From: Psilocybe cubensis
Lineage: Eukaryota
Assembly: GCA_017499595.2 (NCBI GenBank)
Contig: CM039002.1
Span: 2,232,001-2,296,000 of the forward strand
Length of the DNA: 64,000 bases
Direction of reading: 5' to 3'
The notes below the pieces were generated by a model, which was not told where the DNA came from, searched no databases, and saw only the letters and a program-made list of their open reading frames with translations. Positions 1 to 64,000 of this stretch are shown here, piece by piece (position 1 is the first letter of the stretch; every line of letters starts with the position of its first letter). The translations under genes were made by a program, and so were the position numbers.

Positions 1-220
1 ACGCCTGTCTTTGTTTCCACCCCTTACATTTCTACTATATAATATAGATTTTTCTGTTTCTGTCAAACTGCCTCGCTCACATTCTTCACCGTCACCGCCT
101 TCGTCCAAGCAGGCTACTGGGCGAAGCGACTCTAGTCGAAAGCATCAGCAAAATGGCCCTAGATTCCGGAGAAGGCAAGGGTCTGCCATCATAGAAGCGA
201 GCGAAAAAGCGAAAGTGACG

Positions 221-2107
221 ATGGATTGGAGTACGAGTTACCATGCCGGGTCTTCAAGGTGCGTCCGAATCCCACACTGCCTTTAGCGCTAGCACCCTCT
301 CCCTCCGAAGAGGGGCGCCTCGATGCTGATCTGTCTTCTCTTCTTGTGACGCACGCAGCTCGGGATCGCGGTGTAGCTCGGACGAGGAGACGGACGATGA
401 CCTGCCATCTGATCTGCGCGGCCGCGATTTTTCAGAGAAGAGGTTGAGGAATGGGGATGCGGTGTCGAGGTTCCGCGGGCCCGTTGCGCTGGCGTCGGCT
501 GCTGCAGGAGCGCGCAGGCCCAGTCCCCACGAGCAATCGTCCGGAGACTCGACAGCGACGACGTCGACGACGACCGTTAAACCTGCGTCTATCTCGAGGC
601 GACGCACGTCGTTCACGCGCTCGCGCTCGCCTGCGGTGACGCGGGTGCCGTTCAATGCCAGCACGGCGGCGCACCACCACAGACACATTTCCCCAGCTGT
701 CAACACCAGGCGCAGTGCCCGACAGAACGCGGTGCTCTTGGCCCCGCGATACCTGTTCCCTGCGCAGTGCCGCGTACAGCTGCGCATGCCGCTGACGTCC
801 CTCGCGTGGACGTTTGCGATGGACACGCGCAAGCTGGCGGAGTCGGTGATTTTGCTTGCGTCGCTTTTGTATGCTGCGAGTCATATAGCGGGGTATACAC
901 CGCCGAGTATACCGCCGTTTTCGTATCCTGAAGCGCATGTGTGGCTTGCACTCGGTGCGTATCTGAGTTCTCTTTCCCTCTGTGTATGTGTGTGCTTAAC
1001 AATTTTTTCATTCGCGTAGAACTGCGCATTCTGTCCGCTGTATCCTCACTATACATGCTCTGGGTCCACAGCACATTCACATTCACCTCTACCACCACCA
1101 ACACCACCCCAACCCCAACGACATCACTCAAAAGCCACACATCCGCACTGAGCGCCCCATCTGTCCCTCTACGCCCGGCGTCTCCGCGCCTTGGGGACGC
1201 GAGCCGCGGCGGCAGCGGGCGCCAGGCCGCCCCAACAAGTTACGACAAGAGCGACTTTGGATACGTATGGATGTCCGTCCCCAAAAATTACCGGTGAGTT
1301 CACCCTTTTCCTTTCCTCCCCCCAACTTGTTTCGGCCCGGCTGACTATATCATTTTTTTTTCGTATTCTTTGGTTTTCGTTATCTTTTCGGCGTCATCTA
1401 ACCATCACGCGTTGGAATCATTCGATGATGAATTGGTTAATTATATATGTACATAATGAATGAATGAATGGGTGGATGGACACGGTAATGTTATGCTTAT
1501 CGCAGAGATTGCCGCGATGACGGCATACTCACCGGTCTCCTCCTCGGACCTCTAATCGCTACATCCGTCGTCGCGTACACGCTCCTCCAATTCCACTCCG
1601 TCTCCGTCTCCCCATCCCTCTCCCCAACACAAACACAAACACAAACACCAATACCAACATCTATCCTCCCACAGGGCTGGCGCATCGAGCCCCCCTTATA
1701 CCTGCGCAACTCGCGCCTGCGCCTCGCGCCCGCGCAGGCGGCGTTGTTGTCGCGCTATGGACTCGTGGATCTGAGCACGTATTGTGCGGTTATTTTGTTG
1801 GTGCATGTGTGCGCGAGTTGGTGGGTTGAGGCGCGGGCTAGAGCTAGAGTTAGAGCTAGGGTCGCTGCCGGTGCTGGTACGGGTGTGGGGGCAAACGCGG
1901 GTGTTGGTGCGACGGGAAGAACAGGAGGAGGAGGAGGAGGAGGAGTGGGAGTGGTGGATGGAGAGCGCGCGTCGGTGCCGCGCAGTGAAGGTCTCCGCTC
2001 AAGCTGGTACATCCTCTTTGCGCTATGCACGAGCGTGCTGATGGTCTCGCTCAAACTGGCGCTCAAGGTGTACGATGTTAAATTATGGAACTGTTAAGTC
2101 TCCTCCC

Positions 2108-2141
<34 letters not shown>

Positions 2142-4310
2142 GATTCGGGCTACTAACTAACGCGTATGAAATAATATGTACAGATTTAAACGTGTTCGAG
2201 GCGGTGGTTGCCTCGCTCTTTTATCAATTCTCGCTGTATGTCGCGCTGAGACTTGCCCATCGCGGGTTCACACTTGGCGAGCTCGGGTTGACGTGTTTCG
2301 GCGCGACAGCTATCGGCCTCGAATTTCTCAATCTCACCATCGCTCGCGTACGTCTTCCCTTAAAAATCAATTAATCTCATCTAATCTTAACCAATTAATC
2401 TAATCTAATCTAATCTAATCTTAAACCACCCAGATCCGACCAATAACAACCCCCTACATCCGAACATACCGCCTCCCCACCCCCCTGCTCACATTCCAAA
2501 TAGCACTAATAGTAGGCTCACTACTCACAGGCTTCCTCCTCTCCCCCTTCCTCGTGCTCTCGCGGAATAACGCGCAGCGGCCCGTGCACCGCTTACGCTT
2601 CCCGCAGGAAAAGGCGAGGAATAGGAAGTTGTATGCGGGGGGGTTTTATGGAGGTGCGGTGTTGTGTGTTGGGGTGCTGGTGGGGGTGTGGACGAGGTGG
2701 TGTTTGGGTGGGAGGGATCCGTGGGTGTGGGTTGTTTATTATGTTGTTGAAAGGACGGGAGGGGGAGCGGAGGGGGAGGGGGTAGGAGGGGATGGGGGGA
2801 AAGCGGGAGGGAGGAGAGCGAGAGTGGGTATGGTGGTGTATTGGGCGATATTGGGCCTTTTGAGTGTGGCGGGGTGGAATAGGCAGTTGGCGAGATCGAG
2901 GAGGTTTAGGATGCGGAATACGACGTCTGTGGGGGTGGAGAGTATGTCGGGGGATTCGAATGCGCTACCTGCTTCCTCCTCTTCGTTGTCGTCGTCGATG
3001 GGGATGGGGATGGGGGGTGGAACGAGTGTGGATGTGGATGGTGCATCCAACTCGCTCATCGCTATCACGCCGTCTTCGTTCCCGAGCTCGAGCTCGAGCT
3101 CGTTGCCGAATGGGGCTGGAGGTGCGGCGGGGATGATGTCGAATGTTGCTAGTGCTAGCGGGATGATGTCGAATGTGGCTAGCGGGATGATGTCCAACGT
3201 CGCTAGTGGGATGATGTCTAACGTCGCTAGTGGGATGATGTCGAATGTGGCTAGCGGGAGCGGGAAGATGATGTCGAATGTTGCGACGGACCTGCTTGAT
3301 GCTGCTGATAAGCGCGTGCCGACGCTTGGATTGAATGCGCGGAGAAAGTTTTTTCATGGGCTGGCGGTTGTGATGTTTGTTCCTGGGATTGCTGTTGATG
3401 TGCGTTTATCCTCCATTCCATTGCTTCTGCTAATTAATTGCCTAACTTGAACTTGATTTTTTTTTGCAACTCTAGCCGGCGTTCACGCATCTAGCGCTAA
3501 GCGTCGCATTCGCCCTCTTCACATTCGTCGAATACATACGCTACTTCGCGATATACCCCTTTGGAGCGGCAGTGCATTTGTTTATGAATGAGTTTTTGGA
3601 TCATAGGGATAGTGGGACGGCGATATTGAGCCATTTTTATTTGTTGACGGGGAGTGCGGGGTCGTTGTGGCTTGAGGGGTGAGTTGTTCGTTGTTGTTGT
3701 TTTGTTTTTGCGGGCTTGGGTTTTTTTCTTTTTTGGATGGATGGAGTAGCTGATGTTTTTTTTTGCGTTGTAGACCCAGTAGGTTGTTGCAGTTTACAGG
3801 CATTTTAACCCTCGGTTTGGGAGATGCGGCTGTGAGTACCTTTCTCTCCCCTCTCCCTTCGTCCTTATTACAATCGTAATCAGAAGCTGACTTCACCTTA
3901 ACCTCACCACATCGCGCAGGCGTCGATTGTAGGCAGACGGATCGGAGTGCACAGGTGGTCGTCTACGACATCCAAGACGCTGGAAGGGAGTATCGCGTTT
4001 GTGGGTTCTGTGGTTGGTGCGGCGGGGTTGTTGAGGCTTGCGGGGTACGTTGAGTCGTTTTCGGTGAGTTTCGCGTTTCTTTTTTTTCCTTTTTTTTCTT
4101 CTTTTTTTTTTTTGTTACTCATGACAGAGCATGGATCATGGATGGCTGATGTTTTTTTTTTACTTTTTTTTTTGGGTATGGATGTAGAGCGCGGGGTACC
4201 TGGGCGTTGTATGTGTGTCTGCGCTGTTGGAAGCTGTTTCGGATCAGAATGATAATTTGACGCTGCCGTTGTATATGTGGAGTTTGTTGGTTGTGTGTGG
4301 TGTTGCATAG
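221..4310 (+). CDS. SEC59: Dolichol kinase (cytidylyltransferase-family polytopic membrane protein), multi-exon
   Basis: ATG at 221 with first intron GTGCGT..CAG (259-358) joins the 444 ORF frame. Family motifs RRKFFHGLAV, HFYLL, GLGDAAASIVG, KTLEGS and C-terminal EAVSDQNDNLTLP; stop TAG at 4308-4310. Confidence 0.9.
3130..3285 (+). repeat. Coding tandem repeat, about 24-nt unit, 6 copies of (G)MMSNVA(S)
   Basis: gggatgatgtcNaaYgtNgctagY repeated in the dolichol kinase exon, with copies differing mainly at synonymous sites. Confidence 0.9.
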
Positions 4311-4619
4311 TCGCTATGCCATGCCACGCTATGCGACGATGCCATGATCACGCTATGCGACGATGAGGATGATCAGGGGAAGGGGTGACGTCATACTTCG
4401 CACGGTGGAGGGAGATGCCGGACGGGAGCTTTATGTGGAGTAGAAGTAGAATTACATACACATACGTACAGTGACTGGACGAGACGAGAACTAGACTGGA
4501 CTAGCTTGCACTGGTGAAAGAAAACTCGAAAAACCAAAACGAAAAACGGAAAACAAGCGGATAACAAGCGGACTATAACTTTTTTTTTTATTGATTGATG
4601 TGTATGGCTTTGTGCTGAG

Positions 4620-7600
4620 ATGACACGTTCGGATGGCTCTTTGCGTGGTTTTGTGGGGCGGAGGGAGGGGGAGAGGGATGGGGAGGGGGAAGGGCAGCCA
4701 CCACCTGCTGCTGCTGCTGCTGGTGTCAGTCAGCTTTCTGAAGAGTATCAGCCACCACCACAGCACCAGCACCAGCACCACCAGCAATTACACCAGCAGC
4801 AGCAGCAGCAGCGCAATCTACCGCGCAAGCCTGCACGACCGTCTACTGCGCCTTCGGCGCCCCGGGACGTCTTTTCTCTTCTTCCTTCCTCTGCGCCGTT
4901 GGTACAGGCGCAGGTCCATGCCAGTGGTGGGTTAGGTTCTGTCGGCACTTCCACTGATTCTACCGCCACCGACTTCACCAGCACTTCATCATCATCATAC
5001 CCCAGCTCAGACAGCGGAGCAGATAGCAGTGCAGACGCTGTGGATAGTGTGCACAGTGAGCTCCCGCTGCAGCCTGTTATGGAGGACGATGCGACAAGTA
5101 CGAGTACGGGTATGAGTATGACTACGAGTATGGGTATTGGTGTGTTATCTGCCTTTTTTGTGGTGGTGTGGATGGGTGCTTATGCTTATGCTGATTTGGT
5201 CTAGACGATCATCATCATCATCTACAGCAGCAGGAACGTCTTATCTCGGGTATGGCTGACGCCACTCAGCATCCCCAGCAACAGGCACCCCAGCACCAGC
5301 ATCAACAGCAGCAGCATCAACAGCAGCAGAACACACTGACGGTATCCGAATGCGACTGGGCGACGTTCATCGCTGCGTACGCAGCGGGCCGCTGGGACCC
5401 CCATCGCACGCCGAATAAGCCTATGCCGTGTCATTTGCTTCTGGCGGATTCGATGCGCTTTGCTGGGTATGATGTATCGTCTTCTTCTGCGAAGATGGTG
5501 CGGGGTGGGGTGAATGAGGGTCCTGTCCTGGGCGAGGGCGGACAGCCGCCCACGCAGGATGGGGAGGGCATACCGCTTATCAAGTTTGACGATCCGTCGG
5601 CGTCTTCGTCGTCTGCTGCTACGCAGCCACTTTCTGCTGTCTCTGAACCTGGCTCTAGTAGCAAGCCGCATCTGACAATGCCCCTCCGCCTCCCGCACCG
5701 CTTCCGCAACTCCTTCTCCACATCCACCTCCTCCTCCTCATCCACCACCTCCACCACCTCCTCATCCAACGCAGCAGCCGGCGCCCCGCCGCATCCCTCC
5801 GCCGTCTCCGATGTCCACGCGGCGGTCGCGACGATGCGCTGGGCCGCTGCGCGCGTGGATATTTCGCCGCTTGCTCTGCCGTCGCCGGAGCATGAGCTTA
5901 CGGACCCGATGCGCGGGGTGACGGCTGCGATACCGGGGTCGCATCCTGTTGATGGCGGGTATGAGTATGAGGGGAGGGTGGGGGTGGATTGTATGGTTAC
6001 GCCGGGGGGCACGAGGAGGTCGCGGTTGAATGGGTTTTGGGAGGGGACGACGGATGTGGATGGTGCGGGGATGGGGGCGGGAGCGGGGGTGGATAGGCTG
6101 GAGACGATTTTGGCGAGTCCGCCGGAGGTCGATTGGACGGGTGTGCCTGGACCTGATGATGATGACGCTGGTGGACGGCAAGGGCAAGGGCGGCGGCGGA
6201 CGTCAAGCGACGAGGCTAACGTTAATAATTCTAATTCTAATGGTCATCAGCACGGGCACGCGCGCGGTGTGTCCCTGGAAGTTGAAGGTGCACTGCATGG
6301 GGATTTGGAATCGACGTCATTGTACACGTCAATGTCAGGTTTGACGGTATCTGGTGCCGATTTGGATTTGGATTTGGATTTGGAGGGGTTGGTGGATGAT
6401 TCGGTGTCGACATCAAGTATGTCGTCGTCTAGTTTAGCTGGTGTAGGGACACCGACACCGACAACGTCAGCAGCAGCGGTACCAGCAGCAGCAGCATCAG
6501 CACCAACGACGTCAGCAACAACGTCAGCAACGTCAACGTCACCGTTAACGTCAAAAACATCCAAGATCCATATCGGGTCATCCGCCCCTCCTCCTTCTTC
6601 TTCTTCTTACCCTCCGCATACGCATCACCCGCGCATCCCTCCCGCCAGCGCACCAGCCATCGAGAACAACAACGCACCGCCCTCGTCCTGGCGCACGGAC
6701 TATTTTGGGGATGTAACCGGGCTCACGACGGGGTGGGGCCCGATTACGGAGACAAAGTCGTTGCCTGCTGCTCCTGATTCTATTGGTATCGGCAATGCGA
6801 CTGCGAATACGAAGATTCTGCCATCCACTTCGGGTCTGACGTTGACGCCTGCGACTTTGTCATCGACATCGATGCTGACGACGACGTCGTCTGCTGCGAC
6901 GAATATAAGTAATTATGCTAATACGAATGTGTCTGCTACTGCCGCTACCAATGGGAATGGGAGTTTTACTTCGGCTTCTGCTTCGACTTCGACTTCGACT
7001 TCAACTTCAACTTTGAACCCATCTTCATCTTCATCCTCTAACACCACTCCATCTTCATCCTCGAATCCCGACCCTCATTCTCACCCTAACCACGACCACT
7101 CGCACAACAACCCCTCCCAACAACCCTCCCAACAACACCACCACTCACACCACCACGACAGCGAAAACACATACAACCAACCTTCAACACCTACATCCGT
7201 CCCGGCGCTGCCGCGCCGGTTGGCACTCACGAGGCAGACGTCGTCGCCGCTTCCTGAGTCTGTGGCTGGGTCTGGGGTTGGTGTGGGTGTCGGTATGGGG
7301 GCGATTGGAGGTGGGTTTTTTGTTGGAGGAGGAGGTGGAGGAGGTGCTGGAGGTGCTACTGCAGCAGCACCAGGAGCACCAGGAGCACCGCGAGGAGCAC
7401 CGCCAAACACAACAACCGACAACCCAACCCCCGAAGACCCAACATCAACCCCAGCCACAGCAACACCCACAGCACAAGCACCAACAGCAACAGCAACACC
7501 AACACCAACCACAGGTCCAACCCACCCAAAACTCAAACTCAAACTCAAACTAGGCCGCGCTGCCAAAGAAGAGAGGATGTTCAGTGAGCTGGGGTACCTT

Positions 7601-10600
7601 GCCCCGCCTTATCCGCCGGATGAGCTCGAGAGACGGAGGGCTTTGTATAAGTAAGTTTTTCTTTGGTTTTTTTCTTTGAGGGTCTTTTTTTTTTGCGAGG
7701 GTTTTTGGATGGGGTTTTTGGGGTTTTGCGGTTTTGCGGTTTTGGGTTTTTGGTTTTGGTTTGGGGTTGGGTTTTGGTTTTGGTTTTGGTTTTGGGTTGG
7801 GTTTTGCGGGGGTTTTGGGTTTGGGTTGGGTTTTGCGAGGGTTTTGCGAGGGGGTTTTTTGCGAGGGGTTTTGGTTGGGTTTTTGGTTCTTCTTGGTCCT
7901 TTTTTCAAAAAAAAGAAGAAAAGAAGAAAAAGAAAAAGAAAGTGGTAGGATGGTACCGGTGCTGACGCGCGTTTTACATTTTTACGTTTCGCGTTTTACT
8001 TTCTCTTCGTTGTTACGATTTTTTTAAATTGCGTTTTGCGTTTTGCGTTTCACCTTGCGCTTTTACGTTTTCGTTTTCATGTTCTCATGTTTTTTTGTGA
8101 TTTCATGTTTTTCGCATTCGCGTTTCTGCGCTTTGCGTTTCGTGTCAATATCTTTTATTGACAACTGACAACTGAAAACTGACAAACTGACGATCAATTC
8201 CAACGACACGACAGATTCAACATATGGAACACAGGCCCCGACATGAACTTTGACAGAATCGCACACCTCGCAAAGTTGGTGTTTAGCACGAAAGGTGTGC
8301 TTGTGTCGTTGATTGATGGGAATGAGCAGTAAGTTTCTTCCAAGTTGATAAGTTGTTTTCGCTTCGCTGTTTTTTCCTTGTTCCGTTGTTTCTGTGTTTT
8401 GTGGTGTTGTGTGTTTTGTTTTTTGTGGTGTTGTGTGTTTTGTTTTGTGAGCTGTGTTGTGTGAGCTGTGTTTTGTGTGATCTGTTTTGTGTCCTTTTTT
8501 GGTTTTGATTGATTGTTGGATTGTTGGACTGACGAATTACCAATTGACTTTTGTGTTTGTGTGTATAGGTGGAATAAATCGGAATGTGAGTGCTTTTTCT
8601 TTCTTTTTTAATCGTGCGGGGGTTTCTTTCTTTCCTTTCCTCTCTCTTTCCTGGTTTTTTGTGAGGAGCACGAGGAGCATGAGTAACAGGAAGATGCAGA
8701 AAGTGAAAATAGGAAAGAGGAAGGGGAAGTAGGAAGAGGAAGGAGGACGAGAAAGGAGAAAAGAAACCCCCCACCACAAACTCTCGAAAAAAATTTTGGA
8801 AATATGGAATTGCTTGACTTATTATGCAGGGGGTATGAAAATCACCAGCTGTGCGCGCGCGCATTCGTTCTGTGGGCATACGATTTTACAGCGGTGCGTT
8901 TTTCTTTTCTTCATGCTCTTTTTGTTTTTGCTTTTTTTGCGTTGGTTTGTTGGTTCTATTTCGTTCGTTCGTGTTCGTTTGAGAGGTATGGGCTTTGTTG
9001 GACTTTTCGTTTTTTTCTTTTTTTTTTCTTTTATTTTATTTCTTTGGTTTTTTTTCAGGATGTGACTAAACATGCCATTTTTGAATATTTTACTTTTGGA
9101 ATTTGTAGAGGCGACGAACCGATGGTTATTCTGGATACGCATAAAGATTGGCGGTTCGAGAAAAACGTAAGAATTTCTTTTTTAAAAAAACCAAAAACAA
9201 AGCCTTCTAGCTGTTGTGTCTGTGTGTGTGTTTTAGTAATGATGCTGACTGTCTTTTTTGTGTTGTTTTTAGCCTTTGACGATTGGAGCGCCGCATATAC
9301 GGTTCTACGCCGGCGCGCCGCTGCGTACGCACGATGGGTTTAATATCGGCACGTCAGTACCCATTTCTCTCTCTGGACCTTGTTTTTTTTTTTTTTTTTT
9401 TGGTTTTTTGGGTGTTGATCGCTCACGATTTTTTATTTTTATTTTTTTGGGGGGTCTAGGCTTGCGGTTATTGACGATCAGCCAAGGGAGGAGTTTTCGC
9501 CTAGGCAGAGACATACATTGAAAGAGTTTGCGGTTCGTGGGATTGTTCTTTTTTTATCGCATGTTTTTTTGGGAGTTGGAAGTGACTTTTTGTGGGTTTT
9601 GTAGGCGATTGCGACGAGGGAGATGGAGCTTTGGAGCGATAAGGTGTGTGTACATGGATGTAAACACGAAGTGATGATAATTGACGGATGATTGTGTGCA
9701 GATTCAACTGCGAATCAGGGACCGCATTCAAAATTCAGTAAGCTATCACCTCCAAAGGGTCCTATCGCTTTTTGCCCTAACCTTTCCTAACTTTTCTCTA
9801 CTCAGATGGAGCAATTCAGCCGCGAATGCCTCGAAATCGACACCGAAACGCACGCAAGCTACGAGCACCCCGACCTGCTCGTCGGATCATCCATGGACAA
9901 AGTCTACGACCGCGCCGCGAAACTCGTCAAGCGCACACTGGACGTCGAAGGCGTGCTGGTCATGGACGTCGCGCACACGGAGGTCCTCGAGACGATGAGC
10001 GCCGCCGAGGGCACTGTGTCTGTTGCTCTGCACCATGGGGAAGTTGGGCGGGAGATGAGTAGGCGCCAGTTGAGTCATGAGGAGTATAGGCGCCTTGGAG
10101 AGTTTTTTGAGAAGTATCCGGATGGGAGGGTGTCGGAGGGTATTGTGCCCCAGAGCTTTAAGCCGTTTTTGCCGACGCATGTGCAGTATGCGCTGAGTGA
10201 GTGGTCGCTTTTTTTGTTCGTGTTGGTGTATGTGTTTTTAATGGTGTGCGTGTTTTTTTAGCGGTGCCGATATTTAATATTGATAAACGGCCATTTGCGC
10301 TTTTATGTGCGTATAACACGCACGAGCACGCGAAACGATTTGTGAGCTTTCTCAAAAATTATCGTCTGATATGATTTTTTTTAAAAAAACTGTTATGCCG
10401 TGGATAGTTGGAAGGACACGAGTTGTCGTATTTGCGCGCGATTGGGGTTATCATTCTCTCTGCGGTGCTGAAACGAAGGATGCTTCTGGCTGATAAAGCT
10501 AAAGGGTTGTTTATCTCCAAGTAAGCGTTGGTCTTTGCACAAAAATAAAACCTCATGGAAACTTGACTTGACATTGTTTGATAGTATATCCCACGAGCTA

Positions 10601-13244
10601 CGGACACCGTTACATGGTGTACGTACCCCTCTCACTTCCTGACCCTGACTCGCGTTAACAGCTGACCTGATCCCTGATCCCCTGATCTGTCCTTACAAAC
10701 CCTCCAGATCCTTGCAGCCGCTGAACTCCTAAGCGAAAGCAACCTCAACCACTCCCAACAATCTTTCCTGCAAACCGTCCAGGCGTGCGGGACGTCGCTC
10801 GTCGAAACTGTCAATCATGTGCTAGATTTTACAAAGTTGAGCGGGAATAGTAAAGCGGGCGGAGTGGAGAATGTGATTGTACCGTCTACGTGCGTGCCTA
10901 ATCCTCTTCCTTCTGCTTTTTGCATGTTATCTTATCTTTGCGGATCTTTACTTAATCGATATATATATATCGTTGTATATATGTTGGAATGATACAGCGT
11001 CGACCTGATGCAGCTGGTGGAAGAGGCCGTGGATGGGTGCTGGATAGGCCACCGTGCGCGCACGGCGAGTATGGAGGAGAATGGGATCGGAAGCGTGTAT
11101 TCGCCGCCGAAGGAGGACCGCGGCTCGCCGGTTGCGACGCGCAGGAAGCATGTCGAGACGATTGTGGACATTGGGTATCGGCCTGAGGTGTGTAAATGCC
11201 ACAACTACCTCGTTTGGATTGGGTTTTCTGATTGTTTGGTTGGTTGGTTAGGGATGGACGTTGAAGTGCGAAAAGGGGGGTATTCGGAGGATTTTGATGA
11301 ATCTTTTTGGGAATAGTCTCAAGTTTACATCTGTAAGTGATCATAACGAACATTTCGGTAATTTGAAAACTAACGACAAACCCTTTTTTTAGGACGGTTA
11401 TGTGCATGTGCTGTTGCGCCAGCTTCCCCCTGCAGAGAACGACCCGCCGAACAAGGTTAGAGTTGAGTTGGCTGTCTTTGACACTGGCAAGGTGGGTTTT
11501 ATCGATTCATTGATGCCCATGATGAAGTGTTTAAATCAGTTAATTTATAGGGTATTAGCCAGAATTTCTTGAAGGTAACTCGCAGCTCGCATTTTAGATT
11601 TAACCTTCTCTCGCTAATAGCCACCTTTAAGAACCAACTTTTCCATCCCTTTTCACAAGAAAATCCACTACAGACAGGCACAGGCCTGGGCCTCGCCATT
11701 GTCAGCAGCATCGTCACGTCGGAGAATGTGAGCGGCAAAGTCGACGTTTGGTCAGAAGAAGGCGTAGGCACGGAGATCAAAGTGACGTTCCCTGCTGAAA
11801 AAGTCGAGGGTCAGCCTTTGCACGACGCGGAGCTGTTTCGTTCTGAAGAGGATGGTACGCTGCCGACGGTGTCCCTGGTCGGCTTTTCGACGCCCCATAA
11901 AGGGGTGCAGCTTCTGGACGAGACGATTCGCTCGTACCTGACGACGTGGTGGGGGTTCGAGATCGTCGACGAAGATGGAGACATCGTCATTATGAATGAG
12001 GACCCATCATTAGTTTTAGATGCGACTAGACAGCGAGACACGCAGCATGCGTACATCATACTCTCTTCTTCTCGCGGCAGCCCGGGCTTGATGTCCATAG
12101 CGAGCGACCATGAGCGTATCGGCGGCTTCTGTCGCATACTCTACAAGCCTGGCGGGCCTTCTCGACTTCTGGGCGTTCTCAAAGTTAGCATCCACGCGCT
12201 GAGAATCGGGAATCATCAAGACCGCATGTCCTCGCCGATGGGGTCGATCAACGGCGACTCGACGCAGGAGCGCGTCAGCAGCAGCAGCAAGTCGCCTTCT
12301 GGATCAGGCGTGCGGCGCAACTCGGAGGAAACGGGACAAAGATCATATCCCTACATGCGGCGACCGACGACACCGCGTTCGCACACTGCGCATCCGCTCC
12401 CTACGAAGTGGGGTAGTACGTCGACAAAGGCTCCGGAACCGGTGGAGGTGGTGGAGGCGGATACCCCAGTCCCGACGATATCACTCGGGACAGGAGGGAC
12501 GCTGTTGAAATCGTCCATTGGATCTCTCGACGCCATGCTCCGCTTCCGTGTGCTGGTCGTTGAGGATAATAGTATACTTCGTAACCTCCTGTACGCCCTT
12601 CTTTTTTCTTTCTTTTTTTCGTTTTCTGACTTGCTGGGACCTTGTTGTTTTTGTGACGTATTAGAATCAAGTGGCTTTCCAACAAGGTGAGATGTTTGGT
12701 TGGTGATTACCTTTGTCCTGTGTTCTGATTTCTTTTTGGTCCAATAGGGTTATGAGTTTGCTGCGGCAGTCAACGGACGTGAGGGCGTCAATGTGTTTCG
12801 CGAGGAGGGCCCCTTTGAGTATGTTTCATTCACTATCTTTTCTTTGATTGGCTGACAAATTGCTTCCGAAGCGTCGTCCTATTGGATCTTTCCATGCCCA
12901 TTCTTGACGGTCAGTGTAATTGCAGTAAAAATCAAATATATCTCTTCTGATATCTTTTGAAATAGGTGTTGGAGCAACCATTGAGATTCGTCAAATCGAA
13001 GCGGACATGGTCAAGGTCACGCCAGGCATGCATCCATCCCGAATTCTTGCTCTCACAGGAATGTCGACGTTGGAAGACAAACGACGCGCGTTCGACGCCG
13101 GTGTTGACGGATAGTGCGTTCATTTCTTTTTTTTTCTCTGCAATCATCGCTTTGCTTAAACTTTTTTTACGATGACTCAGTCTCGTCAAACCTGTCGCGT
13201 TCAAGACGCTAGACGACATGTTTCACAAACTAGGAGTATCATGA
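4620..13244 (+). CDS. Hybrid sensor histidine kinase (long low-complexity N-terminus, GAF, HisKA, HATPase_c, receiver), many introns
   Basis: GAF motifs ([34 protein letters not shown]), H-box [11 protein letters not shown] (~10585), N-box [11 protein letters not shown]1 DTGKGI, G2 GTGLGLAIV, receiver VLVVEDN / DLSMP / KPV; stop TGA at 13242-13244. Start codon less certain. Confidence 0.9.
7651..7890 (+). repeat. G/T-rich degenerate (TTTTGG/TTTGGG)n tract inside a histidine kinase intron
   Basis: About 240 nt made almost entirely of G and T runs following donor GTAAGT at 7651. Confidence 0.8.
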
Positions 13245-14494
13245 CACGCGCTCGCACACATAAGGGATCGCCCCACCAGGCTCCCGTCCTTAAAATCTAA
13301 TAATGTTAATAGCATCAACTCCCTGCTTTGTTTTTTTAGCTACATACATACGTACATACATACACCCGATTCGGATTTCTGCTAACCCGTTTCATCGCTA
13401 TATTATTGCTGTGCCAACTGATTTGGTTTGCCAGTGCTTTCCCTTTTTCTCTTTCTCTTTGTCCATTTTCCTCTACTTTTTTTGCTTTGATCGATACTAT
13501 CTCCTCCTTGCTTGTCATTTATCACCCATCAGCTGCATTTCTCTTTTCTCTTTTCCTCTTCTTGTCTTTTTAGTATAAACCATTGATCCATCCATTCCAT
13601 CGCTCGTATCTCCCCCATTGGTGTATTTTTTTTCCCTCTACTTCTCTATCCATCTGTACATAGTATACCTTGTTGTCTTCTATTTCCCATCACCATCATC
13701 ATTCCCACATCCATAATATAAATTGCAAAAGACGAATAAAAAGAAATGTACTACTCCTACACTTGCTTACTTATTGCTCTGCATGTCGTTGCTGTTTTTG
13801 GTGTCGTAAACATCAGCCAAGAAAAGTTTTTAAGCCTTTATCCCCATTTCTACCCACGGCATATATATGAGACAGCAAAAGCGTCGTTGCGAATCGACGA
13901 ATCGCAGGCCGTCCGTAATAGACGAATAGTAAATGAATTAAATGACAGAGAGCAGAGCACATTGGTTGGTCAGTTGCATTCATTCTATTCAAGATGTACG
14001 CAAAAAAAAAATCATTTTGAGATATATCAAAAACACCAAACTGGTGTCACGTCAACAACAACAACAACAACAGCAACAAAAATTTTGAAAGCAAGGAAGC
14101 AAAAAGAAAGTGTAAAAAAAGGGTGAAATTAGCGTCCTCGAAGCAAAAAAAAGCAATGCAGCATGCGCAGTTTTTTTTAGGTCGAAAACCATCGATTGAC
14201 CTTTTTGTGTGGGTGGTGGATTGGGTGTGTGATGGGAGAGAGAAGCAATGCGGAATGGTGAAGGGGTTGCGGTTTGCGGTTAAGTATCTAAATAAATCTA
14301 CAAATACATCTTTTAAATTTTTGGCTTTTGAAAAACCTTGTGGAGGCGGGTTCAGTTGCAGGATTATAAGTGGGTGGCGGGTGGCGGGGTGGGTTGGTGC
14401 CGAAACGCCCACAGCTCATGGCAGCGTTGTTAGCGCAGCGCACGGGCCGAAGGGCATATCAAAAAAAGAAGAGACGACAAAAAAGGTGACGCGC

Positions 14495-16410
<1,916 letters not shown>

Positions 16411-16523
16411 GGTTGTAGAGAAAAAGGGGGCGCAGACGATGAGGAGAAAGACAAAGAAGATTCAAGAAAAAAGTTGATCAGTGTAAGGCTTTTAAAAAAA
16501 GATGAGGATGGATGCACGGGTTC

Positions 16524-16531
16524 TGAGTCAT
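16524..16531 (-). promoter_or_regulatory. Putative Gcn4/CpcA (cross-pathway control) site ATGACTCA upstream of homocitrate synthase
   Basis: TGAGTCAT on the + strand about 115 bp upstream of the LYS21 ATG; lysine genes are classic Gcn4 targets. Confidence 0.55.
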
Positions 16532-16936
16532 TACCAGCCAAGTCCCCTGACCTCTATTCTCGGCTACAATATCGGCCGAATTCAACCGTCCAATGGCATC
16601 TTGCAGCTTCAATAATCTTTCCGATTCTTGTTATTTAATTAACACATGAATCTCTGCTACTTGACTACTAGTACTACAATACCATACGCTGTCTAGGGGA
16701 CCCTTGCCCACCTTGCAACCAGGGCGCCTGCAAAGCCACACCAAGAGGCGCGTCATTTCTGCAAAGTGTTGTATCTGCCGTAAGTCCAGACACGAGCTGC
16801 CCCACTTAGTCTTTCAGGTTAAGCTTGACAGGGGATATGATCGATTCATAGATAACAAATGGTGGAGAAAAGAGACATCTGACCTACACGGGCCAGACCA
16901 TCGTCCGATAAAAGCTGTTCGTGCAGAAAACGCCAG

Positions 16937-17628
16937 TCACACAACGCGCCGCTCGCAGCGAGTCTCGGCATGAACGCCTTCACAGTTGAGATCACAGTAT
17001 GGCATAGCGCAGCGTCGACATTTGTATGAGCCCCAGTAGCCACAGACAGAGCAGATCATTCGTGGCGGGTACACAGAGGGAGGTGCGCTTGCGGTGAGAT
17101 ATGTAGGCACAGTAGAGGGCAGCGAGGCAATACCCTAAGTCGGGCTCGCGTTCAGAACAAAAATAGCGTGGAAGCACGGAGGGTCGGTACTTACAGATTC
17201 CTCGATGAGAGTCGCGAGATTTTTGCGGTATAGCAGTGCGGTCCGAACATTCATCGTAGACTTTTTCTTCTTCGTCGCAGGAGAAGTGCCCAGGATATTG
17301 AGGTTCCGTTTGTCAGAGATGATTTGGCGTCCGCGGCCCTTGTGGTATTTGTTGCCGCCTTCTTCGTCGTCGTCTACACCCGCCAGAAGAGTAGGTTCTG
17401 CATAGTTGGATCTCTGTATCCGCCCTCGTGTTCAGGGTCCGTCAGTAGCCCAGAACTGAAGGTCCTACCTCAAGTTCGTCGAGGTGGCGTTTAGTCCGCT
17501 TTTGAATGACTTCGGGGGCCAACGTCTGCACGATTGCAACATTTTGACGGGGCACTGGTTGAAAACATAAGATGGTGTTTCATGAGATTGAGAGACTTAC
17601 ACTGATCCCTTGCTTTCTTTGGCGGCAT
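16937..17628 (-). CDS. VPS71: SWR1 complex subunit Vps71/SWC6 (ZNHIT1-like, zf-HIT), 4 exons
   Basis: Spliced by hand: MPPKKARDQLPRQ...KRHLDELERSNYAEP...YLTASAPPSVYPPRMICSVCGYWGSYKCRRCAMPYCDLNCEGVHAETRC. All introns are GT-AG. Absent from the ORF track. Confidence 0.88.
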
Positions 17629-17836
17629 TGGTGGTGGTTCGAGGTAAAGGGACAGGGTTCGGCCGAATATGGAGATGGACATAAATGAGTTATCACGCAA
17701 TCCGCGTCTGTATCGCCGTGGTCACTCTCACCCGGGCACAACATTATACAAATCTCTACTTCCAGCGAATACATAACTCTCCCTCTTTTTTCTTCCTTCC
17801 AGACCCAGAACTCGGCAATTCTTTCTCTTAGGATCT

Positions 17837-20800
17837 ATGGCGCCCTCAATTGACCCCCGCGCCCCTGGAAAGTTCCCGCTCCACAATCTTCCTACCCCAG
17901 AACCAGAGTCCCCGCTCAGACCTCGCAAGCCTTACCGTTTTTCGACACTATGTGCGACCGTGGAGAACCCGGATATGAAGGACCAGTATGGCAGTAGCTC
18001 AGTCCCCATCTACCAAACCGCAACTTTCAAAGGTGTTGGCGAAAAGTATGACTACTCGAGAAGTGGAAACCCCACCAGAAGCCATCTCGGTACGCACAGT
18101 TTTTTCGCAAGTTCTGGTCAGAAAATCTTATACACACCAATAATGTAGAGCACCATATTGCCAAGATTTCGTCTGCAGCGCATGCCTTCACAGTGTCTTC
18201 GGGAATGGCTGCTCTGGATGTCATTTTGCGCATCCTCAAGCCAGGAGACGAAATCATCGCCGGAGATGACTTATACGGCGGTACAAATCGTCTGTTGACC
18301 TACATCCGTACCCACGTCGGTGTCACCATTCACCATGTCGATACTACCAACCCCGAGACTTTGCACCCCTACATCAACTCCACCAAGACAGCTATGGTTT
18401 TGTTGGAGTCACCGACAAACCCCCTCCTTAAAATTGTCGATTTGGCCAGAATTAGCAGAGACGTCAAGGAGCGCGCCCCGAACGCGATCATAGTCGTGGA
18501 TAACACCATGATGAGCCCATACCTCCAACGACCCTTGGAGCACGGTGCCGACATCGTGTACGACAGCGCGACGAAATACCTCAGCGGGCACCACGACCTC
18601 ATGGCAGGTGTCGTTACCTGCAACCGGGAAGACATTGCGCAGAAGCTCGCATTCACCATCAACTCCGTCGGCAATGCACTGACACCCATCGACTCGTTCC
18701 TCCTCCTCCGTGGCATCAAGACCCTTGCACTCCGCATGGACCGTCAACAGGCTACAACACAAATGGTCGCTGAATATCTCTACACCCTGGGCTTCCAGGT
18801 ACATTACCCCGGGCTACCTGATCACCCTGGGCAAGAGGTCCACGCCAGGATCGCAGACGGGAATGGCGCTGTGTTGAGTTTCGAGACCGGGAACAAGGAG
18901 CTAAGCGAGAAAATTGTCGCGGGCACGAGGTTATGGGGGATCAGTGTCAGTTTCGGCTGCGTAAACAGTCTGATCAGTATGCCCTGCGTGATGTCGTAAG
19001 TATTTTTGTTTTTCGTTTCTTTTTGGTTGTCAAAGTTCGGGTTAAAGTGCTCCTGCTAACTATTGGCACACATCAGTCATGCATCCATCGACCCGGCTAC
19101 CCGCGCTGCTCGTGGACTACCAGAGGACCTCATTCGTCTATGTGTTGGCATCGAGGACCCTCATGACCTTCTTGACGACCTGGAACACGCTCTCGTCGAC
19201 GCCGGTGCCATCGTTTTGGACGTCGCGCAGAACAAATACGTCAGAGTGCCAGATCATGCTGCACTAGCTCTGGCGGCTAACAAACTTCGCCTCGAGGCTG
19301 CTGAACAGAAGCAGGAGTGGTTCATCAGTGCCCCCGGCAAAATCATCTTATTCGGAGAGCACGCTGTGGTGCATGGTGTCGTAAGTCCTCTTTCTCCACT
19401 CAGGGACAGGTACGAACGGGTGTGCGGTAATGAACGCCCCCGGGATCGACTGCACCGGCGTTCATCTTGTTCTGATATCTTGTTCGTTGCTGCGACGAAC
19501 ATGGTCGAATGAAATAAACCTTATGCTGATGTGTCTGTGCCTTTTTCTCTCTCTTCCGTAGACTGCAATCGCCGCATCCGTGGACCTCCGGTGCTATGGT
19601 TTGGCAACCCCAAGAAAAGATGGAAAGCTCTCGATTCGTCTCTTGGACATTGGCAACTTCACCCATGAATGGGATGTCCAGTCATTACCTTGGGACGCTG
19701 TAACACCCATCGCACCCGGTGATGAACATCCGGAGGAGCTTGATTACAGACTCGTCGTCGCTTTGAATGAGAAGGCCTTGCATTTCATAGGCGACGAAAA
19801 CAAGGCGGCCCACGGGGCCTGTCTGGCGTTCCTGTATCTGTACATGATCTTGAACAGAAATGAAGAATAGTGAGTCATTAACACTACCAACCCCCAATCT
19901 GTACCCCGCGGACGAAACTCCCTTTCTCGTCATACTACCTTGTGTCTAACTCCCCACTGACCACTCTTTACGCGCTTTCTCTCTTTTTTTACCAGCCCTG
20001 CCTTCGATTTCGCTGCGCGATCAACACTCCCGGTTGGCGCTGGTTTAGGGTCTTCAGCATCCTACTCCGTTTGTGCTGCCACCGCGTCATTGCTCGTCCA
20101 CCGTCGGATAACCCTCCCGCGACCGCTCCCACCTTCATCAACGGAGCACATCCACGTCTCGCACCAGGGCCGGCGCGCCATCGCCCCACAGACAGCAGAA
20201 GAAGTGAACAAATGGGCGTTTGTAGCGGAAAAGATCCTCCACGGGAATCCCAGCGGTGTCGACAACAGCGTTGCAGTGTTTGGCGGCGCTCTTGCCTACA
20301 CCCGTCCTGGATTCGGCAGGAAAGGTGGAATGGAAGGAATTCAGGGGTGAGTCCACTTTCTCTCTGTCTGCCTCTCATCCGGTTACCCAGAGTTGGGGCA
20401 TCATTACGCTTTGGATCTGACCTATTATCTCAATCTGTTCACGCCCCTAGATTCAAGCACTTCAACTTCTTGTTGACTAACTCCAAGGTGCCTCGAGATA
20501 CGAAGAAACTGGTGGCTGGTGTGGGTGCTAAAAAGGCAAAGGTATGTGCCCCTTTGCGCGATACGAACACATCATATGAACTGATCCATTTGTCCTTTGC
20601 TCGTACCAGGAACCCGAGCTGGTGAATAGCATTATGGAAGCCATTCAGACTATCAGCGATGAGGCGAGGAGGGCGCTGGCGGATCCGGAGCTGCCTCGTG
20701 AATCACTGCTGGACGCTATATCTGTGCGTATTATGAATTTCTGTTGATAACTTGTCAACTATCACGAAACTTATGACTCTATCTATCTGATCAGGCTCTT

Positions 20801-21362
20801 ATGAATGAAAACCACCAGCACCTGGTGACGTTGGGCGTCTCCCATCCTGCCCTGGAAAGCATCAGACGCACGACCCAGGCGCACAAGTTGTCGACCAAGC
20901 TCACTGGCGCCGGAGGTGGAGGCTGCGCTGTTACGCTTATTCCAGATGGTAAGCATATCTACTCTAGTCGTGGGCTACACTGGGACCATGAGGCTGACGC
21001 GGAACATTATCGAATACTCAGAATTCGAGGACAGTAAGCAGCGGGATCTGATCAACGCTCTGATCCGCGAGGGCTTCCAACCCTATCTCACATCTGTGGG
21101 TGGAAGTGGCCTTGGAATCTTGTCGCCATACCCTGAGCATCGTGCGCTTGGATCTCGCTCTCGCCGGCCCACGACAGACAGTCTGGGACAGGTGACTCCT
21201 CCGGAGACCCCGACACCCTCACTGTTGTCGTCGAACGAGATCGTGGACGGGTCTGCCAACTCCACCGATCTGTACCCACCATTACATGACACATTCGTAT
21301 CGAGCAGTGTGGCGGAGCTGCCGGTGTGGGCTGGCGACCTGGGACGTTGGTTATACGTCTGA
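17837..21362 (+). CDS. Bifunctional fusion: cystathionine beta-lyase (N-terminal, PLP) + mevalonate kinase (C-terminal, GHMP)
   Basis: CBL motifs YDYSRSGNPTR, ESPTNP, DNT, SATKYLSGHHD, LIRLCVGIED continue in the same exon (19077-19380) into MVK motif SAPGKIILFGEHAVVHG. Later exons give LPVGAGLGSSAS, HGNPSGVDN and KLTGAGGGGC; stop at 21360-21362. Confidence 0.92.
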
Positions 21363-22452
21363 AAAGAGACGACGAATGTCCCTTTCTTTGCTTCGTCGTT
21401 GTTGTATGTCATCTGCTGCTTTCTTTCTCGCTCGTCATCTGTTGCGCGGATACTCCTCGCGGTGCAAATACTTCCGGCTGTTCGAGATCTTATCTAATAG
21501 ATGCGTTGAGGCATCCCACTCACCCACTCACCCCCCACACGTTGTTGCGGAATAATATAAAAAGAGTACTGTTACCTGTATATGTATTTAGAACTGCTAT
21601 CATAGATTATTTTGTGAATTCTTTTTTGACCGTCAGGACCTGAACCTTTCTATGAATCTGACGAGAGATGAGCTTCATATTAAATGCATCGTGCGGATGT
21701 CTCTATTCGTTATGTATTCGTGCTGCTAATACATACGCAGGTGCCCCAATTTCATGTCTTCCTGTCGTTACAACTCTTTGTTTGACTACGATACTATAAT
21801 ACGCCTGTATTTGATGGTATATATTCTCTCCATTGTAGATGTACTCTGTAAGTACTAGTCTTCGCCACCCTGTCAAAAGCCCAACGCTCAATGGCAGTAA
21901 GTGTCAGAGTTCTTTTAAAGGACTGGTAGCCAGAGTCCAGTTCTTCCATTTAGAGCTCCTGCCGCCACAAATAGCGGGCAGAGAAGCAGTGGTAAATCAT
22001 GCTGTGCACACAGTTCCAGCTATGTGGTCCTTCCTCATTTGAGGCGCTCTACCAGCCATTTGCCTGCCAAGATGCACGTTTAAATGTAGCCGCCCAAGTC
22101 TATCGTGACAGCTCCCGATCCATGATCGATCGCATGCCATTTTTGGTAAGGATCTACACCCGAATCTTCCTTTCAGGTTCTATATTGCTAAGTCGTCTTC
22201 CCTTGGTTTCTGAAAAAAAAAAATTGGGGTCTATAGTGCTTTTCAAATGTTTTTTCCAACAGATTTTTTGGCTTTTTTGGAGCGCAAATAATATATATAG
22301 GTTAGATTATACAAAGCTACAGTAATACAGTGGTGTTAAAGCAGTAATAAATAATGAATAGAATGTTCTGTGCTAATGTATACAGAAGGATAAAGTTCAG
22401 TGTTGGTTTGGCCTAGTTTGTGCAAGAGATAAATATTGATAATACAGGAACT

Positions 22453-23717
22453 TCACTCATCGTCGGACTCAATGCAGTCCTCGGACGAAAGACCTTCTGG
22501 GACCTCTTTTGGCCTGAGATGAACCACTCTGGTCTCTTTGATCTCAAGATGCCTTGATCCAAAATATCTGGGAGTCTCGAAGCACCATCTAAAATAGAAA
22601 GGATGTCAAAGAGCTGCCGAGTGGGTATTGAAGACGATAGAGACGTACTCAATGTTACCAATCATCCAATAGCCAACAAAGTCGATGAACTGCAAGGCCT
22701 CTGGACCCAGAGACGGTGAAATCTGGCTTTTTGCAGAAATGTAGTCAGAGACAAATTCGCCGCAGCGCTCGCCAATGTAATCCGCGGTCTCTTGCAGGTT
22801 CGTTCCGTTTTCGTTCATCAATATGCTGACGATGTTATTGCCGGCTAGGCCTTTGGATTGCTCCATATCGTAGGAGTAGATATCCTGAATTTGGGAGAAA
22901 CGTTAAGTAATATTCCAAAGCACAGGAACCGAGCGTTATGACGTACATTGGCCCAGCAGACTTGATCACAGGCGGCCCAGTATGCCTTCATGAACATCTC
23001 GTCTTCGTAGACCTCATCGGCCAAGTCGATGCCCAGGATATATTCCACAAGAGCGAAGCAGAGGAGAACGGCGCTGTTTTGTCGACGAAGGGGGATGTAT
23101 GAAGCAAGGTCTAGGAGCTCAGAACGTTCTCGAAGCTCGGCCTCCTCTCCCACACAGGCCGTGTATGACTCGCAAAGATCAATAAAGCGTTTTGTGTTTC
23201 TGGGACCGGCTAGGCGGGTGAAGCGAGCCATGAATCTAAAAGAAATAGGTTTGTTAGAGCTTGCCTGGAGCCCTCGATCTTATGGCCAACTTACTCTTTC
23301 GTGACCTTAGCAAGGATAGAGCCGTCGTCCCAGTCAGGATATTTCATGGCTTTGAAAAACACTTGTCCGGTTTCCCGGGCACCCTTTCCATTTTGCTCGT
23401 CGCTAACTTCATCTACCACAAACAACAGGTTGACCTGGATAAAAATAAGTACACTCTATATTTAATCCATCACTTAAATCACTCACGAAGTCGCAGGTCG
23501 TTCGCAATTGCTCGCGTCCAGCGTACCAGTAGACGTGTGAGCAAAGCAGTTCATTTTGACCTTGAATAAACTCGGCTCGCTTTCTATCTGTGAAGATGTC
23601 GTAGCCGTTGATCCAGGCCCTTGACTCTGCCGCCGCCTCTTTGTAGTAAGGGTTTGTTGCGTCCTTCAAAGGGCACGACTCGAGGAGATCAGGGAGGACG
23701 AATTGTTCAGTAGACAT
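22453..23717 (-). CDS. Sesquiterpene synthase, Cop4/cubebol-synthase-like (clade II), 5 exons
   Basis: [12 protein letters not shown] aspartate-rich motif, NSE triad [19 protein letters not shown]; ends [15 protein letters not shown] at 23812-23817 on the minus strand. Resembles P. cubensis CubA from memory only. Confidence 0.92.
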
Positions 23718-26700
23718 TGTAAATTGCTGGGAAGTTAAGGGCGAAGATGAGAGGTGATATGTAGTTATCTGTGTAACTGAGTGTGGGGATGATGGTCGAG
23801 TCGCTCTGGTCTTTATACAAAATCAAGGGGGCGCACACTGAGACTGTACTCCCCCATGACTATCTTCAGCGAAGCTCATTTTCTCGGGACGATCGTGGCC
23901 GTACCCGATCTCATCTGAAGGGACACAATTACGAAAATTCATGCAATCTGAAGATTTATTGTTAGAATTCGGTGAAGCATTTCTTAATATGGCTCATTTC
24001 CGCAAGAGCAGCACTTCATGTTAGGAACCTGCCACCGATCTTGTCGACGTGCAGCGGTGTATGGAGGGGTATCTTAATTGGTAAATGGGGAAACTAACGC
24101 GTAAGATATAGCTGTGTCCTGCGAGAGTGCAAAAATACATCAAAGCCGTTGCAGTCCAGGCATGCCATCACCTTACCTTCCTATTTAGAGCATCTAGTTT
24201 CCTTAATAGTCTGCTGGAACTCATTTCCCAGACAAAAAATTGGAGATAGATTCTTTGATCAATACATATTTGTTTTCGCAGTTTGAAGAAAGATATGCAC
24301 CTTCGCATCATCAGCGGGATAACTATCAAGTATTACAATGAACAGGCATATTCCGAGCCTTTCGGCGGCAGTTGATCTTGCATCATAGATAGCTATACAT
24401 CAAAATATTTTCTTCAATGAATAGGTAGACATTATACTTCTATAATTACTCCTAGTCACCTTCAAATACATACCCGTTCGAACATGTTACAATCATTAAT
24501 CCGGTGGTTGTAGCTTGTGGCTTCAGTGGCGGTCTGCAGCGTCCTTCACCGTAGCGTGCCGCGCCGTCGAGTCAACGGTATGGCGCTGTTCCACGCCCTT
24601 CGGACCATCCTTTGTTTATTATTTTGCGAGCGGCTCGGGCAATTTTATTACCACTGTTTTCTCCCCATAGCAGTCCACAGTGGTGCCACAGTCCTGCACA
24701 AGCTTTGCGTCATTACCTTCTAAATGGATATGATAGTGTTACCGTCATCGAGCGTTCAAATTTCCCCTTTATGCACACGAGCACCGGAGCATCTCGTCCG
24801 CGGTTTTCACAAAAAGCTTTACCTTTCGCAGAGTCGAGAATAAAACGGCATGGCCTTGCGACCTGACTGTCCAGACTGGAATGTGCCTTTCTCATCAAGC
24901 ACTTAAGGTTAAGTCTATGCCTATCGATATTCAAATCCACGTGGGCAGCCGTGTTATGTTTGGAAGTTTTCAGAGAATTATCTCAATGCGATTATGGGCC
25001 TAATTTTAGATCTACGCGTTGTCAGCAATTCCCAGTAAGTAGGCCTGATGAGATCCTTGATAATTATTGATAGCATTGAGCTGACAACAAACGAGTGACT
25101 AACCGTAGCCAATGAATTTCCTTGCCCATATTTGAAGTATGTGAAGTTTCAGTTTATTCGTGTCTCTATGTTTCAACGCGACAAGATCTTTCAGACTTAC
25201 GGTTGCGGTCCTGCGGACTCTACTGTGAGTCATTCCGCTATGAGGACGGCCAACAGGATTGTTTGCACGGTCCGAAATATGTGAAGACCATGCATCGGTG
25301 CAAATTAAGCAGCGATACGCTAGTACAAATACTATCAAGCCAAACATTACATTTTTGAACATTCAGTTGGTACCGTTGTGCATTTCATGTTCCGCTGTGA
25401 CAAGTGTAGTTTCATGTAGAGAATGTTACTCTTGGGGCGCAACGGGCGTCTATAACGAACTTCCGCTTCATAGAAGACGACGAACTGCAATGACCTCCGA
25501 CTTGCCCACATACCGGCCAACAACGTCTGATAATGAGAACAAAAAACTTTTATATTATGGGAGACATGTATGATTTACCATGTTCTCATATTTGCAAACT
25601 CAGGGAGAGCGAGTCCGTCGCAGTTAGGAAACCCGCATCGTCGTGTGGGCACTGGCGATGTTGAGCCCAATATGTTCTATTTTTAGCGCCCGACCGACCT
25701 CCATGACTCATGTCAGTGCCGGAGTAAATCCCAGCAAAGACTCGACGTAGGTAGGGTCAGACAACAGTTAAGGCCTCAGCGCACGTTACTCATTGGGCAC
25801 GTCGGGAGAGATCGGTTGGGAGTCGGATTTGGTAGGTAGCTTACAAGTCATTCCGCCCCCGGTGTAGCTCCTTCGTGGTGACTGGAGAGCGCCTAAAATG
25901 CGATGAGACCCGGGCAGCAAAGGAGACAATCACCAAGAGGTACTCATAATTGAATGCGTGTGGGACAACTATTAAGAAAATGTAACTACACTTCTTAGCG
26001 TAGCATAATCTTCTCGTATTTTGTGGTGACACCGACAGGCAAGAAAACCTCAGTCGGTAAGCGACGGCATGCAATAATCTTTCCGCGGCGAGAGCGGATA
26101 TACATGGTACTCGCCTCCGACCGACATGCAAGAGAGTGAGCTCCACGACGTCGAGAGTCGTAAACGATTATTCTGTGAGATATCGAGGCCGCCGATTTGT
26201 TTCAGCTCGATTCTGACTCGAAGGAAAGGGCTAGAAAGCGCTATCTTCGGGAGACGCATCTGGCCTTGAATTGAAAAAGTTTAACAAAATGAAACAAGAG
26301 AAAGCTTACTCTACGAGTGAGTGGTATAGCCTCTGTGCAGATACACTTGAAAGAAACGATGATCTAATACATACGGACAATCAATTTCTAGAGTATACTC
26401 TAAATGAGCGTATGGTTCGGCAAATGAGACAGGAGTGTAACCATGCTTCAAATGCAGCCCCCGCGGGCCGCCTCGAGATTGAAAAGGGCCAGAGGCACCC
26501 AACCCCACGATGGGCTTCGTATAGACAGATAAGAGAGGATGTTACGTATGGATCGTAACGATCTCTGGATATATACGTGATAGTTTGTCGATAAGTCGAC
26601 CGGGATGGTGTCACCCGAGGAACTCATGGCTAGATTTCTTGTTAGAAAAGGTACGCTAAGAAGTTGTAAGGCGTGTAAACTTGGAATAACGAAAATGTTA

Positions 26701-27578
26701 AGCTTCAGTCGCCCGTCAGTTCTAATTCTATGCCACAGTTCGCCTTTAAATTGACAAAGGCCATTTATAACTTGCAATGTTTTCGTCATAAGTGGGCAAT
26801 TCAGACAGAAGCATGGCAAGGATTGGAGTTTCATTCGACAATTCCAGCTAAAGCGAGGTCAATGTGAGAACGAAACAGAAGATCGGTCTGGAGATTGGCA
26901 AAAATCATAATGCTGGCGGCGGTTGATAGGCAAAGAAAGATTCTTATTGAGTTTCTTGATAACTGGACAAATGATCTGTGTAAAAAGTTCCTTTGTTGAC
27001 GACATCGTTAAACTTGAAGCTAGAGCGAGACGTACTAAGCCTCTGCTCGTCTTTAGCAGATCCAAGAGGTAGCTATGCGATTTATCCATCGTGTATTCTC
27101 CTATTCCCTTCATAACCATAAGAAACTTCACGGTAGCCGAATGACCGATTAAAGAGATTCAAGTTGGATTGGGGATAGTGATGGGTCCAGAATCATACAG
27201 ATGAATTGGTCGACAATTGTGATCACCTGTCCAACAAAGGTATAACAGTTAGAGTGTAGACAAGCCCAAAAGGCCTGGAAGAGAATAAAAGGGCCAAAAA
27301 TCAAGATGGTAAAGATCCACGGAAACCTCGGCAGGTCCAAGGAAGAAAAGTAAAGTAAGCCTCTGAACCTAAACCATGACTGAATGCCGAGGAATATTGT
27401 GCGTAAAGGGCGTACAGATCAACGGTGAATACAATTGGCAATGGCGTGGACAATGCGGGATGATATGCAAGTATGGAACGACAACAGGAGTGGGAAAAAT
27501 GATTAGATATAACAACATTAAGAAAAAACATGGGCAACCCAAGGAAGCATTGTGTTCAGCAGAACTCCGCCTGGGAGG

Positions 27579-28475
27579 CTAGAAGCAAATGCGGTAGCTT
27601 GCGTATCGTCCACTGGTTTCGCTAGGCCGTGTAATTTTGACTACCTGCCCTCGACGGAGTCCATAGTATCGAGCAACGGGATCCGCTAGTTGAATGCGGG
27701 GTAGTTGAGTCTCTTTGAGACGGCTGTGTAACGATGATGTATAAGCGTATATCTGAAAGTAAGGTTGCAACTACGCACTATTTTTCCAGTAGCAATTTCT
27801 TATCTTCCGGGCTCAAAACTTCGTGACGGGGTACTAGGGTATGATGCACGATGTTAACCAGCAAGTCGGCCTCGGAGAATTCCTCTAATCGATAGTCGTT
27901 GGACATAGCGACAATAACCTGAGGACAATGTGAGAAGTTGGGGACAATGCGAAGGTACGGATGTTCAAGATACTTTGCGAGCAGACGGGGTCATATTGCC
28001 TGGAAAGACAATGATACCGCGTTGTATTGACTTCTCCTCCAGGATACCAAGAAGCCTAACGAACAATCTGAGAAAGAAATAGACTATATACAAAAGTCGA
28101 TACACACTTTCTCATTGTCTTTACACCAACGCTTCGCTCTTCCGAAAAGAAAACAAAAATTTGATCAGTCGGATTCGTGTTAGACGTCGTGTAGAAGTTC
28201 AACTGGTTCCGACTGGGTGGCCTGCTCAGTTTGATACACTAAAACGGTAAGAAGAACAACTTACTCAACTACACCGCTGTTATTTGCGTACAATTGGCGA
28301 AACCGGTTGAGATCCATGTAAAGTTCGTCATCGGAAACTTGAAAACCCTAGGTGAAGGAATGATGAGATTTGTGCTCGAAAATATTGCTGTAGCGCAGCT
28401 GACTCTATCTTTGACTAGCTCGTGGATTGTTCGATTGACTTTCCATAGTTTTGCGGTTTCGTCGACTTCGGTCAT
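27579..28475 (-). CDS. RPB5: RNA polymerase I/II/III shared subunit RPB5, multi-exon
   Basis: [76 protein letters not shown]. Confidence 0.96.
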
Positions 28476-28587
28476 GAGGAAGGAAGGACAAGAATGACTT
28501 TAACAAGTGACCAGGTGCCAATGGCAAGAATTGAAAAGATTTTGCAACTCCGATCACCTGCTTTCATCTTGGTCCTTTCAGTTCATA

Positions 28588-30019
28588 ATGCCCCCCCACC
28601 CAAGTTCGAGCAGTGCGAGCCACCCTCCGGTCACACTCACTCTTCACAATGGGCTTATGGTATGCGCTTTTCATCTTCTTTTTGCACCCTTTGACGCGTT
28701 ATTGTGTCTAGGCGAAGCTCAAACCGTCCAAAATTTTCAAAACGGCAGTCGAACCAGCCCCCAAACCACCATCACCAGTAGGTCCCGGTCAACATCAAAA
28801 AGCAGCCCCACCTGCACGAAGCGTAACAGGGATATGCTTCGACGACAGAGGCGATCAACTAATTACAGCTGGTGAAGATGAAACCTTCAAGCTGTACAGT
28901 TGTAAGTCGGGCAAGTAAGTTGTGCCCTCGTTGTTCGTGTTGTTGTACGGTTCTTGATCGCCCTCAATAGACTCACAAAAACGTTCTATTCGAAGAAATA
29001 TGGCGTCGATCTGCCACGTTTCACCCACAAAAACACTGCCATTCTTCATGCATCAACGAAAGAAGATGATACGATTCGCTACCATTCTCTCCACGACAAT
29101 AAATACCTTCAATATTTTCGTGGTCACAAAGCCAGGGTTGTCTCCCTTGAAGTTTCACCGATAGATGATGGGTTCATGTCAGGGTCCATGGACAACACTG
29201 TCCGTCTCTGGGACCTCCGAACCCCCAACTGTCGAGGTCTATTGACCCTTCCTAACAATTCCGTTGTGGCATACGATTCTTCTGGAATGGTTTTTGCTGT
29301 CGCCGTGAATGAATATTCTCGAATACTTCTATATGACACGGCAAACTACGACAAGGCCCCTTTTATCACTATCCTTCTTGAAGATCCTGCTTTGGCTCTC
29401 AAAAGTTACCCTCCCCGTCCGATCTGTATGACATCTCTGTCATTTTCGACGAATGGAAAATATCTCCTTGTTGGGTGCTCAAGCGATACGCATTACATAC
29501 TAGACGCGTTTGACGGGTTTCTGATTGCAAAGCTGGAGGGACATATAGGTTTAGAACGAACAAGGATTAATGCGCAGTTGGACATCAAACCGTCCAAAGG
29601 TATCAGCGGGGAAGAAGTCAGTTGGACCCCGGATAGCAAGTATGTTATTGGCGGGAGTCTCGATGGAAGAATCTTCATATGGGATATCACAAATTTGCCT
29701 CCCCGCCCCGACCCCGAACCCACTATACCATCTCGACCTGATACCATTTTGTCGTCTCGAGCAGAAGCCGAGCGCAAAAAATTTCCTGTGCGGTTGAATC
29801 CCATTGTTGCCTTGGATGCTCATCCGGGACCATCACGGTGCGTCAAGTTCAACCCACGGCTTGCAATGATGGCTAGTGCGGGAACAGAATTGGTTCGTAA
29901 TGATTTACGTCTTCCTCTGAATTACGGGCTGAAGAATTTTACAGGCCTTCTGGCTTCCTGATACTTCCGGGGATGCAGAAGAGGCTGCAAAGGATCTGCT
30001 CAAGAAAAGAACTGCTTGA
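28588..30019 (+). CDS. SWD2: WD40 protein Swd2/WDR82 (COMPASS / CPF subunit), 4 exons
   Basis: SKKYGVDLPRFTH, DDTIRYHSLHDNKYLQYFRGH, SGSMDNTVRLWDLR, FNPR...AFWLP; ATG 28588, stop 30017-30019. Divergent from RPB5 across 112 bp. Confidence 0.92.
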
Positions 30020-30544
30020 AGCGCGTGTCTTGCAAACTTCTCTTGTTTCATACTTGTCCCAACAATCACGACCGCCGGCTATGATCTTTTGCAAATCTGG
30101 CATTTTTTAACGATGTGTATCAGGATGATTGTTTTTTTCTTCATTGCTTGGACTTGATCGCTTTCAGTATATTATTGTATTAGTATTGCTACGGAGGACG
30201 GCCATAGCCGCCGAACTTATTGCAATGAACATGTGTATTAACAGTGAAACTAGGCTGTTAAGAATCCATTACATTACAAGTTCAAGATATGTATTATTTG
30301 CGGATCCTTTCAATGAAGGAGGTGAGATTTTCCTGAGGATCCTGGAACTGGGATGATCTGCATGGGTACCTGAACGTTATCAGATAAGATAATTATTTGG
30401 TCACATGATGCAACACCCGTTTCTCTTGCGGACGTGGCAAGGAGAAACAACGAAACGAAATTTCGCAAGGTTCTCTTCACTTCTATATCCCATTTTCAAC
30501 TTTTTTTCTGGTATTTTGTCTCCATCTCCCTCGGCTTCCTGAAT

Positions 30545-31745
30545 ATGCGTTTTGGGTCTCTTTTCGGTGCCGCTTTATCTCTGGTGGCTTTCGCGACTGC
30601 AGTCGTATCGTGTACGCGTCTCTACTTCGTCATCTCCGATCCACATACACCCGACTTACATGGACGTCTTTTCTGTTTGGTATAGCTGAAGAGGAGAACG
30701 GACCGGAGCTCGTGGCTACTGCTGCTTTCCCAGAAACGAATGCATTCAACCGTACGCCATCAACAGAACACTTTTGCCTTTAATATCCTGACTTGTCGGC
30801 TCCCTCAATCCAGATGTTGTTAACGGCGAGAAGAACCTTTTGACGATTACGGTTGAAAACAAGTCGAAGAACAACGTAACGCTGTTGAACATTGGTGGCG
30901 CACTGCTTAACCCCGACACCAACGCTGTCCTCAAGAACGTGAGCACCATTATACTGTTTGTCATTTGCACCTCGAGTTGACGCGCGTCTACAGTTGACCA
31001 CTGTCAAATACACAGTGCCCCTGATTAATGATGTCAAGATCCAAATCCCATTCACTTTCTACAGCCAGTGAGTGCATCACTTCTACCTCATGTTTGCCAT
31101 CCGCTCATCTCGCAAAAAAGGTTAAAGGTATAACTATGTATAGCAGTATACGGTTGACCCATTATTAACTGTATCTCTCTAATCAGCCAGGCGACCATCG
31201 TCTGAACGTATGGATTGAGCACAGCTCAGAAGTACGTACTCACAGCATTTTCAGCTAAAACGACTTATCCAATACTCACTGCGACTTTTCGCGTTTAGGC
31301 CGGCAAGTCCAAGACTGAGGCCTTGGACACTATCGTCACCGTCGTGGAACCGGAACTCTCGATCTTTGACCTCAAACTGTACGTGCGATCGGATGATCTT
31401 ATTCATTTTCTTTTCCCCGTCCATCACCCCACTCACCGATCAAACAGTTTGTCTACATACGCGATCGTCGCAGCTCTTCTCGGAGGATTATTGTACCTTG
31501 CGTATACCACCTTCGTTCCTCAGCCCAAGAAGTCCAAGGCCAAGAAGGCTGCCGTGAGCGCTCCAGTCGGCACCGTCACTGCTACCGGAGCTGGAGGATA
31601 CCAGGAGGAGTGGATCCCTGAGCATCATCTCAGGAAAGGCAAAGGCTCCAAGAAGCAAGGCGCACTCAGCGGCACCAGCGGTGACGAACTCAGCGGCGCA
31701 GAGACCAGCGGTACCGAGGGCAAGCGACGAAAGGGAAAGAAGTAA
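30545..31745 (+). CDS. Translocon-associated protein alpha-like (SSR1/Irc22) type I membrane protein
   Basis: Signal peptide MRFGSLFGAALSLVAFA, FPETNAF.HVVNGEKN, VTVVEPELSIFDLKL, one TM helix, YQEEWIPEHHL, basic tail. Confidence 0.8.
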
Positions 31746-32256
31746 ACTTATTAAGTTGCTCTTCACTCCATAGGGTTGCTTTGGGTTGATGATGGATGTG
31801 TAACAAAACTTTACGCGTTCCTTTTACCGCGTAATAACTATTTATGCACAGATATTGATACTTAATAATTGGCTACTTTTGTCAAACTCAATCTTGGCTG
31901 ATTTTATGAAGGTGTATCGCAAATTTAAGTTTGTAGGCGCATGGGGTTTGGACTTTCCTCTTTCTCTAATGACGTTTCATACCAGAGTGATGAGTGCTAC
32001 ATCATTGTACTGGCTGGTTACATTGTGCATCCGCAAGTACAACTCTTGTTGACGGTCTCACGCAGCACAAACCCGATAATCATTATTGTTGGTAGGAACT
32101 GAAAATGTAAAGCCAAAAATAAGCGCTCGTTGCCGTAGTGGGCGCCTGACCCTTGTCAATCGTTTCATCTTCTCTGTTTTCCAAAATTGCACCTAGAACA
32201 TTGAAAAACAAGACGGAAGGAACTACTACTTCCTGTTTCTTGCAGTCAAAATATAA

Positions 32257-33590
32257 TTAACACAAGAAACATTTCCAGCACGACACCGGCGTGTACTCAG
32301 TCTCATCATCACCATCACCTACAGACCCAATCCCCGATTTCCCCTCGGCTACTTCGGTGACTACTTTGTCCCCCACAGGCAGTGTATTATCCGCTTTGCG
32401 CATGGATGCGAAAGCCGTTCGGCGGTATGTCGTCGCCATCCTTGGTTCTGTTTCAGCATCTTGTGGTACAGGTGGGGTGCCAAAGGATATGTGCGCTAAT
32501 GATGCCCTTGCGAAAGCTTGAAGGAGTTGAATATTAAGCTCCTCAGGAGCATGTGCAACTTCGTTTAAAGATGCATTGTTGAGGACCTCAGCGATTCTCC
32601 GATCCGTGTCTTCTGCCTTTGTCATCGTGGACATGTTTGGGATAGGACAAGTATAGGTCGAAGCTACCACCAAGGCATCTACTGACCGGGCAATATTTGC
32701 AATGGCAATTTGTACATCCTGACGACCTGTTCGACATGATTCTACCAAAGCATATAGTGTTTGATCAGGCGCCCCAACATGCATTTTCTCTGGGTATCTA
32801 GAATCGTGGATGGAATTTTGCAGCGTCGAACTGACGGAGACGCAAAATTGTCGTAAATGGGATAGATATGCTTGTGTATCGCTGATTGAGGAGATAATTG
32901 ACCGTGCCGACTGTCCAATGTCTGGATTCGCTGACGAGATGCTGGCGCGAACGAAAGACTGAGTCTCGGGAGATAATCCTGGGGGAACTGTGCCAACAAA
33001 CAAAATGAAAGAAGTACACAAGCAACAATTGAGTAATTCAGGTGCTGTACATATTTCATGGCCAAAACCGACATACCAAAGGGTTCAGGCGTAGAGCTTG
33101 TATCACCGTTTCTCGAGGAGCACGAAGAGACTGGTTGACAATTGACAGCTTCAAATCCCCTTCCTATATCTTCACTTCGCGCAATCGCCATCTCGAAGGA
33201 GGACAAAAGTTCCCCAACGTCCTTCAAGATATCCTGTAGAAATTCAACCATGTCCTGTTCCTGAATTGCAAATGCCGTAGTTGGACTCCGAATCCCTGTG
33301 TAAGTCACATCGGCTTGCGATTGTACAGCAACGAGCAAGTCTCCCATAACCTTATACATTGCCCGCAGTGTTCCTGCGATATCGTCGCTCCAGAATGTCT
33401 TCAAGTTGCCTTGGAGAGCCGCCAGTTGTGCTGGCACATCTTCTGGGAATGCCAGGCCCCGAGTGAATTGCGGCGCAGCTGCGCCAGAGTTGAAGAGGCC
33501 TACAGTAAGGTCGTGTGAACACGCCATAGTAAACTCTAAGGAGCTACTGAGGCCTGCCAACACGGCGTTGAGATTCATCCGGTCTGACAT
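32257..33590 (-). CDS. Hypothetical protein of about 415 aa, predicted alpha-helical, Cys-rich C-terminus (CWKCFLC), 2 exons
   Basis: ORF 33590-33078 joins the 32257 ORF in frame through a GTATGT..CAG intron (about 33077-32990). Confidence 0.65.
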
Positions 33591-35232
33591 ATCTTCACGG
33601 TGGAGGGTGCACTTTGTATTGAGACATCGAACGCTATCCCACTCTTAAAGCCAGACAGGCATCAGAGAAGAAGTGAAGCCATTGGAACGAGGCAAATCAG
33701 ACTAGCAATGCTTTGCACTGCATTTAACCATCTGGTCAACTCACCGGCGCTAAATAGTGACTCGGCTGCACAGCTAAACAATCATTCAGTGGTGGACCCA
33801 CATTTGAAATGGAAATCCAATGCCTACTTCAGTACATTTCAAGGCACAAGTGGGCTTTACCTCTTAGACTTCAGCGCTTTAACTACACAAGTAGTACTCA
33901 TGAGCAACTTGCGTGAGTCATGCGGTCATGCGAATCTAGAGCATGAGAAAAGACGCCGAAAATACGCTTCTATATGCCTCCTGCTATCGCATCGTACAAA
34001 GAAACGGCCTAGACTATATACTGAGGGGTAGGGAAGTTCTCCTTGGCTTTGTAAAGCGAAACTGTTTTCTCTGTGAGCAGACGGCACACAGCAATTCCAA
34101 GTATACTACCCTATGCAAGGGGAATGTACTTCGACCAATATTAGAGCAATACCCCCAGGTCTGCCCAGAATCCATGTGGAGAAGAAATTGTAAGTTTGGT
34201 TGGCTTCCGGCTGTTACACACCTATCAATCCGAATCTATGACACTCTCGCCGCGGCCCATCCCATGAAAGAGCAAAGGTTAATTCCAGTAGAGACCGTGC
34301 TCTGCAAATTATCCAGAGGCTCTGATACACCTGTCCGCAATCCACCTCATGTCTTTGAGAGTCTAAAGTTCAATAAAATCGGAGCCTCGGCAATGTAGTG
34401 GTAGTGGTGACGACGGAAGTACATGCCAAAAATGTGCCTAGTTTTCCCTCTCACGCTGGCGTCAGGGTTGCACTAAGAGAAAAAAAAACCTACAGAGTAG
34501 CTTGTAAGAGGCATTGATTCGCATTGACGTATGTGAATCTTAGACCACGGTGCAAGCCGACGCGGTATAAAAGCGCTATATGTACGCTTCTATACACATC
34601 GTGTCACCGTCTTGTGCTGCGCAACGACACCGACTACAGACCATACAGGGCAGTGTCTCTGGCCATGTAGTTTGCACAAGAAGTTGTAAAAAGCCTATTT
34701 TCAAGCTTGAGGTCACATCAGGGGAAGAAGACATCATCTGCAGAACTGCTTCGAGTTCTAACTGACCACTGGGTGTATTGTATACTAGCCGGTGTAGTTT
34801 GATGGCTGCCCTGGGGCGCAGCTGAGAATTTGCGCGTGCTTGAAACGCGAGGCGAGAGAGAACGTTCTAGCATGAGAATCACCTTCGCTATGTGTACTAC
34901 GTGCACAACAGCGTGGGGTCGACGACCTTCGAGGGCGCTTGTGTAGCCACTTTATAAACTCAGCGGCATATACATCCCTGAGTCTTCATTCGATAAGATA
35001 CAATCGGAGCCTGACAGGAAGAAAAGGTAAAACCATTACCGTTGATAAGATTTGGTCCACTGACATTGTTTATTCTGGCGTCAGCACATATACATGGATC
35101 TGCAGCAAAGGCAACAACAACCTGATGATATTTTGACCGAATGGGCTGAAATCGGCAAGAGGCAACCGGGCGATTGTGAGAGCCTTGTCGAGATAGCGTG
35201 CAAGAGCATGTCGATCCTAGAACCTTGGACAC

Positions 35233-36449
35233 ATGCAACGTAAGATGTCTTGTCCTTATTCTCATTCCAATCAAGTTATCTTATCAAAGTTCCGCGAAGC
35301 TCGAAACATCCAGATGTCATGCCCATCATCGAGCGCGTCCAGGCAAATGCGTCCGACTTCATCGCCATCCTCCACACGAGCAAAGACGTCGCAAAGCGAG
35401 GGTACAAGCTCAGCCAGGATATGGTGCGGCTGTGCGACCATTTCTTGGACAAGAACGTCCACACGAACGAGTTGGAAGAGTATATTTCGGACATGGTGAC
35501 TACAGCGACAGAGGCCAACGCTGAGTCGACGCATGTCGTATCTGCGTTCCGCGATGTCCGACAAGGACTGTTCGGTGTGAGTGTCTTCATTAAATGCGAT
35601 TAAATGACTCCGGGCCGGATTTTGAGCGCATACATTCGCAGATAACGAGCGTGATACCTGCCAAAGTTGCCAAAATAGAAGATGCGCGGCAAGGGGAACT
35701 GAAGAAAATGGAGAGAGGTATCAAGAGAGGGGAAAGAGCAAAGATGCTCAAAATCTGCAGTACGACATTAGCTGCTGTTGCGGGAGGAATAGCCCTCATC
35801 GCGTGTCCGCCAGCTCTGATCGTATTGCCCATCGCACTGCCGCTAATATCGCTCGTGGCGGAGGCCTTTGAGAACAAGGCTACGCGAAAAATAGCAGGTG
35901 AGGTACATTTCTGGTCAGATGTATATATAGTAAAGCAGGTGACAGAGCCACAAAGCTGACCTGTTGAGCATTGTGTGGGGTGGATGAAATAGATAGACAG
36001 ATGCGCGAACAAAACTGCCGTGACGCCCTGGAGATGATAGAAAAAATCAGCCACGACCTCGCGCGGTTCGGGGAATGTATAGATAGATTCGCAGAATTCT
36101 GGGGTCTCATCGAGTTAACGCTCGAAATGATATCAGGACGAGCGCAAGACCTGCGTGGATCTCGCGCCTTGCGATTGCGACTGAAAGGCATCAGGTCAGA
36201 CTGGGTAGATATCTCCCAGTCATACCAAACTTATACCATCAAGGTGATTTAATTCATGGCTAGACATAGCTGATTGTTGGATGACTCGTGCTGACATTTA
36301 TGTCATAGATTGAACACCTTTGCAAGTTGATGGCGTCCGAGGGCGTTTTGGGGGTCCAGACCGCCGACGAAAGAAAAGTGAATACCGATAATTCAGGAAA
36401 GAGTCCCAAGGTGACAAGGCAAACACTTGGTAGTGATGAAAAGGCTTGA
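35233..36449 (+). CDS. Hypothetical helical protein with a central hydrophobic hairpin, 5 exons
   Basis: Four GT-AG introns join the exons in frame: MQLPRSSKHPDVMPIIERV...TTLAAVAGGIALIACPPALIVLPIALPLISLVAEAF...FAEFWGLIE...WVDISQSYQTY...EKA*. Confidence 0.75.
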
Positions 36450-37027
36450 TCACTTTTCAGCTTCCAATCATCCCTTGCGACTGAACGAAACGCGGAGCGG
36501 GAACAGTCGACAGGGATATATATATCAAGCTGGGACAACGTACAGGGTTAGAAATAGAATGTTTGATATTTATGTGGATGACAATCATATGGAGAGACAG
36601 ACGACCTTGATGACTGGGTGCTCCTAGTACAACTGTAAAAGTGTCTCGTAAAAATACGCTAGAGGGTTGACCCCAGTTGAGCGACATACCACCGCTGTGT
36701 ACAGGTTTCCTGGAGGCGTAGTTGAATATTTTATCAACAGCAGAGTACGCCTGTCCTCGACAAGCTACTCCGAGTTTAGTGGTAGAAGGAGTGTATTGGC
36801 TACCAACTTGCGATGGACGTTGTATCAGGACGTGTTAGATGGGTGGGAGCACAGCCCCGGCGCGTTTGTTTGTGCATGCTTGGTTTGACATTGTTCCCCT
36901 TGCCATTATAGGGCGGACTTGTGGGTGTCCTCATTCCCCCACTGTTCGCCGCGCCAGGCCCTTTTCTTCTTCTCCTGTCACCCGCTTTTCTGCCTTTCCC
37001 CCGTCCACCCAGAGTTGATACACAGAT

Positions 37028-38125
37028 ATGGCTGCCAGGGTCTGTTGGCCCGTTAATATCCCCCTTTTCCATGCTGATATCATGCTCAGGCTCAGTTCTT
37101 GAGGGAGTACAAGCTCGTCGTTGTCGGAGGAGGAGGTGCGTTGCAAGCCATTCTTAGCCACCCATTTTATCTCATAGAGCTCTCTAACAGGTGTCGGCAA
37201 ATCCGCTTTGACTATTCAGTTCATTCAGAGCCATTTCGTCGACGAGTATGACCCTACCATTGAGGGTAAGCACAACCCGAGCTCCGGTCACTCTCAAATT
37301 GTACTCAGCGCCTTTGCAGACTCATACCGCAAGCAGTGTGTTATCGACGAAGAGGTTGCGCTTCTCGACGTTCTCGATACAGCTGGCCAGGAAGAATATG
37401 GGTGAGTAATTCTCGCATCAATCCCATCACTTGTCCCATCTGCTTTTGGGCGGACAACGCACGCCATTTCGCGCCTCGAGGCTTCGTCCTCCCGAAATTT
37501 TTTTCACGCCTTGTCGCCCGTCTAAAATGTCTTATGGCCATTCTGACCCTGACGTCTTCCCGACAGCGCCATGCGGGAGCAATATATGCGAACAGGAGAG
37601 GGGTTCCTTCTCGTGTATTCCATCACCTCGCGCGACTCCTTCGAGGAAATCAGCACCTTCCACCAACAGATCCTGCGTGTAAAGGACCAAGACTCGTTCC
37701 CCGTCATCGTTGTTGCCAACAAGTGTGACTTAGAGTATGAGCGACAGGTTGGCATGAATGGTACGTTCCTAAATTCTTCCCTCGTGTCCACCCCAACCCG
37801 ACCCTTAACAACGCGCCACTTCAGAGGGACGTGACCTTGCAAAACACTTTGGATGCAAGTTTATTGAGACTTCGGCCAAGCAACGGATCAATGTCGATGA
37901 GGCTTTCAGTAACCTCGTTCGTGAAATCCGAAAGTACAACAAGGTAAGCGCATGATTTTGTATTGACCGTATGTCATTCGTATCTAAAGCATCCTTTCTT
38001 CGTAGGAACAACAAACCGGCCGTCCCGCTATGACTGGAACCAACAGCAATGCCCCCGGCTCGTATGGCACCCAGAACCAGCACGAGGAAACTCCAGGATG
38101 CTGCGCAGGATGCGTCGTACTCTAA
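37028..38125 (+). CDS. ras1: Ras GTPase (Ras1 type)
   Basis: [54 protein letters not shown]-terminal GCCAGCVVL (CaaX plus palmitoylation cysteines). Confidence 0.96.
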
Positions 38126-38682
38126 GCTGTCCTATCCTTTCTATTCTCCTTGCATAGTTCACATTTTTACTTTTTTTTCTCATACTCTCTGACTACCTTC
38201 TATCTTTTATTACCCCGCAACCCCTGCACCTAAACCCTTTCCTATGCTCTATCTCCATCACTGCCCCCTCACAACACTCCTCAGCCCCTTCGCCTCCCAG
38301 TTTTGCTATAGTTTTCGGAATTCAGCCTTTCCTTTCCTTTCCTTTTCTCTTCCCCATCCATCGGTCGGAATATTTTTTGCATGATTACATGGCAAATATG
38401 TATACATTACAGTTTTAGATCCAATTTTCCTTCTCTTTCCCGTCATAGCTACTTTGTGTATTGCTTAAAAGTTAACGTTAAAACATGGTAACCATCATGT
38501 TGGTCGCTTTTACTTGGGAAAAAGCGAAGTAGCAATTCTCACTTGGCGCATCAGAGGGACTAAAGGATCTTCCCATCTATCGAACTTTGATTTGCATTGG
38601 AGCCATCGTGTCCTATCTTGCGCGTTCCAGTCTGAACGACGGCGCGATATATCAACATCGCGGACGATAGTAGGTATCCACA

Positions 38683-39813
38683 TCAAAAAGATGATGTTTC
38701 ATCCACCGGATGTTTCTCAGACGTCGAGTCTGTCGAAGCAGAATCTATAAAATACCCAATCCCATTTCTACATCAGTACAACAAGAAACACCAACTGTGG
38801 GGTGAGGGGAGTCGTGAGTGACGTACCAACCACGTCTTCCTCGTTCACAAACCGGAACGAGTCGATTCCGAGCTCGTATTTGCCCTCGATGCCGCTGTTC
38901 CCTCCTAGAATCGAAATGCCTATGCTCTTGATCTTCTCGCGGTACATGGTAATCTGTTTCTTCGACATTTCACCTGCATTCGTTCGCACAAAGTTGTCAA
39001 ATGGGACCTACAAATGCTAACACCGTCAGCGCTTTGCACGAGCACAAATGAGAGGAGGACGACGACTGGAGAATTATTACGCACAAAAACGTCTTCCCAG
39101 GTGTTATGTTTCCGCAAGTACAGTCGGTGTTGCCACAGGTCGGTCGAGACGGGCCCGGCGGTCTGGATGTTGACAAAGTACGAGCTGTGTGTCTGTGGTT
39201 CGCCCGCGAGGCGCACGCGCAGGGCCAGGTAATCGAACAGTGACGCGTCCTCCGTCAAATTGCCGTACAGAAACGCGGGCCTGTTCTATAAATCGCAAAG
39301 CAATGCATAGATAAGATTTTTTCGGAAACGACACCAACACCATCGAAAAATAGAAACACCCATAAGAAAAGAAAACTAATAAGATATAAAATGCACAACG
39401 CACCTTATTCCTAAACCCAGCATACCCCCCACGAATCTTCGTCTCCATTCCCGGCTTGACGCTCAGCCGCATCTCCCCACGAAACACGCCCGTCGCAGTT
39501 TTGCCAATCGGCTCATTCACCTCGGGCCTCTCGTCGAGCTCCAGCGCGACCGTGGACAGCCCACCAATGTCCCCGTCGCAGCCCGTCGCGAAGCCCTGTA
39601 TGTCCTCCGCCGTATTGAACGTGAACACAGTCTTCGGTCCACGCGCAGGTGCGTCCGCGCCTTTCATTAGAACGACTAGAATAGGTAGTTTGGGATTTCG
39701 TAATTTAGTTCTGGGGTATGACAGTGGGGGGATAAATGTAAATACCAACCATTCTCTACACGCTTGCCAAAGATCTGTATGGATCTTTCTAAGAACTTCC
39801 GTAGATGTGACAT
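38683..39813 (-). CDS. CIA30: Complex I intermediate-associated protein CIA30 / NDUFAF1
   Basis: GCDGDIGGLSTVAL, GGYAGFR, YLALRVR, YFVNIQT, DLWQHRL, REKIKSIGIS, GKYELGIDS. The last exon is ambiguous (two possible acceptors). Confidence 0.85.
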
Positions 39814-41127
39814 GTTCAATATGCAGTGCCAATTATCGAGATGTATCGACGAGTAAGTTTTGTTGCTGATGAAGACAAATTCCAATATGGGAGAACGTTC
39901 TGATTATGTGCGACTGAGTTTCAAGCACAACACATAAAGCACTTGTATTTCATCAGCTCTAGTCGTAGACATTTGTGTAGAGTAAAAGCCCACATGAAGT
40001 GCGTTAAATCAGACGGCCTGAAGCTGAAGTTGAAGGAGATATGTGATAGAACAGAATGAAAGATTCCAATTTCCAAAGGCCGCGCCGCAAGTTCGACTGT
40101 CGTCACTATTTTGACCGTCACGTGTAGCCCCTATTCATGGCGACGCGTCAACTCGCAATATATGATTGTCAGGATTCTGTTTTGCTCAAGATGAAAGACA
40201 ATTGAAACAGAATTATGAGTATTAGTAAATAATCCAATATTCCCTTGAGAGTCCTAGTTAATCGGCCCATGTATATCACGTTAAACAAGTGGTATGTATG
40301 CAACCCCAGTTTTTCGAACACAAAAACTAAAAATGCGAAAGGCGATTATACTTATTCTTAGTAGATACCCAAGTAGGATCCTGCCAGCATGCAAATAAAA
40401 ATACAATGTCCCATCCAGAATAATAAGAATAATCAACGACGTCTCGCATTCCCTCTGGGATCAATAGCCCATACACTACGGGCATTGGCCTATTTATTCT
40501 GTCTATTAATCGTTGAATAAATGTCAAAAAAATCAATAATTTCTTCCATATTTGATCATCGATTTCATTGTAATTAAATTTGAAATTTAATCTGCAATTT
40601 AGTCGTGTTTCTTCCAATGTTTAAATCGCAGATTTTATCCACGATTTCAGTCAGTTTAAATGAGGAAGAAATGACAAACGAAATGAGACATATCTTACTC
40701 GGGTCCCGTTTGATATTTAAATAAATGAATAATAAAAATTAAACTTGATGGGTTAAAAATATTATGTTAAACAATATAATTATATTATATAATCCAGTAA
40801 TATATTCAGTTTGTGACGAGTGACATATAGTGCCAAGAATTCATACCCCAAGTGAGGAGGCGCTTAACTGAATGAAGGTTAAGACATACATACACCAAGA
40901 GGTGGGAGATTTGATTAGTTTAGTCACTTCGTACTTTACAAGTGTATGTATAACGTTATTATATTTCTATCAAGTCCTAAAAAACGACGCTCGTGCGGGA
41001 TCGAACGCACAATCTTACAAACAAAAGGGAATGAAACGAATGACTTTACCACTGCACCATACAGGTTACAGGTATTTGTATTTCAGATGGTTCAAGTCCC
41101 TAAGACGCCCAGCAGAGTTCTAAAAAT

Positions 41128-41171
41128 GTCGTCGTTGGAACAGTCGTCCGTCCGACTGTTCCAACGACGAC
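41128..41171. repeat. Perfect 19-bp inverted repeat with a 6-nt loop
   Basis: GTCGTCGTTGGAACAGTCG-tccgtc-CGACTGTTCCAACGACGAC. Confidence 0.92.
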
Positions 41172-42898
41172 GTTGAGCAACAACGGCGATGACATAGCAG
41201 CCATCCCAGAAGACAAGGTCGACGCCACCCAGCACAACGAGGTCGACGCCACCCAACACGACGCCATCGACGCCATCTACGTGGAGTCAAACAATTCGGG
41301 GTCGGACGACGACGTCGGAAGGTGAGAGTCCGCGCCCCACTAGACGACCAGGTCGACGCCATCGACGCCAACGACAATAACGCGACGGCCAACGCGACGC
41401 AGCGAGACCGCGCCCCATCGACGCGAACAATGCGAAGTCAAGCAACGACGACGACCGAACCCGACGCACCGAGACCGCGCGTCGATGACGCCGAAAAGCG
41501 TGTCGACTTAGCTGGATCGTGACGAGGAAGTCCAGGGAGGGTGCAGGAGGGTACAAATCATATATATGTTAACGTTATTTATAGTTCGATTACGGAAGTT
41601 TTACCATCGATTAAAATATATATGTTTTCTATATATATAAGACGCGTCATGTACAGGCCTAGGGGAGGTGACGCCAAGGAACAGACATGTCGACTTATAA
41701 TTAGGCGCTCAAGGATCACGCTGTACATCGAGGATGTTTATGGTGCCAAAAAGTGATACGCATTGTATTACAAAAATTGCGTAAATATTTAGATTTGTAT
41801 ATACAATAGAGAATAAGATTGTTCAAAATGTTCTTGCCCAATTGAAGATAGTAAGTTGGAGAGTTGAAAGAAAGAAAAGTAGGAAAGAAATACTTTACTA
41901 GATGCGCACGACTCGCCGACGTAAACCTGCAAATTGGCGTCGAACCCATTTCGAAGATCGATCCTGCTTGGGGTAGTAGAACGAAGGGACCTTGGTGGAA
42001 TCGGGTGGGTAAGCATGGATGCTTCCCAGATATTGACCTTTTCCTGCAGCATTGAAGAGTCTAGCAGTGAAATGAGGGGCGTCGTCGGTATGGGATGGTG
42101 CGGCTATGGACCTTAAAATAGTGTGTAAGTAAAATTGTTTGATTTATGATGCAAGCTCACCTGGTTGCGAGTACACAGACTCTCAAGCCGGCACACTTTT
42201 GCATTCCAAGTGAGGCCTTCAACTTAACTTGGATCTCCTCGTCCTTCAGTGCAGTACTGATAGCATCCTTCAGTGAGTTTCTGTCCCAACCGAGGCGGTT
42301 TTGCGCTCCACGCAGTATATACGAAGTATGGTTCAAGAAAGGGAATGTACAGCAAAAGCGACGAAAATAGCAGGACATGGAGGAGTTTGGATGTCTGAGG
42401 GAAGGTATGATAGAGGATGAAAATGACGCAGTCGTCAACGATGGCAAATTCGGTCACAAGACGTTCAAGTTCTTCCCGCAAAAAGTTAACTACTGATTCT
42501 AAAGGCGACCCGTCCTCGTACTCCTCGATCCCAAACCACGCCTTCGCACCGATTAAGCGACGCCGAGAGCCACGAGAAGCTAAGAGAAACCTAGAGGGTG
42601 GCCCACCACACTGTGTACAAAATATCAGTTGAGCTTACTCTGCACGGGCGTTGTTAAATTGAAATCAAAGAGGGCGACACTCGAGGAGACTAGATGTTGA
42701 TAGAATGGGTAGTAGTATACGAACATGATTGATTGAATTACGATAGTTTGACTGACATCAACTTGAAGTACAGATTCAGATATATCATGGTTTGTGCGAG
42801 GTTTGACCACGGCGATGGGGATCCAGGGACCAAAACCAGAACCATGTTTTTATGTGTTAAACTCTGACTCTCGTGGCCTCCAACGTACTTATCTAAAG

Positions 42899-43477
42899 GT
42901 TGTTTCCAAGCTGGCAGTGAACCATCCTTCCAAATTCTTTGGGCATACCACTTACGCAAACCGCCCGGATCTCACGGCTCTCCGCGTCAGGCAATTAGTC
43001 TATGGGAATACAACACTGGGACGGGAGGGTGAGTGTGTTGTTTGCCATATTCTCATTCTGTTCTCCTTCCATAGCATACCAGGTAATGACAATTCGGGGG
43101 CAATGGCAGCGCATCTTATCTTCCACCTCCTCGGTTTGTACCCAGTTCCTGCATCTCGCCAGTTGCTGCTCTCGACGCCGTTTTTATCCTCGTATACTTT
43201 GCACAACGGCCTCCTCGGCACTGGCACGACTGTCACCGTTTCCGGCTTTGACTTGGCCACGCTTGTCAAGGCTCCTCCTACAGGAAGCCGGTTGTACGTG
43301 CAGAGCGTCACTATCAATGGCAAGAGCGAGCAGTTCTGTGTGCTGGATCCAGTTCGACGATCTCGTTGGAGGTGGTCAGATCGTAATCACGGTGGGCGCC
43401 ACCTCCACGAACAGATAGATGGCTGGGGATCGGCGTCGAATTCTTCACCTTCGTCTCTTGAAAGTGGAGGGTTCTAA
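42899..43477 (+). pseudogene. C-terminal fragment of a GH92 alpha-1,2-mannosidase
   Basis: AGSEPSFQ..YH/YANRPDLTALRVR, IPGNDNSGAMAAHLIFHLLGLYPVP, RLYVQSVTING. It has frameshifts, altered NEP/NDD motifs and no N-terminal domains. Confidence 0.75.
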
Positions 43478-43780
43478 CAAGAACCATTTACAATTTAAAT
43501 GCAACTACATCTTCTCTTTAGCTTTCTTTGCATGTACTATGTTCATTACATGCATATTGAAATATAAACCTTGCGCTTTCAAGATAGAGTCCACAAGTTC
43601 TGGTGGAAAAATGCCTCTGCTTTGTAGGTTCGATGGGGTCATGTTTTTTGCTTTTCTGATTCTACCATGCTGGCAAAAGCAGAAATTTATGGGCGGCCAT
43701 CGGCGTAGATACGTGCGTTTGACGCTCTCCTCAGCAGAGAAAATGGCGACAGGCACGGCGCGCTCTGTGACAGGTGCGCC

Positions 43781-44287
43781 TATCGGCTTTGCCATTCTTG
43801 AGCTTGAATTTGAAGTTCTCCGGGAAAACGCCAGGTAACATGCACCAAATTCCGTCTGATACCAACTCTAACGGCCGTCCGATCTGCTCCACCAACGCTT
43901 GAGCCATCTGGATAATCGTAGTCGTAGCGCCTCCTTCGAATGCCATCGTGCACCTTTACGCATGATATATCCGTAAAAAGAGTTCAGGATACATTTATGC
44001 GCAAGTTGTAGCAAGTCTTCCAAAAACTCTTGTACTCGTATCGCCAATCTCTGAAACGACGCAGGTCCTCCAGGACGCTTCGGAGGAAATGTCTCCTGGT
44101 TCAAAGCGCGTTTGATCATGTTAAACTCGTCCCGGTGTGCAGGGAGAAACTCTCCTGTCCAAGCCCAGTTTAGTCTGCGATCGCACGTCTTCCCAGGCCG
44201 GTTATAGTTGCACACAGCGCAAACAGACTCGTCGACCATGGTATCTGGTTGCAGTCAATTTGACAACATGATATTGGGGTACATGGC
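43781..44287 (-). pseudogene. POL2: Internal fragment of the DNA polymerase epsilon catalytic subunit
   Basis: [61 protein letters not shown](VS)DGIWC.LP..FPENF. It has a stop at 44255-44257, internal deletions and a frameshift. Confidence 0.88.
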
Positions 44288-44639
44288 CTGCGAGAGGAAA
44301 TGGTTCAGCGAGAGAGAGTCAAGAAAAGGGGGAATATACGTACCGAAAAAATGTTCGTCGTGATCACCGAGTTAAACTTAATCCTTCGTACTGGAGCGGA
44401 CAGTTGAAGAGGATGATCTAAAACCAATGTCTGTCTGAAAGCATACATCGACGGTGAGTGGATAACCTAGCGAATACGACATATGACACACCTTGACGCA
44501 TCGACACACCGCATAACGCCTCTGACAGTATCCTCCCGACAAGGAGACACGACCGACAGTGAGCACCCCTGCCTCCATCGATACCGAGGACAACGAGCAG
44601 AAGGCCAGAGGCTGACAATGATTGAGAGAGTCGTGGTTG

Positions 44640-46183
44640 GCGCCCCATATTGATTTACGACAACGTTGGCCACTTCAGAACCTACAAGCCGCATGTTATC
44701 AGATAACGTTACACTTGGTTTGGATGGGGCCGAAGAGAGGAACAATAACAGACCTAACGCGCGATTCTGACGAATCTCCGTCAAACTCATCGGAGACTCG
44801 ATAGTCACTTCGCATCCAGTGGCCAAGCTGCTGCCCTACAAATTTAACAAATGTCTGGCATCAAGGTCATTATCAACATGAAACCAGATATATAAGGCTG
44901 ACTTGAAGCACGGCAGAACCTTGGCCACGGCTACTTTTAACCCCTTCAAAGTGGGTGCTCGGACAAGACATCTAGATGCGAAAGATATCGACAAAAAGAT
45001 AAACGAGCACAAATTTTGAAGAAAGGAACAGACATACTTGTATTTTACATAGTCGGGAATAACTTTTCAACAAGGGTAATTAGTTTTGCAAACAAACAGC
45101 AACCAAAATAGAACGAACTATTGACTGCCCAGTCTTTGCCTTCAAATATACTATGCACGCGTACGGTAGGCTTCAGGGCTTCAGCTGCTAGCACAGTGCC
45201 GAGACATTGGTGTATGCGAGGACGGCCGCGTCTAAAGCGTTCTTTCCTTCCCATGGTGAAAGGGCTACATGGGCACTTCATGATCAAATAATGAATGCGG
45301 TGTCCAGATATCAGTTACACAGTTGAAAAAAATGAGAATGATACACTGACGTATGACCACGATATTCTGCGGTAATTTGCTGAATCGCAAGGGAACCCGA
45401 CAAGCTTACAGACCCAACAGGACCAGGTGCAAGGTGTGACCTGTCAAAATTTAACTTGGAAAGAGTCAGGAAAGGAGGATGATGCGCATACATTAAGCAA
45501 ATATCCATCTCTTTGTATGCGCCTTTATCGAGGAGAATGACTTTGCCCCCTCCGCCTTCTTCAGCTGTGGCATAGTACGAACGTTAAATTAGAGATTCGA
45601 GATGGGAAAATCATGAAGCTGAGGCAGACCTGGTGTACCCAGAAGAATGATCTTGCCAGAGATGTCGTGTTTCTCCATAGCGGCTTTGATAGCACATGCA
45701 ACAGCAACGCCTTCTACCCATCATGACGAGATTGAAGTTTAGTATACTATAAACTATCTTCATGAGCTACGCACCTGATATTCCTATCAAATTATGTCCA
45801 CATGCATGGCCGATACCAGGAAGCGCATCCATCTATATTTTAATCGCTCATCGTCAATCTAAAGCAGAATGAGCAGCCAAAACGCACCTCCGAGTTGATT
45901 CCAACGACTCTCCCCCCACTACCATGCTGAAAAACGGTTTGCCAGGCAGTTTTCAGATGAAAGTTCCTTGTCATTTCAAAGCCGTGCTTCTCGAGGAAGG
46001 AGGTGTAGACGTCGTGCGGAGGCTTAATTCCCGCAGCTCCTTGTCAAGTTCCGCGATCCTCTTTTCAATGGTCTCCAAGATATCCGGACGATAAATCTCA
46101 CTAGATCCCGGATGAGATGGAGCTGGCCATTGATTATCGTCCGGGCGTCATACTACAGAAGGAGAGGCTTGCGCGGCACTCAT
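44640..46183 (-). pseudogene. M20 family amidohydrolase (PM20D2-like), disrupted and 3'-truncated
   Basis: SEMDALPGIGHACGHNLIG, LLGTPAEEGGGGK, WEGKNALDAAVLAY, QQLKPTVRVH. In-frame TGA at 46148-46150, a deletion where the HPE motif is expected, and loss of the C-terminus. Confidence 0.82.
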
Positions 46184-46251
46184 GTTATATCAGCAGGACT
46201 ACGGCGAGCTTGAAATTGAATCGAACTTTGCTTCGGCTGGTATATTAATGG

Positions 46252-46703
46252 TGTCAGGGTTTCTCCAGTTTCCCCTCTTTATCTTCACAGAATTATCTTA
46301 TCCTTTCATTATCTTATCAATTATCTGATTAGATAGTTTATTTCTTTCATCACAGCCTTCTTGCTCCACTTCTTTCTAGTAAATTCTATATGATTCCTAG
46401 TCTTACTCATCCTTTTTCTATATGATGTCACTTTTATTCTTTAACCTTCCTTTATGATGTAATGTAGGGAATATTCTAGAATAGCTGTAGAGTATAAATA
46501 CTGGACTTGTAGGTAGCTGTAGCTTCAGCTTCAATCTCTTAGGATATCCACTATCTTTGGTGTGATCTCTTAGAACCATTGAATCTCTCTCACTCTCTTA
46601 TTCTCTCTTTGCTCTCTTACTCTCCCTCTGCTCTCTCTCTCTCTCTCTCTTGCTTAATATTTGTTGGTGGCCTTGTCACACTGATTATAGTGTTGCCCTG
46701 ACA
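46252..46703 (+). repeat. 5' LTR of copy 1 (452 bp)
   Basis: Direct repeat of 52177-52628, with one mismatch seen near 46659. TATAAATA at 46493-46500. Confidence 0.95.
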
Positions 46704-47194
46704 GAAGATTGAAGCTCTCTCAAGACAACTCCACCATCTCTCTTTCAACACCAAACTCTTCACCTCTTCAACCTCTTCAACACCATTACCTCAACCTTCT
46801 TCCTCCACTTCCAACCCACCAACCTCTTCATCAACCTCTCCACCAATCTTCTTACCAATCTCTACATCTCCACCAATCTTCAACATCCTCCTCAAGACCT
46901 TTCCTCAAGACCTTTGGCTCATCATTTTTCCTACTCTCTGTTGTGTGCTGTGTGTGAACTTAGTAGATAGGGATACCAACTGTTGGGGCAGACACAGTCC
47001 TACTAGTGTTCTGTTTTTGGTGGTCTAGGAAATATCCAGTAACCCTGTGATCCTAGGTTTAGAGCCCTGAGTGGTGTGACAACTGGGTATCCAGTAGATA
47101 GATATTTTTTTAGAATACTTAGTATAGTTTCAAGGGCACTTTCAGTAGATAGCTTCTCCCACACACACATCAGAGAGCCTACCTAACCCTACCC

Positions 47195-48298
47195 ATGGAC
47201 ATGGACCCCTCCCAATTGCCTCCCACCACTCCTTCTGTGGAAGAGCTCATGCATCAGGTCCAGCTCCGTACCCAAGAGTTGAATTTTCTTAGACAGCAGC
47301 AGCAGTCATTATCCACTCCACCACACCCTCAGCAACCAGTCAGTCAGTCACCATCACCACCACCACCACCTGCTGCTCTAGATATTCACTCTTTCCCTAC
47401 CCCTCATGTTGCCCCTTCCTGTTCACACTCTGCCATTAAAGTCTCACCTCCAGATCCATTTGATGGTTCTATGGAGAAGGCAGAAAACTTCCTCAGTTAG
47501 CTTAAATTATATTTCTATGGGAAAGGGATTACAGATGACTTTCAGAAAGTTATTTGTGCTCTATCTCATATGAAAGGAGGTACTGCTGGGAAGTGGGCAT
47601 ATGAGAAGACTAAAGTAATAGACAATGCTCAGTCCCAAGAAGGTCTTTGGGCTGACTTTGTTTATGAATTTAGGGAAGTGTTTGCAGATCCAGACCCCTC
47701 CAACACAGCTAAGCATAAAATGCACATGCTCAAGCAAGGCAGACAGACTGCTGATGAGTATGTTGCTAGCTTCAGGGCTCTGATCTCAGATACTGGGTAT
47801 AATGATGCTGCTTTGGTAGACCAATTCAAGGCTGGGCTTAATGAAAATCTCAGGAATGCAGTCTACTATGTTCCTGACATGCCCAAAACCTTAGATGGAT
47901 AGATTAAATGGAGTACTAGGCTAGATAGGCAGTGGAGACAGAGTGAGGCCTTTACCAAGTCTCTCTCCCCCTCCTCTTCTTCTCCCTTCCTTAAAGCCCC
48001 AACTCCCAAGGCTGTTCCTAAGCCTACTCCAAATCCTCCAGTCTTTTCCAATAGCAGCTCAAGGACCTTTGGTGCTCAGGCAAAGCAACCAGATGTAGTT
48101 CCCATGGAGGTTGACTCTGGATGGAAGTCAGTTAGGCCAATTGTTTGCTTCAAGTGCAGAAAGCCTGGTCATAAGGCTGTAAACTGCAGGTCATCAGTTA
48201 ACATCAATGCTATGACCCATGAAGAACTGGCTGACTACTTTGGGAAATTAATCTTGGAAGGCAAGGAGCAGAAAGATGAGGAAAAGAAAAATTTTTAG
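47195..48298 (+). pseudogene. gag of copy 1 with two premature TAG stops
   Basis: Colinear with the intact gag at 56406-57512. CAG>TAG at 47498-47500 and TGG>TAG at 47900-47902. Confidence 0.93.
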
Positions 48299-48306
48299 AA
48301 GCACCA

Positions 48307-51300
48307 TTGGTGAAAGACATGTCCCAATGGAATAGATTTAATGTACTAGAAAATGAAATTGACAGACTTGATTCTCAGTCTTCAGATTCTGGTGCAGAAA
48401 TCATGTCTTCTTCTTCCTCTCTTTCTACCTTCCCTGAAAAGATCTACATCCTCAACCATAATCCTAAAACCTCTACCCATTTGTCTGTCATCTTAAAGAC
48501 AATGGACACAGAGAAAAGGTTATCTGTTGATGCTTTGCTTGATTCTGGAGCTACTGGCCTCTTTCTGCATTCTGGTTTTGTGAAGTATCATAATCTCAAC
48601 ACAAGGAAACTTCCTAGGGCCATTCCAGTCTACAATGTTGATGGTACTCTCAACAAGAGTGGCTCTATCCATGAGGAAGTAGACTTAATTATGGTACACA
48701 AAAACCATACAGAAAGGGCCACCTTTGCTGTTTGTGACTTGGGAGACAAATCTGCTATCATTGGACATACTTGGCTTTGGCACCATAATCCAGATGTTGA
48801 TTGGAAGACAGGGGATGTCCAGTTTATTAGATGTCCCTCTGACTGCCAAATGGAAGCCAAAAGAGCCAGAAGAAAGAGGCAGAGAATAGCTGCAGTCAAA
48901 AGGAGGAAACTCCCTCAATTTGATGAAGAAGAAGATGATTCTATTGAAGATTCTTCTGATTCTGAGATTGAGCCTGAGGATAGAATTTTTATCTCATACC
49001 TTCATCCTCAGAAGCAGTCTATTAATGCTACTTCTACTATGTCTCAAAGATTAGCAGAAGAGTCTCATCAGCAAGCTGATTCTCCTAAGAAAACCTTTGA
49101 AGAAACTGTCCCTAAGCACTATCACCAGTTTAAAGGTGTTTTTTCAAAGGAATCTTTTGATAGGCTACCAGACAGAAAGCCTTGGGATCATGCTATTGAG
49201 CTGAAACCTGGTTCTGAACCTTACAGATCCAAGATTTATCCTCTTTCTCCCAATGAACAAAAGGAACTTGATGCCTTTTTAGAGGAAAATCTGAAGTCTG
49301 GCAGGATTAGACCCTCCAAGTCACCTATGGCCTCCCCTGTATTCTTTGTCAAGAAGAAGGATGGATCTCTTAGGCTTGTCCAGGACTATAGGAAACTGAA
49401 TGAAATGACCATCAAGAACTCCTACCCCCTTCCATTGATTTCTGACATCATCACCAAACTCAGCAAAGCCAAATACTTCACCAAACTTGATGTTAGGTGG
49501 GGATTTAACAATGTCAGAATCAAAAAGGGAGATGAATGGAAAGCAGCCTTTAGAACCAATAGAGGGCTGTTTGAACCATTGGTCATGTTCTTTGGTTTAA
49601 CCAATAGTCCTGCTACCTTCCAAACTATGATGAATGATATCTTTATTGAGCTCATTGATGGAAATGTTGTCATTGTCTACATGGATGACATTTTAATTTT
49701 CACTGAGACTCTTGATCATCATAGAGAGGTAGTCAAGCAAGTTCTGCAAATCTTAGAACAGAACAAACTCTACCTTAAAGCAGAGAAATGTGAATTTGAA
49801 AAGGAAAAGATTGAATATCTTGGACTAATCATTTCACAAGGCAGGATTGAGATGGATCCTGTCAAGGTAGAGGGAGTTTCTAAATGGCCTGAACCTGAAA
49901 ATGTCAAGGATGTCCAATCATTCTTGGGATTTGTTAATTTTTATAGAAGGTTCATAGAGGATTTTGCAGACATTGCTAAGCCCCTTCATGAATTGACAAA
50001 GAAAGGAACAGTCTGGAGATGGAGTCTTAGACAGCAGGAAGCCTTTGACCAGTTAAAGAAGAAAGTCACTTCTTCACCTGTCTTGATTTTCCCTGATGAT
50101 AACAAGCCATATAAAGTTGAAGCAGACAGTTCAGATTATGCTACTGGGGCTGTTTTATCTCAGGAAGGATCAGATGGGAAATGGCATCCTGTAGCCTTTA
50201 TGTCTAAGAGTCTATCTGAAGTAGAAAGGAATTATGAGATCCATGACAAAGAGATGCTGGCTATTATCAGAGCACTAGATGAATGGAGACATTATCTTGA
50301 AGGAACCCAACATTCCTTTGAGATTTGGACAGACCACAAAAACTTAGAGTACTTTATGGTTGCCCAAAAGCTCAGCAGAAGGCAAGCCAGATGGTCACTC
50401 TTCCTGTCCAGATTTGATTTTACTCTTCATCATAGGCCTGGTAAAAGATCTCTTAAGCCAGATGCTTTGTCTAGGAGACCAGATCATAAAAAGGGAGAGA
50501 ATGATAACCAAAATGTAGTTCTCCTCAAACCTTCCTACTTTAAAATCCAGGCTCTCAAGCAGGGTCATGCTACCATTACTGGTGCAGAAAATGATCTTCT
50601 TAAGAAGATTAGAGAAGCTAAGGAGATGGATGAAAAGGTGGTCAAGGCAGTTCAGGAGCTCAAGAAATCTTCTACCAAGAAGATTGAAGGACAGGAATGG
50701 TCAGAAGAACAAGGCCTTATTCTCTACAGGGGGAAGGTGTATGTTCCCAAGGACAAAGATCTTAGAAGAAAGATTGTGGAACTGCACCATGATGCCTTCA
50801 TTGCTGGACATCCAGGGAAATGGAAGACAATTGAGCTAGTCTCTAGGAATTATTGGTGGCCAGGAATGTCACATTTTATTGCAGCCTATACCAGAGGTTG
50901 TGATAGATGCAACAGAACCAAAACCTTTCCAGCCAAACCTCTTGGCCTTTTAATTCCTATTGAGATTCCCTCTGATGTCTGGCAATGCATCTCTGTGGAC
51001 TTTATTATGGGGTTACCAGAATGTCAAGGGTATAATGCCATTATGGTGGTTGTGGATAGACTTAGTAAAATGATCCACATTATCCCTACTACAGATGAAG
51101 TCACTTCTGAAGGGACAGCCAGACTATACAGAGATTATGTCTGGAAACACCATGGCTTACCCATTAAAATTCTGTGTGATAGAGGTCCACAGTTTGTCTC
51201 AAGGTTTATGAAAGAACTCAACTCAATACTTGGTATCCAGACAGCCTCATCTACAGCCTACCATCCCCAAACTGATGGTCAGACTGAAAGAGTTAACCAA

Positions 51301-52176
51301 GAAATTGAGCAGTATCTTAGACTCTTTATAAACCATAGACAAGATGATTGGGTTGAATGGTTAGCTCTAGCTGAATTCTCTTATAACAATAGAGTTCAGG
51401 CTTCAACCAGGCAGACACCATTCATGCTCAATAATGGCAGACATCCCAGAATGGGCACTGAACCCCTTAGAGATAGTAAAATGGACACTGTGGATACCTT
51501 TGTGAAAAATATGGAAGAAGCCAGGAAAGAAGCAGAGTCTGCACTTAGAAAAGCTGCTGATGATATGGCTAAATTCTATAATAGACACAGAGGTACTCCA
51601 ACTCAGTACAAAGTTGGGGATTTGGTATGGTTGGATGGCAAGGACCTTAAAACTGATAGGCCCTCCAAGAAATTGGATGATAAAAGATATGGGCCTTACA
51701 AAATTACCAAAGTTATTAGCCCTAATGCCTATGAGCTTAAGCTGCCATCTACCATGAAAATCCATCCAGTGTTCAATGTGGTTAAACTTCTACCTTATCA
51801 CCCAGATATTGTAGGAAGAAAGCCTCCTTCTAGACCACCACCTGTCATTCAAGGAGAAAATCCTGAGTGGGAAGTTGAATTTATCAAGGACAGCAGACTT
51901 TTTAGAAACAAACTTCAATATTTGGTCAAGTGGAAGAACTATCCTAATGAAGAATGCACTTGGGAGCCTGCAGAGCATTTGAAAAATGCTTCTAAGGCTA
52001 TCAAGGACTTCCATGCCAAACATCCTTCAGCACCTAGAAGGATTTCTGCTGTGACCTTTGATAGACTTTCTTTCACTCCTATTATTAACTTTACTGAACC
52101 TCCTCCTCTTCTTAAACCCTCTAAACTAACCCATCCATGTGCACATTGTGGAAAATGTGCCTTAGAGAGGGGGTGA
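48307..52176 (+). CDS. pol polyprotein (protease, RT, RNase H, integrase, chromodomain), copy 1
   Basis: LLDSGAT, YMDD, ADSSDYATG, HHDAFIAGH..CDRC, DDE core, GPY, WEVEFIKDSR..YLVKWKNY..CTWEP. Probably reached by a -1 frameshift. Confidence 0.96.
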   Translation: MVKDMSQWNRFNVLENEIDRLDSQSSDSGAEIMSSSSSLSTFPEKIYILNHNPKTSTHLSVILKTMDTEKRLSVDALLDSGATGLFLHSGFVKYHNLNTRKLPRAIPVYNVDGTLNKSGSIHEEVDLIMVHKNHTERATFAVCDLGDKSAIIGHTWLWHHNPDVDWKTGDVQFIRCPSDCQMEAKRARRKRQRIAAVKRRKLPQFDEEEDDSIEDSSDSEIEPEDRIFISYLHPQKQSINATSTMSQRLAEESHQQADSPKKTFEETVPKHYHQFKGVFSKESFDRLPDRKPWDHAIELKPGSEPYRSKIYPLSPNEQKELDAFLEENLKSGRIRPSKSPMASPVFFVKKKDGSLRLVQDYRKLNEMTIKNSYPLPLISDIITKLSKAKYFTKLDVRWGFNNVRIKKGDEWKAAFRTNRGLFEPLVMFFGLTNSPATFQTMMNDIFIELIDGNVVIVYMDDILIFTETLDHHREVVKQVLQILEQNKLYLKAEKCEFEKEKIEYLGLIISQGRIEMDPVKVEGVSKWPEPENVKDVQSFLGFVNFYRRFIEDFADIAKPLHELTKKGTVWRWSLRQQEAFDQLKKKVTSSPVLIFPDDNKPYKVEADSSDYATGAVLSQEGSDGKWHPVAFMSKSLSEVERNYEIHDKEMLAIIRALDEWRHYLEGTQHSFEIWTDHKNLEYFMVAQKLSRRQARWSLFLSRFDFTLHHRPGKRSLKPDALSRRPDHKKGENDNQNVVLLKPSYFKIQALKQGHATITGAENDLLKKIREAKEMDEKVVKAVQELKKSSTKKIEGQEWSEEQGLILYRGKVYVPKDKDLRRKIVELHHDAFIAGHPGKWKTIELVSRNYWWPGMSHFIAAYTRGCDRCNRTKTFPAKPLGLLIPIEIPSDVWQCISVDFIMGLPECQGYNAIMVVVDRLSKMIHIIPTTDEVTSEGTARLYRDYVWKHHGLPIKILCDRGPQFVSRFMKELNSILGIQTASSTAYHPQTDGQTERVNQEIEQYLRLFINHRQDDWVEWLALAEFSYNNRVQASTRQTPFMLNNGRHPRMGTEPLRDSKMDTVDTFVKNMEEARKEAESALRKAADDMAKFYNRHRGTPTQYKVGDLVWLDGKDLKTDRPSKKLDDKRYGPYKITKVISPNAYELKLPSTMKIHPVFNVVKLLPYHPDIVGRKPPSRPPPVIQGENPEWEVEFIKDSRLFRNKLQYLVKWKNYPNEECTWEPAEHLKNASKAIKDFHAKHPSAPRRISAVTFDRLSFTPIINFTEPPPLLKPSKLTHPCAHCGKCALERG

Positions 52177-52628
52177 TGTCAGGGTTTCTCCAGTTTCCCC
52201 TCTTTATCTTCACAGAATTATCTTATCCTTTCATTATCTTATCAATTATCTGATTAGATAGTTTATTTCTTTCATCACAGCCTTCTTGCTCCACTTCTTT
52301 CTAGTAAATTCTATATGATTCCTAGTCTTACTCATCCTTTTTCTATATGATGTCACTTTTATTCTTTAACCTTCCTTTATGATGTAATGTAGGGAATATT
52401 CTAGAATAGCTGTAGAGTATAAATACTGGACTTGTAGGTAGCTGTAGCTTCAGCTTCAATCTCTTAGGATATCCACTATCTTTGGTGTGATCTCTTAGAA
52501 CCATTGAATCTCTCTCACTCTCTTATTCTCTCTTTGCTCTCTTACTCTCCCTCTGCTCTCTCTCTCTCTCTCTCTTGCTTAATCTTTGTTGGTGGCCTTG
52601 TCACACTGATTATAGTGTTGCCCTGACA
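52177..52628 (+). repeat. 3' LTR of copy 1
   Basis: Begins immediately after the pol stop TGA and is followed by TSD AATGG. Confidence 0.95.
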
Positions 52629-55600
52629 AATGGGTAGAGGAGGGAGACGCAGTTCGATAACCTTTGTTCCACGGGCGACAATGCATCACGAAGGTCACGC
52701 GTACAGGCTTGTCATGGCTAACAATATGACAAGATTCCAACGCGATCCGCCAACGCCTCGAAATCAGGGGCCGTGGGAAATCGACGTTTTTGCTCTTGGA
52801 GGCCATGATGCAGATGACTTGTGGGCGATATTGAGTTGAAGAACGTGATAGTATGTTTTGACGTAACATTGTCAGCAGGTAAAATGGTTGTGAACACTGA
52901 GGAACATTGTGAAGGAAAGCAAAGTCATAAGCTTGCTGGATCAACCGTGAGAACTCAGTTGGATCTAATCTTATCTCTCCGGCACACGTCGACGCGCAGA
53001 CCATACTTCGCTTTAGCATCCAGGTGTGCGGCATGTGCCCGCCCCCGCATATCCACCTTGCAAACCGCTGCTCTTGCGCTTCCCGACGCTGCTCTTTGCG
53101 GCTCTTCTGGTTTTGTTGCTGTTGCCGTTTGTTGCCGTTGCTGAGCCTGAGTCTGTGCTTGCTGCTGCTGATACTGTGCACTAAACCCCAATCCCGAACT
53201 AGCAGATGACGGCGAGCCAGGCATCGTCACACTCGCGCCAACACCCGCGCTGCCCAACGGCAAAATCAAAGGCGACGACATCGTAGATCCACCGCCCATC
53301 GTGATCCTCCTTCGTTTCGCGAGCTTGTCACGTGTCCTCGTCGAACCGGCACTCCCACTCCCACCAGCACCACTCCCCGCCGCCAACGGGCCAAAGCCCA
53401 GTCCAAGACCCAACCGCCCAGCGCCAAACGGACTGCTCTTTATCACATTGCCATAATCCGGGGATCGATGCGGACGACACAGAAGGTGGCGGGGCATCGG
53501 CGATGCTGCCAGTGCTGGAGATGGACGCGCTGAGGGTGTGCAGGTGCCTGCGCAGAAGGTGCTCGACCTGGAAGGGAAAAGAAAACCCCTCACAGCAGGC
53601 GGCCTCGGCGCCCTCCTCCTGCCCATAAACCGCGGGTGTGGGCTGGGCACATCGGCGCTCATACTCGTACTCCTCGCATCGTCATCCGAATCCTCTTCTG
53701 AAGAGGATTCCTCCGACGACTCGTCAAAAATCGCTTCATCACAATCATAAAACACCACTTTGCCCTGCAAAATATCCAAAGCGCTCGGTCCAGCACCCGC
53801 ACCCCACGTACCCACCAACCCCTCTTCCTCTTCTCCTTCCTACCTCGTAGAGGTGGCCTAGGAAGGGCGCAGGAGGGGATGAGGAGGGTTGAGAGAGGCA
53901 GAGGGGGCCTAGGAAGGGTACAGGGAGGGTACAGGAGGTTTGAGGAGGTCTGAGAGATGCTTTCCCTTTGTGTCTATATCTCCACTCCCTTGCTTGCTGT
54001 TCTTTTTATATATATATTCATAATTTCGTTATCATATTTTGGACTACTTGCCTATCCTAATTTATAAATCTCACGCGTGCGATCGATATCCTAGACACCA
54101 AAACAGATATATATTTGACATACGGGGCAAGAAAAAAAAACGTGTACGTCTAAGAATATCGGTCAGAAAGCGGTCAGTTCCAGGTTACAAAAGACTCACA
54201 AATGCATTTGTAACTACAAACCTGGGGCACCATTAAATGAGGGTACCACAGAAACATGAGCGTTGATCAAGGCCTGAGCCCGTTGAGATGCCGAAGCCTG
54301 CAGCTTGCGACTAGGAGGGGTCCCGCGCAACATTGTTTTCCATTGCACTCTTGTCAAGGGCTGGGCCTGGCGAGTGAGGATGGCCTCCACACGTTCCAGA
54401 TACCAGGCTTCGTTGGTAGGGGTCCATTCGACCCACTGCGTTCCGTTCTGTGTGGCAGGTACCTTCCACAAGTTGGCTGGAGGAAACCAAGATTTCACGG
54501 TGGTTTGTCCTGTCTGAGCTAAGAAATATCGTTTTAGTATTTTGATTTCGGAAGGGTCAAGTACAAAATACCTGTGTACAACGTGTATGTCCCACAAATA
54601 ATAGCCAGCTCATTTTCCGTAAGTTGGTCGTCACAATAGAACCAATTTGTGTTGCCTGCAGATAGCACGAAACCTTGACGATTCTCCAGGATTTCCCGCG
54701 AGGGGCCATTGAGTGCTCGGTCCACACTCAGGTATTCACTGGCTATCCTCCCAATCAATCCCCCCATCAGTAAAGCGGCCCGACCATGGGGTTGGTGTTT
54801 GATTATGTTCTCGCATTGAAACCGATATGTTTCGAAGTCATCGAGGCCAAAAGTATATCCCGTAGGCCGCACAGATCGAGGAGTATATTGTTGCTGCACA
54901 GTAGTGCTTCGTCCTGACATGTGAAGGCCCGTTACAGTACGACAGGGCACTCCTCTCTCAAGTAGCATTTTGGCCAGCGTGTCAATGCGTGCCCATGAGT
55001 GCTCCAGCTTGAGGCGACAGACGCAGAGAGCAATTTCCGCTGTCTCAACAGCCAATTTCCAGTCAACATTTTCTGCTCGAGGTTCTTCAAAAACATAAAA
55101 GTTTGGGTGTGGTCGGTGTATTTGGGAGAGATCCAAAATATGAGAAAGTGCAGTTACACTGTAGCTGTTGAGATCTGACAGTGAGGCCGGCATTTCCACA
55201 CTGGTCGGTTCAATACAAGCGAAGTAAAATTGATAAATTCCTTGCTGATCGCCCAGACCAACCTCTTTGGTATGTGCGCCTAGAAAACCGAAGGTTTCGA
55301 CTAATTCATGCCAATCCGAAGGTGCCAATGGTAGATTCGTATTGGTGTTGGGCAGGTACCCATATGCTTGTCGCAGGCATCTGACCATGTTGTAGTCAGG
55401 GGTCATCCACGTTCCAATGGTCTTGGGCCTGATTTGTTGTTCCAAACCAGCCGCATCTGGCTGTCAGGGTTTCTCTAGTTTTTCCTCTTTATCTTCACAG
55501 AATTATCTTATCCTTTCATTATCTTATCAATTATCTGATTAGATAGTTTATTTCTTTCATCACAGCCTTCTTGCTCCACTTCTTTCTAGTAAATTCTATA

Positions 55601-55915
55601 TGATTCCTAGTCTTACTCATCCTTTTTGTATATGATGTCACTTTTATTCTTTAACCTTCCTTTATGATGTAATGTAGGGAATATTCTAGAATAGCTGTAG
55701 AGTATAAATACTGGACTTGTAGGTAGCTGTAGCTTCAGCTTCAATCTCTTAGGATATCCACTATCATTGGTGTGATCTCTTAGAACCATTGAATCTCTCT
55801 CACTCTCTTATTCTCTCTTTGCTCTTTTACTCTCCCTCTGCTCTCTCTCTCTCTTTCTCTTGCTTAATCTTTGTTGGTGGCCTTGTCATACTGATTATAG
55901 TGTTGCCCTGACAGA

Positions 55916-55926
55916 AGATTGAAGCT
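55916..55926 (+). promoter_or_regulatory. Self-priming primer binding site AGATTGAAGCT
   Basis: Exact reverse complement of AGCTTCAATCT inside the LTR (55737-55747), about 27 nt after the TATA box. Copy 1 has the same pair at 46706-46716 and 46527-46537. Confidence 0.75.
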
Positions 55927-56405
55927 CTCTCAAGACAACTCCACCATCTCTCTTTCAACACCAAACTCTTCACCTCTTCAACCTCTTCAACACCATTACT
56001 TCAACCTTCTTCCTCCACTTCCAACCCACCAACCTCTTCATCAACCTCTTCACCAATCTTCTTACCAATCTCTACATCTCCACCAATCTTCAACATCCTC
56101 CTCAAGACCTTTCCTCAAGACCTTTGGCTCATCATCTTTCCTACTCTCTGTTGTGTGCTGTGTGTGAACTTAGTAGATAGGGATACCAACTGTTGGGGCA
56201 GACACAGTCCTACTAGTGTTCTGTTTTTGGTGGTCTAGGAAATATCCAGTAACCCTGTGATCCTAGGTTTAGAGCCCTGAGTGGTGTGACAACTGGGTAT
56301 CCAGTAGATAGATATTTTTTTTAGAATACTTAGTATAGTTTCAAGGGCACTTTCAGTAGATAGCTTCTCCCACACACACATCAGAGAGCCTACCTACCCC
56401 TACCC

Positions 56406-57512
56406 ATGGACATGGACCCCTCCCAATTGCCTCCCACCACTCCTTCTGTGGAAGAGCTCATGCATCAGGTCCAGCTCCTTACCCAAGAGTTGAATTTTCT
56501 TAGACAGCAGCAGCAGTCATTATCCACTCCACCACACCCTCAGCAACCAGTCAGTCAGTCACCATCACCACCACCACCACCACCTGCTGCTCTAGATATT
56601 CACTCTTTCCCTACCCCTCATGTTGCCCCTTCCTGTTCACACTCTGCCATTAAAGTCTCACCTCCAGATCCATTTGATGGTTCTATGGAGAAGGCAGAAA
56701 ACTTCCTCAGTCAGCTTAAATTATATTTCTATGGGAAAGGGATTACAGATGACTTTCAGAAAGTTATTTGTGCTCTATCTCATATGAAAGGAGGTACTGC
56801 TGGGAAGTGGGCATATGAGAAGACTAAAGTAATAGACAATGCTCAGTCCCAAGAAGGTCTTTGGGCTGACTTTGTTTATGAATTTAGGGAAGTGTTTGCA
56901 GATCCAGACCCCTCCAACACAGCTAAGCATAAAATGCACATGCTCAAGCAAGGCAGACAGACTGCTGATGAGTATGTTGCTAGCTTCAGGGCTCTGATCT
57001 CAGATACTGGGTATAATGATGCTGCTTTGGTAGACCAATTCAAGGCTGGGCTTAATGAAAATCTCAGGAATGCAGTCTACTATGTTCCTGACATGCCCAA
57101 AACCTTGGATGGATGGATTAAATGGAGTACTAGGCTAGATAGGCAGTGGAGACAGAGTGAGGCCTTTACCAAGTCTCTTTCCTCCTCCTCTTCTTCTCCC
57201 TTCCTTAAAGCCCCAACTCCCAAGGCTGTTCCTAAGCCTACTCCAAATCCTCCAGTCTTTTCCAACAGCAGCTCAAGGACCTTTGGTGCTCAGGCAAAGC
57301 AACCAGATGTAGTTCCCATGGAGGTTGACTCTGGATGGAAGTCAATTAGGCCAATTGTTTGCTTCAAGTGCAGAAAGCCTGGTCATAAGGCTGTAAACTG
57401 CAGGTCATCAGTTAACATCAATGCTATGACCCATGAAGAACTGGCTGACTACTTTGGGAAATTAATCTTGGAAGGCAAGGAGCAGAAAGATGAGGAAAAG
57501 AAAAATTTTTAG
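56406..57512 (+). CDS. gag (retrotransposon gag domain, CCHC zinc knuckle), copy 2
   Basis: PDPFDG, LKQGRQTADEY, VPMEVD, CFKCRKPGHKAVNC. Confidence 0.94.
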   Translation: MDMDPSQLPPTTPSVEELMHQVQLLTQELNFLRQQQQSLSTPPHPQQPVSQSPSPPPPPPAALDIHSFPTPHVAPSCSHSAIKVSPPDPFDGSMEKAENFLSQLKLYFYGKGITDDFQKVICALSHMKGGTAGKWAYEKTKVIDNAQSQEGLWADFVYEFREVFADPDPSNTAKHKMHMLKQGRQTADEYVASFRALISDTGYNDAALVDQFKAGLNENLRNAVYYVPDMPKTLDGWIKWSTRLDRQWRQSEAFTKSLSSSSSSPFLKAPTPKAVPKPTPNPPVFSNSSSRTFGAQAKQPDVVPMEVDSGWKSIRPIVCFKCRKPGHKAVNCRSSVNINAMTHEELADYFGKLILEGKEQKDEEKKNF

Positions 57513-57544
57513 AAGCACCATTGGTGAAAGACATGTCCCAATGG
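57503..57544 (+). promoter_or_regulatory. -1 programmed ribosomal frameshift signal (A AAT TTT plus stem-loop)
   Basis: Slippery heptamer 57503-57509 just before the gag TAG, 8-nt spacer, CCATTGG (57518-57524) pairing with CCAATGG (57538-57544). The same signal is at 48289-48330. Confidence 0.75.
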
Positions 57545-60500
57545 AATAGATTTAATGTACTAGAAAATGAAATTGACAGACTTGATCCTCAGTCTTCAGA
57601 TTCTGGTGCAGAAATCATGTCTTCTTCTTCCACTCTTTCTACCTTCCCTGAAAAGATCTACATCCTCAACCATAATCCTAAAACCTCTACCCATTTGTCT
57701 GTCATCTTAAAGACAATGGACACAGAGAAAAGGTTATCTGTTGATGCTTTGCTTGATTCTGGAGCTACTGGCCTCTTTCTGCATTCTGGTTTTGTGAAGT
57801 ATCATAATCTCAACACAAGGAAACTTCCTAGAGCCATTCCAGTCTATAATGTTGATGGTACTCTCAACAAGAGTGGCTCTATCCATGAGGAAGTAGACTT
57901 AATTATGGTACACAAAAACCATACAGAAAGGGCCACCTTTGCTGTTTGTGACTTGGGAGACAAATCTGCTATCATTGGACATACTTGGCTTTGGCACCAT
58001 AATCCAGATGTTGATTGGAAGACAGGGGATGTCCAGTTTATTAGATGTCCCTCTGACTGCCAAATGGAAGCCAAAAGAGCCAGAAGAAAGAGGCAGAGAA
58101 TAGCTGCAGTCAAAAGGAGGAAACTCCCTCAATTTGATGAAGAAGAAGATGATTCTATTGAAGATTCTTCTAATTCTGAGATTGAGCCTGAGGATAGAAT
58201 TTTTATCTCATACCTTCATCCTCAGAAGCAGTCTATTAATGCTACTTCTACTATGTCTCAAAGATTAGCAGAAGAGTCTCATCAGCAAGCTGATCCCCCT
58301 AAGAAAACCTTTGAAGAAACTGTTCCTAAGCACTATCATCAGTTTAAAGGTGTTTTTTCAAAGGAATCTTTTGATAGGCTACCAGACAGAAAGCCTTGGG
58401 ATCATGCTATTGAGCTGAAACCTGGTTCTGAACCTTACAGATCCAAGATTTATCCTCTTTCTCCCAATGAACAAAAGGAACTTGATGCCTTTTTAGAGGA
58501 AAATCTGAAGTCTGGCAGGATTAGACCCTCCAAGTCACCTATGGCCTCCCCTGTATTCTTTGTCAAGAAGAAGGATGGATCTCTTAGGCTTGTCCAGGAC
58601 TATAGGAAACTGAATGAAATGACCATCAAGAACTCCTACCCCCTTCCATTGATTTCTGACATCATCACCAAACTCAGCAAAGCCAAATACTTCACCAAAC
58701 TTGATGTTAGGTGGGGATTTAACAATGTCAGAATCAAAAAGGGAGATGAATGGAAAGCAGCCTTTAGAACCAATAGAGGGCTGTTTGAACCATTGGTCAT
58801 GTTCTTTGGTTTAACCAATAGTCCTGCTACCTTCCAAACTATGATGAATGATATCTTTATTGAGCTCATTGATGGAAATGTTGTCATTGTCTACATGGAT
58901 GACATTTTAATTTTCACTGAGACTCTTGATCATCATAGAGAGGTAGTCAAGCAAGTTCTGCAAATCTTAGAACAGAACAAACTCTACCTTAAAGCAGAGA
59001 AATGTGAATTTGAAAAGGAAAAGATTGAATATCTTGGACTAATCATTTCACAAGGCAGGATTGAGATGGATCCTGTCAAGGTAGAGGGAGTTTCTAAATG
59101 GCCTGAACCTGAAAATGTCAAGGATGTCCAATCATTCTTGGGATTTGTTAATTTTTATAGAAGGTTCATAGAGGATTTTGCAGACATTGCTAAGCCCCTT
59201 CATGAATTGATAAAGAAAGGAACAGTCTGGAGATGGAGTCTTAGACAGCAGGAAGCCTTTGACCAATTAAAGAAGAAAGTCACTTCTTCACCTGTCTTGA
59301 TTTTCCCTGATGATAACAAGCCATATAAAGTTGAAGCAGACAGTTCAGATTATGCTACTGGGGCTGTTTTATCTCAGGAAGGATCAGATGGGAAATGGCA
59401 TCCTGTAGCCTTTATGTCTAAGAGTCTATCTGAAGTAGAAAGGAATTATGAGATCCATGACAAAGAGATGCTAGCTATTATCAGAGCACTAGATGAATGG
59501 AGACATTATCTTGAAGGAACACAACATTCCTTTGAGATTTGGACAGACCACAAAAACTTAGAGTACTTTATGGTTGCCCAAAAGCTCAGCAGAAGGCAAG
59601 CCAGATGGTCACTCTTCCTGTCCAGATTTGATTTTACTCTTCATCATAGGCCTGGTAAAAGATCTCTTAAGCCAGATGCTTTGTCTAGGAGACCAGATCA
59701 TAAAAAGGGGGAGAATGATAACCAAAATGTAGTTCTCCTCAAACCTTCCTACTTTAAAATCCAGGCTCTCAAGCAGGGTCATGCTACCATTACTGGTGCA
59801 GAAAATGATCTTCTTAAGAAGATTAGAGAAGCTAAGGAGATGGATGAAAAGGTGGTCAAGGCAGTTCAGGAGCTCAAGAAATCTTCTACCAAGAAGATTG
59901 AAGGACAGGAATGGTCAGAAGAACAAGGTCTTATTCTCTATAGGGGGAAGGTGTATGTTCCCAAGGACAAAGATCTTAGAAGAAAGATTGTGGAACTGCA
60001 CCATGATGCCTTCATTGCTGGACATCCAGGGAAATGGAAGACAATTGAGCTAGTCTCTAGGAATTATTGGTGGCCAGGAATGTCACATTTTATTGCAGCC
60101 TATACCAGAGGTTGTGATAGATGCAACAGAACCAAAACCTTTCCAGCCAAACCTCTTGGTCTTTTAATTCCTACTGAGATTCCCTCTGATGTCTGGCAAT
60201 GCATCTCTGTGGACTTTATTATGGGGTTACCAGAATGTCAAGGGTATAATGCCATTATGGTGGTTGTGGATAGACTTAGTAAAATGATCCACATTATCCC
60301 TACTACAGATGAAGTCACTTCTGAAGGGACAGCCAGACTATACAGAGATTATGTCTGGAAACACCATGGCTTACCCATTAAAATTCTGTGTGATAGAGGT
60401 CCACAGTTTGTCTCAAGGTTTATGAAAGAACTCAACTCAATACTTGGTATCCAGACAGCCTCATCTACAGCCTACCATCCCCAAACTGATGGTCAGACTG

Positions 60501-61390
60501 AAAGAGTTAACCAAGAAATTGAGCAGTATCTTAGACTCTTTATAAACCATAGACAAAATGATTGGGTTGAATGGTTAGCTCTAGCTGAATTCTCTTATAA
60601 CAATAGAGTTCAGGCTTCAACCAGGCAGACACCATTCATGCTCAATAATGGCAGACATCCCAGAATGGGCACTGAACCCCTTAGAGATAGTAAAATGGAC
60701 ACTGTGGATACCTTTGTGAAAAATATGGAAGAAGCCAGGAAAGAAGCAGAGTCTGCACTTAGAAAAGCTGCTGATGATATGGCTAAATTCTATAATAGAC
60801 ACAGAGGTACTCCAACTCAGTACAAAGTTGGGGATTTGGTATGGTTGGATGGCAAAGACCTCAAAACTGATAGGCCCTCCAAGAAATTGGATGATAAAAG
60901 ATATGGGCCTTACAAAATTACCAAAGTTATTAGCCCTAATGCCTATGAGCTTAAGCTGCCATCTACCATGAAAATTCATCCAGTGTTCAATGTGGTTAAA
61001 CTTCTACCTTATCACCCAGATATTGTAGGAAGAAAGCCTCCTTCTAGACCACCTCCTGTCATTCAAGGAGAAAATCCTGAGTGGGAAGTTGAATTTATCA
61101 AGGACAGCAGACTTTTTAGAAACAAACTTCAATATTTGGTCAAGTGGAAGAACTATCCTAATGAAGAATGCACTTGGGAGCCTGCAGAGCATTTGAAAAA
61201 TGCTTCTAAGGCTATCAAGGACTTCCATGCCAAACATCCTTCAGCACCTAGAAGGATTTCTGCTGTGACCTTTGATAGACTTTCTTTCACTCCTATTATT
61301 AACTTTACTGAACCTCCTCCTCTTCTTAAACCCTCTAAACTAACCCATCCATGTGCACATTGTGGAAAATGTGCCTTAGAGAGGGGGTGA
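57521..61390 (+). CDS. pol polyprotein (protease, RT, RNase H, integrase, chromodomain), copy 2
   Basis: 1289-aa ORF with the same motifs as copy 1, in the -1 frame relative to gag. Confidence 0.96.
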   Translation: MVKDMSQWNRFNVLENEIDRLDPQSSDSGAEIMSSSSTLSTFPEKIYILNHNPKTSTHLSVILKTMDTEKRLSVDALLDSGATGLFLHSGFVKYHNLNTRKLPRAIPVYNVDGTLNKSGSIHEEVDLIMVHKNHTERATFAVCDLGDKSAIIGHTWLWHHNPDVDWKTGDVQFIRCPSDCQMEAKRARRKRQRIAAVKRRKLPQFDEEEDDSIEDSSNSEIEPEDRIFISYLHPQKQSINATSTMSQRLAEESHQQADPPKKTFEETVPKHYHQFKGVFSKESFDRLPDRKPWDHAIELKPGSEPYRSKIYPLSPNEQKELDAFLEENLKSGRIRPSKSPMASPVFFVKKKDGSLRLVQDYRKLNEMTIKNSYPLPLISDIITKLSKAKYFTKLDVRWGFNNVRIKKGDEWKAAFRTNRGLFEPLVMFFGLTNSPATFQTMMNDIFIELIDGNVVIVYMDDILIFTETLDHHREVVKQVLQILEQNKLYLKAEKCEFEKEKIEYLGLIISQGRIEMDPVKVEGVSKWPEPENVKDVQSFLGFVNFYRRFIEDFADIAKPLHELIKKGTVWRWSLRQQEAFDQLKKKVTSSPVLIFPDDNKPYKVEADSSDYATGAVLSQEGSDGKWHPVAFMSKSLSEVERNYEIHDKEMLAIIRALDEWRHYLEGTQHSFEIWTDHKNLEYFMVAQKLSRRQARWSLFLSRFDFTLHHRPGKRSLKPDALSRRPDHKKGENDNQNVVLLKPSYFKIQALKQGHATITGAENDLLKKIREAKEMDEKVVKAVQELKKSSTKKIEGQEWSEEQGLILYRGKVYVPKDKDLRRKIVELHHDAFIAGHPGKWKTIELVSRNYWWPGMSHFIAAYTRGCDRCNRTKTFPAKPLGLLIPTEIPSDVWQCISVDFIMGLPECQGYNAIMVVVDRLSKMIHIIPTTDEVTSEGTARLYRDYVWKHHGLPIKILCDRGPQFVSRFMKELNSILGIQTASSTAYHPQTDGQTERVNQEIEQYLRLFINHRQNDWVEWLALAEFSYNNRVQASTRQTPFMLNNGRHPRMGTEPLRDSKMDTVDTFVKNMEEARKEAESALRKAADDMAKFYNRHRGTPTQYKVGDLVWLDGKDLKTDRPSKKLDDKRYGPYKITKVISPNAYELKLPSTMKIHPVFNVVKLLPYHPDIVGRKPPSRPPPVIQGENPEWEVEFIKDSRLFRNKLQYLVKWKNYPNEECTWEPAEHLKNASKAIKDFHAKHPSAPRRISAVTFDRLSFTPIINFTEPPPLLKPSKLTHPCAHCGKCALERG

Positions 61391-64000
61391 TGTCAGGGTT
61401 TCTCTAGTTTTTCCTCTTTATCTTCACAGAATTATCTTATCCTTTCATTATCTTATCAATTATCTGATTAGATAGTTTATTTCTTTCATCACAGCCTTCT
61501 TGCTCCACTTCTTTCTAGTAAATTCTATATGATTCCTAGTCTTACTCATCCTTTTTGTATATGATGTCACTTTTATTCTTTAACCTTCCTTTATGATGTA
61601 ATGTAGGGAATATTCTAGAATAGCTGTAGAGTATAAATACTGGACTTGTAGGTAGCTGTAGCTTCAGCTTCAATCTCTTAGGATATCCACTATCATTGGT
61701 GTGATCTCTTAGAACCATTGAATCTCTCTCACTCTCTTATTCTCTCTTTGCTCTTTTACTCTCCCTCTGCTCTCTCTCTCTCTTTCTCTTGCTTAATCTT
61801 TGTTGGTGGCCTTGTCATACTGATTATAGTGTTGCCCTGACACTGGCGCATCCATGGATAAGGCCGTGTCTGCACTTCGACCCTGAACAAATTCCGCAGG
61901 GGACGCCATCTCGCAATCTTTGCCATAGTCCATTTCCCTTCTTGGCGAGGGGCTCTGTCGAACACGTCGTTGCCGTGGACGAGACCGTGTTGAGCTTTCT
62001 GGAAGTGTCGTGTCGAGGCTGCGCCTGCGTCGACCAAGGGATGTTGGTGGTGGGGTGGTAGGTCGGCCCCGCTTACAACTCCCCTTGGATTCATCTGGGG
62101 TTATTGGCGACATGTGGGTCGAGGTAGCAACTGGCGGACCGTGGAGAGATGAAGGGCCTGAGCAAGACACAGAGGATGACAGTGGCATTACCAACATTGT
62201 GTCAACTGTGATACTCGTCAAACCACCCGAGTCGGTTGTCGTTCCTACTGTCATCGGGGTGGGGTCCGGTTCAATAGTGTCGTACCATGGCGTATCTTCC
62301 CGATCGTACGGGGCCGGCTGAGGGCTGGGGTCACGTCTGATTATTTTTGCGGGACGTGATAGTCTGCCGCGCCCAGGCTGGCGTGTCTCGTAACGCCCTC
62401 TGTGCGGTTCATGGTGGCCCTTCTGCACAAATGCACCAGCCAACTCCGAGGGTGGAAGCAAATGCTTACAAAAGTCCCATTCATTCTTGACTCCGTTATA
62501 GACCTTTTGGTGAGCTCCAAGCGCGGTCTCCTCCCGTTCATGTGCCGACTTGGCTATGTGTTGGCGCAGGTAAACACTGGACCCCTCGGTGGATACTAGA
62601 GTTTTCCAAACAAACACCTTAGTTTGATTGATGGGCGGGTCTGTCTCACGGTTCAACCGTATTATCCTCTCTTCTTCAGTCTCTGTGGCCAAAATTTTCT
62701 GCCGCTCCCTGACCCGCGCAGCCCAGTATGCATCCCAGTCATCATGTACTGACGAGAGCAGCCTTAGGTTTCCATGTGGCAATTCAATCATGTGCAGCGT
62801 AGGCAGGTTAGCACTATCAATGGCGAGTTTGCGCTGTTCCTCGTCTTTCTGTTGTAGTGCAGCCTCCATTTCTTCGAATGGTCTGGACATGTATCTATCC
62901 AGTGCCTTGGGGTCATGGGCAAAATGGTTGCTCAGGATAGAGTACACCAAAGTTCGCGAATACTTGTCTCCAAGGACCTTCATGGTTAGCCCTTCGGTCG
63001 GATGAACATGGCTGAAGAATTTACGAGCAAAAGCGGCTGCGAAAGAGACGTCCATGGACTCAAATAACTCAGTCAACAGCTGAGCCAACAGGTCATGCGG
63101 GGGCTGAAGGTGTGGATTCACATTGAGATGAGTAACAATGAACTCCTCTTCCTGTATGCGCCATGGATAATATACTGGAATGGAGTGCTCCAGAAACCAG
63201 TCGACAGGGGGGCGTGTCGGGTGGGTGCTAGTCCAATCATAGACAATACCAGCTCGCGGTGTTTTGGCATCGTATGAATAGACATTGGAGTTGTAAAATC
63301 CATCCAGCCATGCTTCTGTAATTTCTGGGTGTTCGGAGCGCAGCCTGTGATGCCATGCTGGGACGGGACTTCGAGGATCATGTTTGATATGTCTTGAATG
63401 AACCTCTCGACGACTTTGGGCGCAGAGATACGACAGGTACCCCATCCATAGTATGAAAGCATTCCGGCTGGCATTGATACTGCGGTAGGCGGCTTCCTCA
63501 GTGCGATGTTTAAGCATGTACCCCAAGCTTTGCGGGACTGGTGGTGGCGTCCCCGGTATGCGACACCACAGGCGCACTTTTTCAGCCACCAGGATTAAAT
63601 TGACCTCGCAGTCGTACCATTTTCGTTGTTCCAGCGTGTCCATGGCCCAGGTAGGCGGTTGCTTTGGCACCCGTGGGTTCATCTGGCCATCCCTATGGCA
63701 AAATAACTTTGGACTCCAGCACAGAAATTCGAACGGCAAGGACACAAAAGAGGGCGACAGTGGAAAGAAAGCCATCCATCCATATGAATCATGCCACCGA
63801 ATGGGTTGCTTGAATCCCTCCAGTTCTAGGTCGTGCAGGGACGCATCTGTCGATGTGAATTTGCGTGCAAAGACCTCTTTAAAGTCCTGGTTGGGAGGGG
63901 GGATGAGGACCACTCACTTGGAGTTGGGTGACGCATAGATTGTGCCCTTCTGAATGAATGCCGACCCTTCCGACCAATTGATGGGTGCTTGGTTTGGCAT

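Follow-up and report, generated by a model that had tools for sequence, protein, structure and literature searches.

Positions 17,837–21,362 of a 64,000-nucleotide stretch of Psilocybe cubensis DNA (hereafter the window; it belongs to contig C5 in a eukaryotic genome of 46.6 Mb) raise the question of why a single gene should encode a cystathionine beta-lyase (CBL) and a mevalonate kinase (MVK) as one polypeptide. The two reactions have no common substrate or product, and the lasting union of two unrelated housekeeping enzymes, already described in print, is a curiosity of the whole phylum. As a discovery the fusion is minor, having been in print since 2012. The reading favoured here, with a probability of about 0.6, is that the halves act independently on one chain and that the fusion is a single ancestral event, hard to undo, with a probably tetrameric lyase.

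Gene structure and transcripts

The gene runs from the ATG at 17837 to the stop codon at 21360–21362 (window coordinates; Table 1). All eight introns are of the GT..AG type, and the joined exons form one open frame of 920 aa, whose product is a 100% match to a deposited P. cubensis protein (P0001) annotated at its source as a cystathionine beta-lyase.

Table 1. Coordinates of the fusion gene, its parts and its neighbours in the window
Feature	Position	Strand	Basis
CBL/MVK fusion gene, nine exons, 920 aa (Str3-Erg12, "metC-MVK")	17837..21362	+	spliced frame, identity to P0001, spliced contigs
Exon 1: N-terminal leader of low confidence, then the beginning of CBL (YDYSRSGNPT, aa 71–80)	17837..18089	+	frame, contigs, model
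Exon 2: PLP-dependent CBL core; Schiff-base Lys227 (18574–18576), Tyr127, Asp202, Ser352	18149..18995	+	frame, profiles, alignment
Exon 3 (junction exon): end of CBL with Arg387, the tether, and the N-terminal motif of MVK holding Lys455 (19339–19341), Glu461, His462	19077..19380	+	frame, contigs, alignments
Inter-domain tether, about aa 424–447, single predicted helix 426–443	19246..19317	+	AlphaFold2 model, 13-protein alignment
Exon 4: N-terminal domain of MVK	19562..19869	+	frame, contigs, alignment
Exon 5: ATP-binding loop PVGAGLGSSA (Ser591), Agaricomycotina-type insertion (HIHVSHQGRRA), Glu649, catalytic Asp660 (20261–20263)	19996..20346	+	frame, alignments
Exon 6: C-terminal domain of MVK	20451..20541	+	frame, contigs
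Exon 7: C-terminal domain of MVK	20610..20723	+	frame, contigs
Exon 8: KLTGAGGGG motif of MVK (aa 791–799)	20795..20948	+	frame, contigs, alignment
Exon 9: end of MVK, disordered aa 858–886, conserved Trp-containing tail (Trp917)	21022..21362	+	frame, alignments, model
Homocitrate-synthase-like gene (HMGL-like domain)	14883..16461	-	
HIT zinc-finger gene (PF04438)	16937..17628	-	
Terpene synthase gene (PF19086)	22606..23822	-	

The locus is contained in five sequencing runs, none of them recorded as RNA, and three of the five were compared (X1, X2 and X3). Runs X1 and X2 belong to one study; their RNA label was guessed by software, and they were judged to be RNA-derived by the removal of introns. 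Their contigs carry 8/8 predicted splice joints, one record per run spans both halves, and no loose ends or alternative joints were seen in these spliced contigs at the locus, assembled contigs being unable to reveal transcript starts, ends or rare isoforms. Run X3 contributes an unspliced contig that covers the entire stretch in a single piece.

The two halves meet inside exon 3. The motif LIRLCVGIED of the lyase (aa 385–394, 19129–19158) and SAPGKIILFGEH of the kinase (from aa 451, 19327) share this exon and its frame, and the 56 residues between them include neither a stop nor a Met. The exon has five ATG triplets, all out of frame, and neither AATAAA nor ATTAAA. This frame check agrees with the original prediction, which had described a junction within one open exon and hence a single polypeptide. 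The X1 and X2 contigs, which by their nature cannot show transcript starts or ends, include none that starts or ends inside this exon.

A merger of two adjoining genes, by gene prediction or misassembly, would gain from the fact that a contig over two genes is no proof of one transcript, and the X1 contig does extend into the divergent upstream gene. Such an artefact is refuted, and has practically no probability left, by the open junction exon, by the contigs (among them the independent one of X3) and by the length of the homologues: the junction exon matched 933 longer proteins, and 101 of the 120 listed have 700 aa or more. The fusion is also reported as an assembled transcript in another mushroom, in the accessible text of PMC3720577. 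Because the spliced contigs and the open junction exon combine, there is little doubt of one transcript, and the claim that no gene models were merged holds.

Upstream, the fusion gene stands head-to-head with the HIT zinc-finger gene, which we take to be Vps71/ZNHIT1-like, with about 208 bp between the start codons. One spliced contig crosses both genes and removes a minus-strand intron (17555–17600); a shared promoter and overlapping 5′ ends are suggested for the pair. The next gene upstream is the homocitrate-synthase-like one. The terpene synthase gene lies about 1.2 kb downstream of the kinase half, a proximity that is probably due to chance.

The lyase half, the kinase half and their tether

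Residues ~34–423 correspond to the eukaryotic CBL profile TIGR01329 of NCBIfam (535 bits; cut-off 487.5), with the Pfam domain Cys_Met_Meta_PP at 44–406. Residues ~448–845 correspond to the MVK profile TIGR00549 (218.5 bits; cut-off 163.05), with the GHMP N domain at 569–602 and the GHMP C domain at 752–810. Among the 25 NCBIfam families examined, of 50 matched, only these two exceed their cut-offs, TIGR01329 being the sole Cys/Met family to do so. The best solved relative of the lyase half is Arabidopsis CBL 1IBJ (E 7e-103), and those of the kinase half are mammalian MVK 1KVK (E 1e-70) and 2R3V; the fold search returned only the expected lyase family among the matches listed.

Both catalytic sets had been described as intact, and their motifs are all present: SATKYLSG, with the PLP lysine, starts at 18565; GAGLGSSA lies inside 20030–20062 and SGVD inside 20240–20266; KLTGAGGGG starts at 20897. 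Alignment to 1IBJ puts Tyr73, Arg75, Tyr127, Asp202, Lys227, Ser352 and Arg387 in the lyase site, with roles that we take to be those known for CBL. Lys455, Glu461, His462, Ser591, Glu649 and Asp660 align to residues 13, 19, 20, 146, 193 and 204 of 1KVK, and presumably play the parts known from rat MVK. These 13 residues are invariant in 124/124 full-length fusions, hand-picked from the homologue search results, and both halves are therefore under purifying selection.

An AlphaFold2 monomer model was built with the 124-sequence alignment (mean pLDDT 83, pTM 0.57), and both domains are confident in it while the tether is not. The last helix of the lyase (395–409) is followed by a hairpin (412–423), by the helix of the tether (pLDDT <50 at 429–436) and by the kinase from residue 448. 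Sequence resembling the hairpin follows the last helix in the stand-alone ascomycete lyase P0129, so the hairpin is part of the fungal CBL. With a true tether predicted at about 24 residues, most of the 56-residue gap would thus be the lyase's own helix and hairpin. A helical linker of about 45 aa had been proposed; the helix is predicted here as well, and the length shrinks to those 24 residues.

The tether varies in length and sequence in an alignment of 13 proteins from the three subphyla, and in P0126 it is about 100 residues longer. Within Agaricomycetes the helix is retained and the gap between the motifs is tight, 54–66 residues in 118/120 matches listed, these being chosen by likeness to the junction exon. 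Such variation favours, by comparison of sequences, a loose tether, and would leave room for contacts inside a tetramer, which a monomer model cannot display. A complex prediction with the halves as separate chains (aa 28–425 with 444–920), in which alignments were unused, scored 0.00 and carries no weight for or against such contacts.

Cleavage of the tether, or minor transcripts, might yield separate CBL and MVK in the cell. The model shows the tether exposed, with low confidence, and rare isoforms would be lost from assembled contigs; however, the tether has no conserved motif, the junction exon offers neither an in-frame start nor a polyadenylation hexamer of the kinds sought, and the spliced contigs of both runs lack loose ends and alternative joints. 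We consider such products very improbable.

Cys/Met PLP lyases are homotetramers, and the CBL tetramer could have become a scaffold for folding, stability or oligomerisation that basidiomycete MVK now needs, fission being blocked thereby. The helical tether retained in Agaricomycetes and the lack of a natural split among the matches listed would suit this dependence, which nevertheless seems rather improbable: the kinase half can be aligned over its whole length to stand-alone MVKs of fungi and mammals, is modelled confidently as a self-contained domain and ends in the same Trp tail as stand-alone fungal MVKs. That this conserved tail might be a docking motif specific to the fusion was rejected, as stand-alone ascomycete and mucoromycete MVKs carry it too.

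Distribution, published record and copy number

A search with the orthologue from a smut relative gave 717 matches; 120/120 listed carry PF01053 and PF00288, and the named members among those 120 are all basidiomycetes. The matches listed place the fusion in Agaricomycetes, Dacrymycetes, Ustilaginomycetes, Exobasidiomycetes, Malassezia and Microbotryomycetes, and a rust protein is likewise fused. All three basidiomycete subphyla are represented in the homologue searches, with neither Tremellomycetes nor Wallemia among the named proteins listed. The suggestion that the fusion may be common across Agaricomycetes is borne out as to its being common, and understated its range and its standing in print.

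Complete named stand-alone MVKs among the matches listed come from Ascomycota, Mucoromycota, Basidiobolus and one chytrid, and none from the named basidiomycete entries of 120 matches listed. Ascomycetes have stand-alone CBL and MVK proteins, as the original prediction had stated for yeast. Short basidiomycete "mevalonate kinase" entries (6 named of 120 listed) were rejected as natural splits, as they cover 56–85% of the domain or hold lyase sequence; Lentinula detonsa P0292, the one of the six that was aligned, retains the CBL tail. An Inonotus obliquus "mevalonate kinase" of 308 aa (P0293) has 71% of the kinase domain only. Deposited mushroom "MVK" sequences may thus be fragments of the fusion. 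P0129 and P0131 (~650 aa, CBL and other sequence) were rejected as fusions, having no GHMP domain. Two Malassezia proteins (P0410 and P0411, 1210–1249 aa) present the fusion with extra aminotransferase-like Pfam matches, which could reflect either an additional fusion event or the merging of gene models.

In the accessible text of Liu et al. 2012 (PMC3342255), the fusion is named "metC-MVK" and reported from 12 basidiomycetes, Laccaria bicolor excepted, as their sole MVK homologue, with its origin placed in the basidiomycete ancestor; a 16-aa mid-MVK insertion is described there in 7 of 12–13 species. The Psilocybe insertion (~aa 618–630), which is common to Ganoderma, Postia, Calocera and Tulasnella and absent in smuts, Malassezia and rust, presumably corresponds to it. 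Wilson et al. 2012 (PMC3468542) reported the fusion independently and, in the portion available, left its significance to be determined and gave Postia placenta as an exception. That exception is probably a gene-model error: another genome annotation has a fused Postia placenta model of 909 aa (P0481). The fusion is also described in a further mushroom (PMC4129116, accessible text), and goes unmentioned in the accessible text of PMC4393869 and of PMC13412983, a review from 2026 on the mevalonate pathway of fungi in which the word "cystathionine" is absent. Some database entries are already titled "cystathionine beta-lyase/mevalonate kinase". The literature search, made in the main text of openly accessible papers, turned up neither a biochemical nor a genetic study of the fusion, in line with the earlier remark that no functional study was known; mutant screens across the genomes of basidiomycete yeasts may contain pertinent data. 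Taken together, the distribution of the sequences is compatible with one fusion event in the ancestor of the basidiomycetes; the fusion is likely a shared derived character of Basidiomycota.

In the P. cubensis genome, a profile search with the best candidates scored gave five PF00288 matches, of which only the fusion locus is MVK-like; one other is a homoserine-kinase-like frame. The kinase half strongly matches its own locus only, other GHMP loci having E 0.002 or worse, and by sequence the fusion appears to be the only MVK detected in the genome. There are 14 PF01053 matches, at the fusion locus and five other loci. The fusion locus is the strongest of them and the best CBL (K01760-type) candidate; the others most resemble gamma-lyase/synthase or sulfhydrylase, single exons being scored and all falling below whole-protein cut-offs. 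They include two genes judged from one exon each, scored below its cut-off: on contig C9 one resembling gamma-lyase/synthase, and on C12 one resembling O-acetylhomoserine sulfhydrylase (Met17-like), which could bypass CBL toward homocysteine.

Persistence of the fusion and known systems

In the reading we prefer, one mRNA would give one bifunctional cytosolic enzyme. Its N-terminal half (Str3) would use PLP at Lys227 to split cystathionine into homocysteine, pyruvate and ammonia, and its C-terminal half (Erg12), the only MVK, would convert ATP and mevalonate to mevalonate-5-phosphate. The halves would fold apart and operate independently on a short, variable tether, the lyase most likely keeping the usual tetramer and bearing up to four kinase domains. 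Since no metabolite is common to both reactions, channelling is not possible. The fusion would have arisen once, in the basidiomycete ancestor, and would persist mainly because it is hard to reverse, as an essential kinase is left without its own promoter or start codon. Its practical outcome would be obligatory 1:1 co-expression, with neither channelling nor dedicated allostery. All named full-length basidiomycete proteins seen, from three subphyla, keep the fusion, and selection for it would leave that pattern too. This, like the tight motif gap and the retained helix within Agaricomycetes, speaks against the preferred reading.

Under such selection, close to the physical coupling of methionine/SAM synthesis to isoprenoid flux that the original prediction had proposed, the supply of homocysteine, methionine and SAM would be tied to mevalonate flux, through the SREBP regulon or cross-talk of the domains, as the C24 methylation of ergosterol uses SAM. 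A shared, SREBP-responsive promoter would lift CBL at low sterol, isoprenoid or sulfur ligands of one half would tune the other in the tetramer, and the fusion would be kept phylum-wide for this reason. If true, sulfur and sterol metabolism would be linked across the phylum, a link so far only remarked on in print. The spread over all three subphyla and the lack of complete stand-alone MVKs among the named basidiomycete matches listed speak for this coupling. So does Ganoderma lingzhi, whose SREBP binds the mevalonate kinase gene g3941 and raises it on overexpression (PMC9810662, with no mention of cystathionine in its accessible text); by way of PMC3342255, we infer that g3941 is the fused gene. 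Co-regulation through one promoter would be plausible. A mammalian-type sterol regulatory element goes unmatched in the gap of 208 bp upstream, and the window as a whole holds 20 matches against 13.7 expected, figures that weigh neither for nor against the coupling. Against the coupling, CBL lies two enzymes before SAM, MVK acts many steps before C24 methylation, and ascomycetes produce ergosterol using separate genes. The tether is unconserved across subphyla, and the Met17-like candidate would open a CBL-free route to homocysteine. The coupling, mechanism included, is therefore considered unlikely, and the original interpretation holds in part only.

The fusion has practical consequences. 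Most database entries name the lyase alone, and MVK looks missing in reconstructions of mushroom terpenoid pathways. Knocking out the whole "STR3" gene of a basidiomycete would remove the only MVK as well and would probably be lethal, and overexpression of "MVK" is overexpression of CBL too.

Compared with known systems, the lyase half has the PLP-binding and catalytic residues of eukaryotic CBL (TIGR01329; yeast Str3; 1IBJ) and passes the curated cut-off. CBL is a stand-alone enzyme in ascomycetes, chytrids and plants, whereas the Psilocybe version bears a C-terminal kinase. Elsewhere, eukaryote-type CBL is joined to homoserine dehydrogenase, in some cases together with aspartate kinase, or to an Ldh_2 domain (P0138, P0144, P0146 and P0147); the lyase would therefore tolerate fusion at either end. 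The kinase half shares all three GHMP motifs with MVK of the GHMP family (TIGR00549; yeast Erg12; 1KVK, 2R3V), passes the cut-off and has the residues matching rat Lys13, Glu19, His20, Ser146, Glu193 and Asp204. Unlike stand-alone MVK, it lacks its own start codon and has the Agaricomycotina-type insertion, and its C-terminal tail is longer than that of mammalian MVK. With the published basidiomycete metC-MVK, as described in the accessible text, it has in common the order (CBL N-terminal, MVK C-terminal), the status of only MVK in the genome and the mid-MVK insertion. Its 920 aa compare with 918 in Lignosus and an average of ~886, and full-length identity to Ganoderma lucidum P0093 is 68%. 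Judged on these likenesses, the Psilocybe protein is an orthologue of metC-MVK, with no difference in kind.

Follow-up and report, generated by a model that had tools for sequence, protein, structure and literature searches.

A chromovirus family with virtually no CpG dinucleotides and signs of recent activity in Psilocybe

Element structure

The 64-kb window (the whole stretch of Psilocybe DNA that was analysed) contains two full-length Ty3/gypsy chromovirus copies on the + strand, at 46252–52628 (copy 1, 6377 bp) and 55462–61842 (copy 2, 6381 bp). Both have direct 452-bp long terminal repeats (LTRs) running TG...CA and a 5-bp target site duplication (TSD), as is usual for this class. Copy 1 lies between AATGG repeats (46247–46251 and 52629–52633), and its 5′ LTR (46252–46703) differs from its 3′ LTR (52177–52628) at 1 of 452 positions. 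Its pol is open (48280–52176, 1298 aa). Its gag (47153–48298) is defective, falling into three frames through two premature stops, CAG>TAG at 47498 and TGG>TAG at 47901, which the preliminary description of this DNA does not mention. Copy 2 lies between CTGGC repeats (55457–55461 and 61843–61847). The preliminary description had taken the LTRs of copy 2 to be alike and its gag and pol to be intact. The 5′ LTR (55462–55913) and 3′ LTR (61391–61842) are indeed identical letter for letter, and both genes are open over their full length.

Copy 2 gag occupies an open frame at 56364–57512 (56406–57512 from the first ATG) and matches the Pfam families Ty3_capsid, Retrotrans_gag and zf-CCHC, the last being its CCHC knuckle. 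Pol (57494–61390, 1298 aa) has the order protease, reverse transcriptase (RT), RNase H, integrase that characterises the Ty3/gypsy chromoviruses (Metaviridae). Pfam places RVT_1 at Pol residues 357–518, RT_RNaseH at 606–712, Integrase_H2C2 at 825–882 and rve at 902–996; the integrase also has an SH3 part. A chromodomain follows C-terminal to the integrase (PF00385 Chromo, residues 1197–1246, E = 2.5e-15). No Pfam protease match was listed for Pol, and a protease DSG motif is visible in the translation. An AAATTTT heptamer immediately 5′ of the gag TAG (57503–57509) is the putative −1 frameshift site leading into pol. The polypurine tract (61377–61387) ends 3 nt upstream of the 3′ LTR.

The copy 2 LTR contains a putative promoter with a TATA box, TATAAATA (55703–55710). 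Starting 34 nt downstream of the start of this box, where a transcript would be expected to begin, is AGCTTCAATCT (55737–55747), the putative 5′ end of the transcript and candidate self-primer. It is an exact complement, at 11 of 11 nt, of the primer binding site (PBS) AGATTGAAGCT, which lies 2 nt past the 5′ LTR (55916–55926). The minimum free energy (MFE) and centroid folds both pair the two segments (fold z −2.0).

CpG content

Base composition predicts 268 CpG dinucleotides in copy 1 and 264 in copy 2; the counts are one and zero. The sole CpG, at 47267–47268, is CT in copy 2, exactly as the preliminary description had read by eye. The 51,244 bp of host DNA contain 3072 CpG, an observed/expected ratio (o/e) of 1.00, which bears out the earlier remark that the flanks are CpG-rich. 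The proposed comparison of element and host, made at the scale of the 64-kb window, gives 0.00 versus 1.00, a strong deficit for the element. With GpC at an o/e of 0.81, it is CpG in particular that is lacking. The borders are sharp: moving outward, the first host CpG comes 18 and 20 bp from the two ends of copy 1, and 10 and 5 bp from those of copy 2. No CpG-free gap in host DNA is longer than 178 bp; those over the elements measure 6395 and 5381 bp. Outside the elements, 115 frames of at least 110 aa were compared with Pfam and gave host genes only, with no other transposable element (TE) in the window.

CpG avoidance spans all three codon contexts as well as the non-coding LTR and leader. 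In copy 2 gag and pol, arginine is encoded by 59 AGA and 33 AGG codons (92 AGR) and by no CGN codon, and TCG, CCG, ACG and GCG are all absent; the preliminary description had claimed both. Among codons ending in C or T, those before G end in T 178 times and in C never, and those before other bases end in T 310 times and in C 231 times. Synonymous shuffling with the element's own codon set gives 68.1 ± 5.8 CpG in pol (minimum 48 in 2000 shuffles) and 20.1 ± 3.1 in gag, where none is observed. The LTR, with 13.1 expected, and the leader, with 20.8 expected, also have none.

Element GC content is 0.41, versus 0.49 for the host. TpG (o/e 1.21) and CpA (1.14) are moderately raised and TpA is at 0.69. 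Ascomycete-type RIP is rejected on these figures, which show neither a CpA>TpA bias nor a TpA excess.

Signs of recent activity

Insertion of copy 2 divides a host reading frame on the − strand into an upstream part (61848–63913) and a downstream part (54537–55461). Excising copy 2 together with one TSD restores a frame of 997 aa. Paralogues of this frame are 1075–1085 aa long, and the window's own gene model has just 629 aa.

Of the single changes that separate the pol genes of the two copies, 15 are synonymous and 6 alter the protein (pN/pS 0.11; binomial P = 9e-7, and 4e-4 when the null allows transitions only). Pol is under purifying selection between the copies. No difference of the type TG<>CG or CA<>CG, which would create a CpG, was seen between them. 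The expectation is about 2.6 when T>C and A>G are the sole changes able to create CpG (P about 0.07, not significant) and 5.8 without this polarity.

Raw DNA reads from an independent sample (X19) have a depth of 89 over the flanks, 1499 over the element interior (ratio 16.8) and 3977 over the LTR (ratio 44.6), equivalent to about 17 interiors and 45 LTRs. At least 99% likeness is found in 38,747 of the 70,971 family reads. Loose read ends at the LTR borders agree poorly with one another, which implies many different flanks. Among the 40 of 447 variant rows shown, five positions where the two copies differ have the copy 1 letter at about 100%. None of the runs listed as carrying the sequence is an RNA run. 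Two runs guessed to be RNA gave short pieces, one a single 153-nt contig (X21) and the other six contigs of 152–231 nt at depth 2–5 (X14); as the RNA type is itself a guess, they say nothing about expression. The preliminary description had called the lineage purged of CpG yet active. The purge extends to every codon context and to non-coding sequence; the activity is better put as several signs of recent activity.

Relatives

Relatives were taken as 96 loci, 40–60% identical, among the metagenome matches listed. The 11 listed loci with a frame of at least 1000 aa have a whole-locus CpG o/e of 0.70–1.22. The longest frames of the 14 listed loci below 0.3 are 177–530 aa. Over the 65 listed loci of at least 4.5 kb, CpG o/e rises with longest frame (Spearman rho 0.66, p = 3e-9). 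Low CpG therefore tracks broken frames, and an intact element with an o/e of 0.00 is an outlier. Three of the matches listed, L095 (o/e 0.02), L094 (0.05) and L053 (0.07), are nearly CpG-free and broken; their longest frames span 177–211 aa.

Arginine positions show how CpG was lost elsewhere. At 23 invariant arginine positions, the 24 listed loci of a sister clade (type B) have 253 CGN, 96 AGR, 90 TGN, 69 CAN and 8 other codons. The share of TGN and CAN climbs as CpG drops (rho −0.67, p = 3e-4, same matches), and damage at these positions mostly takes the form CGN>TGN/CAN. The Psilocybe element has AGR at 23 of 23. A third clade (type A) has AGR at 637 of 841 invariant-arginine codons among the matches listed. 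In the tree of the element and these relatives, the Psilocybe clade (support 1.0) groups with the CpG-rich type B (0.985) and not with type A (0.987), which is CpG-poor and AGR-rich; this makes the Psilocybe purge an independent event.

The eight closest relatives (73–89% Pol identity) are known as proteins only. In the nearest protein cluster, at 89%, there are six or more copies of 1253 aa from separate contigs of Psilocybe cf. subviscida. IMG/VR matches reach 27–53% identity. For a high-depth relative about 88% identical (X13), none of the 38 letters in a partial listing gives rise to a CpG, and at one place two neighbouring letters turn TG into CA, which we take as no more than a hint.

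Interpretation

Moderately probable, in our judgement, is that a Psilocybe chromovirus family was fully recoded to a CpG-free state under pressure from CpG methylation and deamination, offers no CG substrate and stays intact and mobile. The family, with its signs of recent activity, is free of CpG in LTR and putative promoter, leader, gag and pol. It is built of LTRs, a PBS that may be self-primed as in Tf1, a gag and a pol probably joined by a −1 frameshift, and a chromodomain on the integrase. Its most likely history would be a long stay in hosts of the Agaricales in which repeats are methylated at CpG. Deamination would change methylated CpG to TpG or CpA, so that lineages with CGN arginines or other CpGs would be silenced, or killed through missense and nonsense changes. 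The sole continuing transposers would then be descendants that had come to use AGR arginines, NCH codons and, ahead of a G, codons ending in T. The end state would present no substrate to CG-specific DNA methyltransferases, and copies free of both CpG methylation and deamination hot spots would keep the family intact and mobile.

The host, belonging to Psilocybe, is a mushroom-forming fungus. That such fungi methylate transposons mainly at CpG, as the preliminary description stated, agrees with section 2.5 of a 2026 review, by which Basidiomycota methylate preferentially at CpG via DNMT1-RFD and DNMT5 (PMC13297926). From the sequence, host methylation may well have been the driving force of CpG loss, and the element may be unmethylated and escaping silencing today. 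The CpG o/e of 1.00 in host genes is uninformative about TE methylation, and silencing based on chromatin or RNAi would need no CpG. Avoidance of 5mC-deamination decay is a logical consequence of having no CpG, and the CGN>TGN/CAN lesions of the sister clade give it indirect support. The gag defect of copy 1 counts against the favoured reading.

That defect speaks for a passive end state, which we consider unlikely. Here hypermutation and a retrotransposition filter removed the CpGs to no benefit, H3K9 methylation or RNAi silences the element, and what is seen are the leftovers of a past burst. The three dead, nearly CpG-free relatives also speak for it, and imply that CpG loss alone is insufficient to keep an element alive; so does the chromodomain on the integrase, a module that targets heterochromatin. 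However, the identical LTRs of copy 2, the long host frame that it splits, the pN/pS between copies and the likeness of more than half of the X19 family reads together point to very recent transposition, not to an old burst. An artefact of assembly or sequencing, for example converted or filtered reads, is refuted as the source of the CpG-free tracts: independent raw Illumina reads span the element from end to end, about 17 times as deep as over the flanks, and the flanks are CpG-normal to within 5–20 bp of the element ends.

Selection could also have acted on RNA, through a host sensor of CpG in RNA or an effect on translation or stability that disfavours genomic RNA containing CpG; the pressure that ZAP exerts on vertebrate retroviruses is an analogue. 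Every part of an LTR element occurs in its RNA, so a complete purge fits selection at this level as well as at the DNA level. We nevertheless give this very little credence. At invariant arginines the relatives carry a DNA-level signature of 5mC deamination that affects both strands (CGN>TGN and CGN>CAN), the host's mRNA-coding DNA has a CpG o/e of 1.00, implying that CpG-rich RNA is tolerated, and we know of no CpG-sensing RNA restriction factor in fungi. It is just as improbable that the composition was imported by horizontal transfer into Psilocybe from an extremely CpG-poor host. The GC difference between element and host would agree with this, as would near-identical sequence under several organism labels (at least half of the sampled words in 11 of 16 rows, from 8 studies). 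Yet the nearest relatives belong to another Psilocybe species, and the low pN/pS and multiple copies indicate ongoing evolution in the present host. To our knowledge, even strongly CpG-depleted genomes keep an o/e well above zero.

Building on the favoured reading of recoding under methylation pressure, we suggest, tentatively and with some doubt, that this is a 'methylation-invisible' autonomous retrotransposon. Being CpG-free and putatively self-primed, with no PBS dictated by a tRNA, it would be immune to the host's only DNA-methylation pathway and to CpG-deamination decay, and type A would have taken a similar course on its own. In that case, TEs of mushroom-forming fungi would in general have converged on CpG shedding as a counter-strategy, and CpG-shedding families should make up most present transposition there. 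CpG depletion in TEs is usually read as a scar of silencing and decay; a CpG-free element that is intact, selected and multiplying would turn the scar into armour. Through it, nature would put to the test the reach of CG-only methylation over transposons and the host's back-up pathways. The prediction for Psilocybe and Agaricales methylomes is unmethylated, expressed, insertion-polymorphic copies beside methylated CpG-containing families. The invariant-arginine codon test (CGN, AGR, TGN/CAN) tells 'adapted' from 'decayed' low-CpG elements and is usable genome-wide. For the stable expression of transgenes in mushrooms, the element also suggests a rule of designing without CpG, and a native promoter.

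Comparison with known systems

In structure the element resembles other fungal chromoviruses, such as the 'Tf2 155 kDa protein type 1-like' proteins of Lyophyllum shimeji (about 60% Pol identity), in its TG...CA LTRs, 5-bp TSD, gag CCHC motif, PR-RT-RH-IN order and C-terminal chromodomain. MarY1 of Tricholoma is another fungal chromovirus. The difference lies in CpG, which is lacking here and present at an o/e of 0.70–1.22 in the 11 listed relatives with a long frame. Priming may be of the Tf1/sushi type: the LTR contains the 11-nt PBS complement, and the MFE and centroid folds add a second stem. The self-priming mechanism of Tf1 is reportedly known from Levin's work. Tf1 of S. pombe has one frame, whereas gag and pol of the Psilocybe element are in separate frames, probably joined by a −1 frameshift.

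A CG-deficient, hypermutated TE fraction in basidiomycete genomes is said to have been described by Clutterbuck in 2017. The full-text literature searched gave no account of an intact fungal retrotransposon free of CpG; Clutterbuck's study may bear on the point. The CG-deficient fraction and the Psilocybe element share a CpG deficit restricted to TEs inside a CpG-normal host. Passages in three papers describe CpG-biased C>T change in basidiomycete TEs (PMC3318451, PMC4352252, PMC4014442). As far as those passages go, the CG-deficient TEs represent mutational decay of copies, whereas the Psilocybe deficit is total and found in an intact, selected, multi-copy element. The hallmarks of decay (C>T or G>A at former CpGs, broken frames, Arg changed to Cys, Trp, stop, His or Gln) are absent from copy 2, with its intact frames, complete AGR usage and low pN/pS. 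Arginine codons of AGR type only cannot arise by deamination.

Two other systems involve loss of target sites. In Microbotryum TEs, TpCpG is scarce at non-synonymous positions (PMC3318451). What they have in common with the Psilocybe element is the notion of a TE lineage losing the target sites of a hypermutating defence; their depletion is partial and trinucleotide-specific, in contrast to the complete, dinucleotide-wide depletion in Psilocybe. ONSEN is likewise a retrotransposon without the symmetric sites required for stable maintenance methylation. There the LTR promoter is affected and the host also has CHH methylation, whereas in Psilocybe the whole 6.4-kb element is affected, in a clade reported to methylate almost only CG.

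CpG depletion

Repeat finding and extension show an LTR retrotransposon, of a Ty3/gypsy chromovirus family that we call the Psilocybe element, in two direct copies on the same strand with 2.8 kb between them. Copy 1 spans 46252–52628 (6377 bp) and copy 2 spans 55462–61842 (6381 bp). The preliminary description claimed a single CG across both copies, and the counts agree: copy 1 has one (47267–47268, where copy 2 has CT) and copy 2 has none, against 268 and 264 expected from base composition. GpC is normal in the element (0.81). The flanking host DNA is CpG-rich, as was also claimed: the rest of the window (51,244 bp) has an observed/expected CpG ratio (o/e) of 1.00, and the first host CpGs occur 5–20 bp beyond the element ends. 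CpG-free gaps reach at most 178 bp in the rest of the window, compared with 6395 bp and 5381 bp across the elements.

Arginine is encoded by AGA (59) and AGG (33) with no CGN, and NCG codons are absent, just as had been described. Codons ending in C or T end in T in all 178 cases before G (C in 0), but before other bases they are divided between T (310) and C (231). Synonymous-codon shuffles, which drew only on the codons that the element itself uses, a set already free of CpG, predict 68.1 ± 5.8 CpGs for pol (never fewer than 48) and 20.1 ± 3.1 for gag. Non-coding parts are equally affected, with 13 CpGs expected in the LTR and 21 in the leader and 0 found in both. CpG avoidance is present in every context. 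Together, the counts, gap lengths, codon contexts, shuffles and non-coding parts confirm the first observation in full.

Element structure

Both copies have 452 bp LTRs with TG...CA ends and a perfect 5-bp target site duplication (AATGG and CTGGC). The LTR pair differs at one position in copy 1. In copy 2 the LTRs are identical and gag and pol are intact, as the preliminary description had it. The copy 2 Gag has a Ty3 capsid, a Retrotrans_gag domain and a CCHC knuckle. The 1298-aa Pol has reverse transcriptase, RNase H, integrase (H2C2, rve and SH3) and a C-terminal chromodomain. The pol frame is –1 relative to gag and a canonical-looking heptamer, AAATTTT, stands immediately 5′ of the gag stop, so gag is probably joined to pol by a –1 frameshift. 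In copy 1, pol is open but gag has two premature stops (CAG>TAG and TGG>TAG), and there are small indels.

The copy 2 primer binding site (PBS) is an 11-nt stretch located 2 bases past the 5′ LTR. It is perfectly complementary to LTR positions 276–286, which start 34 nt after the start of the TATAAATA box. An RNA beginning at LTR position 276 is predicted to fold (z = –2.0) with its 5′ end paired to the PBS and with a second stem, in the MFE structure and the centroid structure alike. The polypurine tract stops 3 nt short of the 3′ LTR.

Related elements

We compared 96 related loci, of which JGI metagenome contigs supplied 74 and IMG/VR 22; among the matches listed, their Pol identity to the Psilocybe element is 27–60%. 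CpG o/e over the whole locus runs from 0.02 to 1.22 and tracks integrity. The 11 relatives with a frame of at least 1000 aa have CpG o/e of 0.70–1.22, and the 14 with CpG o/e below 0.3 have longest frames of 177–530 aa. Longer frames go with higher CpG o/e over the 65 relatives that reach 4.5 kb (rho 0.66, p = 3e-9). Three metagenome and IMG/VR loci with broken frames are nearly CpG-free: L095 (o/e 0.02, 4 CpGs), L094 (0.05, 8 CpGs) and L053 (0.07, 1 CpG in 1–5500). These three have AGR at 13–19 of 18–23 invariant arginine positions, so their ancestors were already recoded. No intact element without CpG was seen among the 96 relatives.

Codons were read at 23 arginine positions chosen as invariant in a 13-sequence Pol alignment. 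The Psilocybe element has AGR at all 23. In the type B clade of relatives (24 loci), the codons are CGN 253, AGR 96, TGN 90, CAN 69 and other 8. TGN and CAN, the two deamination products of CGN, thus make up 31% of invariant arginines with hardly anything else, and their share climbs as CpG o/e drops (rho –0.67, p = 3e-4). These counts show directly how CpG deamination destroys chromovirus copies in type B, the sister clade of the Psilocybe clade, where CGN deamination is the dominant type of damage. The type A clade (37 loci) has AGR 637, CGN 67, TGN 33, CAN 51 and other 53, and in its functional ancestors the shift to AGR had already taken place.

A FastTree phylogeny was built from a query-anchored alignment of Pol residues 300–1180. 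Its 93 rows comprise the Psilocybe element, 75 loci and 17 database proteins; 21 loci with coverage below 70% were left out. The Psilocybe element falls in a clade with eight protein-only matches (support 1.0). This clade joins type B (0.985) rather than type A (0.987), so the complete CpG purge in Psilocybe arose independently of the partial one in type A.

Copy number and signs of recent activity

Both copies have identical or near-identical LTRs and intact target site duplications, which are signs of recent activity. They differ by 52 substitutions and 4 indel columns. LTR differences between the copies are common to both LTRs of a copy and are therefore older than insertion. Single changes in pol are 15 synonymous and 6 non-synonymous (pN/pS 0.11; P = 9e-7, or 4e-4 under a transition-only null), and the two lineages diverged under selection for function. 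Plus-strand transitions between the copies are asymmetric, with C>T 24 versus G>A 7. The same family has inserted twice in the same orientation across 46252–61842; as an idea only, chromatin nucleated by the older, defective copy 1 might have drawn in the chromodomain integrase of copy 2.

In X19, an independent raw Illumina DNA sample, mean depth is 89 in the flank; it rises to 1499 internally (ratio 16.8) and to 3977 in the LTR (ratio 44.6). These ratios suggest about 17 full-length equivalents plus some ten solo LTRs. Of 70,971 reads placed, 38,747 match at 99% or more and another 27,953 at 95–99%. At the LTR borders, loose read ends agree poorly, which indicates many different flanks. The sample also contains an internally deleted derivative (a 1387-bp skip, 58238–59626, 15 reads), and about 23% of reads have one of two 13-nt insertion alleles behind 56098. 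Plus-strand transitions among its family variants are asymmetric as well, with C>T 107 versus G>A 68 and T>C 58 versus A>G 35.

Eleven of 16 sequencing-run entries, from 8 studies, share at least half of the sampled words of the element sequence. The nearest protein cluster (89% identity) has at least six copies of 1253 aa on different contigs of Psilocybe cf. subviscida. A relative in X13, a read sample from another coded organism, is about 88% identical over 58446–61390 with very high contig depth (about 3000–4600); the 38 differences listed for it include no CpG-creating change.

Host locus

Copy 2 splits a minus-strand host frame into 54537–55461 and 61848–63913. Taking out copy 2 and one target duplication restores a 997-aa frame. 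The adjoining frame matches a 629-aa gene model on the same contig at 100%, and this model is truncated relative to P. cubensis paralogues of 1075–1079 aa. The insertion broke up a coding sequence. Psilocybe proteins of this family run to about 1080 aa and carry a precomputed PF28437 domain; a Pfam scan of the two halves gave no match. Left of copy 2 (54481–55388), X19 differs from the window by a 576-bp skip and 9 other letters (27 reads), with full-depth loose ends at 55354 and 55388. The disrupted gene is structurally polymorphic between X19 and the window.

The rest of the window has ordinary fungal genes only, and no other transposable elements (TEs) were found there. One host exon is 99% identical to P. 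cubensis cystathionine beta-lyase. Exons of a fused cystathionine beta-lyase and GHMP/mevalonate-kinase gene lie at 17777–20622 (+), with two-domain homologues of about 900–930 aa across Agaricomycetes, and a terpene synthase family 2 exon lies at 22848–23279 (–). The kilobase 40001–41000 is AT-rich (GC 0.354, 92 TpA) but has CpG o/e of 1.21.

Discussion

Agaricomycotina have DNMT1-RFD and DNMT5, and their methylation strongly prefers CG (PMC13297926). Three other papers report CpG-biased C>T changes in basidiomycete TEs, ascribed to methylation followed by deamination (PMC3318451, PMC4352252, PMC4014442). AGR cannot be produced from CGN by deamination, as CGR>AGR is a C>A transversion, so the all-AGR, all-T-before-G, NCG-free state would reflect long lineage sorting, in which lineages with fewer CpGs were less often silenced or inactivated. 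The end state offers no CG methylation site and no deamination hot spot. We consider it reasonably probable that this is a lineage purged of CpG under methylation and deamination pressure and escaping control; the element may be unmethylated and expressed. The main rival, which we think unlikely, sees the lack of CpG as a passive outcome, with chromatin or RNAi keeping the family in check regardless. A between-copy test for ongoing removal of new CpGs was not significant once polarity was considered.

Searches of the full-text literature outside subscription journals turned up no description of a complete, intact fungal retrotransposon free of CpG. CG-deficient TE fractions in basidiomycetes were reportedly described by Clutterbuck in 2017. 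In Microbotryum TEs, TpCpG is scarce at non-synonymous sites, as PMC3318451 mentions. By anatomy, the Psilocybe element is an ordinary chromovirus with an extreme compositional property that apparently evolved. Its PBS and LTR complement would form a Tf1-type self-priming arrangement, with a putative transcript start at LTR position 276. Tf1-type self-priming pairs the 5′ end of the transcript to the PBS, and here it would free the PBS from a match to a host tRNA.
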